From Deltaproteobacteria bacterium (lineage in GTDB: Bacteria; Myxococcota_A; Polyangia; GCA-2747355): 56,254 nt of DNA. The translations under genes were made by a program, and so were the position numbers. The stretch covers positions 1 to 56,254 of the forward strand of contig JAFCZD010000002.1 in the NCBI GenBank assembly GCA_019314525.1, written 5' to 3'. The notes under the pieces were generated by a model. It was not told the DNA's origin, did no database searches, and saw only the letters and a list, made by a program, of their open reading frames with translations. Below, piece by piece: positions 1 through 56,254 of this stretch. How positions within the stretch are numbered: position 1 is the stretch's first letter; each line of letters begins with the position of its first letter.

Positions 1-81
1 AAGGGGCATTGCGTGGCGAAGTTTCCTGAGGGCACCTATGCCTTCCGCCAAGGGCTCGATATCCCCTGCGCGGCTGCCTAA
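1..81 (+). CDS. 3' end of a CDS entering from the left edge (product unknown)
   Basis: Frame 1 is open from base 1 to TAA at 79-81 (...YAFRQGLDIPCAAA*). Only 26 codons are visible, so no identification is possible. Confidence 0.2.
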   Translation, partial: KGHCVAKFPEGTYAFRQGLDIPCAAA

Positions 82-269
82 CCGTACCTCGCCGAGCATT
101 CCTCCCATCACTTTTCGGCCTCGCTCTGCAGGCTTCTGGACGGGTCCGTCCCCTCTACGATTTTTTCCCCGTTTTGAGTACATCGGTCTGTGACTTCGGA
201 CACGGTTGCGCTGCATTGGTTGCTTGAATCGCTCTTTCTCCGCCCATCACCGCTCGCAAAGCACTCCTG

Positions 270-396
270 CCAATACTCCGCAAGAAAGGACTCTGAGTCA
301 GACGCTAGGACTCTGAGTCAGACGCTAGGGCCAATACTCCGCAAGAAAGGACTCTGAGTCAGACGCTAGACGCTACCTACCAGAGTCAGACGCTAC
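270..396. repeat. Compound direct-repeat array. A 39-bp unit ccaatactccgcaagaaaggactctgagtcagacgctag occurs twice (270-308, 331-369), with extra copies of its 20-bp 3' part gactctgagtcagacgctag.
   Basis: Read directly. The core gagtcagacgcta occurs 4 times (about 295, 315, 355, 383). Each copy carries the near-palindrome ctgagtcag. The array abuts the stop codon of cls (400-402). Confidence 0.9.
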
Positions 397-399
397 ATC

Positions 400-1842
400 C
401 TAAAGCACGGGGGAGAGGATGCGGGCGAAGCTCTCGGCGGCACGTTGCGTGAGGCTCTTTGCTTTCACCTCCTCGAGAGTGACCTCGCGCGAGAGTCGCA
501 GGTCGCGGCGGAAGACTCGCGCCAGCTGATCAGGGAGGTGAGGGCCGTAGACCATCGCGTTGACCTCGAAGTTGAGGCGAAAGCTGCGCACGTCCATATT
601 GGCTGAGCCAACAGTGGCCCACTGTCGATCCACGAGCATTGTCTTGGCATGGAGAAATCCACGCTGGTATTCAAAAATGCGTACACCAGCTTGGAGCAGC
701 TCGTCGTAGTAGGAGCGCCCCGCATAGAGCACCAGGGGTGCGTCTGAACGGTGCGGGAGCAGCAACCGCACATCCAGGCCGCGGAGCGCCGCGGTCTCGA
801 GGGCCACGGCCATGGCCTGGTCTGGCACAAAGTACGGGGTCGTCAAGTACACACGTTCTTTGGCCAGGGTTACAGCTGAGAAGAAGATGCGTTGGAGCGG
901 CTGTGTGTCTGTGTCGGGCCCACTCGCGACGATATGAACACGCGCCGCACCACAGGGGGACACATGGGGGAACCAGCCCTGTTCGCTCGGCTCTCGCCCG
1001 GTAGCGAAGTGCCAATCTTCCGCGAAGATCTCCTGCAGGTGGGCCGTGGCGGTCCCCTCCACACGCAGGTGCGTATCGCGCCAAGCACCCGTGCGTTTCT
1101 GTCGCCCAGTATATTCATCGCCAATATTTACGCCGCCGGTGAATCCCACGCGGCCATCAACGACCACCAGCTTGCGATGGTTGCGCAGGTTCGGGTGCCA
1201 TCGGCGGAACTTTCCCACAGGAAGGAAGGAGGCGAAGTGTCCACCCGCCGCGACGAGTGGCTGCATGAAGCTCTCGAGCCCAAAAGAGCCCACCCCGTCT
1301 ACTAGGACGCGGACTGCGACACCCTCTTTGGCCTTGCGCGTCAGGAGGTCGCGGAAGCGGCGACCTGTATCATCATCATTGTAAACATAGAATTGAAAGT
1401 GCACATGGTCGCGCGCCTCGGCAATGGCCTCCTCCATGGCCTGGTATGTCTGGTCTGCATCCACCAACAGCTCCACGCGGTTGCCACGGGTCTGTCGTCT
1501 GCAGCCGATGCGGCTCGTCAGTTGGATCAGCACCGATTGCTCGCGGGTGGGCATCTCCTCCAGGGGGGTGTGCTCCACGTTGGTGATATCAGCGAGGTGC
1601 TGCTCGAGTTTGGGCTCGATGAGGTTGGATTGTGCTTGTCGCTTCCGCACCTGCCTCACCAGCCGACGGCGCCCGAAGACCACATAGGCTACGACCCCAA
1701 TATAGGGCAAGAGCACCATGCCCAGCACCCAGGCCAGCGTAGCCGTGGGCTCACGCCGCTGCATGACCACACGCAGGCTCATCACCAGCGCCAGCAGGTA
1801 GCCAAAGGCGACGAGTATCCATTGGGGAATTGGGAATTCCAT
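400..1842 (-). CDS. cls: Cardiolipin synthase (phospholipase D superfamily)
   Basis: Two HKD motifs (HRKLVVVDG..., HAKTMLVDR...). Two N-terminal TM helices (ILVAFGYLLALV, WVLGMVLLPYIGVVAYVVF). The track ORF starts at GTG 1869, but repeat R2 copy 1 covers 1851-1980, so ATG 1842 (MEFPIPQW) is preferred. Confidence 0.9.
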   Translation of the reverse strand: MEFPIPQWILVAFGYLLALVMSLRVVMQRREPTATLAWVLGMVLLPYIGVVAYVVFGRRRLVRQVRKRQAQSNLIEPKLEQHLADITNVEHTPLEEMPTREQSVLIQLTSRIGCRRQTRGNRVELLVDADQTYQAMEEAIAEARDHVHFQFYVYNDDDTGRRFRDLLTRKAKEGVAVRVLVDGVGSFGLESFMQPLVAAGGHFASFLPVGKFRRWHPNLRNHRKLVVVDGRVGFTGGVNIGDEYTGRQKRTGAWRDTHLRVEGTATAHLQEIFAEDWHFATGREPSEQGWFPHVSPCGAARVHIVASGPDTDTQPLQRIFFSAVTLAKERVYLTTPYFVPDQAMAVALETAALRGLDVRLLLPHRSDAPLVLYAGRSYYDELLQAGVRIFEYQRGFLHAKTMLVDRQWATVGSANMDVRSFRLNFEVNAMVYGPHLPDQLARVFRRDLRLSREVTLEEVKAKSLTQRAAESFARILSPVL

Positions 1843-1850
1843 AGCTTCAC

Positions 1851-1980
1851 CTAGACCATAGCGTTTCACGGCCCCCTCGGGAAAGAATCTGTGAGGGCGG
1901 GTTTCTGACCGGTTCCTTGCCTTCCTCTGCCGTGTTCTTTCGTTTCTTGTGGTTCACGACTTACGCCGCGAACATTTAGT
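1851..1980 (-). repeat. Interspersed repeat family R2, copy 1 (near full length), oriented toward cls
   Basis: The reverse complement aligns with 7811-7943 at about 87% identity over about 83 nt (cgtaagtcgYgaacca.aagaaacgaaaga...caaggaaccggtcagaa.cccgccctcacag.ttct). It ends in tctag. Confidence 0.8.
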
Positions 1981-2044
1981 ACACTTGCCAGCACCCAAGC
2001 CAGCCATTAGCCTTGGCTGCACCTTTGGGAGTATGAGAGGAACC

Positions 2045-3067
2045 ATGACGACGATGCGACCGATTTTCGCCACATCAGCGGCGCTAATCCTGCTGGGCTC
2101 CATACCGGCTCACGCCAACAAGCTCGAACCCCTCACCACAAAAGAGCGTGAGATCCTCTACAGCAGCGTTGAAGACACATTGGACAAGAAGCCCTGTGTG
2201 GGGCTGAAGAAGCGCGTGATGCTCCACTGCCGCGACGTGCGCCACTATGTACGCATGAACGAGTGGTACCATGAGGTGTGGCATCCCTATGTCGACAAGA
2301 TTGGTGGTGGCTATATCGGTGTAGCGTCCGACCAGAACCTGACACTCATCGCCTGGGCTCGGTCTGAGGTGGCCTGGCTGATGGACTACGACCCCGTAGT
2401 AGTAAAGGTCAATCGCATTCATAAGGCGCTCATCAAGGCCGCCCCTGACGTGGCGAGTTATCTCGCCCTTTGGGACCGCAAGGGGCGCAAGGCCGCGGCG
2501 GAGGCGATCCGCAAGGAGTACCCAACGGACGCAACGCTCAAGCAAACCTTGAAAATCTATCGTGTCTACCGTGGGGAGATCTACGGCGCCATCAAGCAGG
2601 CGATGCGCCAAGGTAAGCGCAAGCGCTCCTACTGGTTACATCGCGCCGAGGACTACGCTTACATTCGGCAGATGCACCAACTCGATCGCATCCGTATCAT
2701 GGGAGGTGATCTGCTCAAGGATAAGAGCCTGATCGGCATCGGCGAGGCTTCACGCAAGCTTGGTATTCCAGTGCGTGCGATTTACACTTCCAACGCCGAG
2801 GAGTTCTGGCCCTATCCAGAGAACTTCAAGCAGAACTTCATTCGTATGCATATGGATGAGAAGTCTGTGGTGCTCAGAACGCGCCACAGCAGCAAATATG
2901 GCCCACGCATTGGAAGCTACGTTTACATCGTGCAGAGCGGTCAGGACATGCAGAGTCAGCTTAAAGATCCTCAGACCAAAGGGCTGTGGGTGATGATGCG
3001 CTATCGTAAGGCTGGGAAGCCAGGATTTTTCACGATTGGCCGGCCTGTGGACCCCACGTCCATGTAA
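2045..3067 (+). CDS. Secreted hypothetical protein
   Basis: Signal peptide MTTMRPIFATSAALILLGSIPAHA. GAGAGG lies 4 nt before ATG 2045. The track's longer N-terminus (GTG 1949) runs through repeat R2. I recognise no family with confidence. Confidence 0.6.
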   Translation: MTTMRPIFATSAALILLGSIPAHANKLEPLTTKEREILYSSVEDTLDKKPCVGLKKRVMLHCRDVRHYVRMNEWYHEVWHPYVDKIGGGYIGVASDQNLTLIAWARSEVAWLMDYDPVVVKVNRIHKALIKAAPDVASYLALWDRKGRKAAAEAIRKEYPTDATLKQTLKIYRVYRGEIYGAIKQAMRQGKRKRSYWLHRAEDYAYIRQMHQLDRIRIMGGDLLKDKSLIGIGEASRKLGIPVRAIYTSNAEEFWPYPENFKQNFIRMHMDEKSVVLRTRHSSKYGPRIGSYVYIVQSGQDMQSQLKDPQTKGLWVMMRYRKAGKPGFFTIGRPVDPTSM

Positions 3068-3076
3068 CTTGCATGT

Positions 3077-3140
3077 TGTCCCGCAACAGATATGTCCCGC
3101 AACAGATGTGTCCCGCAACAGATGTGTCCCACAAGGAGTG
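3077..3140. repeat. 16-bp tandem repeat tgtcccgcaacagatg, 3 full copies plus 1 degenerate copy
   Basis: Units at 3077-3092, 3093-3108 and 3109-3124, with a degenerate fourth at 3125-3140 that contains the pepD Shine-Dalgarno AAGGAG (3133-3138). It fills the gap between the previous stop (3065-3067) and the pepD start. Confidence 0.9.
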
Positions 3141-3146
3141 TGCAAG

Positions 3147-4616
3147 GTGACCAACGTTTTTTCCAAGCTGGAACCAACGGCGCTGTGGCGCTATTTCGAG
3201 CTGATCACCCAAACCCCGCGCTGTTCGGGCAACGAGGGCCCCTTGGGCGAGAAGTTGACGGCCATCGCTCGCGAACATGGGCTCGATTTGCGCACGGACA
3301 CTGTTGGGAACCTCGTCATACTCATCCCCGCCGCCGAAGGTTGTGAAGCCTGGCCCACCGTGGTCTTGCAGGGACACCTCGACATGGTCTGCGAGAAGAA
3401 CAACGGTGTGGTGCACGACTTCGAACGTGATCCCATCGAGGTGACCCGCGAGGGTGATTGGCTAGAGGCCAAAGACACAACCCTGGGCGCTGACAATGGT
3501 ATCGCCATAGCCGCCGCCATGGCGATGATCGACGACGCGCCCCCGCGCCATGGGGCGCTGGAGTTGCTCTTCACCGTCGATGAGGAACGCGGGCTCACAG
3601 GTGCGACCCATATGGGCCCTGAAATGCTCAAGGGCAAGCTGCTGCTCAACCTCGATTCGGAGGAGGAGGGGACCGTCACCGTTGGGTGTGCAGGGGGGGG
3701 CGACACCCAGATGATTTTGCCTCTAGAGCGGGAAGCAGCCCCCAAAGGGCGCTGGGTAGCGCGCCTCAGCGTGGGCGGGCTCACAGGGGGGCACTCTGGT
3801 CTCGACATCAACAAGAATCGCGCAAACGCCCTGCGCTGCCTTGGCGCTGCTCTCGACCACCTGAACAGCGCATGTCTTTCTCTGCGCGTCGTTTCTCTGG
3901 GTGGTGGTAACATGCGCAACGCTATCCCGCGGGAGGCTGTGGCCACGCTGCTGCTGGACCCCACCGAGCGTGAACGTGCCGAGACGTGTTGTGAGGACGT
4001 TCTCCAAGCCTTGCGCGTCGAGTTCGGCGTCAGCGATCCGGAACTGAATTTACGTCTAGAGGTGGTCGATGAGGCCCCCGGGCAGGTCTTGGCGCCAGAT
4101 TGCGCGCGCCGTGCCGTGGCGTTGTTGCTGGCCACGCCAACGCAGGTCACCGCGATGAGCCGCGAGATTCCAACCTTGGTAGAGACCTCCACCAACCTAG
4201 GCGTGGTGGAAGAGACCGAGGGTGGGTTGCGCTACACCAACTGCACTCGCTCTTCCATCGGCAAGGCCCTGGAGGGTGTGCGACAGGGGCTCAAGGCCCT
4301 CGGTGAGTTGGCAGGAGCGATAGTGAAGCTCGAGCCGGCCTATCCCGGATGGGCGCCCAACCTTGCTTCGCCACTTCTGGCGCGCTTCCAAGAGGTGCAC
4401 CTTGAGCTCTTCGGCAAGGAGGCAGAGGTGGCAGCGCTCCATGCCGGGCTCGAGTGTGGTCTCATTGGTGAGCATGTCCCGGGCATGGACATGATCTCCT
4501 TTGGGCCAACAATGGTCGGGGTCCACGCACCTGGAGAGAAGCTGCATATCGGCTCCGCGGAGCGTTTCTACCATTTGCTCAAGGCGCTGCTTTTGGCGCT
4601 GGAGCCGCCCAAGTGA
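3147..4616 (+). CDS. pepD: Xaa-His (aminoacyl-histidine) dipeptidase, peptidase M20C
   Basis: FSKLEPTALWRYFELITQTPRCSG, GHLDMVCEKN, TLGADNGIAIAAAMA and FTVDEERGLTGA are typical PepD motifs. GTG 3147 lies 8 nt after AAGGAG. The upstream part of the track ORF is the tandem repeat. Confidence 0.85.
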   Translation: MTNVFSKLEPTALWRYFELITQTPRCSGNEGPLGEKLTAIAREHGLDLRTDTVGNLVILIPAAEGCEAWPTVVLQGHLDMVCEKNNGVVHDFERDPIEVTREGDWLEAKDTTLGADNGIAIAAAMAMIDDAPPRHGALELLFTVDEERGLTGATHMGPEMLKGKLLLNLDSEEEGTVTVGCAGGGDTQMILPLEREAAPKGRWVARLSVGGLTGGHSGLDINKNRANALRCLGAALDHLNSACLSLRVVSLGGGNMRNAIPREAVATLLLDPTERERAETCCEDVLQALRVEFGVSDPELNLRLEVVDEAPGQVLAPDCARRAVALLLATPTQVTAMSREIPTLVETSTNLGVVEETEGGLRYTNCTRSSIGKALEGVRQGLKALGELAGAIVKLEPAYPGWAPNLASPLLARFQEVHLELFGKEAEVAALHAGLECGLIGEHVPGMDMISFGPTMVGVHAPGEKLHIGSAERFYHLLKALLLALEPPK

Positions 4617-4655
4617 GCGAGCGTTGGCGACCAGGGCCACTCATCAGCGCTTTCG

Positions 4656-5966
4656 TCACGTGAGCGCCGCCTTGGCGGCGCAGGCGCCATCCCCCGCGGC
4701 GGCGGCCACCGAGGGGGCGGCTGGGTCACGCAGGTCTCCAGCAACAAAGATTCGTTGGGTTCCTTCCACGCGCAGGTCCACGCCAGAGCGCACATAGCCA
4801 CGTTGGTTGAGCCACGCCTCCGGGAGGGCCTCGGAGTTTGGGTGCCAGCCGACGCGGATCAGCGCCCAGCGGGCTTCAATGCGTTCGCCATGGTGCAATT
4901 CCACCCCCTCGAGCCAATCGTCACCCAAGAAGCGGACAACCCGCGCCTGGAGGCGCACCTCAATTCGTGGGTCTTGTGTGAGGGCCTGCTGAAACTCCTG
5001 GCGCGCCGTGAGCTGGGGGCCACGGTGAACCAGCGTCACCACCGAACCCGCAGCGGCGAGTTTGAGGGCGTTTTCGCACGCGCCGTCACTCCCGCCCACC
5101 ACCAGCGCTTTTTGCCCACCCACTTGCGAGATGTCGCGAGAGGCCGTGGAGAGGATTCCCCGCCCCATGAGCCCACGTTCGCCAGGTACCGCTAGACGTC
5201 GTCGCCGCAGCCCCATGGCGAGGATTACAGCCTCACTGGTGACGTGTGTGCGCTCTCCGTTGCCAAATTCGATGTCGAGCTCACAGCCGTCTTCGTGCTC
5301 GTGGATGGCTTCTAGCGCTCCTTGGGCCCAGCGTGTTTCGGGGGGTGTCAGGCGCCAGAAGCGCTTGGCCAGGCTGACACCGCTTATTGGAGGCTGGCCA
5401 GGGAGGTCGAACATCATAAAGTGTACCAAGTGTAGCTGCCCACCAAGGCGCTCGGATGGCTCCAAGAGCAGCGCTGGGTGACCCAGCCGCCAGCACCAGA
5501 GGGCGGCGCTAAGACCAGCGACGCCTCCACCCACGATCGTGACGCGAGGCTTCAGTGTCGCGAGGTCAGAGGTGGGCAACGGAGCAAGTCGAGGATCACG
5601 GTCTTCGTGCCGCAGCTCCACCTCAGCGCCAGCGGACTCGGCGCCCTCAATGCAACCCAGCTTGTGCAGCCGTACCCGCACGAGCTGAACCCTTGGCAGC
5701 TGCAGCACCTCACGCGCGATGGTGTCCGCGAGGGTCTCCACCAGTGGATAATGTCGCCGCTCCACCACCCGGCGCGCGGCCTCAGCCAGCTTTTCGTAGT
5801 TGAGGGTGTGCCGCAGTCGCTCGCTGCGAGCTGCCCGGTGCAGATCCTCAACCTCTACTTCGATGTCAATACGCAGGGGCTGCTTGCGGCCGCGCTCCTT
5901 GCGGTAGACACCGATGCGCGCGCTGAGCTGCAACCCTTCGATGAAGATCCGATTATCTTGGCCCAT
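4656..5966 (-). CDS. Fusion protein: N-terminal dihydroneopterin aldolase (FolB) domain plus C-terminal thioredoxin-reductase-like FAD/NAD(P) oxidoreductase domain
   Basis: Residues 1-120 resemble FolB (IFIEGLQLSARIGVYRKERGRKQPLRIDIEVEV...LNYEKL). From about residue 150 there is a Rossmann motif VTIVGGGVAGLSAA, a second dinucleotide site ALVVGGSDGACENA and a C-terminal FVAGD. No CxxC redox pair is seen. Confidence 0.75.
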   Translation of the reverse strand: MGQDNRIFIEGLQLSARIGVYRKERGRKQPLRIDIEVEVEDLHRAARSERLRHTLNYEKLAEAARRVVERRHYPLVETLADTIAREVLQLPRVQLVRVRLHKLGCIEGAESAGAEVELRHEDRDPRLAPLPTSDLATLKPRVTIVGGGVAGLSAALWCWRLGHPALLLEPSERLGGQLHLVHFMMFDLPGQPPISGVSLAKRFWRLTPPETRWAQGALEAIHEHEDGCELDIEFGNGERTHVTSEAVILAMGLRRRRLAVPGERGLMGRGILSTASRDISQVGGQKALVVGGSDGACENALKLAAAGSVVTLVHRGPQLTARQEFQQALTQDPRIEVRLQARVVRFLGDDWLEGVELHHGERIEARWALIRVGWHPNSEALPEAWLNQRGYVRSGVDLRVEGTQRIFVAGDLRDPAAPSVAAAAGDGACAAKAALT

Positions 5967-6256
5967 AGAGCCTTTCTAACACCCTTGGGCCCACTGCAAA
6001 AGGTGGGCTGCTGGAGGTGTGATGGCCACATTCTTGCGGTTTAAGCCTCCCGGTTTTTCCCGTGCCGACCACCTCGCACGAGGCTCCCCCATGGGGCGCC
6101 GTGGTCGACCAAAAAATACCCCCAATTGGCGTCCATTTTATGACAATTTCCATTGCCCTTTCCATCTGGGTATGGTCGAAAGAGGTGGTGGTAAATGAGG
6201 GCTTGACACCCCACAGCTACGAATATTTGGGCCATACGGTCGTCGTGGGCCCATAG

Positions 6257-7654
<1,398 letters not shown>

Positions 7655-7701
7655 TTTGATTCTTGTTTGATTCTTTCTGGCTTTAGATCATTTAGCTTAA
7701 C

Positions 7702-7736
7702 GCGGGCCGCCCTCCTCTGGGTGGCCCGCTTTTTTG
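7702..7736 (+). terminator. Rho-independent terminator of gdhA
   Basis: 11-bp GC-rich stem gcgggccgccc / gggtggcccgc (one G-U pair), loop tcctct, then TTTTTT. Confidence 0.85.
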
Positions 7737-7810
7737 TGTTCGCGCATCCAACCCCGTGCTGTGGCTGCGCCATGTGTTAGTCTCCCGCCCTGTGGTGGCT
7801 GCTCGCCGCC

Positions 7811-7943
7811 CTAGACGTAAGTCGCGAACCAGAAGAAACGAAAGATTATGGCAGAGAAATACCAAGGAACCGGTCAGAACCCCGCCCTCACAGCTTCTGG
7901 GGTGGGTTCTGAGCAGTTCATCATTTCCGCCGACGTCATCTAG
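7811..7943 (+). repeat. Interspersed repeat family R2, copy 2 (longest), oriented toward the downstream receiver/PEP-binding gene
   Basis: Starts ctaga and ends tctag. The 5' two-thirds match copy 1. The 3' third (cccgccctcac.g.ttct.gggtggg...tcatcatttccgccga.gt.atctag) matches copy 4 at 51365-51425. Confidence 0.8.
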
Positions 7944-7954
7944 GAGAGCAATTG

Positions 7955-10900
7955 ATGACCCTCAAACCCCGCCGCGGCCATCAGCCCTGGTATCTACGCT
8001 TTCACGATCTGATGCCGCACCGTGTGCGTGAAGTGCTGCTCGTCTCGTCGCCCTATGATGCGTTCATCCTCGAACAGGATGGTCAGCTCACGGCGCGTGT
8101 CTTCCAAGAGTATTCCAACCTTGATCTCTCTCAGGCTCCCCGTATCACCCACGCCATCAGCGCCGAGCATGCCCTGACCCTGTTGAATGAGCGGCACTTC
8201 GATATGGTGATCACGATGCTGCACCTGGCAGGCATGGACGTCTCGGCCTTTGCGCGTCAGGTGAAGGTTCTCGACGGCCGCATGCCAGTGGTGGTCTTCG
8301 CGTTCTCCGAGGCGGAGCTGAGCTTCTTCGCCACCGAAATCATGACAGGGGATATCGATCGTGTCTTCGTCTGGACAGGCGATACACGCGTGCTCGTCGC
8401 GGCGATCAAGCTGCTCGAAGACCAAATGAACGTCGATCATGACACCCGCGCCTCAGGAGTGCGCGTGATCATCGTGGTGGAGGACTCCACCAGCCGCTAC
8501 TCATCCTTTCTTAGCCTCTTCTATGGTGAGCTGCTGCAGCAAGCGGGTTCGTTGATCGCCGAAGGGCTCAACGATCTGCACAAGCGCTTGCGCATGCGCG
8601 CGCGGCCAAGGGTCTTGCTCGCCACGAACTTCGAAGAGGCGATGGCATACTACGAGAAGTATCAACGCTATGTTTTTGGCGTGATCAGCGACGTTCGCTT
8701 CCCTCGGGACGGGCAGGAAGTGGCCGAGGCAGGTTTTGATCTGGTGCGCATCATTCGCCAAAATGACCCTGATCTGCCGATCCTCCTACAGTCTGCAGAG
8801 CAGGGCCTCCAAGCGCATGCCGAGGAGCTCCATGTAAGCTATGCTGAGAAGACCTCGCTGCAGCTGGCCCGCCAGATCCGCCACTTTTTGCAGGAGGGGC
8901 TCGGCTTTGGTGACTTCGTCTTCCGTCTCCCTGATCGCACAGAGGTTGGGCGGGCGCGAGACGTCTATGATATGGAGCGGCAGTTACCCAATGTGCCCGT
9001 GGAGTCCATCGAGTTTCACGCCAACAGCAATCACTTCTCTGTTTGGCTGATGGCCCGCAGCATGTTGCGGCTCGCAGAGCGTCTGCGCCCACGGCGTGTC
9101 GACGAGTTCAAAGACGCGGAGGCGATGCGCCAGCATTTGATCGCTGTTTTGCGCGAGGCGCGCATGCAAGAGCGTCAGGGAGCGATCACCGACTTTACGG
9201 CCCGCAAGGACGAGACGGAGACCCCCTTTGTGCGCTTGGGCAAAGGGTCCATTGGCGGCAAGGGGCGCGGCATCGCCTTCGCCAACTCGTTGATTGTTCG
9301 TCACGGTCTTGACAAGCAATACCCAGAGATGCGGGTCCGCATCCCACGTACGGTGGCCATTGGCACTGACGAATTCGACCGCTTCGTTGTGGAGAATGAC
9401 CTCGAGGATCTGCGTAAATGCTCGGATGACCGTGAGATCATCGCGCGCTTTCTCCGCGGGAGGCTCTCAGAGGAGGTGTTACGCGATCTGAAGATGGCGT
9501 GTCTCTGGGAGATGAAGGGCCCGCTAGCGGTCCGCTCGTCGAGCTTGCTCGAAGACTCACTGCTACACTCCTTCGCGGGCATTTACGCGACCTATATGCT
9601 GCCCAACAACCACCCAGACCCTTCTGTGCGTTTACGCGAACTCTGCCGCGCCGTGAAAGCAGTCTATGCCTCTACCTATTGCCAAGAGGCGCGCGCCTAC
9701 GCTGGGCTGACCTTCCCTGTGGACGAAGAGAAGATGGGGGTGGTGATTCAAGAGTGTGTGGGTGCGGCTCACGGGGAACGCTTCTACCCAAACTTTGCCG
9801 GGGTCGCGCTCTCTTATAACTACTATCCCTTCGGCCCGCAGCAGGCCGAAGAGGGCATCGTGGCTGTAGCTTTGGGCTTGGGGCAGATGGTGGTCTCTGG
9901 GGGAAATATGCTGCAGTTCTCCCCCGCCTCCCCGCAGATTTTGCCGCAATTTCCTTCGCCACAGCACTTTCTCAAATACTCACAGACTGAGTTTTTCGCG
10001 GTGGATCTGGGGCGGCCAACGGTAGATTTCTTCGCTGGCCCGGACTCCTCGGTGGGGCGCTTTGGTCTGAAGATGGCTGAGCAAGACGGCACCCTCTCGG
10101 CTGTAGGTAGCGTCTACCGGCCCAACGACGACACGATCCAGGACACGCTCCGCGAAAAAGGCCCACGCGTGGTGACCTTCAATAATGTCCTCAAGTGGGA
10201 GTCCATCCCCCTCGCCGCGGCTCTTGGTGAGATCTTGGAGGTGCTGGAGGAAGGCATCGGTCAACCGGTAGAGGTGGAGTTCGCGGTGGATATGGGGGAT
10301 TGGGGGCGCAACCCCTCGGAGAGAAAGAAGCGTCGCGATCCTTGCCTCTACATTCTGCAGGTGCGGCCCCAAGCGACGCGCTCTGCGAGCAACGCGGTTT
10401 TGCCCAAGGAGGTCCCACAGGAGTTTGTCTTCAGTCGCACCAGCATGGCGCTGGGCCATGGGATCATCGATGACATCACCGACATCCTCTACGTCAAAGA
10501 GGGGGTGGTTTCGGAGGTTGGGTCTCGGGAGGTCGCCCAGCAAGTGGGGGCTGTCAACGAGGAGCTGCGCGCGGCCGGGCGCCCTTACCTCTTGGTGGGC
10601 CCAGGACGCTGGGGGTCTTCAGACCCTTTCTTGGGCATCCCTGTGCATTGGCGGCAAATCTCCGGCGCAAGGGTGATTGTGGAGACCCCCTTCGAGGGGC
10701 GTTGCGTGGAGCCGTCTCAAGGGAGCCACTTCTTCCATAATATCACCACGCGCTCAGTGGGTTATTTGACGCTGGCTAAGCCTCCTGGTGGTGGAGGCGT
10801 GGAGCCCTCCTTCGACCGTGCGTGGGTCCAAGAGCAGCCGCTTATCGGCGAGACCTCGGCTCTGCGACACGTGCGCCTCAAGGCGCCCCTCACGGTCTAT

Positions 10901-10996
10901 ATTGATGCCCACGCCGGCCAGGCGGTGATCCACAAACCCAACGCTCCAACCCCAGGTGAGGTTGAGAGCTCAGTAATCATCCCCTCTCACGAGTAG
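7955..10996 (+). CDS. Two receiver-like domains fused to a PEP/pyruvate-binding (PPDK_N, ATP-grasp) domain; no phosphohistidine swivel or PEP-utiliser C-terminal domain recognised
   Basis: The N-terminus has two CheY-like segments (VLLVSSPYD...MVITMLHL and VIIVVEDS...VISDVRFP...PILLQSAE). The centre has GKGSIGGKGRGIAF and LAVRSSSLLEDS, typical of the PPDK_N nucleotide-binding domain. AGGAGAG lies 6 nt before ATG 7955. Confidence 0.75.
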   Translation: MTLKPRRGHQPWYLRFHDLMPHRVREVLLVSSPYDAFILEQDGQLTARVFQEYSNLDLSQAPRITHAISAEHALTLLNERHFDMVITMLHLAGMDVSAFARQVKVLDGRMPVVVFAFSEAELSFFATEIMTGDIDRVFVWTGDTRVLVAAIKLLEDQMNVDHDTRASGVRVIIVVEDSTSRYSSFLSLFYGELLQQAGSLIAEGLNDLHKRLRMRARPRVLLATNFEEAMAYYEKYQRYVFGVISDVRFPRDGQEVAEAGFDLVRIIRQNDPDLPILLQSAEQGLQAHAEELHVSYAEKTSLQLARQIRHFLQEGLGFGDFVFRLPDRTEVGRARDVYDMERQLPNVPVESIEFHANSNHFSVWLMARSMLRLAERLRPRRVDEFKDAEAMRQHLIAVLREARMQERQGAITDFTARKDETETPFVRLGKGSIGGKGRGIAFANSLIVRHGLDKQYPEMRVRIPRTVAIGTDEFDRFVVENDLEDLRKCSDDREIIARFLRGRLSEEVLRDLKMACLWEMKGPLAVRSSSLLEDSLLHSFAGIYATYMLPNNHPDPSVRLRELCRAVKAVYASTYCQEARAYAGLTFPVDEEKMGVVIQECVGAAHGERFYPNFAGVALSYNYYPFGPQQAEEGIVAVALGLGQMVVSGGNMLQFSPASPQILPQFPSPQHFLKYSQTEFFAVDLGRPTVDFFAGPDSSVGRFGLKMAEQDGTLSAVGSVYRPNDDTIQDTLREKGPRVVTFNNVLKWESIPLAAALGEILEVLEEGIGQPVEVEFAVDMGDWGRNPSERKKRRDPCLYILQVRPQATRSASNAVLPKEVPQEFVFSRTSMALGHGIIDDITDILYVKEGVVSEVGSREVAQQVGAVNEELRAAGRPYLLVGPGRWGSSDPFLGIPVHWRQISGARVIVETPFEGRCVEPSQGSHFFHNITTRSVGYLTLAKPPGGGGVEPSFDRAWVQEQPLIGETSALRHVRLKAPLTVYIDAHAGQAVIHKPNAPTPGEVESSVIIPSHE

Positions 10997-10998
10997 CG

Positions 10999-12471
10999 CT
11001 ATGGGCAGCAGGTGGCGCCGCGTAGGCTGAAGGTGCCCTCGTCGCAGCCGGTGGCTGGGACGAGCCCGCGTAGGGTCTGCCCCTCTTGTTGGCAGAGCTC
11101 CTGGCCCCACTGGAGCCAGAAGGGGAGCGCTTGGCACTCTTGAGCGGGCAGCGCAGAGCTGTCGGTTTGCTGGCAGATCTTGGTGTTGGGCTCGCAGCAG
11201 AAGCCAAGGGCAGCACGCCAGGTTAGCGTGGGTTGCATGCAGGGCTCTCGTGGCAAGAGGCCGGCCAGTGAGCGCTGCTCTCTCGCGCAAAGGAGGCTCG
11301 CGCTCTGCTGGAGTTCTTCGAAAGAGAGGCAGGCATCAGGGGCTAGGGCGTCAACTTCGACGCAGGGCTCTGGTGGGGGAGGCGGTGGTGGTTGGACGCT
11401 GGCCAAGGACTCCTGTCGGCAGCGTAGTGTTGGCATACCGCTGGCGGCCTGGAGCAGCTCACAAGATGCGAGCACGTCCAGGCCTACAAGGACTGCTCGA
11501 GAGCCGGAGAACCAGAGGTCACGCAGCTGCGATGGAGCGGGGAAGAGCCCCTCGATGGTGATCGCGGAGGGGACCTGCTGTGAGGAGAGCGTCGGGTCGA
11601 GTTGATAGAGTCCTGTCGCACTGAGGAGGTAGAGCATGGGGGGCTGGTTGGCCGTCGTGTTTAGGGCTAGTGCCTGCCAGTCTTGGTCAGGGAGGGGGAT
11701 TTCTTGCCATTGGTCTGGATTTTGCCACCAAACCAGCTGCTTCTGACCTAGCGCGAGCACGCTGCCATCGGCGAGCCCCACGACATCAACAAAAAGGTCG
11801 TCTCGTGGCCACGCCGTAGAGACCTTCTCAATATTTCCGATCCACAAGCCTGTCCCGGCTGCCACAACTCGGAGCCCATCGCTCCAGACAGCCCCTAGGG
11901 CGGCACCGATTCCATTGATAGAGGGCCAGGCGCTCACGCGCTCGCCTCGTATTTGCCAGCTTGAACTGACCAGCCCTGTTGGGCTGACGTCGCCCACCGT
12001 GACGAAGACCTCTCCAACGCTGGCGACATCATGGAGTGGTCCGCTCTCGCCGATGGAAAGTGGCATGAGCTGCTCTGTGCCAGAGAGCACGATGCCGACA
12101 CCACGATGTTCCCCCACGGCCACCACGCGTCCGTCCACTCCGAGGGCAACTCCCCGGAGGCTGGGGGTGACGTTCGGGTCCAAGGTCAGGGGCTGCCAGG
12201 TGCTGGTATCTCCTGTGGGTTTACACGCCACGACATTTTCGCCTGCAACACACACACGCGCCAGGCTGCCGGTCACCGCGTAGAGGGCAGGATTGCTGGG
12301 AAGGATTGAGCTGCTGTCAGATCTGTCGTTGGGGTTGCTATCGAGGCTGGGGTTCGCTTCGAGGGCTCCTCCATCCGGAGGGGGCAACACAGGCCGCAGC
12401 TGACTGTCAATGCAGCCCATGGGCAGGAGGCAGAGGAGTACGATGAGCGCGAAGAGGAGGGAGGGTCTCAC
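10999..12471 (-). CDS. Lipoprotein with beta-propeller-like repeats, a poly-Pro linker and a duplicated Cys-rich C-terminal module
   Basis: Lipobox LLPMGC. Recurrent hydrophobic-Gly strand motifs about every 45 aa (VVAVGE, VTVGD, VVAAGTG, VLALGQ). PPPPPPPEP linker. Two similar about 45-aa modules end in CCEP and CCP. GTG start. Lies 60 nt downstream of the cytochrome operon on the same strand. Confidence 0.6.
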   Translation of the reverse strand: MRPSLLFALIVLLCLLPMGCIDSQLRPVLPPPDGGALEANPSLDSNPNDRSDSSSILPSNPALYAVTGSLARVCVAGENVVACKPTGDTSTWQPLTLDPNVTPSLRGVALGVDGRVVAVGEHRGVGIVLSGTEQLMPLSIGESGPLHDVASVGEVFVTVGDVSPTGLVSSSWQIRGERVSAWPSINGIGAALGAVWSDGLRVVAAGTGLWIGNIEKVSTAWPRDDLFVDVVGLADGSVLALGQKQLVWWQNPDQWQEIPLPDQDWQALALNTTANQPPMLYLLSATGLYQLDPTLSSQQVPSAITIEGLFPAPSQLRDLWFSGSRAVLVGLDVLASCELLQAASGMPTLRCRQESLASVQPPPPPPPEPCVEVDALAPDACLSFEELQQSASLLCAREQRSLAGLLPREPCMQPTLTWRAALGFCCEPNTKICQQTDSSALPAQECQALPFWLQWGQELCQQEGQTLRGLVPATGCDEGTFSLRGATCCP

Positions 12472-12531
12472 AACCCTATTGTGTGCCGAGGAAGAGGCGG
12501 CGTCTAGGCGGCGATGCCTGAGGTGGTAGAG

Positions 12532-15500
12532 CTACTTCTCTTCTTCCTCCTCATAAAGCCCTTCTTCGTATTGGTCAGGCAGCTTTGGCTTCTCACCTGC
12601 GGGCATACTCGTGGGTTTCGCCGTCTTTGTTTTGTCCTTATCCTTGGCGTCAGCCTTGGTGTACGCGCCAGGCAGCGGGAGGTGACGCCCTCTGCCGCCC
12701 ACACGTGCTGGGTCACCCTTATAACCAAGGGCGGCGAAGTCGATCCACTTCTTCTCCGAGCGACCATGACATTGGCGACAAGGTCCCTTCTCGGTGGGGT
12801 GGAAGTCGGCCTTTGGCCCGTGGCAGCGCTTACAGGCTACTTCTTGTTCTTGGTGACAATCGGCACAGCGCAGCGCCTTCTTCGCGGGCACGACACCATG
12901 GTTCACTGCCCAATGCATGCGGGTGGACGTGAAGCCGACTTTGCCCGAGAAGGGGCGCTTGGCGGCTTTCATACCGTCGGTGATGGCGCGTTTCCAATCA
13001 AGGTGGCTCCAAAATCCCTCGAAGAGCTTGGGAATGGCAAACTCACGGCTCTCAGCGTCAATGGGCACTACGGCGCGATAGAGCTTGAAGGGCATAATTC
13101 GTGCTGTGGGATCCTCGAGGCTGCCCACAGGAGCGTTGAGGATGGTGTCACCCTCAGCGGTGGCCTTCTGGTTCACGAGGTGTCGTGTGATCTCACCGTT
13201 ATACCAGCGGTAGATCGGGCGCACGTTCTTACCCCACACAAACGTCCCCTTCTTCTTGGAGAAGGTAGGCATGCCAAACTCGTCCTTCTTCACGGGCAGA
13301 TCAGTGCCCGCCTTGGACCAGTCCCACGCCATCTTGGTGGGCGACTCACGCGCGAAAAGCGGTACGTGGCAGCTCTGACACGAGAGCGCGTCGAGGTGTT
13401 TGTCCAAGTGTACGCCCAGCAGCTTGCTCCGTTGGTGGGGGCGCTTGGAGTGGCAATCGGTGCAATGCACGCGCCCTTCGGCGGTGGGGATCGCGGTGGA
13501 TTGCCCGCTGATGCGATGGCGATGGGTCTTGTGGCAGTCCTGACAGAGCATCTTGGCGCGCCCCATGTGAACGTCGAAGTTGTCCTTGGGGTTGGCCAGG
13601 GCTGGCTCGAGGTCACCGTGTTTCACGTTGGCGGCCCCGCCACCATAGAAGTGGCAGCTGCCACAGGCTTTGCGCGTGGGGTGTCCAACATTGGCTGCGA
13701 CCTTGGCCAGGTCCACGGACGCCTCAGGGAAGCCGCCGTTCGCCGCGGCTTTGCGATAGGTGCCGGTGGTGTCATGACAGACGAGGCAGTCGATGTTCTT
13801 TGCGTCTTTGAAGTCGAAGGTGTCGTCTTTCCATCCGTAGCCTGCGTGACATTGTGAGCAGCGCTGTTCGTTGGATGTGATGTGGAGACAGAAGCCATTG
13901 CTGATGGTCGACTTGCCCAGATCGACCCTGTGGGCAGACCCGGCGGCGTCGGGGGAGGGGCCACGCCAGGTCCAATGGGCGGTGCGTAGCATGTCTTGGC
14001 CCTGTTGTTCATGACACTCCAGACATCGTGCCGTTACCGCGCGGGCGTCAGGCTTGCCCTCCAGCTTGACCAAGTCTTTGTGGTTGGGCACGCGACGTTT
14101 GTGGCAGGCCCCCGAGCAGGCCACGGGGGCGTTGGCGTCACGCGTACTACGGTGGCATTTGATGCACTGCTGATGGTAGGCGCCTTTGAGCCCAGGGCGC
14201 AGGGGATGGTCAGGTTCTGTGGGGCGTTGGTGGCAGGCCACACAAGATGAGGGTCGGAAGCTGGCGAGCTTGGAGCGATCGATAGCAACACCAACACGGT
14301 CCGTCTTTTGGCCTGGCTTCTGCGCCCGGTGGTGACATTGGGAGCAATCGCCACCCACGTGTAGGGAGTGTTCTCGGTGAGAGAATCGAACGGGGAGGAA
14401 GTCGTCAGTGCGCTCGTTCACCACCGGATGGGAGAGCGTCAACACTGAGGGCATTACCTCAGACGAAAAGGAGAGCGGCCCTTTCATTGGCGGCTTCGCG
14501 ATGGCCTTGGTCGACGCCTTGAAGCTCAGCGCCTTGAACGAGGTTTGCGTCTTTTCCACCGCGTCGCGATGCACATAGGAGTAGATGTCGATGAAGGCCA
14601 AGAGCACGAGCACGGCGACGGCGCGCATCACCCAGCCACCAAGGCGGGTACGCTGTTGCACTTGGATGTTGATTTCGCGCTCCACAGGATCGTCTTCGTC
14701 ACCGCCAGCGAGCACGGGGAAGTAGTGGGAGAAGAAGCGATAGAGGAAGATGATGGTGGCGATGAGGGCCGCGGTGACAGCGATTTCGCCAATGGCTGGA
14801 AAATATCCGCCCGTGCCATGAGCAGGGTGGTAGCCGGTGATAAAGACATTGATGCGGTTCATCACCAAGCCGACGATGATCATCGAGACAGTGATGAAGA
14901 GCCAACGTGGAGATTGGCGTACCGAGCGTTGCAGGAGCAGCACGAAGGGGATGATGACTCCAATGCCGATCTCGAAGAGGAAGGCGATGGTGTCTCGGGC
15001 GTTGAGGGTGAAGACCGAGAGGTCATTGCGATAGAAGAAGTCACCAAACTTCACGAGGGCGTAGAGGCCCAGTGTGTAGGGGATGAAGCGTGAGAGGGGG
15101 GTGAGGAGCTCCATCTCAGGGGGCTTTTTGTAGGCCTTAGAGGCGAAGATCGACTCGAAGATCACCATGGGAAAACCGATCATGATCGCCGAGAGCAAAA
15201 AGAGCAGCGGCATGATGGGTGTCCACCACAGCGGGCTGACTTTGGATGGCGCGATGAGCATCAGCGTGCCCAAAGAGGATTGGTGCATGAAGGAGAGCAT
15301 CACACCAGCGATGATGAAGATGGGCAGGATGCGGTGGACCCAGATCCGTAGCACACGCAGGACCTTTTGGAAGCGCATCAGGGGCCGCGTCCACCAATAG
15401 CCGTCGTCTATATGTTTCATCAGCCCGGCGAGGAGGGTCGGGGCAAACTCTACGGTGAGCACGGTGAGGTAGAACATCACGCACATGCCGACCTCGAAGA

Positions 15501-15894
15501 GCACGGAGTTGCCTTGCCAGTAGATCGCGGGATGCCAGATGTTGTAGTAGCGGCCGAGGTCGAAGAGCAGACCGGCGCCGACGAAGGAATAACCAAGCCA
15601 CGCGGTGAGCAGCGCAGGCCGTTCGAGGGCGTGGAAGCGCTTGGCACCAAAGATATTGATCAGCGCCGCGGTGGTGAACCCGCCGGCCGCGAGGGCGACG
15701 CCGCAGGCGACATCGATGCCAATCCATATACCCCAGGGGTATGCGTCGTTGAGGTTGGTGACAGCTCCGAGGCCGTTGATCATTCGTACCAGACCAAAGC
15801 CGTAGCCCACCACCATCACCGTGATCAGCAATAGTGTTCCAGTGGAGAGAAAGGGGACGCGCCCGTGTTGGGCAGCAGCGTCGTGGTTACTCAT
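12532..15894 (-). CDS. NrfD/HybB-type polytopic membrane (quinone-interacting) domain fused to a large periplasmic multihaem cytochrome c (c3-like tetrahaem, octahaem tetrathionate-reductase-family-like module, then 2 more haems)
   Basis: The N-terminal about 450 aa is highly hydrophobic and resembles NrfD/PsrC/HybB (YPWGIWIGIDVACGVALAAGGF..., SVLFEVGMCVMFYLTVLTVEF). The C-terminal about 650 aa has 13 CxxCH and 1 CxxxCH. The stretch HWTWRGP...NGFC...CSQCHAGYGWKD..FDF...DCLVCHD.TGTY...CGSCHFYGGGAANVKHGDLE...DVHMG..MLCQDCH resembles the OTR octahaem family. Start set to ATG 15894, which gives an ATGAGTAA overlap with the upstream stop. Confidence 0.8.
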   Translation of the reverse strand: MSNHDAAAQHGRVPFLSTGTLLLITVMVVGYGFGLVRMINGLGAVTNLNDAYPWGIWIGIDVACGVALAAGGFTTAALINIFGAKRFHALERPALLTAWLGYSFVGAGLLFDLGRYYNIWHPAIYWQGNSVLFEVGMCVMFYLTVLTVEFAPTLLAGLMKHIDDGYWWTRPLMRFQKVLRVLRIWVHRILPIFIIAGVMLSFMHQSSLGTLMLIAPSKVSPLWWTPIMPLLFLLSAIMIGFPMVIFESIFASKAYKKPPEMELLTPLSRFIPYTLGLYALVKFGDFFYRNDLSVFTLNARDTIAFLFEIGIGVIIPFVLLLQRSVRQSPRWLFITVSMIIVGLVMNRINVFITGYHPAHGTGGYFPAIGEIAVTAALIATIIFLYRFFSHYFPVLAGGDEDDPVEREINIQVQQRTRLGGWVMRAVAVLVLLAFIDIYSYVHRDAVEKTQTSFKALSFKASTKAIAKPPMKGPLSFSSEVMPSVLTLSHPVVNERTDDFLPVRFSHREHSLHVGGDCSQCHHRAQKPGQKTDRVGVAIDRSKLASFRPSSCVACHQRPTEPDHPLRPGLKGAYHQQCIKCHRSTRDANAPVACSGACHKRRVPNHKDLVKLEGKPDARAVTARCLECHEQQGQDMLRTAHWTWRGPSPDAAGSAHRVDLGKSTISNGFCLHITSNEQRCSQCHAGYGWKDDTFDFKDAKNIDCLVCHDTTGTYRKAAANGGFPEASVDLAKVAANVGHPTRKACGSCHFYGGGAANVKHGDLEPALANPKDNFDVHMGRAKMLCQDCHKTHRHRISGQSTAIPTAEGRVHCTDCHSKRPHQRSKLLGVHLDKHLDALSCQSCHVPLFARESPTKMAWDWSKAGTDLPVKKDEFGMPTFSKKKGTFVWGKNVRPIYRWYNGEITRHLVNQKATAEGDTILNAPVGSLEDPTARIMPFKLYRAVVPIDAESREFAIPKLFEGFWSHLDWKRAITDGMKAAKRPFSGKVGFTSTRMHWAVNHGVVPAKKALRCADCHQEQEVACKRCHGPKADFHPTEKGPCRQCHGRSEKKWIDFAALGYKGDPARVGGRGRHLPLPGAYTKADAKDKDKTKTAKPTSMPAGEKPKLPDQYEEGLYEEEEEK

Positions 15895-16852
15895 GGCTGC
15901 CTCCTTCCTCTTCTGCGTGTGGGTCAGCATCACTTGCATTCTTGTTCTTGCGGTTGGTGAACCACATGATGGCAGCTAAGCTGCCGTAGACGGCTACGGG
16001 CGCGGCGCCATAGCGGAAGATACCGTGTTGGATCGCCTCTGTTAAACGGGGGGGGGCTGTCTCCGGCAGCGGGAGGAGCCCAATTTCCTTGGGTGTTCGT
16101 CCCACGAGGTAGAGCCAGGAGGTGCCACCGACTTCTTTGGCACCATAGACCTCGGGATGGTAGCGGTCCGGCTGCTGGGCCACCCGTTTTCTGGCCAGAG
16201 CTAGGAGATCGGAGCGTGGGCCGAAGACGATGGCCTCCATGGGGCAGGCCGCGGCGCAGGCCGGGTCTGGGCCGTGCTCGCTACCGTCCGCACAATAGGT
16301 GCATTTGCGCACGCGTGGGGTGAGCGGATCGTCGTATTCGTAAGACGGGATCTCAAAGGGGCAAGCCACCATGCAGTAACGGCAGCCGATGCAGCGTTGG
16401 GCGTCGTAATCTACGGAGCCCGAAGCGTTCTTTGTGAGCGCTCCGACGATGCAAGCCGAAACACACGCAGGGTCCAGGCAGTGCATACACTGCAACTTGA
16501 CGAAGGTCTCATCGTGGTCTTGTTGCACCTGTGAGGGGGCGCCATGGTGGGCGTTGATCACCGTGAAAGCGTTGATGCTGGGACGTCGGGCGTCACGGAG
16601 CACCTCGCGATCACTAAAGGGCTTTTTGGGTTGGGCCAGCTTGTTGCGCTTGTTGCACGCCTCTTCACATTTGCGGCAGCCAACGCAGAGGGTGGTGTCT
16701 ACCAAACAGCCTACATGGGCGCTGGGCGCATCTTTGTCCTTGGCTGCCGTGGGTGCGGAGGCTGGCGCAGCGTTAGCCTTTGCTGCCCCCGCGGCAGCAC
16801 CCGCCGAGGTGAGCGCTAAGGCTGTCTTGAGGAAATCTCTCCGTGAACTCAT
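15887..16852 (-). CDS. Tat-exported 4Fe-4S ferredoxin-type subunit (HybA/NrfC/PsrB/HmcB-like) with C-terminal membrane anchor
   Basis: Twin-arginine signal MSSRRDFLKTALALTSAGAAAGAAKA. Several Cys clusters (CVGCRKCEEAC, CMHCLDPACVSAC, CIGCRYCMVACP, CTYCAD...CAAACP). C-terminal hydrophobic helix AAPVAVYGSLAAIMWF. Confidence 0.85.
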   Translation of the reverse strand: MSSRRDFLKTALALTSAGAAAGAAKANAAPASAPTAAKDKDAPSAHVGCLVDTTLCVGCRKCEEACNKRNKLAQPKKPFSDREVLRDARRPSINAFTVINAHHGAPSQVQQDHDETFVKLQCMHCLDPACVSACIVGALTKNASGSVDYDAQRCIGCRYCMVACPFEIPSYEYDDPLTPRVRKCTYCADGSEHGPDPACAAACPMEAIVFGPRSDLLALARKRVAQQPDRYHPEVYGAKEVGGTSWLYLVGRTPKEIGLLPLPETAPPRLTEAIQHGIFRYGAAPVAVYGSLAAIMWFTNRKNKNASDADPHAEEEGGSHE

Positions 16853-16970
16853 AGGGTACTTCTCCCATCGCCAGATCCACGTGGGACGGCTGGTAGTCTA
16901 CTAATGCGAGAGGAATAGTGGGCAATGGCGGTAAACGCCGCCCTGAAGGGGTGGAGGAGGGGAACGCCGC

Positions 16971-18086
16971 TTAGCGGCAGCCCATGCCGCCGACGTGACA
17001 ACTGAGGCACATCGGGTTCTTGCGGCACTCGTCGGCTTTGTTGCGCCATTTGAAGCCTGGTGTGTGTGGGTTTCCGCCCGACCCGCCTACCTGGTGGCAG
17101 CGCACGCAATTGGAGGCTGCGCCTTGATCGTGGCAGCTGGCGCAGCGAGATGAGTCCCGTCGCGCGAGCCGCCCGTGAAACCCAGGTTGCCCGGGTTGCA
17201 TCCATTGTCCGCCATGAACCTTGCGCAGGTTGGTGCCCAAGCGGGCTTTGCCCACAGGTGCGCTCACGCCCTGCATCTCGTGGCAAGTCGTGCAGTGTTT
17301 GGCGCCGTGGCATTTGCGGCAGGTATCAGGTCGCGCTCGCGCGTCGCGCGAGTGGCGGCCGAGGTAGTCTCCACGATGGATGTAACGTGCGTTGACGCGC
17401 TCGGGGTAACGAAGAGAGAGGGGCATCGCCGCCGTCTTAGCGTGGCAGTCGCCGCAGAACGTTTGGTCATGACATTGCGCGCAGCGCTGGGTGTTGCGCG
17501 CGAGGGGACCATGGCGCTTGAGGAAGTCCCCCTGGTGGCCAAGGCTGGCCACGGCCTGCAGCGTTTGTCCTCGCAGGTTGGTGTGGCATTTATCACAGGC
17601 TTGGGAGTTCAGGTCGCTCTTGTGGCAGCTGTCGGTGCACACCGCCATCTTGCCCAAGAGCTTGGTGCCGGCTTTCTTGGCGGTGTAGGCGGCTGCATGG
17701 CAATGTTTGCAACCGCCTTTGTCTTTGAGGTGCGGCTCGTGGCTTTTGTGCGAGAAGATCAGCTGGCGGTTAACCCGCGTAAGCTCGATGTTCTTGTCTG
17801 TGCCAACGTGGCACAGCTTGCACTCTTTTTTATCTGTGGTGGCGTCTTCATGGCAGTCGGCGCAGCCCCCGTGGTTCTTTTTGGGGATGAACTTGCCCAG
17901 GGTAGGGCCTGTGCTCTTGGCGATCTCACCATGACAATCACCACAGTCCCCTTGCTCCACGTGAAAGGCGTGCGAGAACTTGAGCACGCTAGAGAGCTGG
18001 AGGCTGTGTTTCACTTTGACAGTGGCGCAAGCGACGATCGCGACGCTGGCGGCGACCATAATCCAGTATCGGCGGCTGAGCTTCAC
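16971..18086 (-). CDS. Multihaem cytochrome c (12 CxxCH and 1 CxxxCH), c3/c7-type repeats, signal peptide or possible lipobox
   Basis: Motifs counted in the translation: CGDCH, CADCH, CKLCH, CKHCH, CTDSCH, CDKCH, CAQCH, CGDCH, CRKCH, CTTCH, CASCH, CVRCH, CLSCH. N-terminus MKLSRRYWIMVAASVAIVAC. The GTG start overlaps the upstream stop (GTGA). Confidence 0.85.
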   Translation of the reverse strand: MKLSRRYWIMVAASVAIVACATVKVKHSLQLSSVLKFSHAFHVEQGDCGDCHGEIAKSTGPTLGKFIPKKNHGGCADCHEDATTDKKECKLCHVGTDKNIELTRVNRQLIFSHKSHEPHLKDKGGCKHCHAAAYTAKKAGTKLLGKMAVCTDSCHKSDLNSQACDKCHTNLRGQTLQAVASLGHQGDFLKRHGPLARNTQRCAQCHDQTFCGDCHAKTAAMPLSLRYPERVNARYIHRGDYLGRHSRDARARPDTCRKCHGAKHCTTCHEMQGVSAPVGKARLGTNLRKVHGGQWMQPGQPGFHGRLARRDSSRCASCHDQGAASNCVRCHQVGGSGGNPHTPGFKWRNKADECRKNPMCLSCHVGGMGCR

Positions 18087-19495
18087 AGCGCACCTCCCGG
18101 GAGATAAGCGAAAGAGGGGCTCGCGCTGCGGCTGACGCGCACAGGGCCTCCCGTCGGGTTGCTATCGATATCCCAGCTCAGGCGCACCATGAAGGTGCCC
18201 ATTTGTGCGAGCAGGGGAGTGACACCTGCTTGGCCACCCGCCATCAACGTCAAGTTGTCGCGGATGGCGTAGCCAAGATACGCTGCACCGGTGAAGGAGA
18301 GGCGTGAGTCATCAGCGATGACATAGCTCGCCACCTCATCACGCGCGTCGAGGTAAAAAAGGTCGACGTCAACGGTGGCAGAGAGCCCTCGGACGAGGCG
18401 TGCGGAGCCACCCACGCGACCACGGATGTAGCCACCGTCTGGGGCGCCCACGCGCTCCACCAATGCTGAGACCCGATAGCGGCGCTCGAGGCCAAAGCGG
18501 GCGTCGGCGCGCAGCAGGCCACGAAGCTCGAGTTGTCCATCGTCACAGCTCTGCCCACCATACTCCTTGAGGTTGCAGGTCTCACCATAGTAGCGACCAC
18601 CAGCCTCGGCTGAGAGAGAGAGCCAACGTTTGGGTGACCAATAGCTCTCCAAGAAGGCTTCCTGGTGCTTGATGTCGGAGAAGATAGAAAAGATTGAGGT
18701 TCGTGGAATGAAAAGGTCCGGCTCGGAAAAGCGGTAGCCAGCCATGAGGGAGAGGTTCCGTCGCAGGTCAAAACGCACACCTCCGCGAGCCTCCTTAAGA
18801 CGCTCAGCGATCATGCTGAAGGTTCCGTCAGAAAAGATCGTCAACTTTGAGTTGGGGTGTACAGCCGCATCCCAGCCCAACTCCTGAAAGGCTGTATGGG
18901 CGTCATAGGCTTTGTGGCGGAAGGAGACCCCAGCGCCAACAAACTCTTTGAAGCGGTAGCCCACACGGCCACCCACGACCCAGTTGCCCCCATATTTGTA
19001 GTCGTTGGCGTTGGTCGGCCAGCTCTGGCGAAGAAAACGAATCCCGGTGGGTACCCCTCCAAAAGCTGTGACGTCGAGGCCAAAGGGCGACCGGTAGTGA
19101 ACGTAACCTCCGTCTAGCTGCTCATAGACCGAGGGGCCAGCAGAGACGAATTGTCGGCCAACTCGCAGCTGCAAACCGCGAAACATGCCCTTTTCATGGG
19201 CGCGATAGGAGAGCAGAAAGACGTTCACGTCGCCGTTGGCGCGCTGCTCATCGAGGGGGACGTCGTTGAGGTGTACCTGTCCCCAAAGAGAAGCGACGAG
19301 GGAGAGGCCTTGGACGCCAAGGTCATCCGCGCGCAAGCCAATGAGCTCATAAAAGGGGACATGGTGTGAGGTGTCGTTCGCCCCTGGCAAGACATAGCCG
19401 CGCACATGGGTGCTGGTGTTCAGGCGAAAGTTGGTTGCCCAAGCCGTGGAGCTAGTGCTGGCGAAAAGGAGGAGGGTCACCATCAGCGCTCTCAT
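18083..19495 (-). CDS. Predicted outer-membrane beta-barrel (porin-like) protein
   Basis: Cleavable signal MRALMVTLLLFASTSSTAWA. No Cys or haem motifs. Alternating hydrophobic/polar strands with aromatic girdles run throughout (YRFSEPDLF, FLESYWSP, LSLSAEAGGRYY, ATVDVDLFYL, FTGAAYLGYAI, FMVRLSWD). Embedded between two cytochrome genes, with 1-nt and 4-nt start/stop overlaps. Confidence 0.65.
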   Translation of the reverse strand: MRALMVTLLLFASTSSTAWATNFRLNTSTHVRGYVLPGANDTSHHVPFYELIGLRADDLGVQGLSLVASLWGQVHLNDVPLDEQRANGDVNVFLLSYRAHEKGMFRGLQLRVGRQFVSAGPSVYEQLDGGYVHYRSPFGLDVTAFGGVPTGIRFLRQSWPTNANDYKYGGNWVVGGRVGYRFKEFVGAGVSFRHKAYDAHTAFQELGWDAAVHPNSKLTIFSDGTFSMIAERLKEARGGVRFDLRRNLSLMAGYRFSEPDLFIPRTSIFSIFSDIKHQEAFLESYWSPKRWLSLSAEAGGRYYGETCNLKEYGGQSCDDGQLELRGLLRADARFGLERRYRVSALVERVGAPDGGYIRGRVGGSARLVRGLSATVDVDLFYLDARDEVASYVIADDSRLSFTGAAYLGYAIRDNLTLMAGGQAGVTPLLAQMGTFMVRLSWDIDSNPTGGPVRVSRSASPSFAYLPGGAL

Positions 19496-20601
19496 CAGAA
19501 CACCTCCACTTTGCCGTTGATGTGGGTCATGGGATCGAGTTGTCCATCCTTGTAGCCCTTGATGTGGCAGTTCTCACAGATGGGCTCATTGGGATGAGCT
19601 TTGTTCGTGAGGGTCTTCGCCGGAGGGTTGCCGTGGCAGCTACCGCAAACAAGGCCACCCTCGATCTTCGCCGTCCATGTCCAGGTGATGTCTGGGTTGG
19701 CACCATCGAGGGCGTGGCAGTAGACGTTGGAGCAGGTGTGTGTGGCGGCATCATAGCTTGGTAGTAGATCGACATCTGGGGAGAGGGTCTTGCCGCGGGC
19801 CATGTTGCCGAAGGTCAGTTCGGCGCGCAGGTCGCTCTGGCGCTGCTCGTCGTCAAAGAGGTGGCCTGGAGCGTAAAAGGCAGGGCTTGGAAGGGTGTGA
19901 CATTCACGACAGGCCACAGGTTGGCCGAGCGTGGCGTTGAGGTGAATGGCATGGAGGCCAACGCTGGCCGAGGAGAAGCTGCCCATCAGATCCGAGGGGG
20001 GATTGGCAGCTTCCTTATTGCCATCGCCATGACAGGTGCTGCAGCCCGTGGGACCCTCGGTGTGGCAGGTCATGCAGCTCCCGGCGTTGCCGCGGCCCGC
20101 GAAGTCCTCGCCGTGACACACTTGGCATTGACGCATATCCCAGGCGCTGGCTCGCAACCAGCCACCGTGGAAATTATTGGCGCCACGGTCATGGGGCAGC
20201 ATCCATCCAGCTGGGTGAACATGATCGGCGCTCGCGCTGAAATAGGCCATGCGTTCTTCAACGACCCAGCGCGTCAAGAGGTCACCGTCGTTTGTGTCCA
20301 GCAACGACGCATGGGTCTCGTCGCCAAGCACTGCGATCAGCTTGCTTTGGACATCCCCAGGGATCGCGTTAGGCACGTCGTCCGAGCCCCGACGGGCAAC
20401 CCCACGCCAGTTGGAGAGATCGTAGCTCCCTTCCATGGTGGTCGCGCTATGGCAGGTGACACACGTTCGTTCCAGCAATGGAGCGACGTCATCCACATAG
20501 CTCAGGGCGGGAATCCGGATTAGGTCTTGGTCCTTGCTGCGCACCTCGCCACAGCTGATGGCGGTGATGGCTAACAAGAGCCAGGGGAGTCGACGCTTCA
20601 T
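19495..20601 (-). CDS. Lipoprotein multihaem cytochrome c (7 CxxCH and 1 CxxxxCH) with a Geobacter-type CxxxxCH...CxxCH domain
   Basis: Lipobox LLLAITAISC. Motifs CVTCH, CQVCH, CMTCH, CSTCH, CRECH, CSNVYCH, CGSCHGNPP, CENCH. The pair CSNVYCH...W.W...CGSCHGNPP matches the pattern I recall for the Geobacter CxxxxCH/CxxCH domain. GAGAGGGA Shine-Dalgarno lies 6 nt before the ATG. Confidence 0.8.
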   Translation of the reverse strand: MKRRLPWLLLAITAISCGEVRSKDQDLIRIPALSYVDDVAPLLERTCVTCHSATTMEGSYDLSNWRGVARRGSDDVPNAIPGDVQSKLIAVLGDETHASLLDTNDGDLLTRWVVEERMAYFSASADHVHPAGWMLPHDRGANNFHGGWLRASAWDMRQCQVCHGEDFAGRGNAGSCMTCHTEGPTGCSTCHGDGNKEAANPPSDLMGSFSSASVGLHAIHLNATLGQPVACRECHTLPSPAFYAPGHLFDDEQRQSDLRAELTFGNMARGKTLSPDVDLLPSYDAATHTCSNVYCHALDGANPDITWTWTAKIEGGLVCGSCHGNPPAKTLTNKAHPNEPICENCHIKGYKDGQLDPMTHINGKVEVF

Positions 20602-20826
20602 GACGCATCCCTCTCAAAGTTTACACGAAGGGCAGCAACCCTAAGCAGCGGCACTTTACACTATTGGCAAGGAGGCCGTACCAAGAACTTTGCGCCAAAG
20701 TTGTCTTTTATGGCGGGTTTGCGTCCTCGATTTCACCTTTTTTAATTCCAGGAAAACCATAGATGACGCGGTGCGTAGTCGCGAGCCGATACCTCAAGCG
20801 AGGTGTTTGGGCGGACAAAGTGTCAA

Positions 20827-20906
20827 GAGGATCAGTCGACGAGGATCAGTCGACGAGGATCAGTCGACGAGGATCAGTCGACGAGGATCAGTCGAGGATC
20901 AGGATC
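20827..20906. repeat. 14-bp tandem repeat gaggatcagtcgac, 4 perfect copies plus 2-3 truncated copies
   Basis: Perfect units at 20827, 20841, 20855 and 20869, then gaggatcagtc, gaggatcag and gatc. Each unit contains GATC and the palindrome GTCGAC. It overlaps the last 6 codons and the stop of the zinc-ribbon gene. It lies about 225-300 nt upstream of the cytochrome operon ATG. Confidence 0.95.
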
Positions 20907-21526
20907 TCTTCCACATCGAGATCATCAGCAATGACGACCTTGGGTGGCGTGGAGGTGGGGCGCTGAGGTCCGGTCAGCTCTTGTGGAGCCATGCTTCTCT
21001 GCGTACCACCTTTTTCGTTCTCTAGGGCGATGCGGGTCGCCTCTTCTCGCATGGCTTCGTCATGTCCATGCTTGTCCATAATTTCCACGACGAGATCAGA
21101 GGCATCGAGGTAATCCGAGGCAGCCTGTTCAGTCTGCATTCCTTCCGCTCGACGCTCATCCGCGCGCCGGTCCGAGGGAAAGAGGCGGTTGTCCCTGCGT
21201 CCTATTCGTCGCTCTTGCCAGCGGCGGTCGCGTGAGAGGACCTCACGGATCGCCTCGATGGTGTGTGGGATCGGTTGCATGCGGAACGTCCGGGTGGCGC
21301 AGTTGTGACACATGGGCAGCCATTTGCGCTGGAATTCTACCGAACGCAGGTTCTCATGCCGCCGCTCGCCGCAGACCACACACGCCGCCCCCAGGCCTAC
21401 CGGTCGCGCTTCAGTCCAACGGAGGTAACAGATCTGGCAGCGTCCACGTCGTAACGCGGATACGCGGGTGCCACAAGCTTCGCAGGTGAGCAACATCTCT
21501 TTGGGAAGGGTAGGGCTGGCGGACAT
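20888..21526 (-). CDS. Hypothetical Cys-rich (zinc-ribbon-like) protein with acidic C-terminus
   Basis: CEACG...CQIC...CVVCG...CHNC paired cysteines. ATG 21526 follows GAGGAG. The track's longer N-terminus lacks any support. Confidence 0.55.
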   Translation of the reverse strand: MSASPTLPKEMLLTCEACGTRVSALRRGRCQICYLRWTEARPVGLGAACVVCGERRHENLRSVEFQRKWLPMCHNCATRTFRMQPIPHTIEAIREVLSRDRRWQERRIGRRDNRLFPSDRRADERRAEGMQTEQAASDYLDASDLVVEIMDKHGHDEAMREEATRIALENEKGGTQRSMAPQELTGPQRPTSTPPKVVIADDLDVEEILILD

Positions 21527-21727
21527 GGAACTCCTCGGGGTTCGGGCCTCATTCCATCTAAGGGGCGCTGTGGGCGCAGGGCAAATTTTTCGCTCCCATG
21601 ATTCTCTTCTGTTGTTTTTTTTGTGGGAACGAAGACAAATTTTTTTGCCCGCGATCTTCGCTGCCCTTAGGGTGGTGTCACGTCGCATCACATCACGTCA
21701 CGTCGAGTTGGGGAGGCTAGGGGAAAA

Positions 21728-22414
21728 ATGAGCATTTCGGTGTTGGAACGATTTGCAGTGTTGTTGGCGGTGGTAGCAATATTATTCGGTAGCACATGTC
21801 CTGTGACCATGGGTGAGCCCGTGGAATCCACCGAGATCGGCGCAGAGGTTCTGGATGTTGGTGGCGTCCAAGGCGCCAGCTGGAAGGTCAGCGCCGATCG
21901 CACCCTTACTGTTCGCCTTCACGCTGATGGTGAGGAGGCCTCGGCCACCGTTGAAGCCGAATCGGGCTATGTGACGCTCTTGGGACGCACCATCGCCATC
22001 GCTGATTTCTGCTGGCGAACGGACACGATTTGTCCCCATCAGGTCCTCCTCGACGCCACCATCACGAAGCAGCCTTTCGGCGACGGACGGACGTTGGTTA
22101 GCTTCAACCGGCGGGGACCTCTGGCTGAACTCTTCGATCGTGAAGCTCTTGAGGGGCACCTCGTGGGCAATGATCTTGCCGTGCCTCTCGCTGTGGGAGG
22201 TGCTGGGCAGGGCACGTGTGGTTTGCTTGCTTCGTCAGGGGTGCTTGCCACGGCTCGCGCGACCATGGCGGGAGAAGGCACCATGGCTGACAGCCTCGAG
22301 GGCCGGGTCACTGTGGCCTTCACAGGCCTCTGCTTTAGCTTGGGTGGCCAAGGTGATCTACTGCCCGGAGATACCCTAATGATTAGCGCGGCTTTCGTGG
22401 CCGATCGGCTTTAG
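21728..22414 (+). CDS. Secreted hypothetical protein
   Basis: GGGAGG Shine-Dalgarno. N-terminal hydrophobic signal FAVLLAVVAILFGSTC. Followed by a strong terminator. No family recognised. Confidence 0.55.
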   Translation: MSISVLERFAVLLAVVAILFGSTCPVTMGEPVESTEIGAEVLDVGGVQGASWKVSADRTLTVRLHADGEEASATVEAESGYVTLLGRTIAIADFCWRTDTICPHQVLLDATITKQPFGDGRTLVSFNRRGPLAELFDREALEGHLVGNDLAVPLAVGGAGQGTCGLLASSGVLATARATMAGEGTMADSLEGRVTVAFTGLCFSLGGQGDLLPGDTLMISAAFVADRL

Positions 22415-22421
22415 CCCCAAC

Positions 22422-22459
22422 AAAAAAAGAGCCAACGTCTCTCGACGTCAGCTCTTTTT
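22422..22459. terminator. Bidirectional rho-independent terminator between the CDS at 21728-22414 and tRNA-Lys
   Basis: A7 tract, hairpin agagc-ca-acgtc / tctc / gacgt-ca-gctct, then T5. It reads as a stem plus U-run on both strands. Confidence 0.75.
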
Positions 22460-22460
22460 G

Positions 22461-22533
22461 TGATCCCGGAAGGAATCGAACCTTCAACAAATGGATTAAG
22501 AATCCACTGCTCTGCCTATTGAGCTACGGGACC
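22461..22533 (-). tRNA. tRNA-Lys (anticodon CUU)
   Basis: The reverse complement GGTCCCGTAGCTCAATAGGCAGAGCAGTGGATTCTTAATCCATTTGTTGAAGGTTCGATTCCTTCCGGGATCA folds as a cloverleaf. Acceptor GGTCCCG/CGGGATC, D stem GCTC/GAGC, anticodon loop TTCTTAA, T arm GAAGG-TTCGATT-CCTTC. CCA is not encoded. Confidence 0.95.
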
Positions 22534-22634
22534 AAAATACCTCAACAACCATGCGCTATTAGCGTTTCACATCAACAGTGTCAAGCCCCTGAGGTCCAAG
22601 CTCTAATCTGAGCGCTGATTTGGCCACCCAGGGT

Positions 22635-23393
22635 TTATCGCCCCTTTGTGATGCGCTGCATCAAGATCCGCTTCACTGCAGCCCGTACCTTGCCAGTCTT
22701 TGTCAGCCGTCGCATCTCGTCGATGGGAAGATGAGGGATCACCTTCTGTACCACTGGGAGGGGAAGCTTGGGGTGGCACACGAGACTTCGGGCGATCTGG
22801 GTGTGGCGTACCCAGTCAGGGCTGGTGGCGATCTGACGCAGAAGGGTGGGGGCGAGGTTCATCATCTGCGCCATGGTGGCGACCTCATCAGCGCCGATCT
22901 TTGGGTTTTTCAACAAGAACGGGTGGAGGGTTTTGTCCTGAGAGCGCAACACCAAGACACGAGAGGATCGGTCGCCGTGGCGGGCGAGGCGGATGCGTTG
23001 GGCTTGGGTCAGCTGGGACCACTCGGCCTGGAGACGCTCAATGCCCCAGGAGAGCACGCTGGAGCCAGCGGGTGGGCCGCCAGCGCTGGAGCGGTGGCGC
23101 TTGATCTCGGGTGGAACGCTGGGCGAGTTTGGTGTCGCCCCTTTCAAGAGGGCCTCGACCTCAGGGGGATTGATCAAGCGCACCACCAACCCCAACCCTG
23201 GCAGGGCTTGGAGCACCTCGGCTTCCACTGTCACTCGGCCCTCGGGGCAGGTGACCTGTAGAGCGAGGGTGGGCAGCTTGGCAAGCGCCTCAGTCTCGTC
23301 CGTGGCCAAGAGCAGCACCCCAGGTTGCTCATTGAGGTGCCCTGCGAGGTCTTCCCGAGAGGCATAGCTTAGTTGAAGGGTTGGTTCGGTCAT
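22635..23393 (-). CDS. Hypothetical protein (possible PilZ-like N-terminal beta-barrel, helical-repeat C-terminus)
   Basis: Long ORF with matching codon bias. The N-terminus LLLATDE...LALQVTCPEGRVTVEAEVLQALPGLGLVVRL is weakly PilZ-like. The assignment is tentative. Confidence 0.5.
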   Translation of the reverse strand: MTEPTLQLSYASREDLAGHLNEQPGVLLLATDETEALAKLPTLALQVTCPEGRVTVEAEVLQALPGLGLVVRLINPPEVEALLKGATPNSPSVPPEIKRHRSSAGGPPAGSSVLSWGIERLQAEWSQLTQAQRIRLARHGDRSSRVLVLRSQDKTLHPFLLKNPKIGADEVATMAQMMNLAPTLLRQIATSPDWVRHTQIARSLVCHPKLPLPVVQKVIPHLPIDEMRRLTKTGKVRAAVKRILMQRITKGR

Positions 23394-23404
23394 TCCTGGG
23401 TCCG

Positions 23405-24595
23405 TTAAGTCGATGGGTTGTGCTCATGAGCCCACAGTCGGGCTGGGTCACGAGCCTCTACCCGCGTCTCATCTGTAATGAGTAGCCGCTCTTGATGGGC
23501 GTCACTACCCCCAAGGTCAAGCAGCTCTCCTCGGCGGGATGTGAAGAAGCTCTCGTTCCCGGCCCGCCGATGGCGCTCCAGGCCGCGAGCCCGGTGTAGC
23601 CCCAAAGGACCACAGATCCAACGCTCCGCGCGGCCCTTGAGCCGTCCGGGCGATCCCACCACGCGCCAGGGCATTGTATAGTGGCGCTTCAGCATCGGAC
23701 CCTCTGCTCGCTGCAACGCCAGGAATGAGAACTTGATGTCGCGCCGGCGGAGTCCACAGGCAGCGGCGATCTGGCGCATGCGCGGCGGCGGCATGGGCCA
23801 GATGCGGGATTCATGGCACCAATGGTCTTCGTGGGCCACGAGTGGGCAGGGCCCCCCGTGGGTGCAGGGTAAGAGCACATGACAGGTGCCCGCAACGATG
23901 AGCTCGTTGCGCAGGCCATGGAGTGCGCGTGTGCACTCCTTCAGGGCAGGTTCGGTGATCAGCAACACTCCCTGGGGCGTGAGTTGACGCAGGAGCTGCC
24001 GGACCAACGCCGCGCTTTCGCGGGGGGGCAGCTCATTGAGCACGGTGCCGGCGAGGACCAAGTCGTAGGGGGCCTTATGCGCCAACGCCCGTTTTGTGGC
24101 GCCACGTCGGTCGAGAGCGATGCGAGAGACCTCGAGCTTCGTCGCTGGGAGCGTCGATCGTTCTTCCTTTTGGGCGAGGTCGAGGGCCTCGGTCATGAGC
24201 GCCAAGGCTTCGTGGTCACGGTCGAGAGCGTAGAGCTCAACGCTTTTGAGGGCGTTGTGGTGTTGTTGGAGCCAGATGAGCGTGCCAAAGCTCATGGCGC
24301 CACAACCTGCGCCTACGTCCAGTATGCGCGGGCGTGGGGGAAGCACAAGCTGATAGCGGCTCATGAGCTCTTCAAGGGCGATCACCGGCTTCGGCACATC
24401 TGCGAGGGTGAAAAAAAGCGCACGGGCCAAGAGTGACGTGGGCCCCGAGAGCTTTTTGTCGTCGTCGTGCTGGCGTGTGTAGCGGGCTGACTGAGCCTTG
24501 ATCGCGCGGACCAGGTCCCTCTGACAACGTACACCAGCTCCAAAGCGCCGCTCAGCCGCTGCCCAGAGCGCCTCCTCTAAGGGCTCAAGATCCAA
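23405..24595 (-). CDS. Rsm22-like class I SAM-dependent methyltransferase
   Basis: SAM motif I ILDVGAGCGAMS. C-terminal Cys/His cluster CTHGGPCPL...HWCHE, as in the Rsm22 family. TTG start lies 4 nt after GAGGAG. Confidence 0.65.
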   Translation of the reverse strand: MDLEPLEEALWAAAERRFGAGVRCQRDLVRAIKAQSARYTRQHDDDKKLSGPTSLLARALFFTLADVPKPVIALEELMSRYQLVLPPRPRILDVGAGCGAMSFGTLIWLQQHHNALKSVELYALDRDHEALALMTEALDLAQKEERSTLPATKLEVSRIALDRRGATKRALAHKAPYDLVLAGTVLNELPPRESAALVRQLLRQLTPQGVLLITEPALKECTRALHGLRNELIVAGTCHVLLPCTHGGPCPLVAHEDHWCHESRIWPMPPPRMRQIAAACGLRRRDIKFSFLALQRAEGPMLKRHYTMPWRVVGSPGRLKGRAERWICGPLGLHRARGLERHRRAGNESFFTSRRGELLDLGGSDAHQERLLITDETRVEARDPARLWAHEHNPST

Positions 24596-24631
24596 AGCAT
24601 CTCCTCTAAGGGGTCAGGGGTCGAGGTCACC

Positions 24632-24659
24632 ATTGTGGCGTAAGTTGCGAACTGTCTAG
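24632..24659 (+). repeat. Possible short R2-family fragment
   Basis: attgtggcgtaagttgcgaactgtctag resembles the R2 5' end (ggcgtaagtcgYgaacc) joined to the terminal tctag. It overlaps the TAG stop of the DUF3467-like gene. Confidence 0.3.
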
Positions 24660-24943
24660 TTGGTGCTGGGATCCGGGGGCGGTTCGTTCATGTTGCTATC
24701 AATGGCGCCATGTTGCTTTTCGAAGGCAGCGAGGTTGTCGCCGAGGGCTGTGTAGAGCCGCTTGGCGTGGCCTGGAGTGAGGAAGTAGCGTCCGAGCAGG
24801 CAGACTTCACCTTGTGGCGTGGCCGCATGGAGGTCGAGGGCAAAGAACTCGCGGGTATGCCCAATATTGATCATCGTCGCAAAGCGCCCAGGCGCGAGGT
24901 TGAGGGGGTCGGTGAAACGCGGTGGGCTTTTTGGGGGCGTCAT
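24656..24943 (-). CDS. Small DUF3467-like protein
   Basis: 95 aa. FATMINIGHTREFFALDL...LGRYFLTPGHAKRLYTAL resembles the DUF3467 pattern recalled from memory. Confidence 0.55.
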   Translation of the reverse strand: MTPPKSPPRFTDPLNLAPGRFATMINIGHTREFFALDLHAATPQGEVCLLGRYFLTPGHAKRLYTALGDNLAAFEKQHGAIDSNMNEPPPDPSTN

Positions 24944-24992
24944 TGTTGGTAGCTCCTTGAAGCTTCTTCGTTGGTCCTCGTATACTAGGGGG

Positions 24993-25703
24993 GTGACGAG
25001 ACACTCTCAAGGGTACCCTCATGATGAAGACGACGATCTCGACGTTGAGACGTTGATTCCTAGCCGTGGCCTCGTTTCTCGCAGTTTCGCGGTGGCGCTC
25101 CTGGTGGGCGCTTTCGCGACAACTGGGCTCTTCTTCGCGCTGCGCGCCCCTCAGGAGCAGTCCGTTCCAGTGCTCGTGGGGGTCTCGCTGGCCAAAGCGC
25201 GTACTCTCCTCATGTCCAATGGGTTGGCACTCATCGCGGCTGGCAGCAAGCCAGATTCTCTCGTGGTCGCGGGATCGATTTCTCTTCAAGACCCCGTGGC
25301 TGGCCGCCGCCTCCCCACAGGAGGCGCGGTGATCGTGCTTCTTTCGGCCGGGGTTGAGACAGCGTCATCCACGCGCTCTCTTCCAGCACCACCTGCCGTG
25401 GCTCTTCCTGCCGCTCGGGGCAACCCCCCGCGGGCTCCTGTTCTGACGCCTGCACCGACGAAGCCGCCCGTCGCACCAGCGGTAGCCACCGGGCCTACGG
25501 TGAAGGTTCCCAAGGTGAGGGGCATACGTCTTAGATACGCCGTGTCACGACTGCGAGGGGCCGGGCTTGTCCTTGGCAACGTTTCTTATCGTACCGATGA
25601 GGACCATATGCCGGGCTTCGTGCTCAAGCAGAACCCTGCTGCAGGAACGTCTTTGAATCGCGGAAGCAAAGTGGAGTTGGTCGTCAACCGCGCCGAGGAC
25701 TGA
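24993..25703 (+). CDS. Membrane-anchored protein with two PASTA domains
   Basis: TM helix FAVALLVGAFATTGLFFAL. Two PASTA-like modules (VPVLVGVSLAKARTLL...LQDPVAG...VIVLLSAG and VKVPKVRGIRLRYAVSRL...LKQNPAAGTSLNRGSKVELVVN) are separated by a Pro/Ala linker. The start is uncertain (GTG 24993 or TTG 24957). The track start overlaps the opposite-strand gene. Confidence 0.65.
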   Translation: MTRHSQGYPHDEDDDLDVETLIPSRGLVSRSFAVALLVGAFATTGLFFALRAPQEQSVPVLVGVSLAKARTLLMSNGLALIAAGSKPDSLVVAGSISLQDPVAGRRLPTGGAVIVLLSAGVETASSTRSLPAPPAVALPAARGNPPRAPVLTPAPTKPPVAPAVATGPTVKVPKVRGIRLRYAVSRLRGAGLVLGNVSYRTDEDHMPGFVLKQNPAAGTSLNRGSKVELVVNRAED

Positions 25704-25727
25704 GGGTTTTACAGTGGTCACTCAGCC

Positions 25728-26426
25728 TCAAAGCAAGCCCTGATCGGCAAAAGATAGGTAATCACTGCCGGCCACAATCAGGTGATCGAGCAGCGGGATT
25801 CCCACCAGGTCGCAGGCTGCTTTGAGGCGGTTGGTGAGGCTACGGTCGTCGGCGCTCGGGAGCACGTCACCGCTCGGGTGGTTATGGGCTACCACCGTTG
25901 CCACCGCGCCGTGCCGGATGAGTGGCCCCAAGACCTCCCGGGGATGAACCTCTACCGATGTGGCGCTTCCGCGGGCCACAGGCCAGATACGGAGTGGCCG
26001 ATGCCGTGCGTCGAGCGCCAACACCAAGAAGCGCTCTTGCCTCAGGTCGAGAAGCTGAGGGGCCAAGTGGGCATAAACCTCAGCGCTGCAACCCAAGGGG
26101 GATCCATCGATGCCCCGTCGCGCAGGCAAGCGACGCCCCAACTCGAGGGCTGCCACCAGCGCACACGCCCGTGCTGGGCCGACACCTGGCACTTCTAGCA
26201 GTTCACCTGCCTCGCAACGGGCCAAAGCAGCCAAACCACCGAAACGAGTGAGCAACTGGTGGCAAAGGCTGAGAAGATTGCCCCGCCCAGCCGTGGACAC
26301 GCGTAGGACGAGGGCTAAAAGCTCCCCGTCAGAGAGCACGCCCGCTCCGCCCTCCAGGAGACGCTCCCGAGGTCGCTCCCGTTGCGGCCAATCAGCAAGC
26401 CGAATGGATAAAGAAGACCTCTGCAT
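25728..26426 (-). CDS. radC: RadC-family JAB/MPN domain protein
   Basis: N-terminal HhH region (ELLALVL, ELLEVPGVGPARA) and the JAMM motif HNHPSGD. Confidence 0.9.
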   Translation of the reverse strand: MQRSSLSIRLADWPQRERPRERLLEGGAGVLSDGELLALVLRVSTAGRGNLLSLCHQLLTRFGGLAALARCEAGELLEVPGVGPARACALVAALELGRRLPARRGIDGSPLGCSAEVYAHLAPQLLDLRQERFLVLALDARHRPLRIWPVARGSATSVEVHPREVLGPLIRHGAVATVVAHNHPSGDVLPSADDRSLTNRLKAACDLVGIPLLDHLIVAGSDYLSFADQGLL

Positions 26427-26533
26427 GCGGCAGCTTCAATGCAAGGCCTGTGCCGCCACTAACTCAGCGTGGAAACTCGCCCCCAAAGGGCGTGGGGGCC
26501 GGAAAAGGGTCCGGAAGACCGGCAGGCCGGAAA

Positions 26534-26968
26534 TCAGGCCTGGGGAGGTTTCTTGTCATGCCGACCATTGCCTGCCATCAACTTGAAGTCATCGAGGGCA
26601 TGGGTATCAGCATCGGGGAAGGGATAGTTGGCGAATTCTTCAGCCGGCACCCAACGAAAATCATGCACCTTCAGCGATTCCAGCGCTGCGACATTGGAGA
26701 TGAGCTCCGCCTCGTAGAGCAGGAGCTCGACGCTGTAGCCTTCATAGCTGTGGCGGCGAAACGCGACGGGCTTGCCGATCTGCACCTCAGCACCGAGACG
26801 TTCGCTGAACTCTCGTTTGAGCGCATCGGCGTCGCTCTCGCCCTGTTCCACGCGGCCACCAGGGAACTCCCACATCAGAGAGTGCTTTGCCTCTTCCCGA
26901 CGTTGGGTAATCAGATACGCTCCATCGCGTAGGATGACGGCGGACACGACCCTGATGCTTTTTTCCAT
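26534..26968 (-). CDS. Nudix hydrolase (MutT-like)
   Basis: Nudix box GGRVEQGESDADALKREFSERLG. GAGG Shine-Dalgarno. Confidence 0.85.
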   Translation of the reverse strand: MEKSIRVVSAVILRDGAYLITQRREEAKHSLMWEFPGGRVEQGESDADALKREFSERLGAEVQIGKPVAFRRHSYEGYSVELLLYEAELISNVAALESLKVHDFRWVPAEEFANYPFPDADTHALDDFKLMAGNGRHDKKPPQA

Positions 26969-26988
26969 CCCTGGTTACCTCGCGGTGT

Positions 26989-27102
26989 CTAGGCGTTCTT
27001 TCGCTTGGCTGTGTTGCGCTTGCGTTGGATGCGCGCTTTGAGCTTGTTGCGTCCTTGACGACGCCTCATCTTGAGTGAGTGACGACGATCTCCGCGACCC
27101 AT
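26989..27102 (-). CDS. 37-aa highly basic protein, bTHX-like (possible 30S ribosomal protein THX); below the ORF-track cutoff
   Basis: Hand translation: MGRGDRRHSLKMRRRQGRNKLKARIQRKRNTAKRKNA*. AAGGAG lies 6 nt upstream of the ATG. The stop is 21 nt before the Nudix start. The N-terminus MGRGDRR resembles Thermus THX MGKGDRR. Confidence 0.55.
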   Translation of the reverse strand: MGRGDRRHSLKMRRRQGRNKLKARIQRKRNTAKRKNA

Positions 27103-27292
27103 GAAATACTCCTTGAAAGGAACCAAAGACGGTCACTTAACGCATCACGCCAGCAGCGTCAAGGTGAGGCCAGCTCCTCGCGGATCACGAGTGCTGGATC
27201 ATGGATACCAAGTCCTCAACGGAAAAGAGGACCCATTTCGCTGACTCAACTGCTAAGGTGCTCGCCTTCTGGAGCGATGAGAGAGAGCGACG

Positions 27293-28231
27293 ATGAGGGA
27301 TAAGCGTATCTTGGTGACAGGCGGGGCAGGGTTTGTTGGGTCGCACCTCTGCGATCGGCTGTTGGCTCTGGGGCATGAGGTGGTCTGCATGGACAACTTC
27401 TTCACAGGGAGCCGGGCGAATGTCTTGCACCTGATGGACAATCGGCGCTTTGAGCTGATGCGAGGTGACGTCAACCAGAAGATGGTGCTCGAGGTGGATG
27501 AAGTCTACCACATGGCTTGTCCGGCCTCACCCATCCACTATCAGCGCCACCCCGTGCGCACCATCAGCACCTCAGTAGTCGGTACGCTCAACATGCTTGA
27601 GCTTTGCCGAGAGGTCCACGCCAAGTTGCTGATCGCCTCCACCTCGGAGGTCTATGGCGATCCTGAGCAACACCCGCAGACGGAGGAATACTGGGGACAC
27701 GTCAATCCCATCGGGCCACGCGCTTGCTATGACGAGGGGAAAAGGTGTGCGGAAGCGTTGGCCATCTCCTTTTCACGTCAATATTCCGTGCCCGTGCGTA
27801 TCCCGCGGATCTTCAACACCTATGGTCCACGGATGCACGAGCACGACGGTCGGGTTGTGTCGAACTTTGTGCTCCAGGCGTTGATGGGGAAGCCGATTAC
27901 AATCTATGGAGAGGGCGATCAGACCCGCTCCTTCTGTTACGTTTCGGACTTGGTGGAGGGGCTGATTTGGCTGATGGACTCCGATGTGGACGCTCAGCCC
28001 GTCAATTTGGGCAACCCCTCCGAGCGGACCATCAGGCAGCTGGCGGAAGAGATCATCGCGCTGACCTCCTCCTCCTCCAAGCTGCGCTTCGAGCCCTTGC
28101 CTGAGGATGATCCGACGCGTCGTCAGCCTGATATTTCCCGGGCCAAAGAGCTCTTGGGCTGGTCGCCGAGGGTGAGCATCGATGAGGGGCTCACAGCCAC
28201 GATCGAGTATTTTCGTGCTCTAAATGACTGA
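27293..28231 (+). CDS. uxs: UDP-glucuronate decarboxylase (UDP-xylose synthase), SDR family
   Basis: [34 protein letters not shown] (the YxxxK motif). Length is about 312 aa. Typical UXS. Confidence 0.85.
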
Positions 28232-28307
28232 GCGGCTCACATCAACGTGTCAAAACTATCGCTGGGCCATGGGCAACGATACAATGAATGTGGCAGGAGG
28301 ATCTCTG

Positions 28308-28691
28308 ATGAAGCGCACGTTGGTGAGTGTGGTCTTGGTATGTTTAGCCTTTTCCTTGGGTGCTTGCGGAGACGATGAGACCGTCTTGTTGCTCAAACCC
28401 CTAGATCCTCCAGCGGTGACCATCCCAAAAGGGTCGTTTGCTGAGGTGAAGGTCATCTTGAGCACGGTGGTCAGGCTCGACACCTCGGTCAAGATTGTGA
28501 ATGCCAGCGATTTCTCGCAGTACCTGAGTTTTGACACCACAGACATCTCCTTCACCGCCTATGATGATCCACCCCACAAATTCGTGAAGATCATTGGTGA
28601 AGAGCTCACGGGAGCGCAGACGCTGGTCCTGCGCTTTGTGTTGCAGGAAAACGAGAGCACACGTGAGATGACCGTCAAGGTCGTCAAGTAG
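28308..28691 (+). CDS. Small lipoprotein, unknown function
   Basis: GGCAGGAGG Shine-Dalgarno, then MKRTLVSVVLVCLAFSLGAC (lipobox). Confidence 0.6.
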   Translation: MKRTLVSVVLVCLAFSLGACGDDETVLLLKPLDPPAVTIPKGSFAEVKVILSTVVRLDTSVKIVNASDFSQYLSFDTTDISFTAYDDPPHKFVKIIGEELTGAQTLVLRFVLQENESTREMTVKVVK

Positions 28692-28782
28692 CCGCAGGTT
28701 GTTCCGTCGCTGGCGTTTTTTGGGAGGCCCAGAATCTATTTCTGGTCGTTGGGGAGGAACTCCCCTCGAGAATTCAGATCAG

Positions 28783-30615
28783 CTAAAATCGTCTCTTGGC
28801 CGCTTTGGCCGCTTGCATGTACTGCATGAAGGCGGGGGCTGCGATGGCAGCCGCGGCACCGATGATCGCTGAAAAGAGCGCACCCTCTGAGCGCTGCTTG
28901 AGCTTACCATAACGAGTCTGGGCGTATTTTTGTGTGAGCTCATCAAGAGCCTTTTTGAAGGTGGCGCTGTCTCCGGAGAACTTGGCCGCCAAGGCTTGAT
29001 GCCATAGGGCGCGCGCCGCATCGTCAGTGGCCTGCCCGTCACGGTGTAGGGTGCGAATGTTGGCGCTCACATGGAGACCATCAGGGGCGCGGTAGATCTG
29101 GGCAATGGAGATGCTATCGAGTTGGTCGAGCATCAATCGCGCCAAATCGACCATGGCGCGGGCCTTCGGTGGCGCCATCATGCCGATCTGTTGCTGGATT
29201 TTCGGCCCAAGGGCCGCGAAGGGATCACCCACGCCTAGCTTAAGAGCCGCGAGGGCGCCACGGTCGAAGCGTTGGCGCTGATCCGCCGGGAGGCTGGCAA
29301 GAAACGCGTTGGCGTCGGTGCTGTCGAGCTTGCTCAATTCCTTGACGCTGTCCCAGTGGCCCGCGATGACGCCCAAGGGACCAGCGGCGACACCAAATTC
29401 CAAAGTGAGGGGCATGCTGGGCGAGCCCTTGACGGCGATACGAAAGGCCTCACGGCCGTTGAGTTTCTTCCTCGAGATCGATACCTTGGGTTGATTACCC
29501 TTGTTCTTCTTGCGGGCCAGCTCCTTCTTCAACAGCTTGCCGATGCTCGAGACCATCTTCTGTGTTTGGGCGACGTCTTTCGCTCCGACCACCACCACCA
29601 GCTTGCCGGGCTTGTGTTCCACAGCTAGCACTTCTCCGCTGAGGTTCTGTGGGTCGCCAAAGACATTCGAGAGCTCCTTGGCGTCGGGCCCCAGCATCTG
29701 CAGCGTGTGATGTAAGGGGAGTCGAGCATAGATGTACGAGGGTGCTCCTTTGGCGAGACCAATGAGCTTGCTCGCGCTTGCGGGCATCTCAAGGAGTGGG
29801 CCATAGAGGCGCTGAGTCTGTATCAGCGCTGGGGACTTGATGGTGGCGTCCACAGCGAGCCCGTCGGCGGCGACTCTGGCCACTGCCCAAACCGCCACGG
29901 GCTGCCCCGTGACCCAGGCATAGCCCGCGCTGCCCTCGATGCTCTTGCGCTGGTCAACGCTTAGCTTGTCCCACAGCGAGGGTTTTGGAGGTTTGCTCAG
30001 GGCATTGATCACGAGGGAGATCTTGTCGCTGATGAGTGCCAGCTTGCCATTGAAGTGGCAGTAGATGGGTTTCTTTGTGCGCGTGCTGGTGAAGACCCAG
30101 AGCTTCACGCTCTCGCGGGTCTCATCGCTCCAGCTGCCCAGCTTGGCCAGCTTGGTGCGTAAGGCCGCACTATCCGTAACCGGCAGCAACATCAGCGTTT
30201 GATCATCACGGCTGACCTGAATTTGAGCCGCGCCCTTGGGGTCGAGGCCAAAGGCAGCCAGGTCTTTGAGCTGAAGGGGGGCGGGCAGGGCGCCTTGCTT
30301 GCTCGCGATTTTGGCTTGCTTCACGAGGGCTGCTCCAGCTGGCAGGGTCTTGAGGGTGCCCTCCAGCCAGCCAAGCACCTGATAGAAGGCGCTTGGGTCG
30401 GCAAGGCCAAAGATGGCCTGTGCATCAGGGGAAGCCATGCTCAGGAGTGTTTTCGCATCTGGGGTCTTGGCGGGGGTCTTTTCCGCCGCCGTTGCTTTGG
30501 CAGCGGGCGTCACCGCCTTTGGCGAGGTCGTGGCTTTTGGTGCAGTAGGTTTTTCGGTGTTGCTGCAACCGCTAGCCAGGATAGAGAGCAGCAGGATCGG
30601 AGTGATGACACGCAT
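28783..30615 (-). CDS. Large lipoprotein, unknown function
   Basis: MRVITPILLLSILASGC lipobox, an Ala/Lys/Thr/Pro-rich linker, then about 550 aa with no family I recognise. Confidence 0.6.
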   Translation of the reverse strand: MRVITPILLLSILASGCSNTEKPTAPKATTSPKAVTPAAKATAAEKTPAKTPDAKTLLSMASPDAQAIFGLADPSAFYQVLGWLEGTLKTLPAGAALVKQAKIASKQGALPAPLQLKDLAAFGLDPKGAAQIQVSRDDQTLMLLPVTDSAALRTKLAKLGSWSDETRESVKLWVFTSTRTKKPIYCHFNGKLALISDKISLVINALSKPPKPSLWDKLSVDQRKSIEGSAGYAWVTGQPVAVWAVARVAADGLAVDATIKSPALIQTQRLYGPLLEMPASASKLIGLAKGAPSYIYARLPLHHTLQMLGPDAKELSNVFGDPQNLSGEVLAVEHKPGKLVVVVGAKDVAQTQKMVSSIGKLLKKELARKKNKGNQPKVSISRKKLNGREAFRIAVKGSPSMPLTLEFGVAAGPLGVIAGHWDSVKELSKLDSTDANAFLASLPADQRQRFDRGALAALKLGVGDPFAALGPKIQQQIGMMAPPKARAMVDLARLMLDQLDSISIAQIYRAPDGLHVSANIRTLHRDGQATDDAARALWHQALAAKFSGDSATFKKALDELTQKYAQTRYGKLKQRSEGALFSAIIGAAAAIAAPAFMQYMQAAKAAKRRF

Positions 30616-30697
30616 GGGAGGTCCCTCTCGGTAGTCAATGGCGGGGAGCTTAACGCAGAAGGGGTGCTATGGCGACGACGAGAAACGCAGCCTGGGA

Positions 30698-30991
30698 CTA
30701 TTCGTTGCGCGCTAGGAGCAGCACGTAAGGACCGATGGAGATGCGGTCCGAGGGGCGGACCACCACAGGTGCGTTGACCCGCACACCGTTGACAAAAGTG
30801 CCGTTGGTGCTGCCCAGGTCCGTCAGCACCACCTTGCCATCATGGGCCGCGAGGCGGCAGTGCTCGTTGGAGATGTTGGGTGCTGGCAATACGAGGTGAA
30901 CATCGGGATCTCGTCCCACATCAATGGCGAGGTCCTGAAAGCTGAAGCGGTGCCAGCTTCCGGATTCATCGATGATGTCCAGCTCGAGCAT
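30698..30991 (-). CDS. FHA domain protein
   Basis: VGRDPDVHLVLPAPNISNEHCRL...VLTDLGSTNGTFVNG is a canonical FHA core. Start moved to ATG 30991 because the longer track ORF overlaps the upstream NHL gene. No clear Shine-Dalgarno. Confidence 0.7.
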   Translation of the reverse strand: MLELDIIDESGSWHRFSFQDLAIDVGRDPDVHLVLPAPNISNEHCRLAAHDGKVVLTDLGSTNGTFVNGVRVNAPVVVRPSDRISIGPYVLLLARNE

Positions 30992-31100
30992 GACACGGAA
31001 GATACCGCAAAGAGCGATAGGCGCTAGAGGGAAAACAGCTTGCTGGATGACGTCGGCGGAAATGATGAAGCGTTCAGAACCTGCGAGGGCGTGACAAGCA

Positions 31101-32390
31101 TCAGGGCGCGAGAACCACCAGGCGGATGACGTGGTTGTTGACGTCAGAGACGTAGAGGCGCGTGCCAGCTTCATTGACGACCGCCGAGAAGGGGGCGAAG
31201 AACTGGGCAGTCTTGGCGTCACCATCTTTGTAGCCTGGGATGCCAGAGCCGGCGATGGTCGTCACGTGGTTGTCCTCGCGCCTGCGTAGGCGGTGGTTGG
31301 CCGAGTCGACGATATAGACGCGGCCGGCGCCATCGACGGCGACGGAGCTAGGCACACGAAAGAGCGCGACGTTGTAGTAGCCATCGAGGAAGCCGGGTTT
31401 GCCGCTGATACCCGCGATGCTCGCGATGCTATTGCCCGACGCCCGCAGGATGCGGTGGTTCTGACTCTCAGCGACAAAAACTTGCCCGGCGGCGTCCACA
31501 GCCACGCCGGTGGTGCCAACGAAGTTGTAGTATCCATCGGCACTGAGGTTCGTCACCTGCGAGTTGGCGGTGATCTTGCGCACCCGGTTGTTGAACGTAT
31601 CGGCGACGTAGAGCACGCCAAAGCCGTCCACCGTGATGTCGCGCGGAGAGTTGAATGTCGCCTTCACGCCCCAATCGTTGGTGCCGCCTGCCGAGCCAGA
31701 CCCGGCGAAGGTCGTGACGGTTCCGCTGCGTAGGCGGCGGATGCGATGGTTCCCCGTGTCCGCGATGTAGACGGTGCCTTTGCTGTCGATGGTTACACCG
31801 CTCGGCGCGAAGAAGCGCGCCTCGTTGAGGGCAGCGCCGTCAAAGAACCCTGGGTTGCCTGTGCCTGCGATGGTGGTGAGTTCACCGCCCTCTAGCTTAC
31901 GAATACGGTGGTTTTCCCGGTCGGCGATGTAGAGCACGCCATCTTTTAGCGCGAGACCGGAGGGCGAGTTCAGCTGGGCGGCGAGGGCAGGGCCGTCGGC
32001 GAACCCTGGCTCGCCGTTGCCCACCAAGGTGATTACACAGTTGACACAGCCGGGCCCCTGGTCGGGATCGCCAGTCGCATCCGTGGCGTCTGTGGCGATA
32101 TCTATCGACAGGTCGGCGACTGCTGCATCAAGGGGAGCATCGGCCCCCTGATCTACAGGCGGCCATGGCGGTAGGTCGCGGGGCGGAAAGGGCCCATCAG
32201 GGGGGCTCACACAAAGATTCGAAAGGCACCAGAGCCCAGGATCGCAGGTGCCATTGGGATAGCAGCCCTCCCCCTCACCACCGAAAGTCGTCACGGCCAG
32301 ATCATCGCTGGAGCAAGCGGGGAGTAGGATCGCGAGGCTGCAGAATAGCAGGAAGCGTGCTTTCGAGCGATGCATCGCGTTCTCCTTCAT
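31101..32390 (-). CDS. NHL-repeat beta-propeller lipoprotein
   Basis: Lipobox ILLPAC. Cys-rich knot CYPNGTCDPGLWCLSNLC. Repeated (Y/F)(I/V)AD..NHRIR motifs occur 6 times. ATGA overlap with the upstream paralogue. Confidence 0.8.
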   Translation of the reverse strand: MKENAMHRSKARFLLFCSLAILLPACSSDDLAVTTFGGEGEGCYPNGTCDPGLWCLSNLCVSPPDGPFPPRDLPPWPPVDQGADAPLDAAVADLSIDIATDATDATGDPDQGPGCVNCVITLVGNGEPGFADGPALAAQLNSPSGLALKDGVLYIADRENHRIRKLEGGELTTIAGTGNPGFFDGAALNEARFFAPSGVTIDSKGTVYIADTGNHRIRRLRSGTVTTFAGSGSAGGTNDWGVKATFNSPRDITVDGFGVLYVADTFNNRVRKITANSQVTNLSADGYYNFVGTTGVAVDAAGQVFVAESQNHRILRASGNSIASIAGISGKPGFLDGYYNVALFRVPSSVAVDGAGRVYIVDSANHRLRRREDNHVTTIAGSGIPGYKDGDAKTAQFFAPFSAVVNEAGTRLYVSDVNNHVIRLVVLAP

Positions 32391-33664
32391 GGGGCGATCT
32401 CCCGGATGATGTGGTTACCGGTGTCGGCTACGAAGACATGCCCCCCGTCGGTGACGGTGATGGCAACGGGCCCGCGGAAGCGTGCGTCGTTGAGGGGGCC
32501 GTCGGCGTAGCCTGCGCTCGCGCCGACGAAGGTCTGGACCAGGTCGTTTTTCAGCACCCTGATGCGATGATTTCCCGTATCCGCGATGTAGAGGCTGCCG
32601 GAGAAGGGTTCGTAGGCCAAGCTCTGAGGAGTGCTGAATTGTGCAAGGTGCGCCTCTCCATCGAAGAGACCTGGCGTGTTGGCTTTGCCAGCCATGTGAT
32701 CCACGAGGGTGCCCACCATACGGACGAGATAGTGACCCCCGGTGACAGCCGCCAAGATCGCCCCCGAGGGGTCGTTGGTCACGCCGGCTGGGCGCGACAG
32801 GTTAGTTCCCACCGTGAAGACCTGGCCACCACTGATGCGGCGCAGTTGGTTGTTGTCTCGATCAGCGACCCAGACGTCGCCAAAGACATCTACTGCGACA
32901 TCCACCGGATTGTTGAACGTCGCCTGCCCCTGGTAACCGTCCTTGCTGCCGACGGCGCCAGTGCCCGCAAAGGTGGTTACAGTCTGATCAGAAGAGATGC
33001 GCCGAATGCTGTGGTTCGCTCGATCGGCGACGAAGAGGCACTGTGTGCGTGGATCGTAGGCGAGGCCACAGGGATCGGAAAAGAGCGCCAGGGAGGCCAC
33101 GCCATCCATGCGACCGCTGACGCTTCCCGCGTAGGTGCTGACAACACCTTTTTCGATGCGTCGAATGCGGTGGTTAGCGCTGTCAGCGACGAAGACCACG
33201 CCGGCTGGCGTGACCGCCACCCCACGAGGGCTCGAAAATTGGGCTTGGTTTGCGGGGCCATCCTGGTTGCCGGGGCTGCCCACGAGGCCTGCCACGGTGC
33301 GCACGAGGCCTTGAAAGGCCAGATCCTGCCGAGCGAGATCCGAGTCGCCCAGATCTGAGTCACCCAGATCCTTCAGCAGGAGCGACTCTCCCATACCATC
33401 ACCAACGCTCGCCATATCTCCATCGGTGTGGCGCATGTCCCCAGGAGGGATCGCCCCATCGAATGGCGCTTGGTCGACGAAGCTGCCGTCGCCATCTCCA
33501 CGGCACCAGCCCTCTGTGCAAAGCAGGCTCTGGTTGCAGGTTTGGTTGGGATAGCAGGGCTGGTCTGCGCTACCCATCCTGATCTCTGTGCTGCCGCTAG
33601 AGCGCGCGCATCCCGCTGCTCCTCCGAGTAGGAGAAATACCAACAAATGCCATCCCATAACCAC
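32387..33664 (-). CDS. NHL-repeat beta-propeller lipoprotein (tandem paralogue)
   Basis: Signal/lipobox LLLGGAAGC. CYPNQTCNQSLLCTEGWC. Six AD..NH.IR repeats. Confidence 0.8.
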   Translation of the reverse strand: MVMGWHLLVFLLLGGAAGCARSSGSTEIRMGSADQPCYPNQTCNQSLLCTEGWCRGDGDGSFVDQAPFDGAIPPGDMRHTDGDMASVGDGMGESLLLKDLGDSDLGDSDLARQDLAFQGLVRTVAGLVGSPGNQDGPANQAQFSSPRGVAVTPAGVVFVADSANHRIRRIEKGVVSTYAGSVSGRMDGVASLALFSDPCGLAYDPRTQCLFVADRANHSIRRISSDQTVTTFAGTGAVGSKDGYQGQATFNNPVDVAVDVFGDVWVADRDNNQLRRISGGQVFTVGTNLSRPAGVTNDPSGAILAAVTGGHYLVRMVGTLVDHMAGKANTPGLFDGEAHLAQFSTPQSLAYEPFSGSLYIADTGNHRIRVLKNDLVQTFVGASAGYADGPLNDARFRGPVAITVTDGGHVFVADTGNHIIREIAP

Positions 33665-33715
33665 TAAGTTAACACCTACGTTTATCGCAAGGCAATCATT
33701 AGGGGGGGCTGGGAG

Positions 33716-35128
33716 CTAGCCTTCTTGGGCCGGCCAAGGCGTGCGCTGCTCGAGGATCGCGGCGTCGCTGTACCAATGCCGCCGCACCTCTCCGGCGAGG
33801 TAGAGCGACCCCGTCACAAGCAGCAAATCACCGTCTTCAACGCCTGCGAGGGCATGCTTCAGGGCGACCTGGGCGTCTTTTTCAATGACGATCTTGGCGC
33901 GAGTCTTGGCGCGCAGTTCATCTGCGAGCTCCTGGGCTGGGCGTGCAGCCTTGGCATAAACCCGGGGTTCGGTGAGGGTGACGGTGGCTGCTCGAGCCAC
34001 CGCCTGCTCTAACGCTGTGCCAACATTTTTCGCCGAGAGCGCGCCGTAGAGTAGGTGCAGGCGACGTGCTGGCAACGCGCCCAAGCTCTCGAGGGCACCA
34101 GCCAGCTTATCAGGGTTGTGGGCCCCGTCGATGAGCACGGCGCATCTCGAGGCGCCTTCTGGCATCAACTCCAGTCGTGCTGGCAGACGCGCCCGCTCGA
34201 GCCCGGTGCGGATGGCGGCTTCGTCGATGCGCTCGCCCTCCGGGTCGATCTCTTCACAGGCGGCGATGGCCAACGCGGCGTTGGCCGCCTGAAAAGGGCC
34301 ACGCAGCGCGAGGCGCAAACCTTTGAGCTGAAAGCGCGGGCTGCGGTAGGTGAGGCAAGGGGAACCTGCGTCATAAGAAGTGATATCGAAGCAGGTAGGG
34401 GTGACGACGCGCAGTGGGACACCCACCTGTGTCGCTTGGCGTTGGGCGGCGCGCTGCGCTGGGTCATCGGCGCCACGCGAAAAAACCACGGCGCGGCAAC
34501 CCTCCTTGATGATGCCTGCTTTGTGGGTGGCGATATCTTGGAGGGTTGGGCCAAGGGTCTTGAGGTGATCGAGGCCCACGTTGGTGACCACCGCGACTTT
34601 GGTGCGCAGGACATTGGTGAGATCATGGCGACCTCCCACCCCAACCTCCACCACACCGATCTCCACCCCCTGGCGCCGGAAGTGTTCCAAAAAAAGCCCC
34701 ACCGAGGCCATGCCGTGCAAGGGTACTTCAGGGCCGCGGTGTGCCTCCGCTCGTGGCCGCATCCACTCAACGAGATTTGCGTATTGCGCCACGGTGGCGA
34801 GCTCTCCGTCTACCCAGAGCTTCTCGGTGGCGACCTGTACATAGGGGGAGAGGTGCATGCCCACGCGCACTCCCGCGGCGTGCAGGATCTCGGCGATCAT
34901 CGCACATACTGAGCCCTTGCCCGAGGTGCCCGCGACGTGTACGGCGTCAAACGCTTCTTGGGGAGCGCCGAGGTCCGGCAAGAACATCTCCATCCACTCG
35001 CGACGCGTGCGTGTGCTGCTCTCGTTGCCCAGCTCGCTGGCGTCACGCCGGATCAAGCCTTCGTTGATGAAGGCGTTGGCCTGGAGGTATTGCTCTTGTT
35101 GTGCTTGGCGCGCTTGGCGTCGGCTCAT
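33716..35128 (-). CDS. folC: Folylpolyglutamate synthase / dihydrofolate synthase
   Basis: Mur-ligase P-loop VAGTSGKGS, GLDHLKTLG, and a FolC-like C-terminal domain. ATGA overlap with the upstream cytochrome gene. Confidence 0.9.
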   Translation of the reverse strand: MSRRQARQAQQEQYLQANAFINEGLIRRDASELGNESSTRTRREWMEMFLPDLGAPQEAFDAVHVAGTSGKGSVCAMIAEILHAAGVRVGMHLSPYVQVATEKLWVDGELATVAQYANLVEWMRPRAEAHRGPEVPLHGMASVGLFLEHFRRQGVEIGVVEVGVGGRHDLTNVLRTKVAVVTNVGLDHLKTLGPTLQDIATHKAGIIKEGCRAVVFSRGADDPAQRAAQRQATQVGVPLRVVTPTCFDITSYDAGSPCLTYRSPRFQLKGLRLALRGPFQAANAALAIAACEEIDPEGERIDEAAIRTGLERARLPARLELMPEGASRCAVLIDGAHNPDKLAGALESLGALPARRLHLLYGALSAKNVGTALEQAVARAATVTLTEPRVYAKAARPAQELADELRAKTRAKIVIEKDAQVALKHALAGVEDGDLLLVTGSLYLAGEVRRHWYSDAAILEQRTPWPAQEG

Positions 35129-36111
35129 GGGAGCATTCGCAGCGCACGTTTCACCAGCTCACTTCCACCATCGTCGTCGCGCAGGTGGCATGTGCCACAA
35201 AGGTGGACCGCTGCGGCTATTTGGGGGCACATCCCCTTGTTTCCGGCGGGCTTGACGGCAGCGCTTTGATGACACCGAACGCAGCGCAGGTCGTTGTTGT
35301 TGCGCAGCATCGTGCAGCGGTGGCCTTTGCCTTTGGCCTTGGTGGTGGCATCCCCGAGGATGTGGCAGGAGGTGCAGGGAGCGTCGATGCGCAGCTTGGG
35401 CCGGTGAACGTATTCGGCGTAGGTCCGGCGTTGGGGCCGGTCATTGAGGCTCAGCACATAGGTGATCAGCCTTTCGATGTTCTGTCGCCCCTCGTCGGTG
35501 TCGGCGAAGTGGTCTTGGTAGGTCCCATCGCGGATCGACCACATGGAGGCTGTGGCGAGTACTGAGCGCGAGTCGAGCAGCCAGCGCTTGAGGTAGGCCA
35601 CATGCTTGGGCGGCACGGTGTTCAGTGAGGGGCCGATCTCTGGTGGCTGGTGGCCCGGGCCGTGACAGCCCACACAGGTGCCGTGTAGATAGCTCGTATG
35701 CCCAGCGACGATCTTCTCCATGCCTTTGACCTGGCCGGGGATATGGCAGCGTGTGCAACCAACAAGGTATTGCCCTTTGGGCAAGAAGGGGTCGCGTCCT
35801 TCGCCCAGTCGTGGTCCGTGGGCTAACTCCTTGTCGAGCTGCGCACCGTCACCACCGTGGCAGGGGGTGCAACCAATACGCGCCAAATCTGTGTGACCCA
35901 CCACAGGCTTGTGCTTGGCTAAGGGGTGGCAACTCTGGCAAAGCTCTGTCTCGTCGAGGAGGTTCTTGCTCTCCACGGGGGTTGGGCCACTCTTGAGGAG
36001 GACGATAGCCGTGGCGCCGCAAGCGCCAAGCAGAACCACACCAAGGGCCAACTTCGCAACGGGCAAGCGCTGTTGTGGTGGCTGCGCTTTGTCTTCGCTC
36101 TTTTCTCCCAT
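35125..36111 (-). CDS. Membrane-anchored heptahaem cytochrome c
   Basis: N-terminal TM LALGVVLLGACGATAIVLL. Seven CxxCH motifs (CQSCH, CTPCH, CTRCH, CVGCH, CTSCH, CVRCH, CGTCH). Confidence 0.75.
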   Translation of the reverse strand: MGEKSEDKAQPPQQRLPVAKLALGVVLLGACGATAIVLLKSGPTPVESKNLLDETELCQSCHPLAKHKPVVGHTDLARIGCTPCHGGDGAQLDKELAHGPRLGEGRDPFLPKGQYLVGCTRCHIPGQVKGMEKIVAGHTSYLHGTCVGCHGPGHQPPEIGPSLNTVPPKHVAYLKRWLLDSRSVLATASMWSIRDGTYQDHFADTDEGRQNIERLITYVLSLNDRPQRRTYAEYVHRPKLRIDAPCTSCHILGDATTKAKGKGHRCTMLRNNNDLRCVRCHQSAAVKPAGNKGMCPQIAAAVHLCGTCHLRDDDGGSELVKRALRMLP

Positions 36112-36184
36112 GCTGCTGACGATATCAGCTCCCCTCGCTCTTTGGCAAAGCGCGGCTCATCTGTCGTTGTGAAATTAGTGGGCT

Positions 36185-36248
36185 CTAGAACATGAGCCAT
36201 TGAATGTTCGCGGCGTAAGTCACAAACCAAAACGCCGCCATCATCTAG
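36185..36248 (+). repeat. Interspersed repeat family R2, copy 3 (internally deleted), oriented toward the histidine kinase gene
   Basis: ctagaacatgagccattgaatgttcgcggcgtaagtcacaaaccaaaacgccgccatcatctag. The 5' part matches copy 1 (aatgttcgcggcgtaagtc). The 3' end matches the copy 2/4 terminus (ccgcc..tcatctag). Confidence 0.65.
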
Positions 36249-36282
36249 CTCGCAGCCGTCTTTTTTGCTCTAGTGGGCGGGC

Positions 36283-38373
36283 ATGAGCATTCAATCTCTC
36301 AGCGCCCTCCTGGCGGCCTTGCTGACCTTCGCCATCGCTTGGCGGGTGCTCCTACGTGATAGACGCCAGCGCCGCCACCTCACCTTCGCCATTCTCACCT
36401 TCAACCTCTGTGGCTGGTACCTGGCCAGCTTTCTCGCGGATACCGTGCCCAGCGTCTACACGCGCTGGATGAGCTTCGTCGTTGCTGCTGCCATCCCTAG
36501 CAGCACCGAACGCTTCTTTCTCGCGTTCCTGCAGCCGAAGAGCCCACGCTCCATCTCTCGTGCGGTTTGGACCGGGACGCTGGTCACCTATGCGTTGCTG
36601 CTCTTGGGCTTGGTGTACACCCCTGTGATCTCGAGCCTCTTTTTCCGAGCGCCCCTCTTTGCGTTCATCTTTGGCTCGCTGGCCTACTGTGTCTTGTTGA
36701 TCCAGCGCTCCCAACGGATGAGCCCGTCTCGGCCTGAGGCCTTGCGTCTGGCGTATCTCTTTTGGGGAGGGATCATCGCCCTCACCCTCGCCGCCACAGA
36801 ATTTCTGCCTCATGTGGGGCTGGCCTTTCCCGCCGTGGGAAACATCCTCACGGTGATCTACATCTACTTTTTTTCCCAAACGCTCTTCCAATACCGTCTG
36901 CTGGACATCAAGGAGCTGCTCTCCAAGATGGTGGCGCTCTCGGCGTTGGTATCGATCCTCTCGGCGATTTATGGCCTGCTCCTCGTGTGGGTTGGACCTC
37001 AGCAGCGGGGAATTTTCCTCTTCAACACAGTGGTCGCCTCAGCGGTGATCCTCGTGATCGTCGAGCCCCTGCGCGGATGGCTGGAGTTTCGCGTCAATCG
37101 CTTGATCTTTGCCGAGACCTATGAGTTCACCCGGCGCTTACGTGGGTTGGCGCGGAGCCTGGGGGAGATCATTGAGGAGCGTGAGCTGGTGACGCGGCTT
37201 CTGGGAAACCTCGAAGAGTCTGGGCGCGTCACGCACGTTTCGCTCTATCTGATCGACTCTTCTGGGGCGCGCTATCGACTTGCGGGGCACGTGGGCCCCG
37301 CGCCGGTGCCGGAGATTGACGGCACCATTCGGCGTCTCTTCCTCGATCGGCTGCGCCGGACGGGGCTGCTCTCACGTGAAGGTGTGGAGCGGCGGCTCTC
37401 GGACCCACGAGAGGACGTCGCGGTGGCGGCGCGCAATATTCAGGAGCTGATGGAGGAGCTGCAGGCGGATGTGTGTGTGCCGCTGGCCTATGAGCGGCGC
37501 ATGTTGGGGATCCTCAACCTTCGCGACGACCGCTTGAGGGAGGCCTACAGCTCTGACGAGATTGAGTTGATCCGGCAGGTCGCCGCCCAGGCGGCGATCA
37601 CCCTGCGCAACTCACAGGTCTACGAACAGATGAAGGAGCGTGATCGCCTCGCCGCGCTTGGTCAGATGGCCGCTGGTCTCGCCCATGAGATCCGAAACCC
37701 CTTAGGGGCGATCAAGGGCGCCGCCCAGCTCTTGGATGTTTCCCCTGATTCGACAGAGGGCGTTTCGCAGGATGAGTCGAGCGAGTTTCTGGAGGTGATC
37801 ATCGAGGAAGTCAACCGCCTCGATCGCGTGGTCTCTCAATTTCTTGGTTATGCGCGCCCTGATCAGGGCCACCGCGAGATGCTGCACCTCAACGACGTGG
37901 TGCGCAAGACCTTGCAGTTGGTCCGCTCACAGCACTCCGAGGAGCAAGTTGCTATCGACCGTGATCTTGTGGCGGAGTTGCCACAGGTGCGTGGCGATCC
38001 AGAGCAGCTCCGGCAGGTCTTTCTGAACCTCGTGATCAACGGGATCCAGGCCATGGGTGGCGGGGGTACTCTTCATGTACAGACGAGTTTGCGTCCCTCG
38101 TTTTACCAGGGGCGCGCACGACGTTTTGTGGAGGTTGCTTTCGCTGATGATGGACCAGGAATCGAACCGAGTGTGCTGAAGGATCTGTTCATCCCCTTTT
38201 TTACCACCAAAGAGGGTGGCACGGGCCTGGGGCTGCCGATCTGTCAACGTATCATCGAGGCTCACGATGGACTGATCGAGGTGCAGAGCGAGCCAGGCAA
38301 GGGTGCGCGCTTCTCAGTGTTGCTGCCAGCTGCCGATGATGGGGATGCTACCGGGGCGTTTTCACTGGTCTGA
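36283..38373 (+). CDS. Sensor histidine kinase (polytopic membrane N-terminus, GAF, HisKA, HATPase_c)
   Basis: About 6-7 TM helices in the first 270 aa. A GAF-like segment. H-box GLAHEIRNPL. N/G boxes LNLVINGIQAM, DDGPGI, GTGLGL. Confidence 0.9.
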   Translation: MSIQSLSALLAALLTFAIAWRVLLRDRRQRRHLTFAILTFNLCGWYLASFLADTVPSVYTRWMSFVVAAAIPSSTERFFLAFLQPKSPRSISRAVWTGTLVTYALLLLGLVYTPVISSLFFRAPLFAFIFGSLAYCVLLIQRSQRMSPSRPEALRLAYLFWGGIIALTLAATEFLPHVGLAFPAVGNILTVIYIYFFSQTLFQYRLLDIKELLSKMVALSALVSILSAIYGLLLVWVGPQQRGIFLFNTVVASAVILVIVEPLRGWLEFRVNRLIFAETYEFTRRLRGLARSLGEIIEERELVTRLLGNLEESGRVTHVSLYLIDSSGARYRLAGHVGPAPVPEIDGTIRRLFLDRLRRTGLLSREGVERRLSDPREDVAVAARNIQELMEELQADVCVPLAYERRMLGILNLRDDRLREAYSSDEIELIRQVAAQAAITLRNSQVYEQMKERDRLAALGQMAAGLAHEIRNPLGAIKGAAQLLDVSPDSTEGVSQDESSEFLEVIIEEVNRLDRVVSQFLGYARPDQGHREMLHLNDVVRKTLQLVRSQHSEEQVAIDRDLVAELPQVRGDPEQLRQVFLNLVINGIQAMGGGGTLHVQTSLRPSFYQGRARRFVEVAFADDGPGIEPSVLKDLFIPFFTTKEGGTGLGLPICQRIIEAHDGLIEVQSEPGKGARFSVLLPAADDGDATGAFSLV

Positions 38374-38456
38374 ACTCTTGGTTGGATCCTTGTAGGCGCA
38401 AAAACCCGTTGACGCTAATCGCGCTCTAGAACGGGATATTAGGCCAGAGCGCGGTG

Positions 38457-38799
38457 CTAGAGACTACGCTTGCGTCCTCGTAGGCCGCGTCGACTGCCTT
38501 TGGGCTTATTGGGCTTGCGGAAGCCAGCGCCGGCGCCGCCAGCGCCACCACCGCCCGTGCTGCCACCTCGACCATGAAAGCCTGGTCGGCTGTTCCCACC
38601 AGCGCCAGCGCCAGCGCCAGCGCCAGCGCCACCGCCACCCTCGCTACTGCGTGGGGGGCGCTCTTCGGCCTCGTTGACACGCAGCTCACGGCCACCCACC
38701 TCGAAGCCATTGAACTGCTCAATAGCCGCCTGGGCCTCATCGCTGTTCGAATACTCAACTGCGGAAGTTCAGATTCCCTACAAACAGTTTCTTGGAAAT
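38457..38799 (-). pseudogene. RRM-type RNA-binding protein gene, apparently internally deleted and frameshifted, with ATT in place of ATG
   Basis: AAGGAG, 7 nt, then ATT TCC AAG AAA CTG TTT GTA GGG AAT CTG AAC TTC CGC AGT TGA encodes the RNP2 motif (SKKLFVGNLNF), then a stop. The +1 frame continues ..AVEYSNSDEAQAAIEQFNGFEVGGRELRVNEAEERPPR plus a Gly/Arg tail. About 38 aa are missing, including most of RNP1 (RGFGFV). Confidence 0.6.
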
Positions 38800-38890
38800 G
38801 GTCCTTCTCCTTACAATGTCGCTGCAGGCACGATGCCTGACAGCGGCGCCCTACGAGGGCCCTGATAGCAGGGGTTTCTGAGAGCGACTG

Positions 38891-40801
38891 TTATGGCTCC
38901 CAAAAACCCTTCAAAGGTGCTGCGCTGCTCGATTTACTCAGCTTTAGCAGGGCCTTGGCCTCGATTTGTCGTATGCGTTCTCGTGTGACATTGAAGTCCC
39001 GCCCCACCTCTTCCAAAGTATGTTCTGAGATCTCACCAATACCAAAACGCATGCGTAAGATCTTTTCTTCGCGTGGTGTGAGCTTCGCCAACGCGCTCCG
39101 CACGCGCGCGGCCAGATCGACGTGCTCCACCTGCATGGCGGGATCAGCGCAGGTTTCATCCTCGATGAAGTCTGCCAAACGAGATCCCTCTTCATCACCC
39201 ACCGGTGTTTCCAAGGAGATGGAGGGTTTGGAGACGCCCAGTACCCGACGGATCCGCTCAGGCGGAAGTTCGAGCAGCTCGGCGATCTCATCAAGGGTTG
39301 GCTCGCGACCCAACTGCGCCACCAGCACCCGACGAGTCCGGCTGACCTTGCCGATCATCTCGTTCATGTGCACAGGCACACGGATGGTACGGCTCTGATC
39401 GGCGATGGAGCGTGTGATCGCTTGCCGGATCCACCATGTGGCGTAGGTAGAGAACTTGTAGCCTCGGCGGTAGTCGAACTTCTCGACCGCCTTCATCAGG
39501 CCAATATTGCCCTCTTGCACCAGGTCGAGCAACGGAAGCCCACGACGGGCATATTTCTTCGCGATGCTGACCACTAGCCGTAGGTTGGCCTCTACCAACG
39601 CCGCCCGCGCTGCGTCAGCGGCGCGACGGGCGTCCAGGAGCGCGTGATAAACACGTCGTAGCTCAGCTCGGGGCTGCCCCGCTTGTTCTTCAACGTATTT
39701 TATCGTGTCGCGGTTCTGCTGCACCCTCTCTAGGGTTTTGGTGATGCTCTCCATGGAGAGCCCAACCTGCTTGGTCAAGCGCTTCGTCTCAGCAGGAGAG
39801 CCATCAGCGTCGCGCTGGCTCTTTCGCAGCGCAATACTCCCCATCCCTGCAGCGCTCTCCACCTCGGTGATACTCTCCTCAGCGCGCTCGAGGCGTGCTC
39901 CAAGATCGCGTAAACGACGGGTTGATCGGTCGAGCAGTTGAGGATGTAGCTGTAGCTCGGCTAGGAGGCGTGTGCTGCGGGCATGGTGGCGGTTCAGGGA
40001 CTGACGCTGCTTCTCTCGCGCGCTAGCGCTCGACCCACGTTTGGCGAGAGAGCTTTGTAATTCGCTAATTGCTTTGTCCGCGCGGCGCAGCCGGTCGATG
40101 CTGCTCAGCACCCGCTCTGTGTGCCACTCCTCGTTGAGTTCTCCCTCTTCTTCGTCGAGATTGCGCACCACATTGCGGATATCGACCTGGCCCGTTTTGA
40201 GCTCATCACCGACTCGAAAGAGATCCTCCACCACTACCCGGGATTGGAAGAGCGCGTCCAGCTCGCGGCGCTGTGCCTCAGCGAAGCGTTTGGCGATCTC
40301 TACTTCTCCCTCACGGGTGAGAAGTGAAAAGTCAGCCATCTTCCGCAGATAAATGCGTACAGGGTCGTCACTCTCGTCACGGTTGCGCTTGTCACCGGGC
40401 ACGGTGGCAGCGCGGCTCTTGACGAGAGACTTCGATTTCCTCTTAGCCGTGCCGTTGGACTTCCCCTTAGCCGTGCCGTTGGACTTCCCCTTAGACGTCC
40501 CGCTCTCACGCTTGGGTTCCACGACCTCGATACCCTGTCTTGCGAGCTGCGCCATGGTGGTTTCCAAGTTGGTGGTGGAATGGCCCACAGGTAGCAACTC
40601 CTCAAGATCCTTGAGCGAAACGGAACCCTGTTGTCCGCTCTTAGCAACGAGGGCCTCAAGGGCCATGGTCATAGCGTCTGGCCCACGGGTTTGGGATAGG
40701 CGACCCGTCAATCCTTTTCCGTTGCCGCGCTTGCTTTTTGGGGAAGCGGCGGCGGATGGTTGAGAGCGTGCGATATTTTTCGGACGAGCTTTGTTGGCCA
40801 T
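38891..40801 (-). CDS. rpoD: RNA polymerase primary sigma factor sigma-70
   Basis: Regions 1.2-4.2 are present ([49 protein letters not shown]). The N-terminal spacer contains an in-frame 24-bp duplication ([16 protein letters not shown]). Confidence 0.95.
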
Positions 40802-41066
40802 GATCTCTCGGAGGCGTGCAGCCGATCGGAAAAATCAGGCGCCGCCACGACCCCAACGAGAGTATTCACTCCCACGCCGTCGAACCGATGCCGAGCCACA
40901 CTCATAGCAACCCTAGAGCAAAAGGCAAGGCAGAGTACGTCAAATGGGCTAGCGAGTTGGTGGTGGTTGTGGGGCCAAGGGTCATTTTGGGTGCCGAGGT
41001 CCCTGGGGACGACCTTGTAGATGCTGAAATTAAGGGACTATTCTGTGTGTCCACACCTCTGCACAG

Positions 41067-41238
41067 GATCTTTCCGAGCGCCTTTTATGAGTCGCAACAC
41101 TCCAGCGCCGCGGAGGCGGCGCCAAATGAAACAGAGTGTCCTGGCTAGACAAATGCGAAATGAGCCGTCTTGGAGCCGCCCTGTGCCCCCTCAAGGGGCG
41201 GCGAGAAGCCGGCTCAATGCTTTCGAATCAGAGCACTA
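41067..41238 (-). repeat. Structured repeat R1, copy A (172 bp); begins on the TAG stop of the EF-hand gene
   Basis: The reverse complement aligns without gaps to 48494-48665 with 15 mismatches in 172 nt (about 91%). The central about 135 nt are about 96% identical. Confidence 0.9.
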
Positions 41239-41448
41239 GCGCTGCTCCCACCAAAGGACGAACTCCTCGAACTCGATGGTACCATTGCTATCACAGTCAA
41301 TGCTCTTGAAGCCCACGGCGATCTCTGCGTCGCTCATGGCGGCGCCAAGACCATCTTGAACCAACCGCCGGAATTCATCGCGGTCGATCCGGCGGTTTTT
41401 GTCAGTGTCAAAGTGGGCGAATATGTCAGCCAATTCTTCGCGGTCCAT
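41236..41448 (-). CDS. Small two-EF-hand calcium-binding protein
   Basis: Two canonical loops, DTDKNRRIDRDE and DCDSNGTIEFEE. Strong AAGGAGAG Shine-Dalgarno 7 nt upstream. Lies 13 nt downstream of selA. Confidence 0.75.
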   Translation of the reverse strand: MDREELADIFAHFDTDKNRRIDRDEFRRLVQDGLGAAMSDAEIAVGFKSIDCDSNGTIEFEEFVLWWEQR

Positions 41449-41461
41449 CTCTATACTCTCC

Positions 41462-42877
41462 TTATTTCAGCTGTCCCAAGGCGTCGCAAGCGGCTTGCGA
41501 CAAACGCCCCAGATCCTCGTCGGGCAGGGTCCGCACATCGAGCAGCAACTGTTCGTCTTCTACACGGGCGATGATCGGTGGATCGGCGGCGCGTAACGTT
41601 TCAGCGAGGCGCTGGGCACTATGGCTCGGATGCTTCAGCACCACAGCCCAGGAGGGGAGGTCGGCGATGGGATAGGCGCCACCCCCCACCCGCCCCACTC
41701 CTTCCACCGCTCTGGCCTCCCATGACGCCTTCAGCATCTTCCGTAGCTTTGCTGCCAGCGTCTTGGCGCGTTGATGCAACGTCTCTTGGGGAGTGGTGAG
41801 CATGCGCACGACAGGGATCTCCTGTCGTTCTTGGCCCTCACGGTAGATGTTCAGCGTTTCCTCCAGGGCTGCCAGGCAAAGCTTATCAGGCCGCAGGGCT
41901 CGCATCATCGGGTGGCGCCGCACCTCGTTCACTAGCTCGCGGCGCCCGACGATGATGCCCGCCTGTGGACCACCAAGGAGCTTGTCACCAGAGAACGTGA
42001 CCAAGTCGAAGCCTGCATTCAGTGCGTCATGCACGGTACTTTCGTGGCCACCGAGGCCGAGCTCCTGCAAGTCGAAGAGCGAACCGGAGCCGAGATCGTA
42101 CATCACAGGGACTCCATGTTGGCGCCCCAGCGCTACAAGCTCTTCCGAGGTTAGGGAGCGGGTGAACCCCACGACCTCATAGTTGCTCGTGTGGACCTTC
42201 AGCATCAGCCCAGTTTGCTCACAGATAGCTCGTTCATAGTCTGCTGGATGCGTGCGGTTGGTGGTGCCCACTTCACGCAGCATCGCTCCAGACATCTCCA
42301 TGACGTCAGGCATGCGAAACGAGCCGCCGATCTCGACCAGCTCGCCGCGGCTGACGATCACTTCTCTGTCACGGGCGTGGGTGGTGAGGCAGAGCATCAC
42401 GGCGGCGGCATTATTGTTGACCACCACAGCGTCCTCAGCTGCACAGATCTCGCAAATCAGCCGAGCGACGTGGCCATGTCGATCCCCCCTCAGCCCAGCG
42501 GCGAGGTCGTACTCTAGCGTGCTATAACCCTGGGCGAGGGTTTGCATGTGGCGCATGACACGGTGAGGGAGCGGAGCGCGCCCTAAGTTGGTGTGCACCA
42601 CGACCCCGGTCGCGTTGAAGACCTCACGGAGGGTCGACGTTTGGTGCGCCTGAGCCCGCGTCCTCACCTCGCCCGCTTCAAGGGTGGCAGCCACATCCTC
42701 ACCCGCGAGGAGTTGCCCACGGCGCATGGCGATAGCGTCTCGGCACGCTCGTACCAGCGCCCAGCGTGGCAAGGGGCCGCCCTCCACTGCACTGGTCCGC
42801 AAGAGTTCGTCGACGGCGGGCAGCTCACGCAGCCGTTTCTGCAGCTGCTCTGGCAGTTTCTTTAACTCTTTCTTCAT
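41462..42877 (-). CDS. selA: L-seryl-tRNA(Sec) selenium transferase
   Basis: About 470 aa with SelA-typical FSGDKLLGGPQAGIIVGR (PLP lysine) and N-terminal LPAVDELL. Confidence 0.9.
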   Translation of the reverse strand: MKKELKKLPEQLQKRLRELPAVDELLRTSAVEGGPLPRWALVRACRDAIAMRRGQLLAGEDVAATLEAGEVRTRAQAHQTSTLREVFNATGVVVHTNLGRAPLPHRVMRHMQTLAQGYSTLEYDLAAGLRGDRHGHVARLICEICAAEDAVVVNNNAAAVMLCLTTHARDREVIVSRGELVEIGGSFRMPDVMEMSGAMLREVGTTNRTHPADYERAICEQTGLMLKVHTSNYEVVGFTRSLTSEELVALGRQHGVPVMYDLGSGSLFDLQELGLGGHESTVHDALNAGFDLVTFSGDKLLGGPQAGIIVGRRELVNEVRRHPMMRALRPDKLCLAALEETLNIYREGQERQEIPVVRMLTTPQETLHQRAKTLAAKLRKMLKASWEARAVEGVGRVGGGAYPIADLPSWAVVLKHPSHSAQRLAETLRAADPPIIARVEDEQLLLDVRTLPDEDLGRLSQAACDALGQLK

Positions 42878-42919
42878 CGTTCACTCACCACTTGAAGATC
42901 CCTCGTCGATCCGATAGCG

Positions 42920-42946
42920 TTGCGCGCTCCTGGAGGCTCGTATAAT
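42920..42946 (+). promoter_or_regulatory. Candidate sigma-70 promoter for the plsB-like/gpsA operon
   Basis: Perfect TATAAT at 42941-42946, rare in this GC-rich DNA. It lies about 55-95 nt upstream of the candidate starts. The -35 is weak (TTGCGC at 42920 with a short 15-nt spacer). Confidence 0.3.
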
Positions 42947-43038
42947 ATCAGCAACTTGCAGAATGGCGCCAGGGGGGAAGCAGAGAACATCGATTTTTGG
43001 TGTCCCCAACGCTGTTATGGAGAAAGCGAGACCATGGC

Positions 43039-44631
43039 ATGAGGCCAGAGGATAGAGAGCGGATCCAGGTCGAAGTGACGCAGCGAGTGGTGGCGCGTTA
43101 CGTCGAAATGTCCATGAATCAACCCGAGGGGTTCATGCAGACGGTGGTCAACGACACCGTCTACCATGAGATGCGCCGCCTTGATCGCGCCACCCACAAC
43201 CGCAAGGCCAAGCACACCATCGGTTACTACCAAGATGTCCGCCACAAGCTGCTGAGTGGATCCGACGCCGACCAACGTCGGCTCCTCGAGGGGATGGCGC
43301 GGCGTTTTGTCGCTGAGGTGGTGGGTAACTTCGATGAGCGAGTTTATCGTCTCTCCACAACCATGATTCCCACGGGCCTTGGGGTGCTGCTCAATGCCAT
43401 GAGCCCCAAGCGGCTGCTCTCTCTCGATCACTTTCGTAGCAGCCTGGCCAACCAGATCTCGATTCAAGGGGCGACAAGCCAGGTGCGTGGGCTCCTCGAC
43501 CGGGGGACCTTGGTCGTCGTGCCCACTCACAGCTCGAACCTCGACAGCATTATCTTGGGCTACGCCGTCTACCTGATGGGTATCCCACCGCTGGTCTATG
43601 GTGCCGGGCTGAACCTCTTCACCAATCCGCTGGTGAGCTTCTTCATGCGGAACCTGGGTGCCTACCGAGTGGACCGCTACAAGACGGCTCCAGTCTACAA
43701 GGAGGTGCTCAAGGAGTATGCAACCTGTGCCTCAGAGATGGGCTATCACCAGCTCTTCTTCCCCGGTGGTACACGGAGCCGCAGTGGCCAGGTGGAGCAG
43801 CGGCTGAAGAAGGGGCTGATGGGCACGTCCTTGCGCGCTTTCATCGCCAATCACATCGCCGATAAGGCACGGCCCAATATCTACATTGTACCCTGCACCC
43901 TCTCATACAAGCTGGTGCTCGAGGCCGAAACCCTCATTGGAGACCACCTCTCCGAGTCGGGCAAGGCGCGCTTCATTATCGACGACGATGAGTTTTCGCG
44001 CCCCAAGCGCCTGCTCAACTTCTTCTCCAACCTCCTCTCCTTGAATGACGAAATTATTGTGCGCTTTGGTCAGCCGATGGATGTTTTTGGCAACCCAGTA
44101 GACGAGCGTGGAGAGAGCCTCGACCCACAGGGGCGGCCCTTGGACGCGCGCACCTACATTAGCCGCGATGGTGTGCCCTATTTTGATGATCAGCGTGACA
44201 TGGAGTACACCAACGAACTCTCTCACTCCATCGCGGGCGCGTACTTGCGCGAGAACGTGCTGATGAACACCAACGTGGTGGCGCGTGCGCTCTTCACTCT
44301 CCTCAGGCGCGCGAATCCTGGCGTTGATCTCTATCGCTTGATGCACACCGGCGGTCGCAGCTCCTCTTTCACCATGGCTGAGCTGCACACAGAGACAGAG
44401 CATCTATTGACAGCGCTGAAGAAGCTGCCCGTACGGCCACAGCTGACAGCGCTTCTGCAGCGCGGAGACATTCAGGAGATCGTCAACGATGCGTTGACGC
44501 ATTTTAGCATCTACCACACGCAGCCGGCAGCGACGCGTCGAGGCGACCATGTGTTTCACCAGGATCGCAAGCTGCTCTACTACTATAGCAACCGGCTCGA
44601 GGGCTACGATCTGCCCTCGGTCGATCGATAG
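43039..44631 (+). CDS. PlsB-like glycerol-3-phosphate / lysophospholipid acyltransferase
   Basis: Acyltransferase motif I HSSNLD (HxxxxD) in VVPTHSSNLDSII. Motif III FFPGGTRSRSG. The start is uncertain (ATG 43039 or TTG 42997). Confidence 0.7.
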   Translation: MRPEDRERIQVEVTQRVVARYVEMSMNQPEGFMQTVVNDTVYHEMRRLDRATHNRKAKHTIGYYQDVRHKLLSGSDADQRRLLEGMARRFVAEVVGNFDERVYRLSTTMIPTGLGVLLNAMSPKRLLSLDHFRSSLANQISIQGATSQVRGLLDRGTLVVVPTHSSNLDSIILGYAVYLMGIPPLVYGAGLNLFTNPLVSFFMRNLGAYRVDRYKTAPVYKEVLKEYATCASEMGYHQLFFPGGTRSRSGQVEQRLKKGLMGTSLRAFIANHIADKARPNIYIVPCTLSYKLVLEAETLIGDHLSESGKARFIIDDDEFSRPKRLLNFFSNLLSLNDEIIVRFGQPMDVFGNPVDERGESLDPQGRPLDARTYISRDGVPYFDDQRDMEYTNELSHSIAGAYLRENVLMNTNVVARALFTLLRRANPGVDLYRLMHTGGRSSSFTMAELHTETEHLLTALKKLPVRPQLTALLQRGDIQEIVNDALTHFSIYHTQPAATRRGDHVFHQDRKLLYYYSNRLEGYDLPSVDR

Positions 44632-44640
44632 GAGCGAGGC

Positions 44641-45651
44641 ATGCCCGAGAACGTTGGCGTGATTGGATCGGGGAGCTGGGGGACGACCATTGCCAAGATC
44701 CTCGGAGAAAATGGGCACCAGGTGCTGCTCTGGACGCGGCGTCAGGAGCTCTGCGACGAGATCAACGCCACCCGTGAAAATGCCAGCTATTTGCCGGGCG
44801 CCAAGCTGGCGCCTGGGGTGATGGCCACCACGGATTTGCCGCGGATTTGTGAGACCTGTCGCTTGATCGTGATGGTTGTGCCCTCTCACGGCTTCCGCGC
44901 GGTGGCGCACGAGATCGGCGGCTATCTCGATGGTGAGCATGTGCTCGTACATGCCACCAAGGGAATCGAGCAGGAGAGCTTCAAGCGCATGAGTGAAATC
45001 TTGCGTGAGGAGACGCCCGTGCGAAAGATCGGCGTGCTCTCGGGGCCGAACTTGGCTCGTGAGTTGGCCGACCGCAAGCCTTCGGGCACGTTAGTAGCCT
45101 CACACTACGATGAGGTGATCACCCGCGCGCAGCAGGCGCTGCAAAGCGAATATTTTCGTGTTTATGCAGGGCATGATGTGGTCGGCGCCGAGATCGGCGG
45201 CACCTTCAAGAACATCGTTGCGCTTGCTGCTGGTGTGGTGGATGGGTTGAAGCTCGGCGACAACACCAAGGCGCTCTTGATGACTCGTGGCATCAACGAG
45301 ATGGCACGTTTTGGCTCGGCCATGGGCGCTAAGGTGCTCACCTTTGGTGGCATGGCGGGGTTTGGCGACATGATGGCCACGTGCGCTTCATCCTTTTCTC
45401 GCAATCACCAAGTCGGCGAGCGGCTGGCGCGGGGCGAGACGTTGGAGGAGATCCTCGAGGCGATGAAGATGGTGGCCGAGGGGGTGAAGGCCACGCGGGC
45501 GGTGCGCACCTTCACCGAGGGCCGTGGTTTCTCCTTACCCATCGTGGACGCCGTTTATGAGGTGCTTTACGAGGGCGCGCCGGTGCCAGCTGCGATCTCG
45601 AAGCTGATGACTCTCGCCACCGGCGACGAATTTAGGGGGCTCGTGTTGTGA
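44641..45651 (+). CDS. gpsA: NAD(P)H-dependent glycerol-3-phosphate dehydrogenase
   Basis: VGVIGSGSWGTTIAKIL Rossmann motif and a full-length GpsA-like sequence. AGGAG Shine-Dalgarno. Confidence 0.9.
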   Translation: MPENVGVIGSGSWGTTIAKILGENGHQVLLWTRRQELCDEINATRENASYLPGAKLAPGVMATTDLPRICETCRLIVMVVPSHGFRAVAHEIGGYLDGEHVLVHATKGIEQESFKRMSEILREETPVRKIGVLSGPNLARELADRKPSGTLVASHYDEVITRAQQALQSEYFRVYAGHDVVGAEIGGTFKNIVALAAGVVDGLKLGDNTKALLMTRGINEMARFGSAMGAKVLTFGGMAGFGDMMATCASSFSRNHQVGERLARGETLEEILEAMKMVAEGVKATRAVRTFTEGRGFSLPIVDAVYEVLYEGAPVPAAISKLMTLATGDEFRGLVL

Positions 45652-46661
45652 GCTTCCCTATCGATCGCCAGAATGAGCGCACCCTGGCTGCTGACTTTGC
45701 AGGTGATGTCGTCACCTGTGATATCGATCGCACCTATCTCGCCACCCGCTTTTCTTCGCTCAAGGGTTTGATGCGTATCCCTTTTGAGTTTGGCGTCGAC
45801 AAGAAGGATATCGCGGGCATGGTGGTGTTGCTCAAGGAGCTGCGTCGTGGCCCTGAGGTGCGCAGTCGCCACACCCCACTCTATTTCGTCTCGGCTAGCC
45901 CAGCCAGCCTGCGGGGAGTCATCGAGCGCAAGATGCTCCTTGATGGGCTCGAATACGATGGCACGACCTTCAAGGATTGGGGGCGCTGCCTGCGCAGCCG
46001 TCGTTTCCACCGTCTGCGCGAGCAGTTGGGTTACAAAGTTACCGCGCTGCTCACAGGGCGCTCTGAGATGCCTCGAGCGGCCAGCGAGCTGCTCTTTGGT
46101 GACGATCTGGAATCTGACGCTTTGGCATTTTGCACCTACGCAGACCTCGTGTCGGGGAGGATCTCAGCTGGGGCGGCGCCCCCTCTGCTGGAGAGCCTCG
46201 GTGTGGCCGCTGACGACGCTGCCCACGCCGCTGGTTTGGCGATGAAGGTGGTGGGGGGGAGGGGTGTGCGACGCAGCTATATTCGTCTCGAACGTCACAC
46301 CCCAGAGCACTTCCTTGAGTTTTCTCCTCATCTTCGAGCCTGTCGTGGCGCTTTTCAGTTGGCTTGTGGGCTGCTCGATGACGGCGCTATTGGGAAAGAT
46401 GCTGTTGTGCGAGTGGCGAGCGATCTCGTAGAGCGCGGAGAGAGCAGTGGCACCATCCAGGAGCGCCTGGTAGACGCCGTCACACGGGGTATTATCGCGC
46501 CTGAGTTAGCAGAGGGGCTCTTTGAGGCCCTCGCAGGCGCGTCTCTCGTGGTGCCCGCTGGCGCACACTTGCCGGCGGAGGCCGCCGCTGAGTGGATCGC
46601 CCAACGGGCAGGAGCCCTGCCTGAGCGCTACCTTGCCGGTCTTTCGCCTGCAAGGGCTTAG
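45648..46661 (+). CDS. HAD-superfamily phosphatase, APP1/DUF2183-like (candidate phosphatidate phosphatase)
   Basis: DxDxT motif CDIDRTY. Motif II FVSASP. Motif IV LFGDDLESD. GTGA start/stop overlap with gpsA. Confidence 0.55.
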   Translation: MSFPIDRQNERTLAADFAGDVVTCDIDRTYLATRFSSLKGLMRIPFEFGVDKKDIAGMVVLLKELRRGPEVRSRHTPLYFVSASPASLRGVIERKMLLDGLEYDGTTFKDWGRCLRSRRFHRLREQLGYKVTALLTGRSEMPRAASELLFGDDLESDALAFCTYADLVSGRISAGAAPPLLESLGVAADDAAHAAGLAMKVVGGRGVRRSYIRLERHTPEHFLEFSPHLRACRGAFQLACGLLDDGAIGKDAVVRVASDLVERGESSGTIQERLVDAVTRGIIAPELAEGLFEALAGASLVVPAGAHLPAEAAAEWIAQRAGALPERYLAGLSPARA

Positions 46662-46805
46662 ATGCATTGATCTATTCTTGCGCTTGAGTGCTCTCCGCGA
46701 TGGTGATTGGGAGCAGTGGGCGAAGGTCTTCGCTACAGATGTTCTTTTTTGTCCGCAAGAACCCACCCTGGGTCTCGTAATCCTCTCCGAACAAGCACTG
46801 AAGAT

Positions 46806-46835
46806 GCCGTCCTCATAAGGCGGCCCCTTTTTTTT
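46806..46835 (+). terminator. Terminator-like hairpin plus U-run immediately upstream of the Shine-Dalgarno of the next gene
   Basis: gccgtc / ctcataa / ggcggc stem-loop, then ccc and T8 (46828-46835). GGAGGAGG Shine-Dalgarno at 46838-46845 and ATG at 46850. Confidence 0.45.
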
Positions 46836-46849
46836 CGGAGGAGGAAACG

Positions 46850-48496
46850 ATGTCGAGCATGCATTTGCGCAGCCTCATAGCGCTGGCAGCTGTGGCTGCT
46901 TTCACGAGTGGTTGTGGGCTGATCAAGGTCAAGGGGAATCTCCTGGGGATCAAGACTTCTACGCCCAGCAGAGCGGTAACGAGCACGCCGCAGCGAAAGG
47001 TCGCTCAGCGCAGTTCACGCAGTTCGCGTAGCAGCGTCGCGCAGCGCAACTCCCGCAATACCGCGCCACGGACCAAGCGCTTCGAACCACAGGTCGTTCC
47101 AGGGGTGGGCTACAAGGGACCTGAATGTAGTCAGGTGCTGGCTGATATGAGCAAGATCAAGAGCCGCTCCGATGTGCGATACACGAAGCAACGCAAAGAC
47201 AACGCGTTGGATAAGCAGATCTATCTTTTGGTCTGTGCGCGTGAGCAGAAGACCCAACGCCGGAGTGATCCTCTGATCCAGCCGACCACCGTACGTTCGA
47301 TGAACGTTACACCGCTGCACTTTCAGTTTGATGATCGGCGCTTTGACCACGTGAGCGCCGCGATGATTAGCATCCACTGGGGCAACTATCCCAAACCACG
47401 CCGCGCCTTCAGCAGCAACAACTACACCAATCTCTGGGGCATAGCCAAGACCTACGCCGATCATGTGGACACCGCACAGCTCTTGGCGCAGCTAGGGACG
47501 CTGAAGATCCCAGCTGAAGCCGCCAAGTTTTTTATCGCGCGCTTCGAAAAGGCCAAGGCGAAGGTCATCGAAAGCATCGCTACCATGGAGCCTGCCATCA
47601 AGCCGATGATGGTGCAGCTTCCCACCAAGGTGCTGGCAGAGCGCAAAGCCTATTTCAGCAAATATGCTGCTTTCTACAAGCGCCTTGACGCGTTGAAGGG
47701 AACCGCCAATGCAGAGCGCGCAGCAGGCAACACCCAGAGCGTCATCACCAAGCTGACCCAACTCCGTAGCGACTATATCAAGATGTGTGCGCGCTTGGCT
47801 TGCCAGTACACGCCAATTTATGCGGAGCTCAGCCGGGAGTTGGCTGTCTCCTACGTCGCCGCCAAAGACGCCCTCGGTGCTCGTCTCGAGTCACAACCCT
47901 TCATGCGTGACGGCTCTTATGTGGTGAGCTTCGCGCAGGACTTGGGCGTGCAACAGCGCCACGCGGGAGCAAAGCTCGCGACTGCTTGGAATAAATACCA
48001 GAAGGCCAAGCGGGGTGGCGTGGACGAGCAGACAGCACGCAGCGTCGCCGGTGGCCCCGCCGCCAACTTTGACAAGAGGCGCATGATGATCTGGCCGAAG
48101 ACGTCAATCCCGAACTTTGGAGCTGCTCTGGGCCGCAGCAAGAGCAAGACCTTCAAGGCGAAGATTGCCAGCATCAAGCGCATCAAGGGCGGCGTGCGCG
48201 TCAGCTTCGCGAAGGTTCGCTACAAGGTGTCCGTACCCTACGCCTGCCGTCGCACGCGCCGCGTGAGCCGCATTCAGAGTGACGGAAGATTGCAATACGA
48301 GCGGATCTGTAAGTGGAAGAAGGTCAGCCGTGTACGCCTCACCGCCCAACCTGTGGTGTTGCCCAAGGCCGAAGCCCGTCAGCTGCGCCGTGGTGACGAG
48401 GTGCGTGGGTTGCGCATTGAGGACCAGGGGCGTGTGATCCGCGTCGAGCGCAACAAGAAGGCCATTCAACTGCGCCAAGATCCCATCCGCAGCTAG
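46850..48496 (+). CDS. Lipoprotein, unknown function
   Basis: GGAGGAGG Shine-Dalgarno. Lipobox AAFTSGC. A Ser/Arg-rich linker. No family recognised. Confidence 0.6.
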   Translation: MSSMHLRSLIALAAVAAFTSGCGLIKVKGNLLGIKTSTPSRAVTSTPQRKVAQRSSRSSRSSVAQRNSRNTAPRTKRFEPQVVPGVGYKGPECSQVLADMSKIKSRSDVRYTKQRKDNALDKQIYLLVCAREQKTQRRSDPLIQPTTVRSMNVTPLHFQFDDRRFDHVSAAMISIHWGNYPKPRRAFSSNNYTNLWGIAKTYADHVDTAQLLAQLGTLKIPAEAAKFFIARFEKAKAKVIESIATMEPAIKPMMVQLPTKVLAERKAYFSKYAAFYKRLDALKGTANAERAAGNTQSVITKLTQLRSDYIKMCARLACQYTPIYAELSRELAVSYVAAKDALGARLESQPFMRDGSYVVSFAQDLGVQQRHAGAKLATAWNKYQKAKRGGVDEQTARSVAGGPAANFDKRRMMIWPKTSIPNFGAALGRSKSKTFKAKIASIKRIKGGVRVSFAKVRYKVSVPYACRRTRRVSRIQSDGRLQYERICKWKKVSRVRLTAQPVVLPKAEARQLRRGDEVRGLRIEDQGRVIRVERNKKAIQLRQDPIRS

Positions 48497-48665
48497 TGTT
48501 CTGTCTCACAAACATTGAGCCGGCTTCTCGCCGCCCCTTGAGGGGGCACAGGGCGGCTCCAAGACGACTCATTTCGCATTTCTCTAGCCAAGACACTCTG
48601 TTTCATTTGGCGCCGCCTCCGCGGCGCCAGAGTGTTGCGACTTAGAAGAGGCGCTCGGAGAGATC
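48494..48665 (+). repeat. Structured repeat R1, copy B (172 bp); begins on the TAG stop of the lipoprotein gene
   Basis: See copy A. Contains the hairpins gccgcccc-ttga-ggggg..gggcggc and acactct..ggcgccgc-ctcc-gcggcgcc-agagtgt. Confidence 0.9.
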
Positions 48666-49098
48666 ACGCTTTTTGAGACGCGGGGATCTCTACCACCGGC
48701 CGAATCCGTAGCAATCCCTCTCCATCACAACGCGTGCAACGATAGCCCCCAAGGGTCTGATCCTCATCAGGCCAGCATTGCCCCTGCGCCCAGGGGTCAT
48801 CAGGGTCGAGCTCCAGGCCGAGCAGAGCGCCGCAGCCATGGGGGCAGTGGTCTACCAGCAACAATCGTGATGGGCCGTCGGGCGTGCCTTTTTCACCCAC
48901 AAGACGCAGGTGTCGCTTCGCTGAGCCTCGCTGTAGTTGCCAGGCGAAGCGGATATGCACCTGTTCATCGCAGCGTGGGCAGCGAAAGAGGAAGCTCGGC
49001 GACTGGGGATGTTGCCACGCCAGCTCATGAGGGATGTGTAGATCTAGCTCCCAAATGAGCGCCGCATCGCAGTGGGGGCAGGTAGAGGGGATTTCCAT
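48664..49098 (-). CDS. Hypothetical zinc-ribbon-like protein
   Basis: Paired cysteines CPHC, CPRC, CPHGC and CTRC. Start moved to ATG 49098 (MEIPSTCPHC) because the longer track ORF overlaps the upstream GGDEF-EAL gene. Confidence 0.5.
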   Translation of the reverse strand: MEIPSTCPHCDAALIWELDLHIPHELAWQHPQSPSFLFRCPRCDEQVHIRFAWQLQRGSAKRHLRLVGEKGTPDGPSRLLLVDHCPHGCGALLGLELDPDDPWAQGQCWPDEDQTLGGYRCTRCDGEGLLRIRPVVEIPASQKA

Positions 49099-49120
49099 GA
49101 GAGCCAATACTGGACGCTGG

Positions 49121-51223
49121 TTAAGTTGACAAAGAAAGCGAAGGCGTCCAGTCGGGGCTAGGTCGGCCCAAGAGGAAGCCCTGGGCCAGGTCTGCGCCCT
49201 CGTTCTTGAGGAACTGTAGCTGCTCAGCCGTCTCAACGCCCTCGGCGACGATCTCGAACTCGAGCTTATGGGCAAGGCCAATGATCGCGCTCACCAAAGC
49301 GGCGCCGTTGCCACCCATGTCGAGGGCTTGGATGAAGGAGCGGTCCACCTTGATGGTGTCCACTGGGAAGCGATGGAGGTAGGCGAGTGAGGAGTAGCCC
49401 GTACCGAAGTCGTCAATGGCGATGCGGACGCCCCAGGCGCGCAGCGTGGAAAGGATCGATTGCGTATGCTCGGTGTCCTTCAATAAGAGGCCCTCGGTGA
49501 TCTCCAATTCGAGGCTGGCAGGATCAATCGATGTTTGTTCCAACGCATGCTCGACAGCATGGAGGAGCCCTGGATGCTCGAATTGCCGCGCTGAGAGGTT
49601 GGCGGCGATGCGAAGTATTCCAGGGAAGTCGCGTTGCCACTCTACCAGCTGTTGGCAAGCACGCTGAATAACCCAGGCGCCCACATCAACGATGAGATCT
49701 CCGCGCTCCATCACCGGGACGAACTGCCCAGGGGGCACGATCTCTCCAGATTTATCTCGCCAGCGTAAGAGCGCTTCGGCGCCCACCGGGTCTCCCGTGC
49801 GTAGGTCGAATTGAGGCTGGTAGTAGAGCAAGAACTCGCCCTTCTCGAGCGCCTCGCGCAGCTCGGTCTCCAAGCGAGCGTCGCCCGTTTGACGCCTGCG
49901 TTTGTCCAGGAGCACCACGACGCTCTCGTTGTTTTGGGCGGCCTCGCTCATGGCGACATCAGCGGCGCCGAGGATCTCGTCCGCGGTGCGACCTGCTGCG
50001 GGGTAGGTCGCGGCGCCAATGTGGGTGGGAGCCACCAGCTCACCTGAGCTTGTGTGGATCGGCTCAGCGAGGGTGAGGCGCAGCTCGTTCGCGAGCTTGG
50101 CGACTTCTGCAGAGCGCACAGGCCGGGCCACGACCGCGAACTGGTCGCCGCCGGTGCGGGCGGCAAAGCGGAAGGGCTCGCTCAGAGCTGCGAGGCGGCC
50201 TCCGATGGTGCGGAGGACCTGATCTCCCACCTCCTGCCCAAGTTCTTCATTTACCTTCTTGAACTGGTCGAGGTCGACGGAGAAAACGGCGACGGTTTGG
50301 GCGTTGTCCCCTGCGTTGGCGAGGGTGCTCGTGAGGTGGCCCAGGAAGGATGGTCGATTCCAGATCCCGGTCAGTTGATCGTGGCTGGTGAGATAGCCGA
50401 CGCGTTGCCGCGAGCGCTGGCGTTGGGTCAAATGACGCAGCGTTCGATGTAGGGCCGAGTTGCTGTCGAGATCGCGGAGGATGTAATCGTCAGCGCCGAG
50501 AGTGAGCGACTCCATGGCTTGGCGCCGTCGATTAGGCGCGGCCACCACCACCAGCGGCGTGTCAGGGGCTGCTTGGCGCAAGCGGGTCACGGGCTCGAGC
50601 TCGGGGCCGTCTGGTAGGTCGAGAGCGACGAAGATCATGTGGTATGTGCGCTTGGCGAGGAGCTTCAGCCCTTCTTCGAGCAGAAGGACGTGGTCAATAC
50701 GCATGGGCCCGTTTTGTGCGCGCTGAGCCACCTGGGCTGCTATGGCCGACCCTTGAGGATCGATCACTAGGGCCGCCGCAAAGTCGTTGTCGGGTCCGCT
50801 TTCAGCGAGCTTGGCCACTTGGCGACGGTGGAACGCGATGGCCTTGGCCATTGCTAGCTGGAGTTGATGCCGACGCCAGGGCTTGCAGAGGAGCGCCACC
50901 AGGGACGTCCCTTCAGCTGGGTCTTCCGGCAGGTCGGGGTGTAAGAGCCCGCTGATGAGGATGTGGGCCGCGGTCTTGTCCATCTTCCGGTGCCGTTCGA
51001 TGAGCGCCAGGCCGCTTTCTCCGCGCATCCGCTGGTCTGAGATCACTATCGCGTAGCGGGTGGTTTCGAGGCGCTCGAGGGCTTCCTCGGCGCTCTCTGC
51101 GATGTCGAGCTTGAGAGCGCTATCGAGGCTGGCCTCGATGGTTTGCAGCGAATGAGAAAATGCGGTTGCGATCGCCGAGTCGTCATCGACGAAGAGAATG
51201 TTCAAGGCTGGCTTGTTACTCAA
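49121..51223 (-). CDS. Dual-receiver response regulator with degenerate GGDEF (GGDQF) and intact EAL domain (likely c-di-GMP phosphodiesterase)
   Basis: REC1 ILFVDDD...VISDQRM. REC2 MIFVALDLPDG. GGDEF fold with RTGGDQFAV. EAL motifs EALLRW, ELEITE, DDFGTGYSSL, EGVE and QGF. The start is uncertain (TTG 51223 with GAGGG 9 nt upstream, or GTG 51265). Confidence 0.85.
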   Translation of the reverse strand: MSNKPALNILFVDDDSAIATAFSHSLQTIEASLDSALKLDIAESAEEALERLETTRYAIVISDQRMRGESGLALIERHRKMDKTAAHILISGLLHPDLPEDPAEGTSLVALLCKPWRRHQLQLAMAKAIAFHRRQVAKLAESGPDNDFAAALVIDPQGSAIAAQVAQRAQNGPMRIDHVLLLEEGLKLLAKRTYHMIFVALDLPDGPELEPVTRLRQAAPDTPLVVVAAPNRRRQAMESLTLGADDYILRDLDSNSALHRTLRHLTQRQRSRQRVGYLTSHDQLTGIWNRPSFLGHLTSTLANAGDNAQTVAVFSVDLDQFKKVNEELGQEVGDQVLRTIGGRLAALSEPFRFAARTGGDQFAVVARPVRSAEVAKLANELRLTLAEPIHTSSGELVAPTHIGAATYPAAGRTADEILGAADVAMSEAAQNNESVVVLLDKRRRQTGDARLETELREALEKGEFLLYYQPQFDLRTGDPVGAEALLRWRDKSGEIVPPGQFVPVMERGDLIVDVGAWVIQRACQQLVEWQRDFPGILRIAANLSARQFEHPGLLHAVEHALEQTSIDPASLELEITEGLLLKDTEHTQSILSTLRAWGVRIAIDDFGTGYSSLAYLHRFPVDTIKVDRSFIQALDMGGNGAALVSAIIGLAHKLEFEIVAEGVETAEQLQFLKNEGADLAQGFLLGRPSPDWTPSLSLST

Positions 51224-51364
51224 TGCTCTTTTCCCTCTAACCCGGAGACGCACAGGGATGCACACGAAGAAGGGTATTTTATGCGCAGTTCTACGCCGAC
51301 GCTATGCTTTTGCTGGAATTTGCAGGGGAAGGGAGGGGAGGAGGGGCTTGGTCGGCGACTTACT

Positions 51365-51425
51365 GTCCGAAACCCGCCCTCACTGATTCTCGGGTGGGGT
51401 CATCATTTCCGCCGATGTTATCTAG
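51365..51425 (+). repeat. Interspersed repeat family R2, copy 4 (3' half only)
   Basis: gtccgaaacccgccctcactgattctcgggtggggtcatcatttccgccgatgttatctag aligns with 7873-7943, with an 11-nt gap. Its terminal ctag overlaps the thiolase stop codon. Confidence 0.7.
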
Positions 51426-52585
51426 TCGGCGCGCTCGAAGAGGCCAGCGGCGCCCATGCCACCACCGATGCACATGCTGACGACGCCGAGGTTGTGCCGC
51501 TCTCGTCGCATCTCAGAGATGATCTTGCAGGTGAGGATGGCACCCGTGGCGCCGAGGGGGTGCCCTAGGGCGATGGCGCCACCATTGGGGTTGACCTTGG
51601 CTGGATCGAGACCAAGCTCACGCACGCAGTAGACCGACTGCGCTGCGAAGGCCTCATTGAGCTCAACGACGTCGATGTCGTTTGCCTTGTGTCCAGAGAC
51701 GGTCATCAGCTTGCGGATGGCGGGCACAGGGCCAATGCCCATGAGTGCAGGGTCGACGCCAACGCAGGTGAAGTGTCGGAAGACCGCGAGCAGCTCGAGG
51801 CCTAACTCTTTCGCACGGTCGAGGCTCATCAGCACCACGGCGGCGGCACCATCGGTGAGGGGCGAGCTGTTACCAGCGGTGACGCTCCCTTTGAGGTGAA
51901 AGGCTGGCCGCAGCTTGCCGAGTCCCTCGACGGTGGTCTCAGGGCGGATCAGCTCATCGTTCTCCAAGCGCACATTCTGCGCTCCATCTTCACCGTAGAC
52001 GACGGTGTCTACAGGGACGATCTCATCTTTGAACTTTCCAGCGTTGAGCGCGGCTGTCGCCCGCATATGACTCTCATAGGCGAACTCATCTTGCATCTGG
52101 CGCGTGATCTCGAACTTGCGTGCGACGTTTTCGGCCGTGATGCCCATGGATGTGTAGGTTTCGGGGCGGGTATCGAAGAGGGCGGGGTGCGCCGAGGGCT
52201 TGTTACCACCCATGGGCACTATGCTCATAGATTCGACGCCGCCTGCGATGGCGACGTCGATGCCGCCTAGGGCGATGCGCCCTGCGGCGATGGCGATGGC
52301 TTGGAGCCCCGAAGAACAGAAGCGGTTGATGGTCATGGCCGGGACTTCGTCAGGGAGCCCTGCGATGAAGCTGGCGATGCGAGCGACGTTCATCCCCTGC
52401 TCGCCTTCAGGCATGGCGCAGCCGATGATGACATCACCAACTTCTTTGGTGTCGAGGCCTTTGGCGCGTGCGATGGCCTCTTTGATGACCAGGCCAGCCA
52501 GGGTATCGGGGCGTGTATCACGCAGCAGACCCTTCACCGATCGACCGGTGGGGGTGCGCGCCATGGAAATGGCAACCTCTCTCAT
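51422..52585 (-). CDS. fadA: Acetyl-CoA C-acyltransferase (3-ketoacyl-CoA thiolase)
   Basis: Thiolase motifs (NRFCSSGLQA active-site Cys, NEAFAAQ, GHPLGATG, CIGGGMG). ATG 52585 lies 5 nt after GAGGAG. Confidence 0.9.
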   Translation of the reverse strand: MREVAISMARTPTGRSVKGLLRDTRPDTLAGLVIKEAIARAKGLDTKEVGDVIIGCAMPEGEQGMNVARIASFIAGLPDEVPAMTINRFCSSGLQAIAIAAGRIALGGIDVAIAGGVESMSIVPMGGNKPSAHPALFDTRPETYTSMGITAENVARKFEITRQMQDEFAYESHMRATAALNAGKFKDEIVPVDTVVYGEDGAQNVRLENDELIRPETTVEGLGKLRPAFHLKGSVTAGNSSPLTDGAAAVVLMSLDRAKELGLELLAVFRHFTCVGVDPALMGIGPVPAIRKLMTVSGHKANDIDVVELNEAFAAQSVYCVRELGLDPAKVNPNGGAIALGHPLGATGAILTCKIISEMRRERHNLGVVSMCIGGGMGAAGLFERAD

Positions 52586-52665
52586 GTTAGCTCCTCTCGG
52601 GCGCCCCGCAGGGCGCCACGTCATGAGTTATTTTCGTCTCAACTCGGGCGGTGCCAAAAGGGTAT

Positions 52666-55065
52666 CTAGTTGCGCAACGGCTTACCCTTTTGCAGCATGT
52701 GTTGCATCCGAGCGATGGTCTTGGGCTCTCCCAGCAGCGAGAGGAAGGTCTCTCGCTCGAGGTCGAGGATCTGCTGGTGACCGACCTTGACGCGTGTCGA
52801 GGTGTCACCGCCGCAGAGCACACGAGCCAGCTTGCCGGCGATCATCGCTTCGTGTCCTGTTACATGCTCTCCCTTTTCCATCCCATCGACGAACCAGCGG
52901 AAGGCCGCGGTGCCATTGTCACCGGGGAGGCGGAGCTTCAAGGGGCGTGGTTTGCGGTAGCCCGCCCGAGCCAGGCCCAATACCGTCTGTTTGGCGTCGT
53001 AGAGCAGACCATCGCGGTTGAAGCTGATCTTGTCCTGGGGCCGTAGGAAGCCGAGCTTGCGTGCTTCATCGGCGCCCACCGAGACCTTCGCCATAGCGAT
53101 ATTGGTGAAGGCTTGTTTGATGAAGGGCAACGGGTCAAAGCCTGGGTCATCGGGGAGGTTGCCGCAGAAGCGCTCGAGCATGGCCCAGCAGCCGCCTCCA
53201 GCGGGGATCAGCCCGACGCCGATCTCCACGAGCCCCATATAGGTCTCTGCATGAGCACGCACCGCATCGGAGGCCATGACTACCTCCGCGCCGCCGCCGA
53301 GGGCGAGGCCCGCGGGCGCCGTGACCACTGGCACACTGCAGAGGCGCATGCGCATCACGGCCTGCTGCAGATCGTTGATCATCTTCGTGAGGTCGTCCCA
53401 CTTCTTCATGCTCGCCGCGGCGATCACACCAAAGAGATTGGCACCAGCACAGAAGGCTTGGGGGTTCTCATTGCCAACCACCACACCGTTCCATCCCTCA
53501 GCCTCTGCAGTGTCTACCGCTTTGTGCAGCATGGCGATGATGTCAGGGTCGATGGCGTTCATCTTGGTGTGGAACTCAACGCCGAGCACGCCGTCGCCGA
53601 GATCAAAGAGGGTCGCCCCGCTGTTCTTGTCGATGACCTTCTCTTGCTCGCTGAGGGCGGCGAGCTTGATTTGCTTCGCGTCGCCTGGGAGGTCAACGTA
53701 GACCTTCTTGTGGAAGTCGTAGTAGGTCGGTTGGCTCGCGGTGCCGCTGTAGAAGGAGGTGATACCCTTGCCCAACATTTCCTTGATATTGGCTGGCACC
53801 GGGAGCCCCTCGCGCTCCATGCGCTCAACGCTCTCGGGCACACCGATGGCATCCCACGTTTCGAAGGGGCCGAGGTCCCAGGCGAAGCCCCACTTCATGG
53901 CGCTGTCGATATTGACGACGTCATCGGCGATCTCGCCCATGCGGTTGGCGGCGTAGATCAATACCTTGGCGGTGGCGTCCCAGGCCAGCTTCGCGTATTT
54001 GTCGTCATGGGCGATGAGCTTCTTGATGCGCTCTCCCACATCTTCAATCTTGCGCACAGCGCCAATGGAGTCGGCGCGTACTTTCTGTTTTTCCTGGTAC
54101 TCGAAGGTCGTGTAGTCCAGCACGCGGATCTCTTTGCCCTGCTTCTTGTAGAAGCCCTGGCCGCTCTTTTGTCCGAGCCATCCACGCTTGACGAGCTCGC
54201 GTAGGTAACCCGGCACGGCAAAGGTCTCACGACATTCGTCGCCGACGAGGTCCGTGTGACAGTGGTCGGCCACATGCACCAAGGTGTCGAGGCCCACCAT
54301 GTCGCCTGTGCGAAAGACTGCGCTCTTGGGGCGGCCCATGGGGGGGCCGAAGAGTGTGTCGATCTCTTCAACGCTCATGCCTTCGCGCTCCATGGCGTGC
54401 AGCAAATAGAGCATGCCGTAGGTGCCGATGCGGTTGGCGACGAAGTTGGGTGTGTCCTTACCGATGACGATGCCTTTGCCGAGGACCTCTCTGCCGAAGC
54501 GGATGATGAAGTCAAAGGCCTCAGGATCGGTCTCCTCGCCCGCCACAAGCTCGAGCAGACGCATGAAGCGCACAGGGTTGAAGAAATGAGTCACGAAAAA
54601 ATTGCGGCGGAAGTCGTCGCTGCGGCCGTCCACCATGGTGGCGATCTTCAAGCCAGAGGTGTTAGAGGTGATCAGCGTTCCTGGGCGGCGATGCTCTTCG
54701 AGCCTTGCGAAGAGGCTGCGCTTGATATCGAGGTTTTCGATAATGACTTCGATGAGCCAGTCGCACTCATTGATGCGGTGCAGATCGTCTTCGAAGTTGC
54801 CGACCTCGATGAGGTCTGCGTCAAAGGGATCGTGATAGGTTGGTGGCCTCGATTTCTTCGCTTTCTGCAGCGACGACGCAGCGAAGCGGTTGCGAAAGGC
54901 TGGATCCTCTCGTGTGATGCCTCGGGCCTTGTCCTCATCCGTTAACTTCGGTGGGACAATGTCGAGGAGCAGGACATCCAGGCCAGCTCCTGCTAGGTGA
55001 GCCGCGATTCCCGTCCCCATCACGCCTGCACCGAGCACTCCAACGCGCTTGATCTGTCGGGCCAT
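52666..55065 (-). CDS. fadN: Bifunctional 3-hydroxyacyl-CoA dehydrogenase / enoyl-CoA hydratase, FadN-type domain order
   Basis: N-terminal NAD-binding motif VGVLGAGVMGTGIAAHLA and a 3HCDH domain. C-terminal crotonase fold (FCAGANL...GGGAEV). ATG 55065 lies 5 nt after AAGGAG. Confidence 0.85.
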   Translation of the reverse strand: MARQIKRVGVLGAGVMGTGIAAHLAGAGLDVLLLDIVPPKLTDEDKARGITREDPAFRNRFAASSLQKAKKSRPPTYHDPFDADLIEVGNFEDDLHRINECDWLIEVIIENLDIKRSLFARLEEHRRPGTLITSNTSGLKIATMVDGRSDDFRRNFFVTHFFNPVRFMRLLELVAGEETDPEAFDFIIRFGREVLGKGIVIGKDTPNFVANRIGTYGMLYLLHAMEREGMSVEEIDTLFGPPMGRPKSAVFRTGDMVGLDTLVHVADHCHTDLVGDECRETFAVPGYLRELVKRGWLGQKSGQGFYKKQGKEIRVLDYTTFEYQEKQKVRADSIGAVRKIEDVGERIKKLIAHDDKYAKLAWDATAKVLIYAANRMGEIADDVVNIDSAMKWGFAWDLGPFETWDAIGVPESVERMEREGLPVPANIKEMLGKGITSFYSGTASQPTYYDFHKKVYVDLPGDAKQIKLAALSEQEKVIDKNSGATLFDLGDGVLGVEFHTKMNAIDPDIIAMLHKAVDTAEAEGWNGVVVGNENPQAFCAGANLFGVIAAASMKKWDDLTKMINDLQQAVMRMRLCSVPVVTAPAGLALGGGAEVVMASDAVRAHAETYMGLVEIGVGLIPAGGGCWAMLERFCGNLPDDPGFDPLPFIKQAFTNIAMAKVSVGADEARKLGFLRPQDKISFNRDGLLYDAKQTVLGLARAGYRKPRPLKLRLPGDNGTAAFRWFVDGMEKGEHVTGHEAMIAGKLARVLCGGDTSTRVKVGHQQILDLERETFLSLLGEPKTIARMQHMLQKGKPLRN

Positions 55066-55086
55066 GATCACTCCTTGGGTAATGAC

Positions 55087-55113
55087 GTCTCATGAGCTTT
55101 TCGCTCACGAGAC
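55087..55113. promoter_or_regulatory. Inverted repeat in the fadN 5' region (candidate operator or leader hairpin)
   Basis: gtctcatgagc-ttttc-gctcacgagac has 10 of 11 positions complementary. It lies 22-48 nt upstream of the fadN ATG. Confidence 0.35.
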
Positions 55114-55243
55114 ACTCCCTTTGCTATGCCGCACGCCATGTACGACAGGTAAAACCATTTGAGAATTGACACACTGAGTCGTATCACCTAGCCAATACTT
55201 GTTCAATCTCCGATCGTACCTACGGGCAAATGGAAAACGGACG

Positions 55244-56209
55244 ATGACCGAACTCTACCCCTTGACATTTGTGCCACGATTCAAGGAGCTTGTGTGGGGA
55301 GGCGCTCGCCTGGCCAGCGAGCTTGGCAAAGCCTGCCCACCTGCCAAACGCATTGGGGAGAGCTGGGAATTGGTAGACCTGCCAGATGACCAAAGCCTGG
55401 TGGCCGAGGGGGCTCTGGTAGGGCGCAGCTTGCAGGAGCTGATGGTGTCTTATCCTGAGGCGCTCTTGGGGCCCGTGGCGAGCGCTGAGGGGCGTTTTCC
55501 GCTGCTGGTTAAGTATATCGACGCGGCGCGCACGCTCTCCGTGCAAGTGCACCCAGACAAGGAGGCAGCACGAAAGCTGGGAGGGCGTCCCAAGCATGAG
55601 GCGTGGTACATCCTAGGTGTCGAGGCTGGTGCCAAGCTCTATGTGGGGCTGCAGCCTGGAACCACACAGGAGATGCTTCAAGAGGCCATCGCCAATGACA
55701 CATTGGAGAGCTTGTTGGTGGAGGTTGAGGCCTGTGTAGGAGATCTCGTGCCTGTGGAGCCGGGGATGGTGCACGCCATTGGCGCGGGTATCTTGCTGGC
55801 CGAGGTTCAACAGCCCTCGGACACGACTTTTCGTCTTCACGACTGGGGACGTGTGGGCCTTGATGGGCGAGCGCGCCCGCTGCACATTCACGAGGCGCTA
55901 GAGTCCATCAGTTTCTTCCCCGACCCGGTGAAAGCGGAGTTTGACAGTCGTGCCGCGAGCTATGACGCGGGACACTTCCTAATTCGCATTCATGACGCTT
56001 CACATGGAGAGCCACTCGGGCTGGGTGAGGGCCAAGGCCCTTTGGTGGTGGTGGGTCTTGATGGCGTGGGTCGGGTGGTCGACACCCAGGGACGTGGTGT
56101 CGAGATGCATCGGGGACAGGTCGCGCTTTTTCCTCATTGCTGTCGCCCCGCTCTTGTCGAGGGCGACGACCTCAAGGCGATGTTTGTCACGTTTCCTCTC
56201 CCACGATAG
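55244..56209 (+). CDS. manA: Class I mannose-6-phosphate isomerase
   Basis: ELYPLTFVPRFKELVWGG, GESWELVD, LLVKYIDAARTLSVQVHPD and HEAWYIL match the type I PMI (cupin) pattern. ATG 55244 preferred over TTG 55199. Confidence 0.8.
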   Translation: MTELYPLTFVPRFKELVWGGARLASELGKACPPAKRIGESWELVDLPDDQSLVAEGALVGRSLQELMVSYPEALLGPVASAEGRFPLLVKYIDAARTLSVQVHPDKEAARKLGGRPKHEAWYILGVEAGAKLYVGLQPGTTQEMLQEAIANDTLESLLVEVEACVGDLVPVEPGMVHAIGAGILLAEVQQPSDTTFRLHDWGRVGLDGRARPLHIHEALESISFFPDPVKAEFDSRAASYDAGHFLIRIHDASHGEPLGLGEGQGPLVVVGLDGVGRVVDTQGRGVEMHRGQVALFPHCCRPALVEGDDLKAMFVTFPLPR

Positions 56210-56254
56210 GGGCGCTCTGCTTTGACTGCCACCGCCATCCTCCTGGTCAGCGTG

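Follow-up and report, generated by a model that had tools for sequence, protein, structure and literature searches.

Whether the five closely packed genes on the minus strand between positions 20601 and 12532 of the window (the whole 56,254-nucleotide stretch analysed here) provide one route for electrons between the inner membrane and the cell surface, or belong to separate systems, is the question that this locus raises. The genes, here called A (19495-20601), B (18083-19495), C (16971-18086), D (15887-16852), and E (12532-15894), meet in three overlapping junctions, with a 1-nt overlap between A and B (TGATG), GTGA common to B and C, and ATGAGTAA common to D and E, and one gap of 118 nt separates C from D. 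The open reading frames confirm this arrangement as given in the original prediction, and the motif count gives the same 35 haem motifs in three proteins (8 in A, 13 in C, and 14 in E, with none in B). The five genes probably link the quinone pool of the membrane with the cell surface. Our best explanation, which we consider moderately likely as a whole, is that two modules, A-B-C and D-E, make up the block.

Gene B encodes a haem-free protein of 470 aa with a Sec signal peptide, for which a beta-barrel character had been proposed. The structure prediction bears this out, as both AF2 models (pLDDT 77.3 and 84.7, pTM 0.69 and 0.80) are all-beta with 22 long strands each, compared to 18 to 22 strands for the porins of porin-cytochrome (Pcc) clusters and 26 for MtrB. 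The best 50 Foldseek matches listed against the PDB are exclusively outer-membrane barrels, with TM scores up to about 0.5, to barrels of 22 to 24 strands. The sequence of B does not match any Pfam (E ≤ 0.01) or NCBIfam model, and its profile found nothing among the PDB sequences at E ≤ 10, a set which presumably includes the solved MtrB structure. A classification as an MtrB/PioB barrel (PF11854) was rejected based on the missing Pfam and PDB matches, the 22 strands, and the absence of MtrB from the best 50 Foldseek matches. The family of B has about 1,236 representatives and no Pfam or NCBIfam model, and the members checked are all named “hypothetical protein”. Because a family of about 1,200 representatives is left without annotation, marker surveys based on Mtr, OmbB, or Cyc2 models may miss the barrel of this gene triad.

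B might instead be an ordinary diffusion or export pore, with A and C periplasmic or membrane-anchored and no electrons crossing the outer membrane. The lack of detectable sequence similarity to MtrB fits such a pore, as do the closest structural matches among those listed (AlgE, ushers, and Occ porins) and the lipoboxes of A and C, which could just anchor both proteins on the periplasmic side. We regard this reading as very improbable, since B is coupled via overlapping genes to a 13-haem cytochrome whatever the other neighbours are; 34 of the 36 B-bearing loci have C next to B, and the two exceptions stop at a contig edge. Furthermore, B never adjoins octahaem tetrathionate reductase (OTR)-type or sugar/polymer export genes in these loci, and 22 strands exceed the need for solute diffusion.

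The preferred reading, a barrel that conducts electrons, needs a haem wire, for which C is the candidate. This haem-dense lipoprotein of 371 aa contains 12 CxxCH motifs and one CxxxCH motif, and the total of 13 is found in all complete copies among the related loci. The motif count and a Cytochrome_C7 match (53.8 bits) agree with its earlier description as a 13-motif c3/c7-type cytochrome, and the MtrC/MtrF domain II/IV model is matched with 31.4 bits (cut-off 30). C did not match the decahaem MtrA/DmsE family (TIGR03508). It has about 27 residues per haem, versus 33 for MtrA, and a low ratio is typical of haem wires (PMC5566968). We assume that C lies inside the barrel, which it would probably fill from the periplasmic side, although a conserved lipobox (VAC-AT) sets it apart from the soluble MtrA or OmaB.

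The candidate for the cell-surface component is A, a multihaem lipoprotein cytochrome of 368 aa with seven CxxCH motifs and one CxxxxCH motif. It scores 49.9 bits against TIGR01904 (CxxxxCH/CxxCH; cut-off 27) and also matches Cytochrome_C7 in the Pfam/NCBIfam profile searches; against TIGR03508 it reaches 16.1 bits, below the cut-off of 192.2. In relatives, this cytochrome has 8 haems or, with an insertion of five, 13, and its orthologues keep the lipobox cysteine (AISC-GE), so that a predicted lipobox is conserved in both cytochromes, C as well as A. The conserved lipobox and the TIGR01904 match sustain the view of A as an 8-motif lipoprotein with a Geobacter-type CxxxxCH unit. In the proposed conduit, A would probably be the terminal cytochrome exposed at the surface.

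In its porin and the adjacent cytochrome, A-B-C fits the published working definition of a Pcc cluster, where a multihaem c-cytochrome gene (5-14 haems) is always adjacent to a porin gene, the porins have 18 to 22 strands, and in most clusters an outer-membrane lipoprotein multihaem cytochrome is present (Shi et al. 2014, PMC4245776). B, with 22 strands in the models, lies within this range, and the adjacent C, a 13-motif cytochrome of roughly 350 aa, overlaps it by GTGA. The tight clustering, in an overlapping order conserved across dozens of loci, and the CxxxxCH lipoprotein of the OmcB type further support the predicted porin-cytochrome unit. The likeness to OmbB/OmaB/OmcB and to Adeh_3392 is one of description, with B matching no curated model. 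The block differs in its order of lipoprotein cytochrome, barrel, and 13-haem cytochrome, and in the lipobox of C, where the Pcc partner is soluble and periplasmic. Within the same phylum, the Anaeromyxobacter Group IV clusters combine a porin with a 12-14-haem cytochrome of 338-344 aa (PMC4245776), which C closely resembles, whereas Anaeromyxobacter Pcc clusters are without the outer cytochrome, for which A is the candidate in the block.

The Shewanella MtrCAB and the MtoAB/PioAB systems are similar in that a barrel sheathes a haem wire and a surface lipoprotein cytochrome is added, and some mto operons likewise encode an inner-membrane quinone-active cytochrome (CymA or MtoC). They differ from the block in a barrel of 26 strands (28 predicted), in a wire of 10 instead of 13 haems, and in an inner-membrane partner of the NapC/NirT type instead of the NrfD-FeS type; B is without a PF11854 match and C without a match to the DmsE/MtrA model.

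This inner-membrane partner consists of D and E. D (321 aa) is a Tat-exported, HybA/HmcB-like protein with an SRRDFLK Tat motif, four [4Fe-4S]-type cysteine motifs, and a Fer4_11 match (62.3 bits). Its alignment to HybA extends through the C-terminal anchor region, in line with the predicted Tat-signal 4Fe-4S protein with a C-terminal anchor. The D/E overlap ATGAGTAA places the start of E at the ATG at 15894 and not at the longer reading frame start at 15939, giving a protein of 1120 aa in agreement with the N-termini of its orthologues. The N-terminal part of E (14710-15894, minus strand) is a HybB/HmcC-type NrfD membrane domain with the quinone site, scoring 63.6 bits against NrfD (PF03916; gathering score 25.8), and a hydropathy scan indicates an additional transmembrane helix after it (14584-14640). 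As HybB-type subunits have 10 transmembrane helices (PMC8076601) and c-type haem attachment needs the periplasm, the extra helix would put the cytochrome part of E in the periplasm. With 13 CxxCH motifs and one CxxxCH motif in addition to its NrfD and HybB matches, E is the expected NrfD/HybB-like membrane protein with 14 haem motifs.

The cytochrome part is, however, not a plain wire. It begins with a tetrahaem c3-type domain (14080-14427, minus strand; Cytochrom_CIII and Cytochrome_C7), similar to the C-terminal domain of HmcA and of nine-haem cytochromes (PDB IDs 1Z1N, 1H29, and 19HC; E-values 3.5e-12 to 2e-05), and continues with an OTR domain (12841-14049), scoring 497.1 bits against TIGR04315 (cut-off 375) and 184.5 bits against PF11783. 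According to the alignment, two extra C-terminal haem motifs follow, CKRCH and CRQCH (12766-12834). Residues 620-1047 match the whole fold of the Shewanella oneidensis OTR (PDB ID 1SP3) with an E-value of 1e-119, eight CxxCH motifs being in register, and Lys676 and Cys684 (numbering of the 1135-aa reading frame) align with the lysine and the cysteine before the second CxxCH of 1SP3. The aligned lysine of 1SP3 is, we assume, the actual haem ligand Lys56. The corresponding codon in the window lies at 13912-13914 and the haem-2 motif CSQCH at 13846-13860, both on the minus strand. An unusual ligation by a lysine outside the CxxCH motif is described for the OTR active-site haem (PMC12285233), and judging from these aligned residues, the OTR domain of E is apparently catalytically intact. 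The S. oneidensis enzyme is soluble and periplasmic, whereas the domain of E is membrane-tethered, with four haems before it and two after it.

D and E were taken at first as a classic quinol-oxidising FeS/NrfD module; the FeS and NrfD quinone module is found, while “quinol-oxidising” was an assumption. NrfABCD, MccACD, NhcABCD/HmcABC, and HybAB likewise combine an NrfD-like quinone subunit, a periplasmic protein with four [4Fe-4S] clusters, and a multihaem cytochrome (PMC8076601). D and the N-terminal domain of E are closest to HmcB/HybA and HybB/HmcC, respectively, with scores below all cut-offs: D reaches 311.9 bits for HmcB (cut-off 420) and 261.4 bits for HybA (cut-off 263), and E reaches 323.9 bits for HybB (NF008133; cut-off 450) and 265.1 bits for HmcC (cut-off 550). 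D and E were thus rejected as Hyd-2 (HybA/HybB) or Hmc (HmcB/HmcC) equivalogs, and neither hydrogenase nor HmcA/D/E/F genes flank the block. In contrast to the known complexes, the cytochrome of E is covalently fused to the NrfD subunit via the extra helix and is composed of c3 and OTR domains, and both an E-type fusion and an OTR complex are missing from the review of NrfD complexes by Calisto and Pereira (2021, PMC8076601). With at least 120 full-length NrfD-c3-OTR fusion proteins, D-E appears as a widespread, unstudied combination of NrfD quinone subunit, c3 domain, and OTR enzyme, which would be a new class among the catalogued NrfD complexes. Databases label the E-type fusion “Ni/Fe-hydrogenase cytochrome b subunit”, a label which is probably wrong.

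The original prediction regarded both halves in one cluster as undescribed, which does not hold, as such clusters are already published for mtoABCD, PCC3, PCC4, and some pcc clusters (PMC4245776, PMC5566968). PCC3 and PCC4 (He et al. 2017, PMC5566968) share the idea of a conduit through the whole envelope, with a porin, multihaem cytochromes, and an inner-membrane redox protein in one cluster, and PCC4 subgroup II also has an Fe-S gene (pfam13247) upstream of the membrane protein. Their membrane protein, however, is a 5-helix putative dihaem-b protein and not NrfD, their cytochromes carry 21 to 63 haems without an OTR domain, and they are found mostly in Proteobacteria.

The 38 related loci, with designations such as L001, were collected from metagenome-assembled genomes (MAGs) and metagenome contigs. 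Those that bear B are nearly all Myxococcota MAGs, in line with the original guess of a Myxococcota-type genome. An A-type cytochrome is present in most B-bearing loci, and the window shares the overlapping A/B and B/C junctions with its closest relatives L001, L003, L004, and L036-L038. The synteny survey found the five-gene order A-E again in three other lineages (L001/L002, L036, and L038). The identities to the window are 62-64% for D, 68-73% for the NrfD part of E, and 60-63% for C, and these similar values are consistent with a co-inheritance of the five genes. The triad A-B-C neighbours the FeS and NrfD-c3-OTR type in the window, L001, L036, and L038, a separate cytochrome with FeS and NrfD in L004, and a CbcL-like multihaem cytochrome with cytochrome b in L036 and L037. 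The closest relative, whose B is 83% identical, has the same flanks without D-E, and L037 is also without D-E, having the CbcL-like protein at that position; the link between triad and D-E is therefore optional and dispensable, D-E being gained and lost as a module. That the triad repeatedly adjoins inner-membrane quinone-active multihaem modules of differing types counts for a composite conduit. Most of what is known about extracellular electron transfer in Myxococcota comes from Anaeromyxobacter, and the loci described here show a conserved porin-cytochrome triad throughout a clade of Polyangia-type, mostly uncultured myxobacteria. The MAG names suggest groundwater, soil, and mine water sources.

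The seam between the modules is the 118-nt C-D spacer (16853-16970, minus strand), which is poorly conserved compared to L001 and L036 and shows no terminator signal above chance. A-B-C and D-E are probably co-transcribed in this lineage. Separate transcription is possible because of the 118-nt gap and an ArsR/HTH_5 regulator gene at the spacer position in L038. This leads to the question of whether there are simply two independent neighbouring systems, D-E being a self-contained quinol:substrate reductase that reduces tetrathionate, nitrite, or hydroxylamine at its OTR haem, and A-B-C a conduit working with other inner-membrane partners. D and E do form a two-gene module by themselves, in a 5.98-Mb genome and on an Acidobacteriia contig, without porin or extra cytochromes, and besides the many full-length fusions and the closest relative with its triad alone, the ArsR-type regulator travels with D-E (L006) as well as parting it from C in L038. 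OTR transcripts are raised with added tetrathionate in Acidobacteriota (bioRxiv 10.1101/2020.10.01.322446), and the E of the window, where the catalytic lysine and haem 2 appear retained, may simply be an enzyme. Against this, four diverged lineages have C followed by D-E, the genes having diverged to a matching extent. In L001, the catalytic lysine and haem 2 are gone from E while the rest of the cluster is kept, so that the conserved role there must be electron relay and not OTR catalysis. Additionally, the last C-terminal haem motif (CRQCH), seen in an alignment of 14 E-family proteins only in triad-linked members, points to a haem gained in that clade, a correlation that comprises four related sequences and may merely reflect shared ancestry. 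Taken together, we judge two independent systems, including the named substrates, to be rather improbable.

In the favoured composite, A-B-C would form a Pcc-like complex across the outer membrane, with B as its 22-strand membrane-spanning part, and D-E an Hmc/Nhc/Nrf-like complex in the inner membrane. [quoted passage not shown] A contact between the haems of E and C would complete the route by which electrons from quinol reach the cell surface. The flow most likely runs outward, with Fe(III)/Mn(IV) oxides or humics as examples of extracellular acceptors, and the OTR active site may persist as a secondary exit, where a soluble acceptor in the periplasm is reduced. Two connected modules with outward flow seem to us somewhat more probable than otherwise.

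Among characterised complexes, those most similar to D-E, Hyb and Hmc, are quinone reducers. The same hardware could work in the opposite direction or reversibly, with electrons from Fe(II) minerals, reduced humics, a partner cell, or a cathode entering through C and E and reaching the quinone pool, as in Hyb, Hmc, and Nhc, or the OTR site. HybAB and HmcBC pass electrons from a periplasmic donor to quinone (PMC8076601), and the top NCBIfam matches of D and E are these quinone-reducing types, with NrfC (93 bits) and NrfD (24 bits) scoring far lower. The resemblance of the c3 domain to HmcA and nine-haem cytochromes points the same way, and in Fe(II) oxidisers, a role in electron uptake has been put forward for porin-cytochrome clusters that include an inner-membrane partner (PMC5566968). 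However, the lysine-ligated OTR active site has a reductase-type architecture, stand-alone D-E modules must take electrons from quinol to use it, Fe(II)-level electrons enter the quinone pool unfavourably in energetic terms, and the alternative neighbours of the triad are CbcL-like. Geobacter CbcL, the Cbc complexes, and ImcH act as quinol oxidases, CbcL for outward transfer. They resemble D-E in the role proposed for it, in which a quinone-active protein of the inner membrane passes electrons through numerous periplasmic c-haems to a conduit in the outer membrane, and CbcL differs in its HydC/FdnI-type dihaem b domain (PF01292) in place of NrfD and FeS. We therefore consider inward or reversible flow from these donors unlikely, and outward flow is retained.

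A more speculative variant, which we hold to be quite improbable, has mineral, enzyme, and quinone meet at a single three-way branch point, where the outer-membrane conduit would be joined directly to an active, membrane-tethered octahaem enzyme. If so, outside electrons from minerals, humics, or partner cells could drive the periplasmic reduction of nitrogen or sulfur oxyanions at the OTR haem, or in reverse, extracellular Fe(III)/Mn(IV) could take up the electrons of an oxidation at the OTR site, with the NrfD/FeS module as a switchable branch to the quinone pool and all of this through a never-characterised barrel family. The natural variants, with an intact OTR domain (window), an OTR domain without the catalytic haem (L001), no D-E (closest relative), and a CbcL-like partner (L037), provide a ready comparison for how a soluble-substrate reductase becomes an electron relay.

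Three further elements on either side of the block had been suggested as possible members of the unit, and they fare differently. U (20888-21526, minus strand), a Cys-rich zinc-ribbon protein with a possibly regulatory function, yields no match in Pfam, NCBIfam, or the PDB and is a conserved neighbour of the triad, with homologues in L001, L037, and L038 (E-values 1e-69 to 1e-74) in varying orientation. The perfect tandem array of 14 bp in 4.9 copies (20827-20895), which overlaps the stop codon of U upstream of A, exceeds chance, as 0 of 100 shuffles reach 5 matches; none of the 38 related loci contains it, so that it probably arose through recent slippage and does not belong to the conserved unit. 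The membership of F (10999-12471, minus strand; 60 nt after E), a Cys-rich lipoprotein with a lipobox, 18 cysteines, and a putative beta-propeller character, is doubtful, since it has no match in Pfam, NCBIfam, or the PDB and no homologue in the 38 related loci. Its one likely counterpart is on the contig of the closest relative, where a 502-aa gene directly follows C in the order A-B-C-F.

The five minus-strand open reading frames predicted to lie tightly packed from 20601 to 12532 are all found in the sequence, with the junctions as described. Genes A (19495-20601) and B (18083-19495) overlap by 1 nt at TGATG, B and C (16971-18086) meet at GTGA, a 118-nt gap separates C from D (15887-16852), and D and E (12532-15894) have ATGAGTAA in common. 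This last overlap places the start of E at the ATG at 15894, giving a protein of 1120 aa, which is equal in length to its two closest homologues and agrees at the N-terminus with the orthologue in the related locus L001. The motif count returns the 35 haem motifs of the original prediction (8 in A, 13 in C, 14 in E, and none in B), and the HMM searches bear out each of its gene assignments. Protein A scores 49.9 bits (cut-off 27) on TIGR01904, the CxxxxCH/CxxCH domain of Geobacter, and C matches Cytochrome_C7, with a marginal match to MtrC/MtrF domain II/IV. The D protein is Tat-exported (SRRDFLK) and carries four [4Fe-4S]-type cysteine motifs, its best HMM matches being HmcB and HybA, and the N-terminal region of E is an NrfD-family domain nearest to HybB and HmcC. 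A promoter and terminator scan gave counts at chance level and is uninformative on operon structure, and a conserved element was looked for in the C-D spacer across three loci and not found.

Protein B has an ordinary Sec signal peptide, and its sequence matches nothing in Pfam, NCBIfam, or the PDB. AlphaFold2, run twice on different alignments, predicts the same all-beta fold both times, with 22 long strands (pLDDT 77.3 and pTM 0.69 for the first model, pLDDT 84.7 and pTM 0.80 for the second), where the models ignore haems and the strand count and loop sides are read from secondary-structure output, not from coordinates. Outer-membrane barrels alone appear among the best 50 Foldseek PDB matches listed, with top TM-scores of about 0.5 for barrels of 22-24 strands (the ushers FimD and PapC and the receptor PfeA, for example), upholding the beta-barrel character assigned to B. 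The protein is not an MtrB homologue, having no PF11854 match and no PDB sequence match at an E-value of ≤10, and MtrB is absent among the top structural matches. The B family comprises 1,236 representative proteins in an exhaustive profile search, 371 of them at an E-value of ≤1e-30, and the members checked in a broader-alignment homologue search and in cluster look-ups are all named "hypothetical protein". The most conserved motif of the family, P..F.PR.SIF.VFS (B residues 259-271, window 18683-18721), is found in a long loop between strands 13 and 14, where the model shows two short helices. By standard barrel topology this loop would be extracellular, and it could be a candidate cytochrome contact site.

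Among species-representative genomes, the scan found 28 loci, and almost all of them belong to Myxococcota MAGs (Kofleriaceae, Haliangium, Polyangiaceae, and "Myxococcales" among them), which agrees with the Myxococcota-type origin suggested for the window; the sequences used for comparison all come from MAGs or metagenome contigs. A C-type gene comes next after B in 34 of the 36 B-bearing loci, usually overlapping it, and the remaining 2 loci stop at the contig edge. In these loci, C has 13 haem motifs in every complete copy, and most contain an A-type cytochrome with 8 or 13 haems, the longer form having a five-haem insertion. The lipobox cysteine is conserved in the A orthologues and likewise in the C orthologues. 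The locus survey and the lipobox data therefore define a conserved core, or triad, of a lipoprotein cytochrome, a 22-strand barrel, and a 13-haem lipoprotein cytochrome. A reading with no electron transfer across the outer membrane whatever is highly improbable.

Under the working description of porin-cytochrome (pcc) clusters, an 18-22-strand porin lies next to a 5-14-haem cytochrome, in most cases together with a cytochrome of the outer membrane (PMC4245776). The triad fits this description, which is a loose one, by gene content and predicted fold, with A as the candidate outer-membrane cytochrome. Protein C closely resembles the Anaeromyxobacter "Group IV" partner, which has 338-344 aa and 12-14 haems (PMC4245776). 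The block would work like the Pcc and Mtr conduits, although the membership tests for MtrB and MtrA were negative.

Protein E starts with the NrfD/HybB domain, which is followed by a single additional hydrophobic helix, a c3 domain with four haems, the complete domain of an octahaem tetrathionate reductase (OTR), and two further CxxCH motifs. The c3 domain is similar to the domain at the C-terminus of HmcA and of nine-haem cytochromes, and the OTR domain matches TIGR04315 with 497 bits (cut-off 375) and PDB ID 1SP3 with an E-value of 1e-119. Lys676 and Cys684 of E (numbering of the 1135-aa ORF) correspond to the Lys and Cys preceding the second CxxCH in 1SP3, and we take the aligned lysine to be the true OTR ligand (Lys56). 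In OTR, the lysine of the active-site haem is supplied from outside the motif (PMC12285233). The stand-alone fusions P0050, P0080, and P0106 (from Acidobacteriia, Binatia, and a third source) have Leu in the catalytic-Lys column of the alignment, which may indicate subgroups with a different active-site ligation or an alignment shift.

The NrfD-c3-OTR fusion recurs in Acidobacteriota, Binatia, Krumholzibacteriia, and others, with at least 120 full-length members whose length is about 1,050-1,120 aa and which the databases label "Ni/Fe-hydrogenase cytochrome b subunit" or "tetrathionate reductase family octaheme cytochrome". Two loci, one in a 5.98-Mb genome and the other in an Acidobacteriia contig, have the fusion with a D-type gene as its sole companion and with neither a porin nor additional cytochromes in the vicinity, an ArsR-type regulator lying ahead of it in the 5.98-Mb genome, and D-E is thus a self-sufficient module. 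It is built like NrfABCD, MccACD, and NhcABCD, and the review describing these lists neither an OTR complex nor an NrfD-OTR fusion in its catalogue (PMC8076601). Membership of D-E in Hyb or Hmc is ruled out, as all equivalog cut-offs are missed and the partner genes are absent. An ArsR/HTH_5 gene precedes D in L038 (6504-6839, between C and D) and in the stand-alone D-E locus L006 (6658-7002), and this regulator is probably the module's own sensor; at the position it takes in L038, the window has the 118-nt gap alone.

Comparison with related genomes shows the full A-B-C-D-E order also in L001/L002, L036, and L038. Identities to the window are 60-63% for C, 62-64% for D, and 68-73% for the NrfD part of E, a similar divergence that is consistent with joint inheritance. 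The gene table of the closest relative's contig (B 83% identical) lists n224, U, A, B, C, and an F-like gene without D-E, followed by the same PPDK_N/response-regulator gene as in the window. In L037 (B 57% identical), a convergent CbcL-like protein with a multihaem cytochrome and a cytochrome b follows C in place of D-E, and in L038 the ArsR gene sits inside the C-D gap. These three cases show the link between the triad and D-E to be optional.

In the E protein of L001 (13638-16391; 917 aa, 13 haems), the lysine, its neighbouring cysteine, and the haem-2 CxxCH are deleted, as is most of the PF11783 region, and NrfD, c3, and the remaining haems are retained in an otherwise intact five-gene cluster. 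The last CxxCH motif of E (CRQCH) is shared by the four E proteins linked to a triad and is missing from all 10 stand-alone ones, a correlation that may reflect ancestry alone, as the four form one clade. The haem-2 loss and the CRQCH distribution suggest, at the level of sequence, that triad-linked E acts as a relay. That the block consists of two independent neighbouring systems, with D-E a quinol:substrate reductase, is improbable; the stand-alone modules and the optional link would fit it, and the recurring gene order and the triad-linked form of E fit a common path.

The recurring pairing is that of the triad with some inner-membrane quinone-active cytochrome module. A separate cytochrome, FeS protein, and NrfD are found near the triad in L004, and CbcL-like genes (multihaem c with Ni_hydr_CYTB) lie near it in L036 (13761-16046, minus strand, 761 aa) and L037 (12888-14918, minus strand, 676 aa). 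Large multihaem cytochromes with Big_2 (Ig-like) domains stand beside the triads of L003 (11796-14636, 946 aa) and L004 (4130-6535, 801 aa) and are candidates for extracellular extensions of the conduit.

Geobacter CbcL is a quinol oxidase in outward electron transfer, the direction of the path that we regard, with moderate confidence, as the most likely for the whole block. Quinol would be oxidised by the NrfD domain of E, and the electrons would pass through the four FeS clusters of D to the periplasmic 14-haem chain of E, then to C, lipid-anchored and inserted into B, and from C to the surface-exposed A, which would pass them to an extracellular acceptor. A possible side outlet would be the active site of the OTR domain. 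Electron uptake through the same hardware, which we consider unlikely, would fit Hyb and Hmc, the named systems most closely related to D-E, and the more distant Qrc, all of which transfer electrons from a periplasmic donor to quinone (PMC8076601); NrfC and NrfD score far lower than Hyb/Hmc for D-E.

The original prediction held that both halves in one operon were undescribed, which fails in general, since a porin-cytochrome with an inner-membrane redox protein is known from mtoABCD, from pcc clusters with cytochrome b-multihaem genes, and from PCC3 and PCC4 (PMC4245776, PMC5566968), PCC4 including a pfam13247 Fe-S gene (PMC5566968). The searchable literature, which is incomplete, yielded no account of an NrfD-OTR fusion or of a comparable Myxococcota porin-cytochrome. 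Judging by this literature, novelty appears to lie in the barrel family without annotation and its two lipoprotein cytochromes, in the NrfD-c3-OTR fusion taken as a class of complex, and in the combination of both, including variants without the catalytic haem or the whole module.

The flanking genes F (10999-12471, minus strand), a Cys-rich lipoprotein downstream of E, and U (20888-21526, minus strand), the zinc-ribbon ORF upstream of A, are both present and yield no Pfam, NCBIfam, or PDB match, so that these searches do not confirm the beta-propeller character predicted for F. The 14-bp array proposed next to U is present at 20827-20895 with 4.9 perfect copies, starting within the last codons of U. 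As none of the 38 related loci has it, it looks like a recent slippage expansion rather than a conserved element.

The sole Rfam match in the 10-23 kb region of the window is a tRNA-Lys(CTT) at 22460-22533 (minus strand). This gene, a close upstream neighbour of the triad, is conserved in L001 (7834-7908), L037 (8561-8633), and L038 (1530-1604), and it adjoins U and a 228-aa secreted ORF (21728-22414, plus strand). The four loci compared differ in how U, the 228-aa ORF, and the tRNA are oriented relative to one another, so the region upstream of A appears rearrangement-prone. Around the segment with U and the 228-aa ORF, the inverted repeats are weak, with arms of 12-14 nt, and an invertible switch there is not favoured. 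A genomic island at the tRNA-Lys is not favoured either, since L001 shares both the tRNA and one of the flanks (Rsm22, and by Pfam also PASTA and RadC), which points to a stable chromosomal position.

Elsewhere in the window, a DUF7790 protein is encoded at 1949-3067 (plus strand), and one is also close to the triad in L004 (12593-13663, minus strand), which may be a coincidence. A second cytochrome gene with 7 CxxCH motifs (35125-36111, minus strand) overlaps a Mur-ligase-like gene (33716-35128) that is followed by two NHL-repeat proteins (32387-33664 and 31101-32390, minus strand), and the stretch 31101-36111 may form a further redox unit, periplasmic or extracellular.

Follow-up and report, generated by a model that had tools for sequence, protein, structure and literature searches.

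A predicted fusion of a HybB/NrfD-type quinone-site membrane protein with a periplasmic 14-haem cytochrome in one gene

Sequence analysis confirmed that one gene unites a quinone-binding membrane protein of the HybB/NrfD type with a periplasmic cytochrome of 14 haems. The gene occupies positions 12532–15894 of the minus strand of the window (the whole 56,254-nt stretch of DNA analysed) and encodes 1,120 amino acids from the ATG at 15894, as indicated by the list of open reading frames (ORFs), a Shine–Dalgarno sequence and at least 120 full-length homologues. From the N to the C terminus, the protein comprises a 10-helix HybB/HmcC-type NrfD domain, an eleventh transmembrane (TM) helix, a c3-like tetrahaem domain and an octahaem module of the octahaem tetrathionate reductase (OTR) family with a two-haem insert. 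Its sequence and its likeness to known systems suggest that it probably pairs with one other subunit, as the larger of the two, in a membrane-bound (mena)quinol:acceptor oxidoreductase, which here would mainly feed an outer-membrane conduit.

Residue positions below follow the ORF of 1,135 open codons (12532–15939, minus strand), in which M16 is the start; 15 is subtracted to obtain protein numbering. M16 is almost certainly the true start, because AGGAGG lies 5 nt upstream of its ATG, this ATG overlaps the stop of the preceding FeS gene by 8 nt and the homologues begin at the equivalent position in the alignment. The gene limit proposed earlier from the letters alone (the sequence-only reading) coincides with this start, and its haem motif count was exact: 13 CxxCH (aa 532, 566, 592, 639, 694, 718, 759, 799, 826, 854, 1025, 1036 and 1054) and one CxxxCH (aa 608). 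Its central claim, that one polypeptide unites an NrfD/HybB-type domain, a c3-like tetrahaem and an OTR-like octahaem, was borne out by significant profile (HMM) matches to both halves (HybB, 324 bits; TIGR04315, 497 bits with a cutoff of 375). An assembly or frameshift artefact joining two genes could mimic such a protein, as ATGA-overlapping unfused genes do exist (locus L019, below) and a one-base error there would be enough. However, the search for the same architecture that had been suggested yielded at least 120 full-length homologues containing both PF03916 and PF11783 (1,050–1,123 aa), from several phyla, many samples and assemblers, and contigs of up to 6 Mb. The junction is the same in these independent homologues, and its charged loop and eleventh helix are conserved as protein sequence; an artefact, to which we assign next to no chance, is thereby effectively refuted.

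The membrane domain (aa 27–422; 14674–15861, minus strand) has ten TM helices with a predicted quinone site and proton path. It matched the HybB model (NF008133, aa 27–410) and the HmcC model (aa 35–411, 265 bits) far better than the NrfD model (24 bits), and PF03916 covered aa 60–370. Alignment with E. coli HybB was collinear up to residue 388 of 392 at 32% identity, and 15 of the 25 conserved HybB residues were identical, including R107, Y117, E164 and H219, equivalent to R89, Y99, E148 and H184 of HybB. Mutation of any of these four HybB residues impairs E. coli Hyd-2 (data cited in PMC8076601). In Foldseek comparisons, the AlphaFold (AF2) model resembled the 10-helix ActC subunits of alternative complex III with TM scores of 0.61–0.66.

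HybB homology stops at about aa 422, after which a charged loop of ~25 residues, predicted to be cytoplasmic, leads into helix 11 (aa 431–459; 14563–14649, minus strand). This helix was recognized from hydropathy, the AF2 model, a hydrophobic segment conserved in the family alignment and the unfused locus L019, and is predicted to take the chain from the cytoplasm across to the periplasm. Eleven TM helices are predicted in all, with 14 Lys or Arg residues in cytoplasmic loops versus 2 in periplasmic loops, an N-in orientation that puts the haem-bearing part in the periplasm. The periplasmic location foreseen for the last ~650 residues thus stands, but they do not run on directly from the last NrfD helix, as had been supposed, because the charged loop and helix 11 intervene. 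HybB-type subunits have ten helices, and a cytoplasmic C terminus is stated just for the 9-helix TtrC (review PMC8076601); for the 10-helix type it would be an extension from TtrC. Signal peptidase might conceivably cut helix 11 as an internal signal peptide, leaving a fusion at the gene level only and freeing a 13- or 14-haem cytochrome as in unfused systems; helix 11 indeed lies where the unfused cytochrome P0130 has its cleavable signal peptide. This is highly improbable, given that the AF2 model has one long helix (418–469) spanning helix 11, that the helix ends in a near-invariant His457, which suggests a retained structural role, and that neither the window protein nor the family consensus has an Ala-x-Ala site after helix 11.

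The unfused locus L019 points to the origin of the junction. Here the genes are ordered FeS, NrfD and a 13-haem c3+OTR cytochrome with its own signal peptide, and overlap via ATGA; the NrfD protein is 47% identical to the window membrane domain, and its gene ends at the exact point where HybB homology stops in the window protein. Helix 11 therefore stands where the cytochrome signal peptide was. On this comparison, the fusion arose from a merger of adjacent ATGA-overlapping hybB-like and cytochrome genes, in which the signal peptide became helix 11. The unfused HybA-like/HybB-like/OTR module, found in L019 and L006, is known from a 2024 survey of Tat tail anchors, for example in Desulfosarcina ovata and Humidesulfovibrio mexicanus, which gives no function for it and mentions no fused forms (PMC10924467). 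By homology, the window gene is the fused form of this known but uncharacterized three-gene respiratory module and, as a simple merger of pre-existing genes, is not as exotic as a novel design would be. The components and their order are the same (a Tat tail-anchored 4×[4Fe-4S] protein, a cofactor-less HybB-like quinol oxidase and an OTR-family cytochrome), and the L019 cytochrome has the 13-haem c3+OTR layout of the window protein; the differences are that membrane subunit and cytochrome form one polypeptide via helix 11 in the window, and that the clade of the window protein adds haem 14 and a conserved C-terminal tail.

Directly upstream of the fusion gene and overlapping it lies the gene for a HybA/HmcB-like subunit (15887–16852, minus strand) that houses four [4Fe-4S] clusters, bears a Tat signal (SRRDFLK) and is anchored in the membrane at its C terminus; it was identified by HMMs (HmcB, 312 bits; HybA, 261 bits), a collinear alignment with E. 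coli HybA (32% identity) and locus comparison. This arrangement recurred in all ten fused-pair loci examined (the window, L007, L008, L011, L012, L013, L015, L017, L018 and L019), and on such evidence the HybA-like protein is the predicted obligatory partner of the fusion protein. A reductase or electron distributor tethered to the quinol site had been envisaged; the covalent fusion is upheld by the domain matches, whereas direct electron transfer from the NrfD domain to the haems is almost certainly ruled out in favour of a route via the FeS partner.

Modelled on the homologous Hyd-2, Hmc/Nhc, Nrf and Mcc systems, the electron path would begin with quinol oxidation by the 10-helix domain, which would supply the quinone site and proton path. 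Electrons would then enter the FeS chain of the translationally coupled, Tat-exported and tail-anchored HybA-like subunit and pass to the c3-like tetrahaem domain and on to the eight-haem OTR chain. From this chain they could be used at the Lys-ligated haem to reduce some small molecule in the periplasm, or exit to other cytochromes through one or two extra C-terminal haems. The ~650 C-terminal residues would be put into the periplasm by helix 11, the chain being presumably exported by Sec and its haems attached in the periplasm. The AF2 model is poor in the c3 domain and at the C terminus (pLDDT <50), and the geometry of FeS-to-haem contact is not readable from it. The same logic (quinol to NrfD-type subunit, 4×[4Fe-4S] protein, NrfB-like electron-transfer haems and a catalytic multihaem protein) operates in E. 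coli NrfABCD and in MccACD/SirACD, whose active-site haem is Lys-ligated in Nrf and otherwise special in Mcc. Unlike in the window fusion, however, all Nrf and Mcc subunits are separate proteins, NrfD and MccD have 8 helices rather than 10, and the catalytic module is NrfA or MccA instead of OTR.

The path could also run in reverse, with electrons from the periplasm or the outside reducing quinone as in Hyd-2 (HybOCAB), Qrc and Hmc; the conduit could deliver electrons from Fe(II) or an electrode, or the OTR haem could oxidize thiosulfate or hydroxylamine. Conserved proton-path residues would suit this direction, and HybB/HmcC and HybA/HmcB, to which the membrane and FeS subunits are most closely related, serve complexes that send electrons to quinone or the cytoplasm, which also counts against the quinol-oxidizing reading. 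But NrfD-type modules in general can work both ways, so their homology is a weak guide to direction; moreover, OTR-family enzymes are characterized as reductases, and no neighbour of the locus was found that would serve carbon fixation or Fe(II) oxidation. We regard the reverse direction as unlikely. Among the Hmc/Nhc complexes of sulfate reducers (HmcABC..., NhcABCD), HmcB is the best match of the FeS protein and HmcC a good match of the membrane domain, with all scores under the equivalog cutoffs. The window differs from Hmc in that no HmcD, HmcE or HmcF genes were found at its locus, and from Hmc and Nhc in that its cytochrome part shares a chain with the membrane subunit and carries an additional OTR enzyme module.

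The c3-like domain (aa 505–620; 14080–14427, minus strand; haem motifs at 532, 566, 592 and CxxxCH 608) is covered by c3/c7 models (PF14522, PF02085 and HmcA NF045713; PDB 1z1n, 1h29 and 19hc). Its haem motifs are invariant in the family alignment A1, and these matches identify it as homologous to the C-terminal tetrahaem domain of HmcA/NhcA. The OTR-family module (aa 631–1033; 12841–14049, minus strand; haem motifs at 639, 694, 718, 759, 799, 826, 854 and 1025) corresponds to the extent of the TIGR04315 match. The likeness to OTR proposed at the outset was confirmed by the match to Shewanella oneidensis OTR (PDB 1sp3; E = 3e-120; TM 0.79 for the AF2 model in Foldseek), with ~50% identity across the whole enzyme. 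Shared features are all eight haem motifs, the Lys of the GK motif and a C-terminal LDWxALGYxGDP motif; the Shewanella enzyme is, however, monomeric and soluble in the periplasm, has no quinol dehydrogenase of its own and lacks the N-terminal c3 domain and the insert for haems 13 and 14. Its Lys ligand is presumably the residue numbered Lys56 (Mowat et al. 2004). Alignment and translation place K676 (codon 13912–13914, minus strand) at this position, and we take K676 to be the conserved proximal ligand of the active-site haem, where the sequence-only reading had suggested looking for a distal Lys. Lys ligation in OTR is described in PMC13562315. In a large Acidobacteriota clade of the family this Lys is replaced by Leu, so the chemistry is not uniform across the family. 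A standalone OTR gene was also observed, at locus L005, beside sulphur-transport and rhodanese genes.

Two extra haems had been pointed out. They are present, but do not form an appended domain; they lie in a ~35-aa insert (haem 13, C1036; haem 14, C1054; 12745–12852, minus strand) ahead of the OTR C-terminal motif IDFAALGYKGDP, between OTR haem motif 8 and IDFxALGYxGDP. Canonical OTRs lack the insert, which 13-haem c3+OTR cytochromes possess. Haem 13 shows no variation across the family, whereas haem 14 and the CxxxCH spelling are found only in the clade of the window protein; among full-length rows of A1, only the window protein, P0001 and P0002 have haem 14 at the window position, and the pruned P0121 also retains it. 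Beyond the insert lies the Lys/Asp/Glu-rich tail that had been pointed out (12535–12687, minus strand), a low-complexity Lys/Pro/Asp segment that proved clade-specific and also conserved in part: it ends in PDQYEEGLY followed by EEEEEK, and the motif PDQY[EQ][ED]GL is common to the window protein, P0001, P0002 and P0121 only.

In the window, the FeS/fusion pair lies directly downstream of a trio of genes on the same strand. These encode a lipoprotein cytochrome c with 8 haem motifs, a lipobox (AISC) and a CxxxxCH/CxxCH domain (19495–20601; TIGR01904, PF09698), probably the surface-exposed conduit component; an outer-membrane β-barrel of ~24–26 strands with a signal peptide (18083–19495), whose AF2 model (pLDDT 79, pTM 0.72) is all-β and matched outer-membrane barrels without exception in Foldseek; and a cytochrome c that contains 13 haem motifs and has a hydrophobic or lipobox-like stretch at its N terminus (16971–18086; PF14522 and MtrC/MtrF domain II/IV model), probably the periplasmic component. 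All four genes for PDQYxxGL-tailed proteins (window, L008, L015 and L017) adjoin such a trio. At L015, the fusion protein has lost the OTR catalytic features and the β-rich domain while keeping the NrfD, c3, C-terminal haem and tail parts, and at L014 a CbcL-like multihaem/cytochrome-b fusion takes the place of the pair beside the trio. Together, these observations suggest an extracellular electron-transfer conduit fed by the fusion protein. Geobacter CbcL is an inner-membrane multihaem cytochrome c fused to a HydC/FdnI-type dihaem cytochrome b (PMC12133095 and general knowledge). Like the window protein, it fuses a quinol-oxidizing membrane domain covalently to a periplasmic multihaem domain, but it works without an FeS subunit and lacks any enzyme-like module, and the membrane domains are unrelated (PF01292 cytochrome b versus cofactor-less NrfD type). 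Association with a cytochrome/barrel/cytochrome trio is also seen in porin–cytochrome (Pcc) clusters.

From the position of the pair directly downstream of the trio, its main role in this genome is probably that of an inner-membrane quinol oxidase supplying the conduit, with the OTR module acting as a wire and possibly as an enzyme too. The intact catalytic module argues against a pure wire, and a close relative with an 83% identical barrel has the trio without the pair, so the association is not obligatory. A possible, though clearly less probable, alternative is that the fusion protein serves solely as a terminal reductase, acting on a soluble compound in the periplasm such as tetrathionate, nitrite, hydroxylamine or some other S or N oxyanion, as a covalently anchored counterpart of NrfABCD/MccACD; the trio would then belong to an operon with a loose link to it or none at all. 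Such an enzyme would account for the complete, above-cutoff OTR module with its proximal Lys and would fit the setting of the L005 gene, as well as the 119-nt gap between trio and pair in the window, the isolated FeS/fusion pair seen in most family members and the regulators that precede some pairs (below). Against it, the haem 14 and tail motif are specific to a clade in which four of four genes adjoin the trio, and loss of the catalytic features in one of these left the rest in place; in addition, the physiological substrate of OTR is itself unsettled, its activities being known in vitro only. The conduit-feeding role remains our preferred reading for the window. Elsewhere, as in L007, L011, L012, L013 and L018, the pair occurs with no cytochrome or barrel neighbours, and in three loci it is preceded by ArsR/HTH_5 regulators, one of these with a Pyr_redox_2 gene after the pair. 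Since the pair stands alone in most phyla, across the family as a whole the OTR module is more likely the end point, a soluble-substrate reductase.

The fusion protein is encoded by a minus-strand ORF of 1135 open codons (window 12532..15939), which gives the residue numbers used here (subtract 15 to count from M16). Translation likely starts at the ATG at 15894 (M16), because this codon is preceded by an AGGAGG at a distance of 5 nt, the resulting gene has an 8-nt overlap with the upstream stop codon and homologues begin at the aligned position; this is in exact agreement with the coordinates 12532–15894 of the sequence-only reading that had first drawn attention to the gene. A motif scan of the protein returned the same number of haem motifs as that reading, namely 13 CxxCH (aa 532, 566, 592, 639, 694, 718, 759, 799, 826, 854, 1025, 1036 and 1054) and one CxxxCH (aa 608).

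An assembly or frameshift artefact joining two separate genes was ruled out by the number and diversity of full-length homologues. Searching 5.8 billion proteins, in which counts represent a lower bound, we found at least 120 full-length homologues of 1050–1123 aa with 46–62% identity, all carrying both halves (PF03916 and PF11783); the fusion is therefore real, and the same architecture recurs in databases. These proteins came from many samples and contigs of up to 6 Mb, and clustering at 50% placed the full-length form in about five clusters. The window's own fusion protein was absent from the matches listed, although the collection does include its contig, as the barrel protein P0269 stems from a contig of 56,254 bases. 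The same search returned NrfD+c3 proteins of ~560–670 aa and c3+OTR proteins (OTR, octahaem tetrathionate reductase) of ~590–720 aa. Named taxa, taken from contig and source names, included Acidobacteriota, Thermoanaerobaculia, Krumholzibacteriia, Binatia and Deltaproteobacteria MAGs, and the closest relatives of the window protein were carried by contigs labelled Polyangia. Metagenomes from soil and sediment contain the family widely. Its members bear the source names 'Ni/Fe-hydrogenase cytochrome b subunit' or 'tetrathionate reductase family octaheme c-type cytochrome', and the family is at present mislabelled as a hydrogenase cytochrome b subunit. No description of the fusion was found in the literature searched, in which coverage of subscription journals was small, so that this is absence of evidence only.

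The N-terminal part matched PF03916 (NrfD) at aa 60–370 with 63.6 bits against a Pfam cutoff of 25.8. Among NCBIfam models, HybB (NF008133) aligned at aa 27–410 over model positions 8–374 of 377 with 324 bits, below its equivalog cutoff of 450, followed by HmcC at aa 35–411 with 265 bits; the true NrfD equivalog scored 24 bits. BLASTP against E. coli HybB gave a collinear alignment with 32% identity (E = 8e-60) that stopped at HybB residue 388 of 392, corresponding to window residue ~422. No hydrogenase genes were present in the window cluster or in any related locus inspected. A family review lists 25 residues conserved in HybB that form the quinone site and two half-channels, among which mutation of R89, Y99, E148 and H184 impairs Hyd-2 (PMC8076601). 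Fifteen of the 25 are identical in the window protein and three are conservatively replaced; all four mutationally sensitive residues are kept, as R107, Y117, E164 and H219. PDB chains yielded no match for the membrane domain by sequence, and related folds were instead seen by fold search. An AlphaFold2 model of the fusion protein, built from a 24-sequence family alignment (A1), had a mean pLDDT of 62, with good quality for the membrane domain and for the greater part of the OTR module; the c3 domain and the C terminus fell below 50, too poor for haem-chain geometry or the FeS docking site to be inferable from the model. It contained ten helices before residue 410 and then a long eleventh, and Foldseek matched it to ActC (6btm_C, 8k9e_C, 6lod_C and 6f0k_C; TM 0.61–0.66, E down to 3e-10), with TM 0.53–0.66 over the ten-helix ActC/ActF subunits of alternative complex III. 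The models, the retained residues and the ActC fold agree in supporting the NrfD/HybB-type quinone-site domain originally proposed. According to the same review, NrfD-type subunits are separate, cofactor-free quinone-binding anchors, and it nowhere mentions fusions (PMC8076601). The protein described here has the NrfD/HybB fold and residue set but is not a separate, cofactor-free subunit: the membrane domain itself lacks a haem motif and shares its polypeptide with 14 haem c motifs.

How the chain reaches the periplasm differs from the original description, in which the last helix of the membrane domain ran straight into the cytochrome. HybB-type subunits have ten helices, and a C terminus on the N-side is stated for the nine-helix TtrC only (PMC8076601); we extended it by analogy to the ten-helix type, which would likewise end on that side. 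In the window protein, the HybB homology is directly followed by a charged loop, GGDEDDPVEREINIQVQQR, and then by a hydrophobic helix at aa 431–459 that is conserved across the family (hydropathy, A1). It is this additional helix, together with the charged loop, that would make the crossing. With the N terminus inside, the cytoplasmic loops hold 14 Lys/Arg and the periplasmic loops two; with helix 11 crossing, the ~650 haem-bearing residues are therefore predicted to be periplasmic, as c-type haem attachment requires and as had been expected. Helix 11 ends on the periplasmic side in His457 (about 14569..14571, minus strand), a residue that at least 90% of the family have kept (A1).

Beyond helix 11, c3/c7-type models matched aa 505–620, the best named match being the HmcA C-terminal tetrahaem domain, and comparison with solved structures likewise matched this part to the C-terminal domains of the 16-haem Hmc and nine-haem Nhc cytochromes. 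The OTR family model TIGR04315 followed at aa 631–1033, covering model positions 15–431 of 440 with 497.1 bits against a curated cutoff of 375. Searched by sequence against solved structures, this part matched Shewanella OTR (1sp3) across the whole enzyme (E = 3e-120), with a Foldseek TM of 0.79. The eight CxxCH motifs are in register with those of Shewanella OTR, bearing out the OTR-like octahaem of the sequence-only reading, and all eight are invariant in 24 of 24 family members. Together with the four c3 motifs and C1036 they make up the 13 haem motifs invariant in A1; the fourth motif is CxxCH in most relatives, compared with CxxxCH in the window protein. A 14th motif at C1054 occurs at that position only in the window protein and the homologues P0001 and P0002; P0013, P0016 and P0020 carry other CxxCH motifs, in a different insertion. 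Haems 13 and 14 lie in an insert of ~35 aa that separates OTR motif 8 from (I/L)D(F/W)xALGYxGDP, the conserved C-terminal motif of OTRs, an insert that is absent from canonical OTRs and present in unfused 13-haem c3+OTR cytochromes. The Lys/Asp/Glu-rich C-terminal tail, noted earlier as unusual, is indeed present and is variable in the family; its ending PDQY[EQ][ED]GL is a motif that the window protein has in common with P0001, P0002 and P0121.

In OTR, the catalytic haem takes a Lys ligand from outside its CxxCH motif (PMC13562315). Alignment with 1sp3 and other standalone OTRs, the search for the active-site Lys that had been suggested earlier, matched the K of the OTR GK motif to K676 of the window protein (codon 13912..13914), which makes K676 a candidate proximal ligand of the catalytic haem. 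In Shewanella OTR this residue is reported to be Lys56 (Mowat et al. 2004). The window's clade has kept the Lys, as have many other members of A1, and it is replaced in eight of 24 (P0027, P0031, P0057, P0063, P0083, P0090, P0106 and P0112), mostly by Leu and by Val in P0090. All eight keep the eight haem motifs, and therefore, judging from the alignment, their 'active-site' haem must be ligated differently.

The gene directly upstream (15887..16852, minus strand) encodes a HybA/HmcB-like FeS subunit. It scored 261.4 bits with HybA (cutoff 263) and 312 bits with HmcB (cutoff 420), both below equivalog level in NCBIfam, and aligned collinearly with E. coli HybA at 32% identity (E = 9e-58). The protein has a Tat motif (SRRDFLK), a hydrophobic C-tail serving as membrane anchor and 17 Cys, in which three Cys clusters were found by motif scan and a fourth by eye in the translation. 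In all of the related loci inspected (L007, L008, L011, L012, L013, L015, L017 and L018), a similar FeS gene lies directly before the fusion gene and overlaps it. What is conserved is therefore an operon of two genes, preceded in three loci by an ArsR/HTH_5 regulator.

An unfused arrangement in locus L019 (GCA_030156255.1) allowed the origin of the fusion to be addressed. There, an FeS gene (304 aa), an NrfD gene (388 aa) and a cytochrome gene (719 aa) are joined by ATGA overlaps. The NrfD product is 47% identical to the window domain, and its C terminus coincides exactly with the end of HybB homology in the window protein; the cytochrome is a 13-haem c3+OTR protein with its own Sec signal peptide, at the place of which helix 11 stands in the fusion. 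A one-base change at an ATGA-type junction fuses the frames. From this comparison the origin can be reconstructed, with an ATGA-overlapping gene pair having putatively merged and the signal peptide having been recruited as the 11th helix. A survey of Tat tail-anchored proteins from 2024 noted the unfused module, in which a tail-anchored ferredoxin accompanies a HybB-like quinol oxidase and an octahaem cytochrome of the OTR family; it gives the module no function and mentions no fusions (PMC10924467). A scan of genome contigs with the single fusion protein returned distant OTR-containing loci only (L001–L006), in which other OTR partners were cytochrome b561 (L004) and unfused FeS and NrfD proteins (L006). 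In a Chlorobiota MAG (L005), a standalone OTR-family gene at 9758..13003 is followed by two YeeE/YedE-like sulphur-transport genes, one with a rhodanese domain, a context that hints at a tie between the OTR family and sulphur-compound metabolism.

Upstream of the FeS–fusion gene pair and separated from it by 119 nt, from 20601 to 16971, lies a trio of genes that overlap by 1–4 nt and are conserved in five related loci. By motif scan, the first encodes a lipoprotein cytochrome with a lipobox and eight haem motifs and the third a cytochrome with 13 haem motifs. The second encodes a 470-aa protein that AlphaFold2 (pLDDT 79, pTM 0.72) folded into a β-barrel of ~24–26 strands, for which all Foldseek matches were outer-membrane barrels. 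On this model, the trio has the predicted architecture of a porin–cytochrome (Pcc-type) conduit. The likeness is one of architecture only: the barrel had no Pfam or NCBIfam match and no MtrB among its top Foldseek hits, and no sequence homology of the trio to Geobacter or Shewanella conduit components was detected. Trio and pair recur together in L008, L015 and L017, which are exactly the loci whose fusion proteins bear the tail motif. In L014, the same type of trio adjoins a CbcL-like multihaem/cytochrome-b fusion in place of the pair, and in a close relative (barrel 83% identical) the trio is directly followed by homologues of the window's downstream genes, without the pair. The flanks of the window cluster consist of unrelated housekeeping genes. 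The CbcL-like proteins encoded near this type of trio, on Polyangia MAG contigs, combine multihaem c with a PF01292 cytochrome b (L014 11888..13918, 676 aa; L008 13761..16046, 761 aa), and in L008 the gene co-occurs with the NrfD fusion.

The fusion homologue of L015, P0121 (12638..15391, 917 aa), is ~75% identical to the window protein in the membrane part, and its NrfD, helix 11 and c3 parts are nearly identical. It lacks the OTR signature motifs, the Lys and the β-rich PF11783 domain, its OTR module being a short string of CxxCH; it keeps haem motifs, the C-terminal haems and the tail (PKQYQDGL). P0121 is thereby a natural 'pruned' variant that tests catalysis against wiring as the selected function.

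Taken at the level of sequence, the system has three components: the membrane domain carries a putative quinone site, and its HybB-type residue set is intact; the FeS partner is periplasmic; and the 14 haems form a periplasmic chain in which the OTR module is complete and retains its Lys. By analogy with Hyd-2, Hmc/Nhc, Nrf and Mcc, quinol would be oxidized at the NrfD-type site, and electrons would pass to the four FeS clusters of the HybA-like subunit, then to the c3-like tetrahaem domain, whose homologue in Hmc/Nhc cooperates with HmcB/C, and then along the OTR haems. They could then reduce a small substrate at the Lys-haem or be handed to partner cytochromes through the inserted haems. Across the wider family, in which the pair stands alone, reduction of a soluble acceptor is the simpler reading. 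For the window's clade we favour an electron-distributing role into the outer-membrane conduit, possibly with catalysis retained, because the association with the trio is constant, the extra haem and the tail are specific to the clade, a CbcL-like protein stands in for the pair in L014, and a pruned form exists. More speculatively, and with the odds in our view against it, HybA-like/HybB::c3::OTR could constitute a previously unrecognized type of quinol oxidase that serves extracellular electron transfer from the inner membrane of Polyangia-type Myxococcota. It would differ in mechanism from CymA, ImcH, CbcL and CbcBA, rely on a potentially proton-translocating NrfD-type module and have a live enzyme site placed in the wire; a single chain could then divide electrons between a soluble sulphur/nitrogen acceptor at the Lys-haem and the conduit, to which the extra C-terminal haems and a conserved docking tail would lead.

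By descent, the window protein is the fused form of the HybA/HybB/OTR module, and the nearest characterized relatives of the FeS subunit, membrane domain and c3 domain are those of Hmc/Nhc. Its functional likeness is to NrfABCD and MccACD, in which a quinol dehydrogenase of the NrfCD type is combined with haems for electron transfer and with a catalytic multihaem protein, and its conceptual likeness is to CbcL, a conduit-associated protein in which a quinol-oxidizing membrane domain is fused to periplasmic haems. As the fusion family demonstrates, a quinone-binding anchor and an enzyme or wire of 13–14 haems can be one polypeptide, and the OTR family gains a physiological context here in the form of a dedicated quinol dehydrogenase. 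In the fusion, quinol site, FeS partner and haem chain have a fixed stoichiometry and are kept close together, which makes the complex attractive for cryo-EM; such work could address how electrons exit from NrfC/NrfD-type modules into multihaem cytochromes and whether this is coupled to proton movement. It is of interest mainly because it offers structural work a tractable target and because, in Polyangia-like genomes, it is a candidate for a new point of entry into extracellular electron transfer at the inner membrane.

Several further genes in the window were recorded. A 490-aa predicted lipoprotein with 18 Cys, the lipobox PMGC and no Pfam or NCBIfam match is encoded 61 nt downstream of the fusion gene (10999..12471, minus strand). 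It may belong with the trio rather than the pair, because its presumed homologue, a 502-aa gene product with no Pfam match, directly follows the trio in the close relative that lacks the pair. A plus-strand gene at 7952..10996 encodes a 1014-aa protein with a response-regulator receiver and a PPDK_N domain (PEP-utilizing, ATP-binding), and is syntenic with the cytochrome cluster in that relative too. A second multihaem cytochrome (35125..36111, minus strand; 328 aa, seven CxxCH) lies upstream of a Mur-ligase-type gene and two tandem NHL-repeat β-propeller proteins (31101..33664, minus strand); a second porin–cytochrome cluster at this position was rejected, since the 470-aa neighbour is the Mur-ligase-type protein and no barrel. 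Last, the window encodes selenocysteine synthase SelA (41462..42877, minus strand; E = 3e-148), and the organism therefore probably makes selenoproteins.
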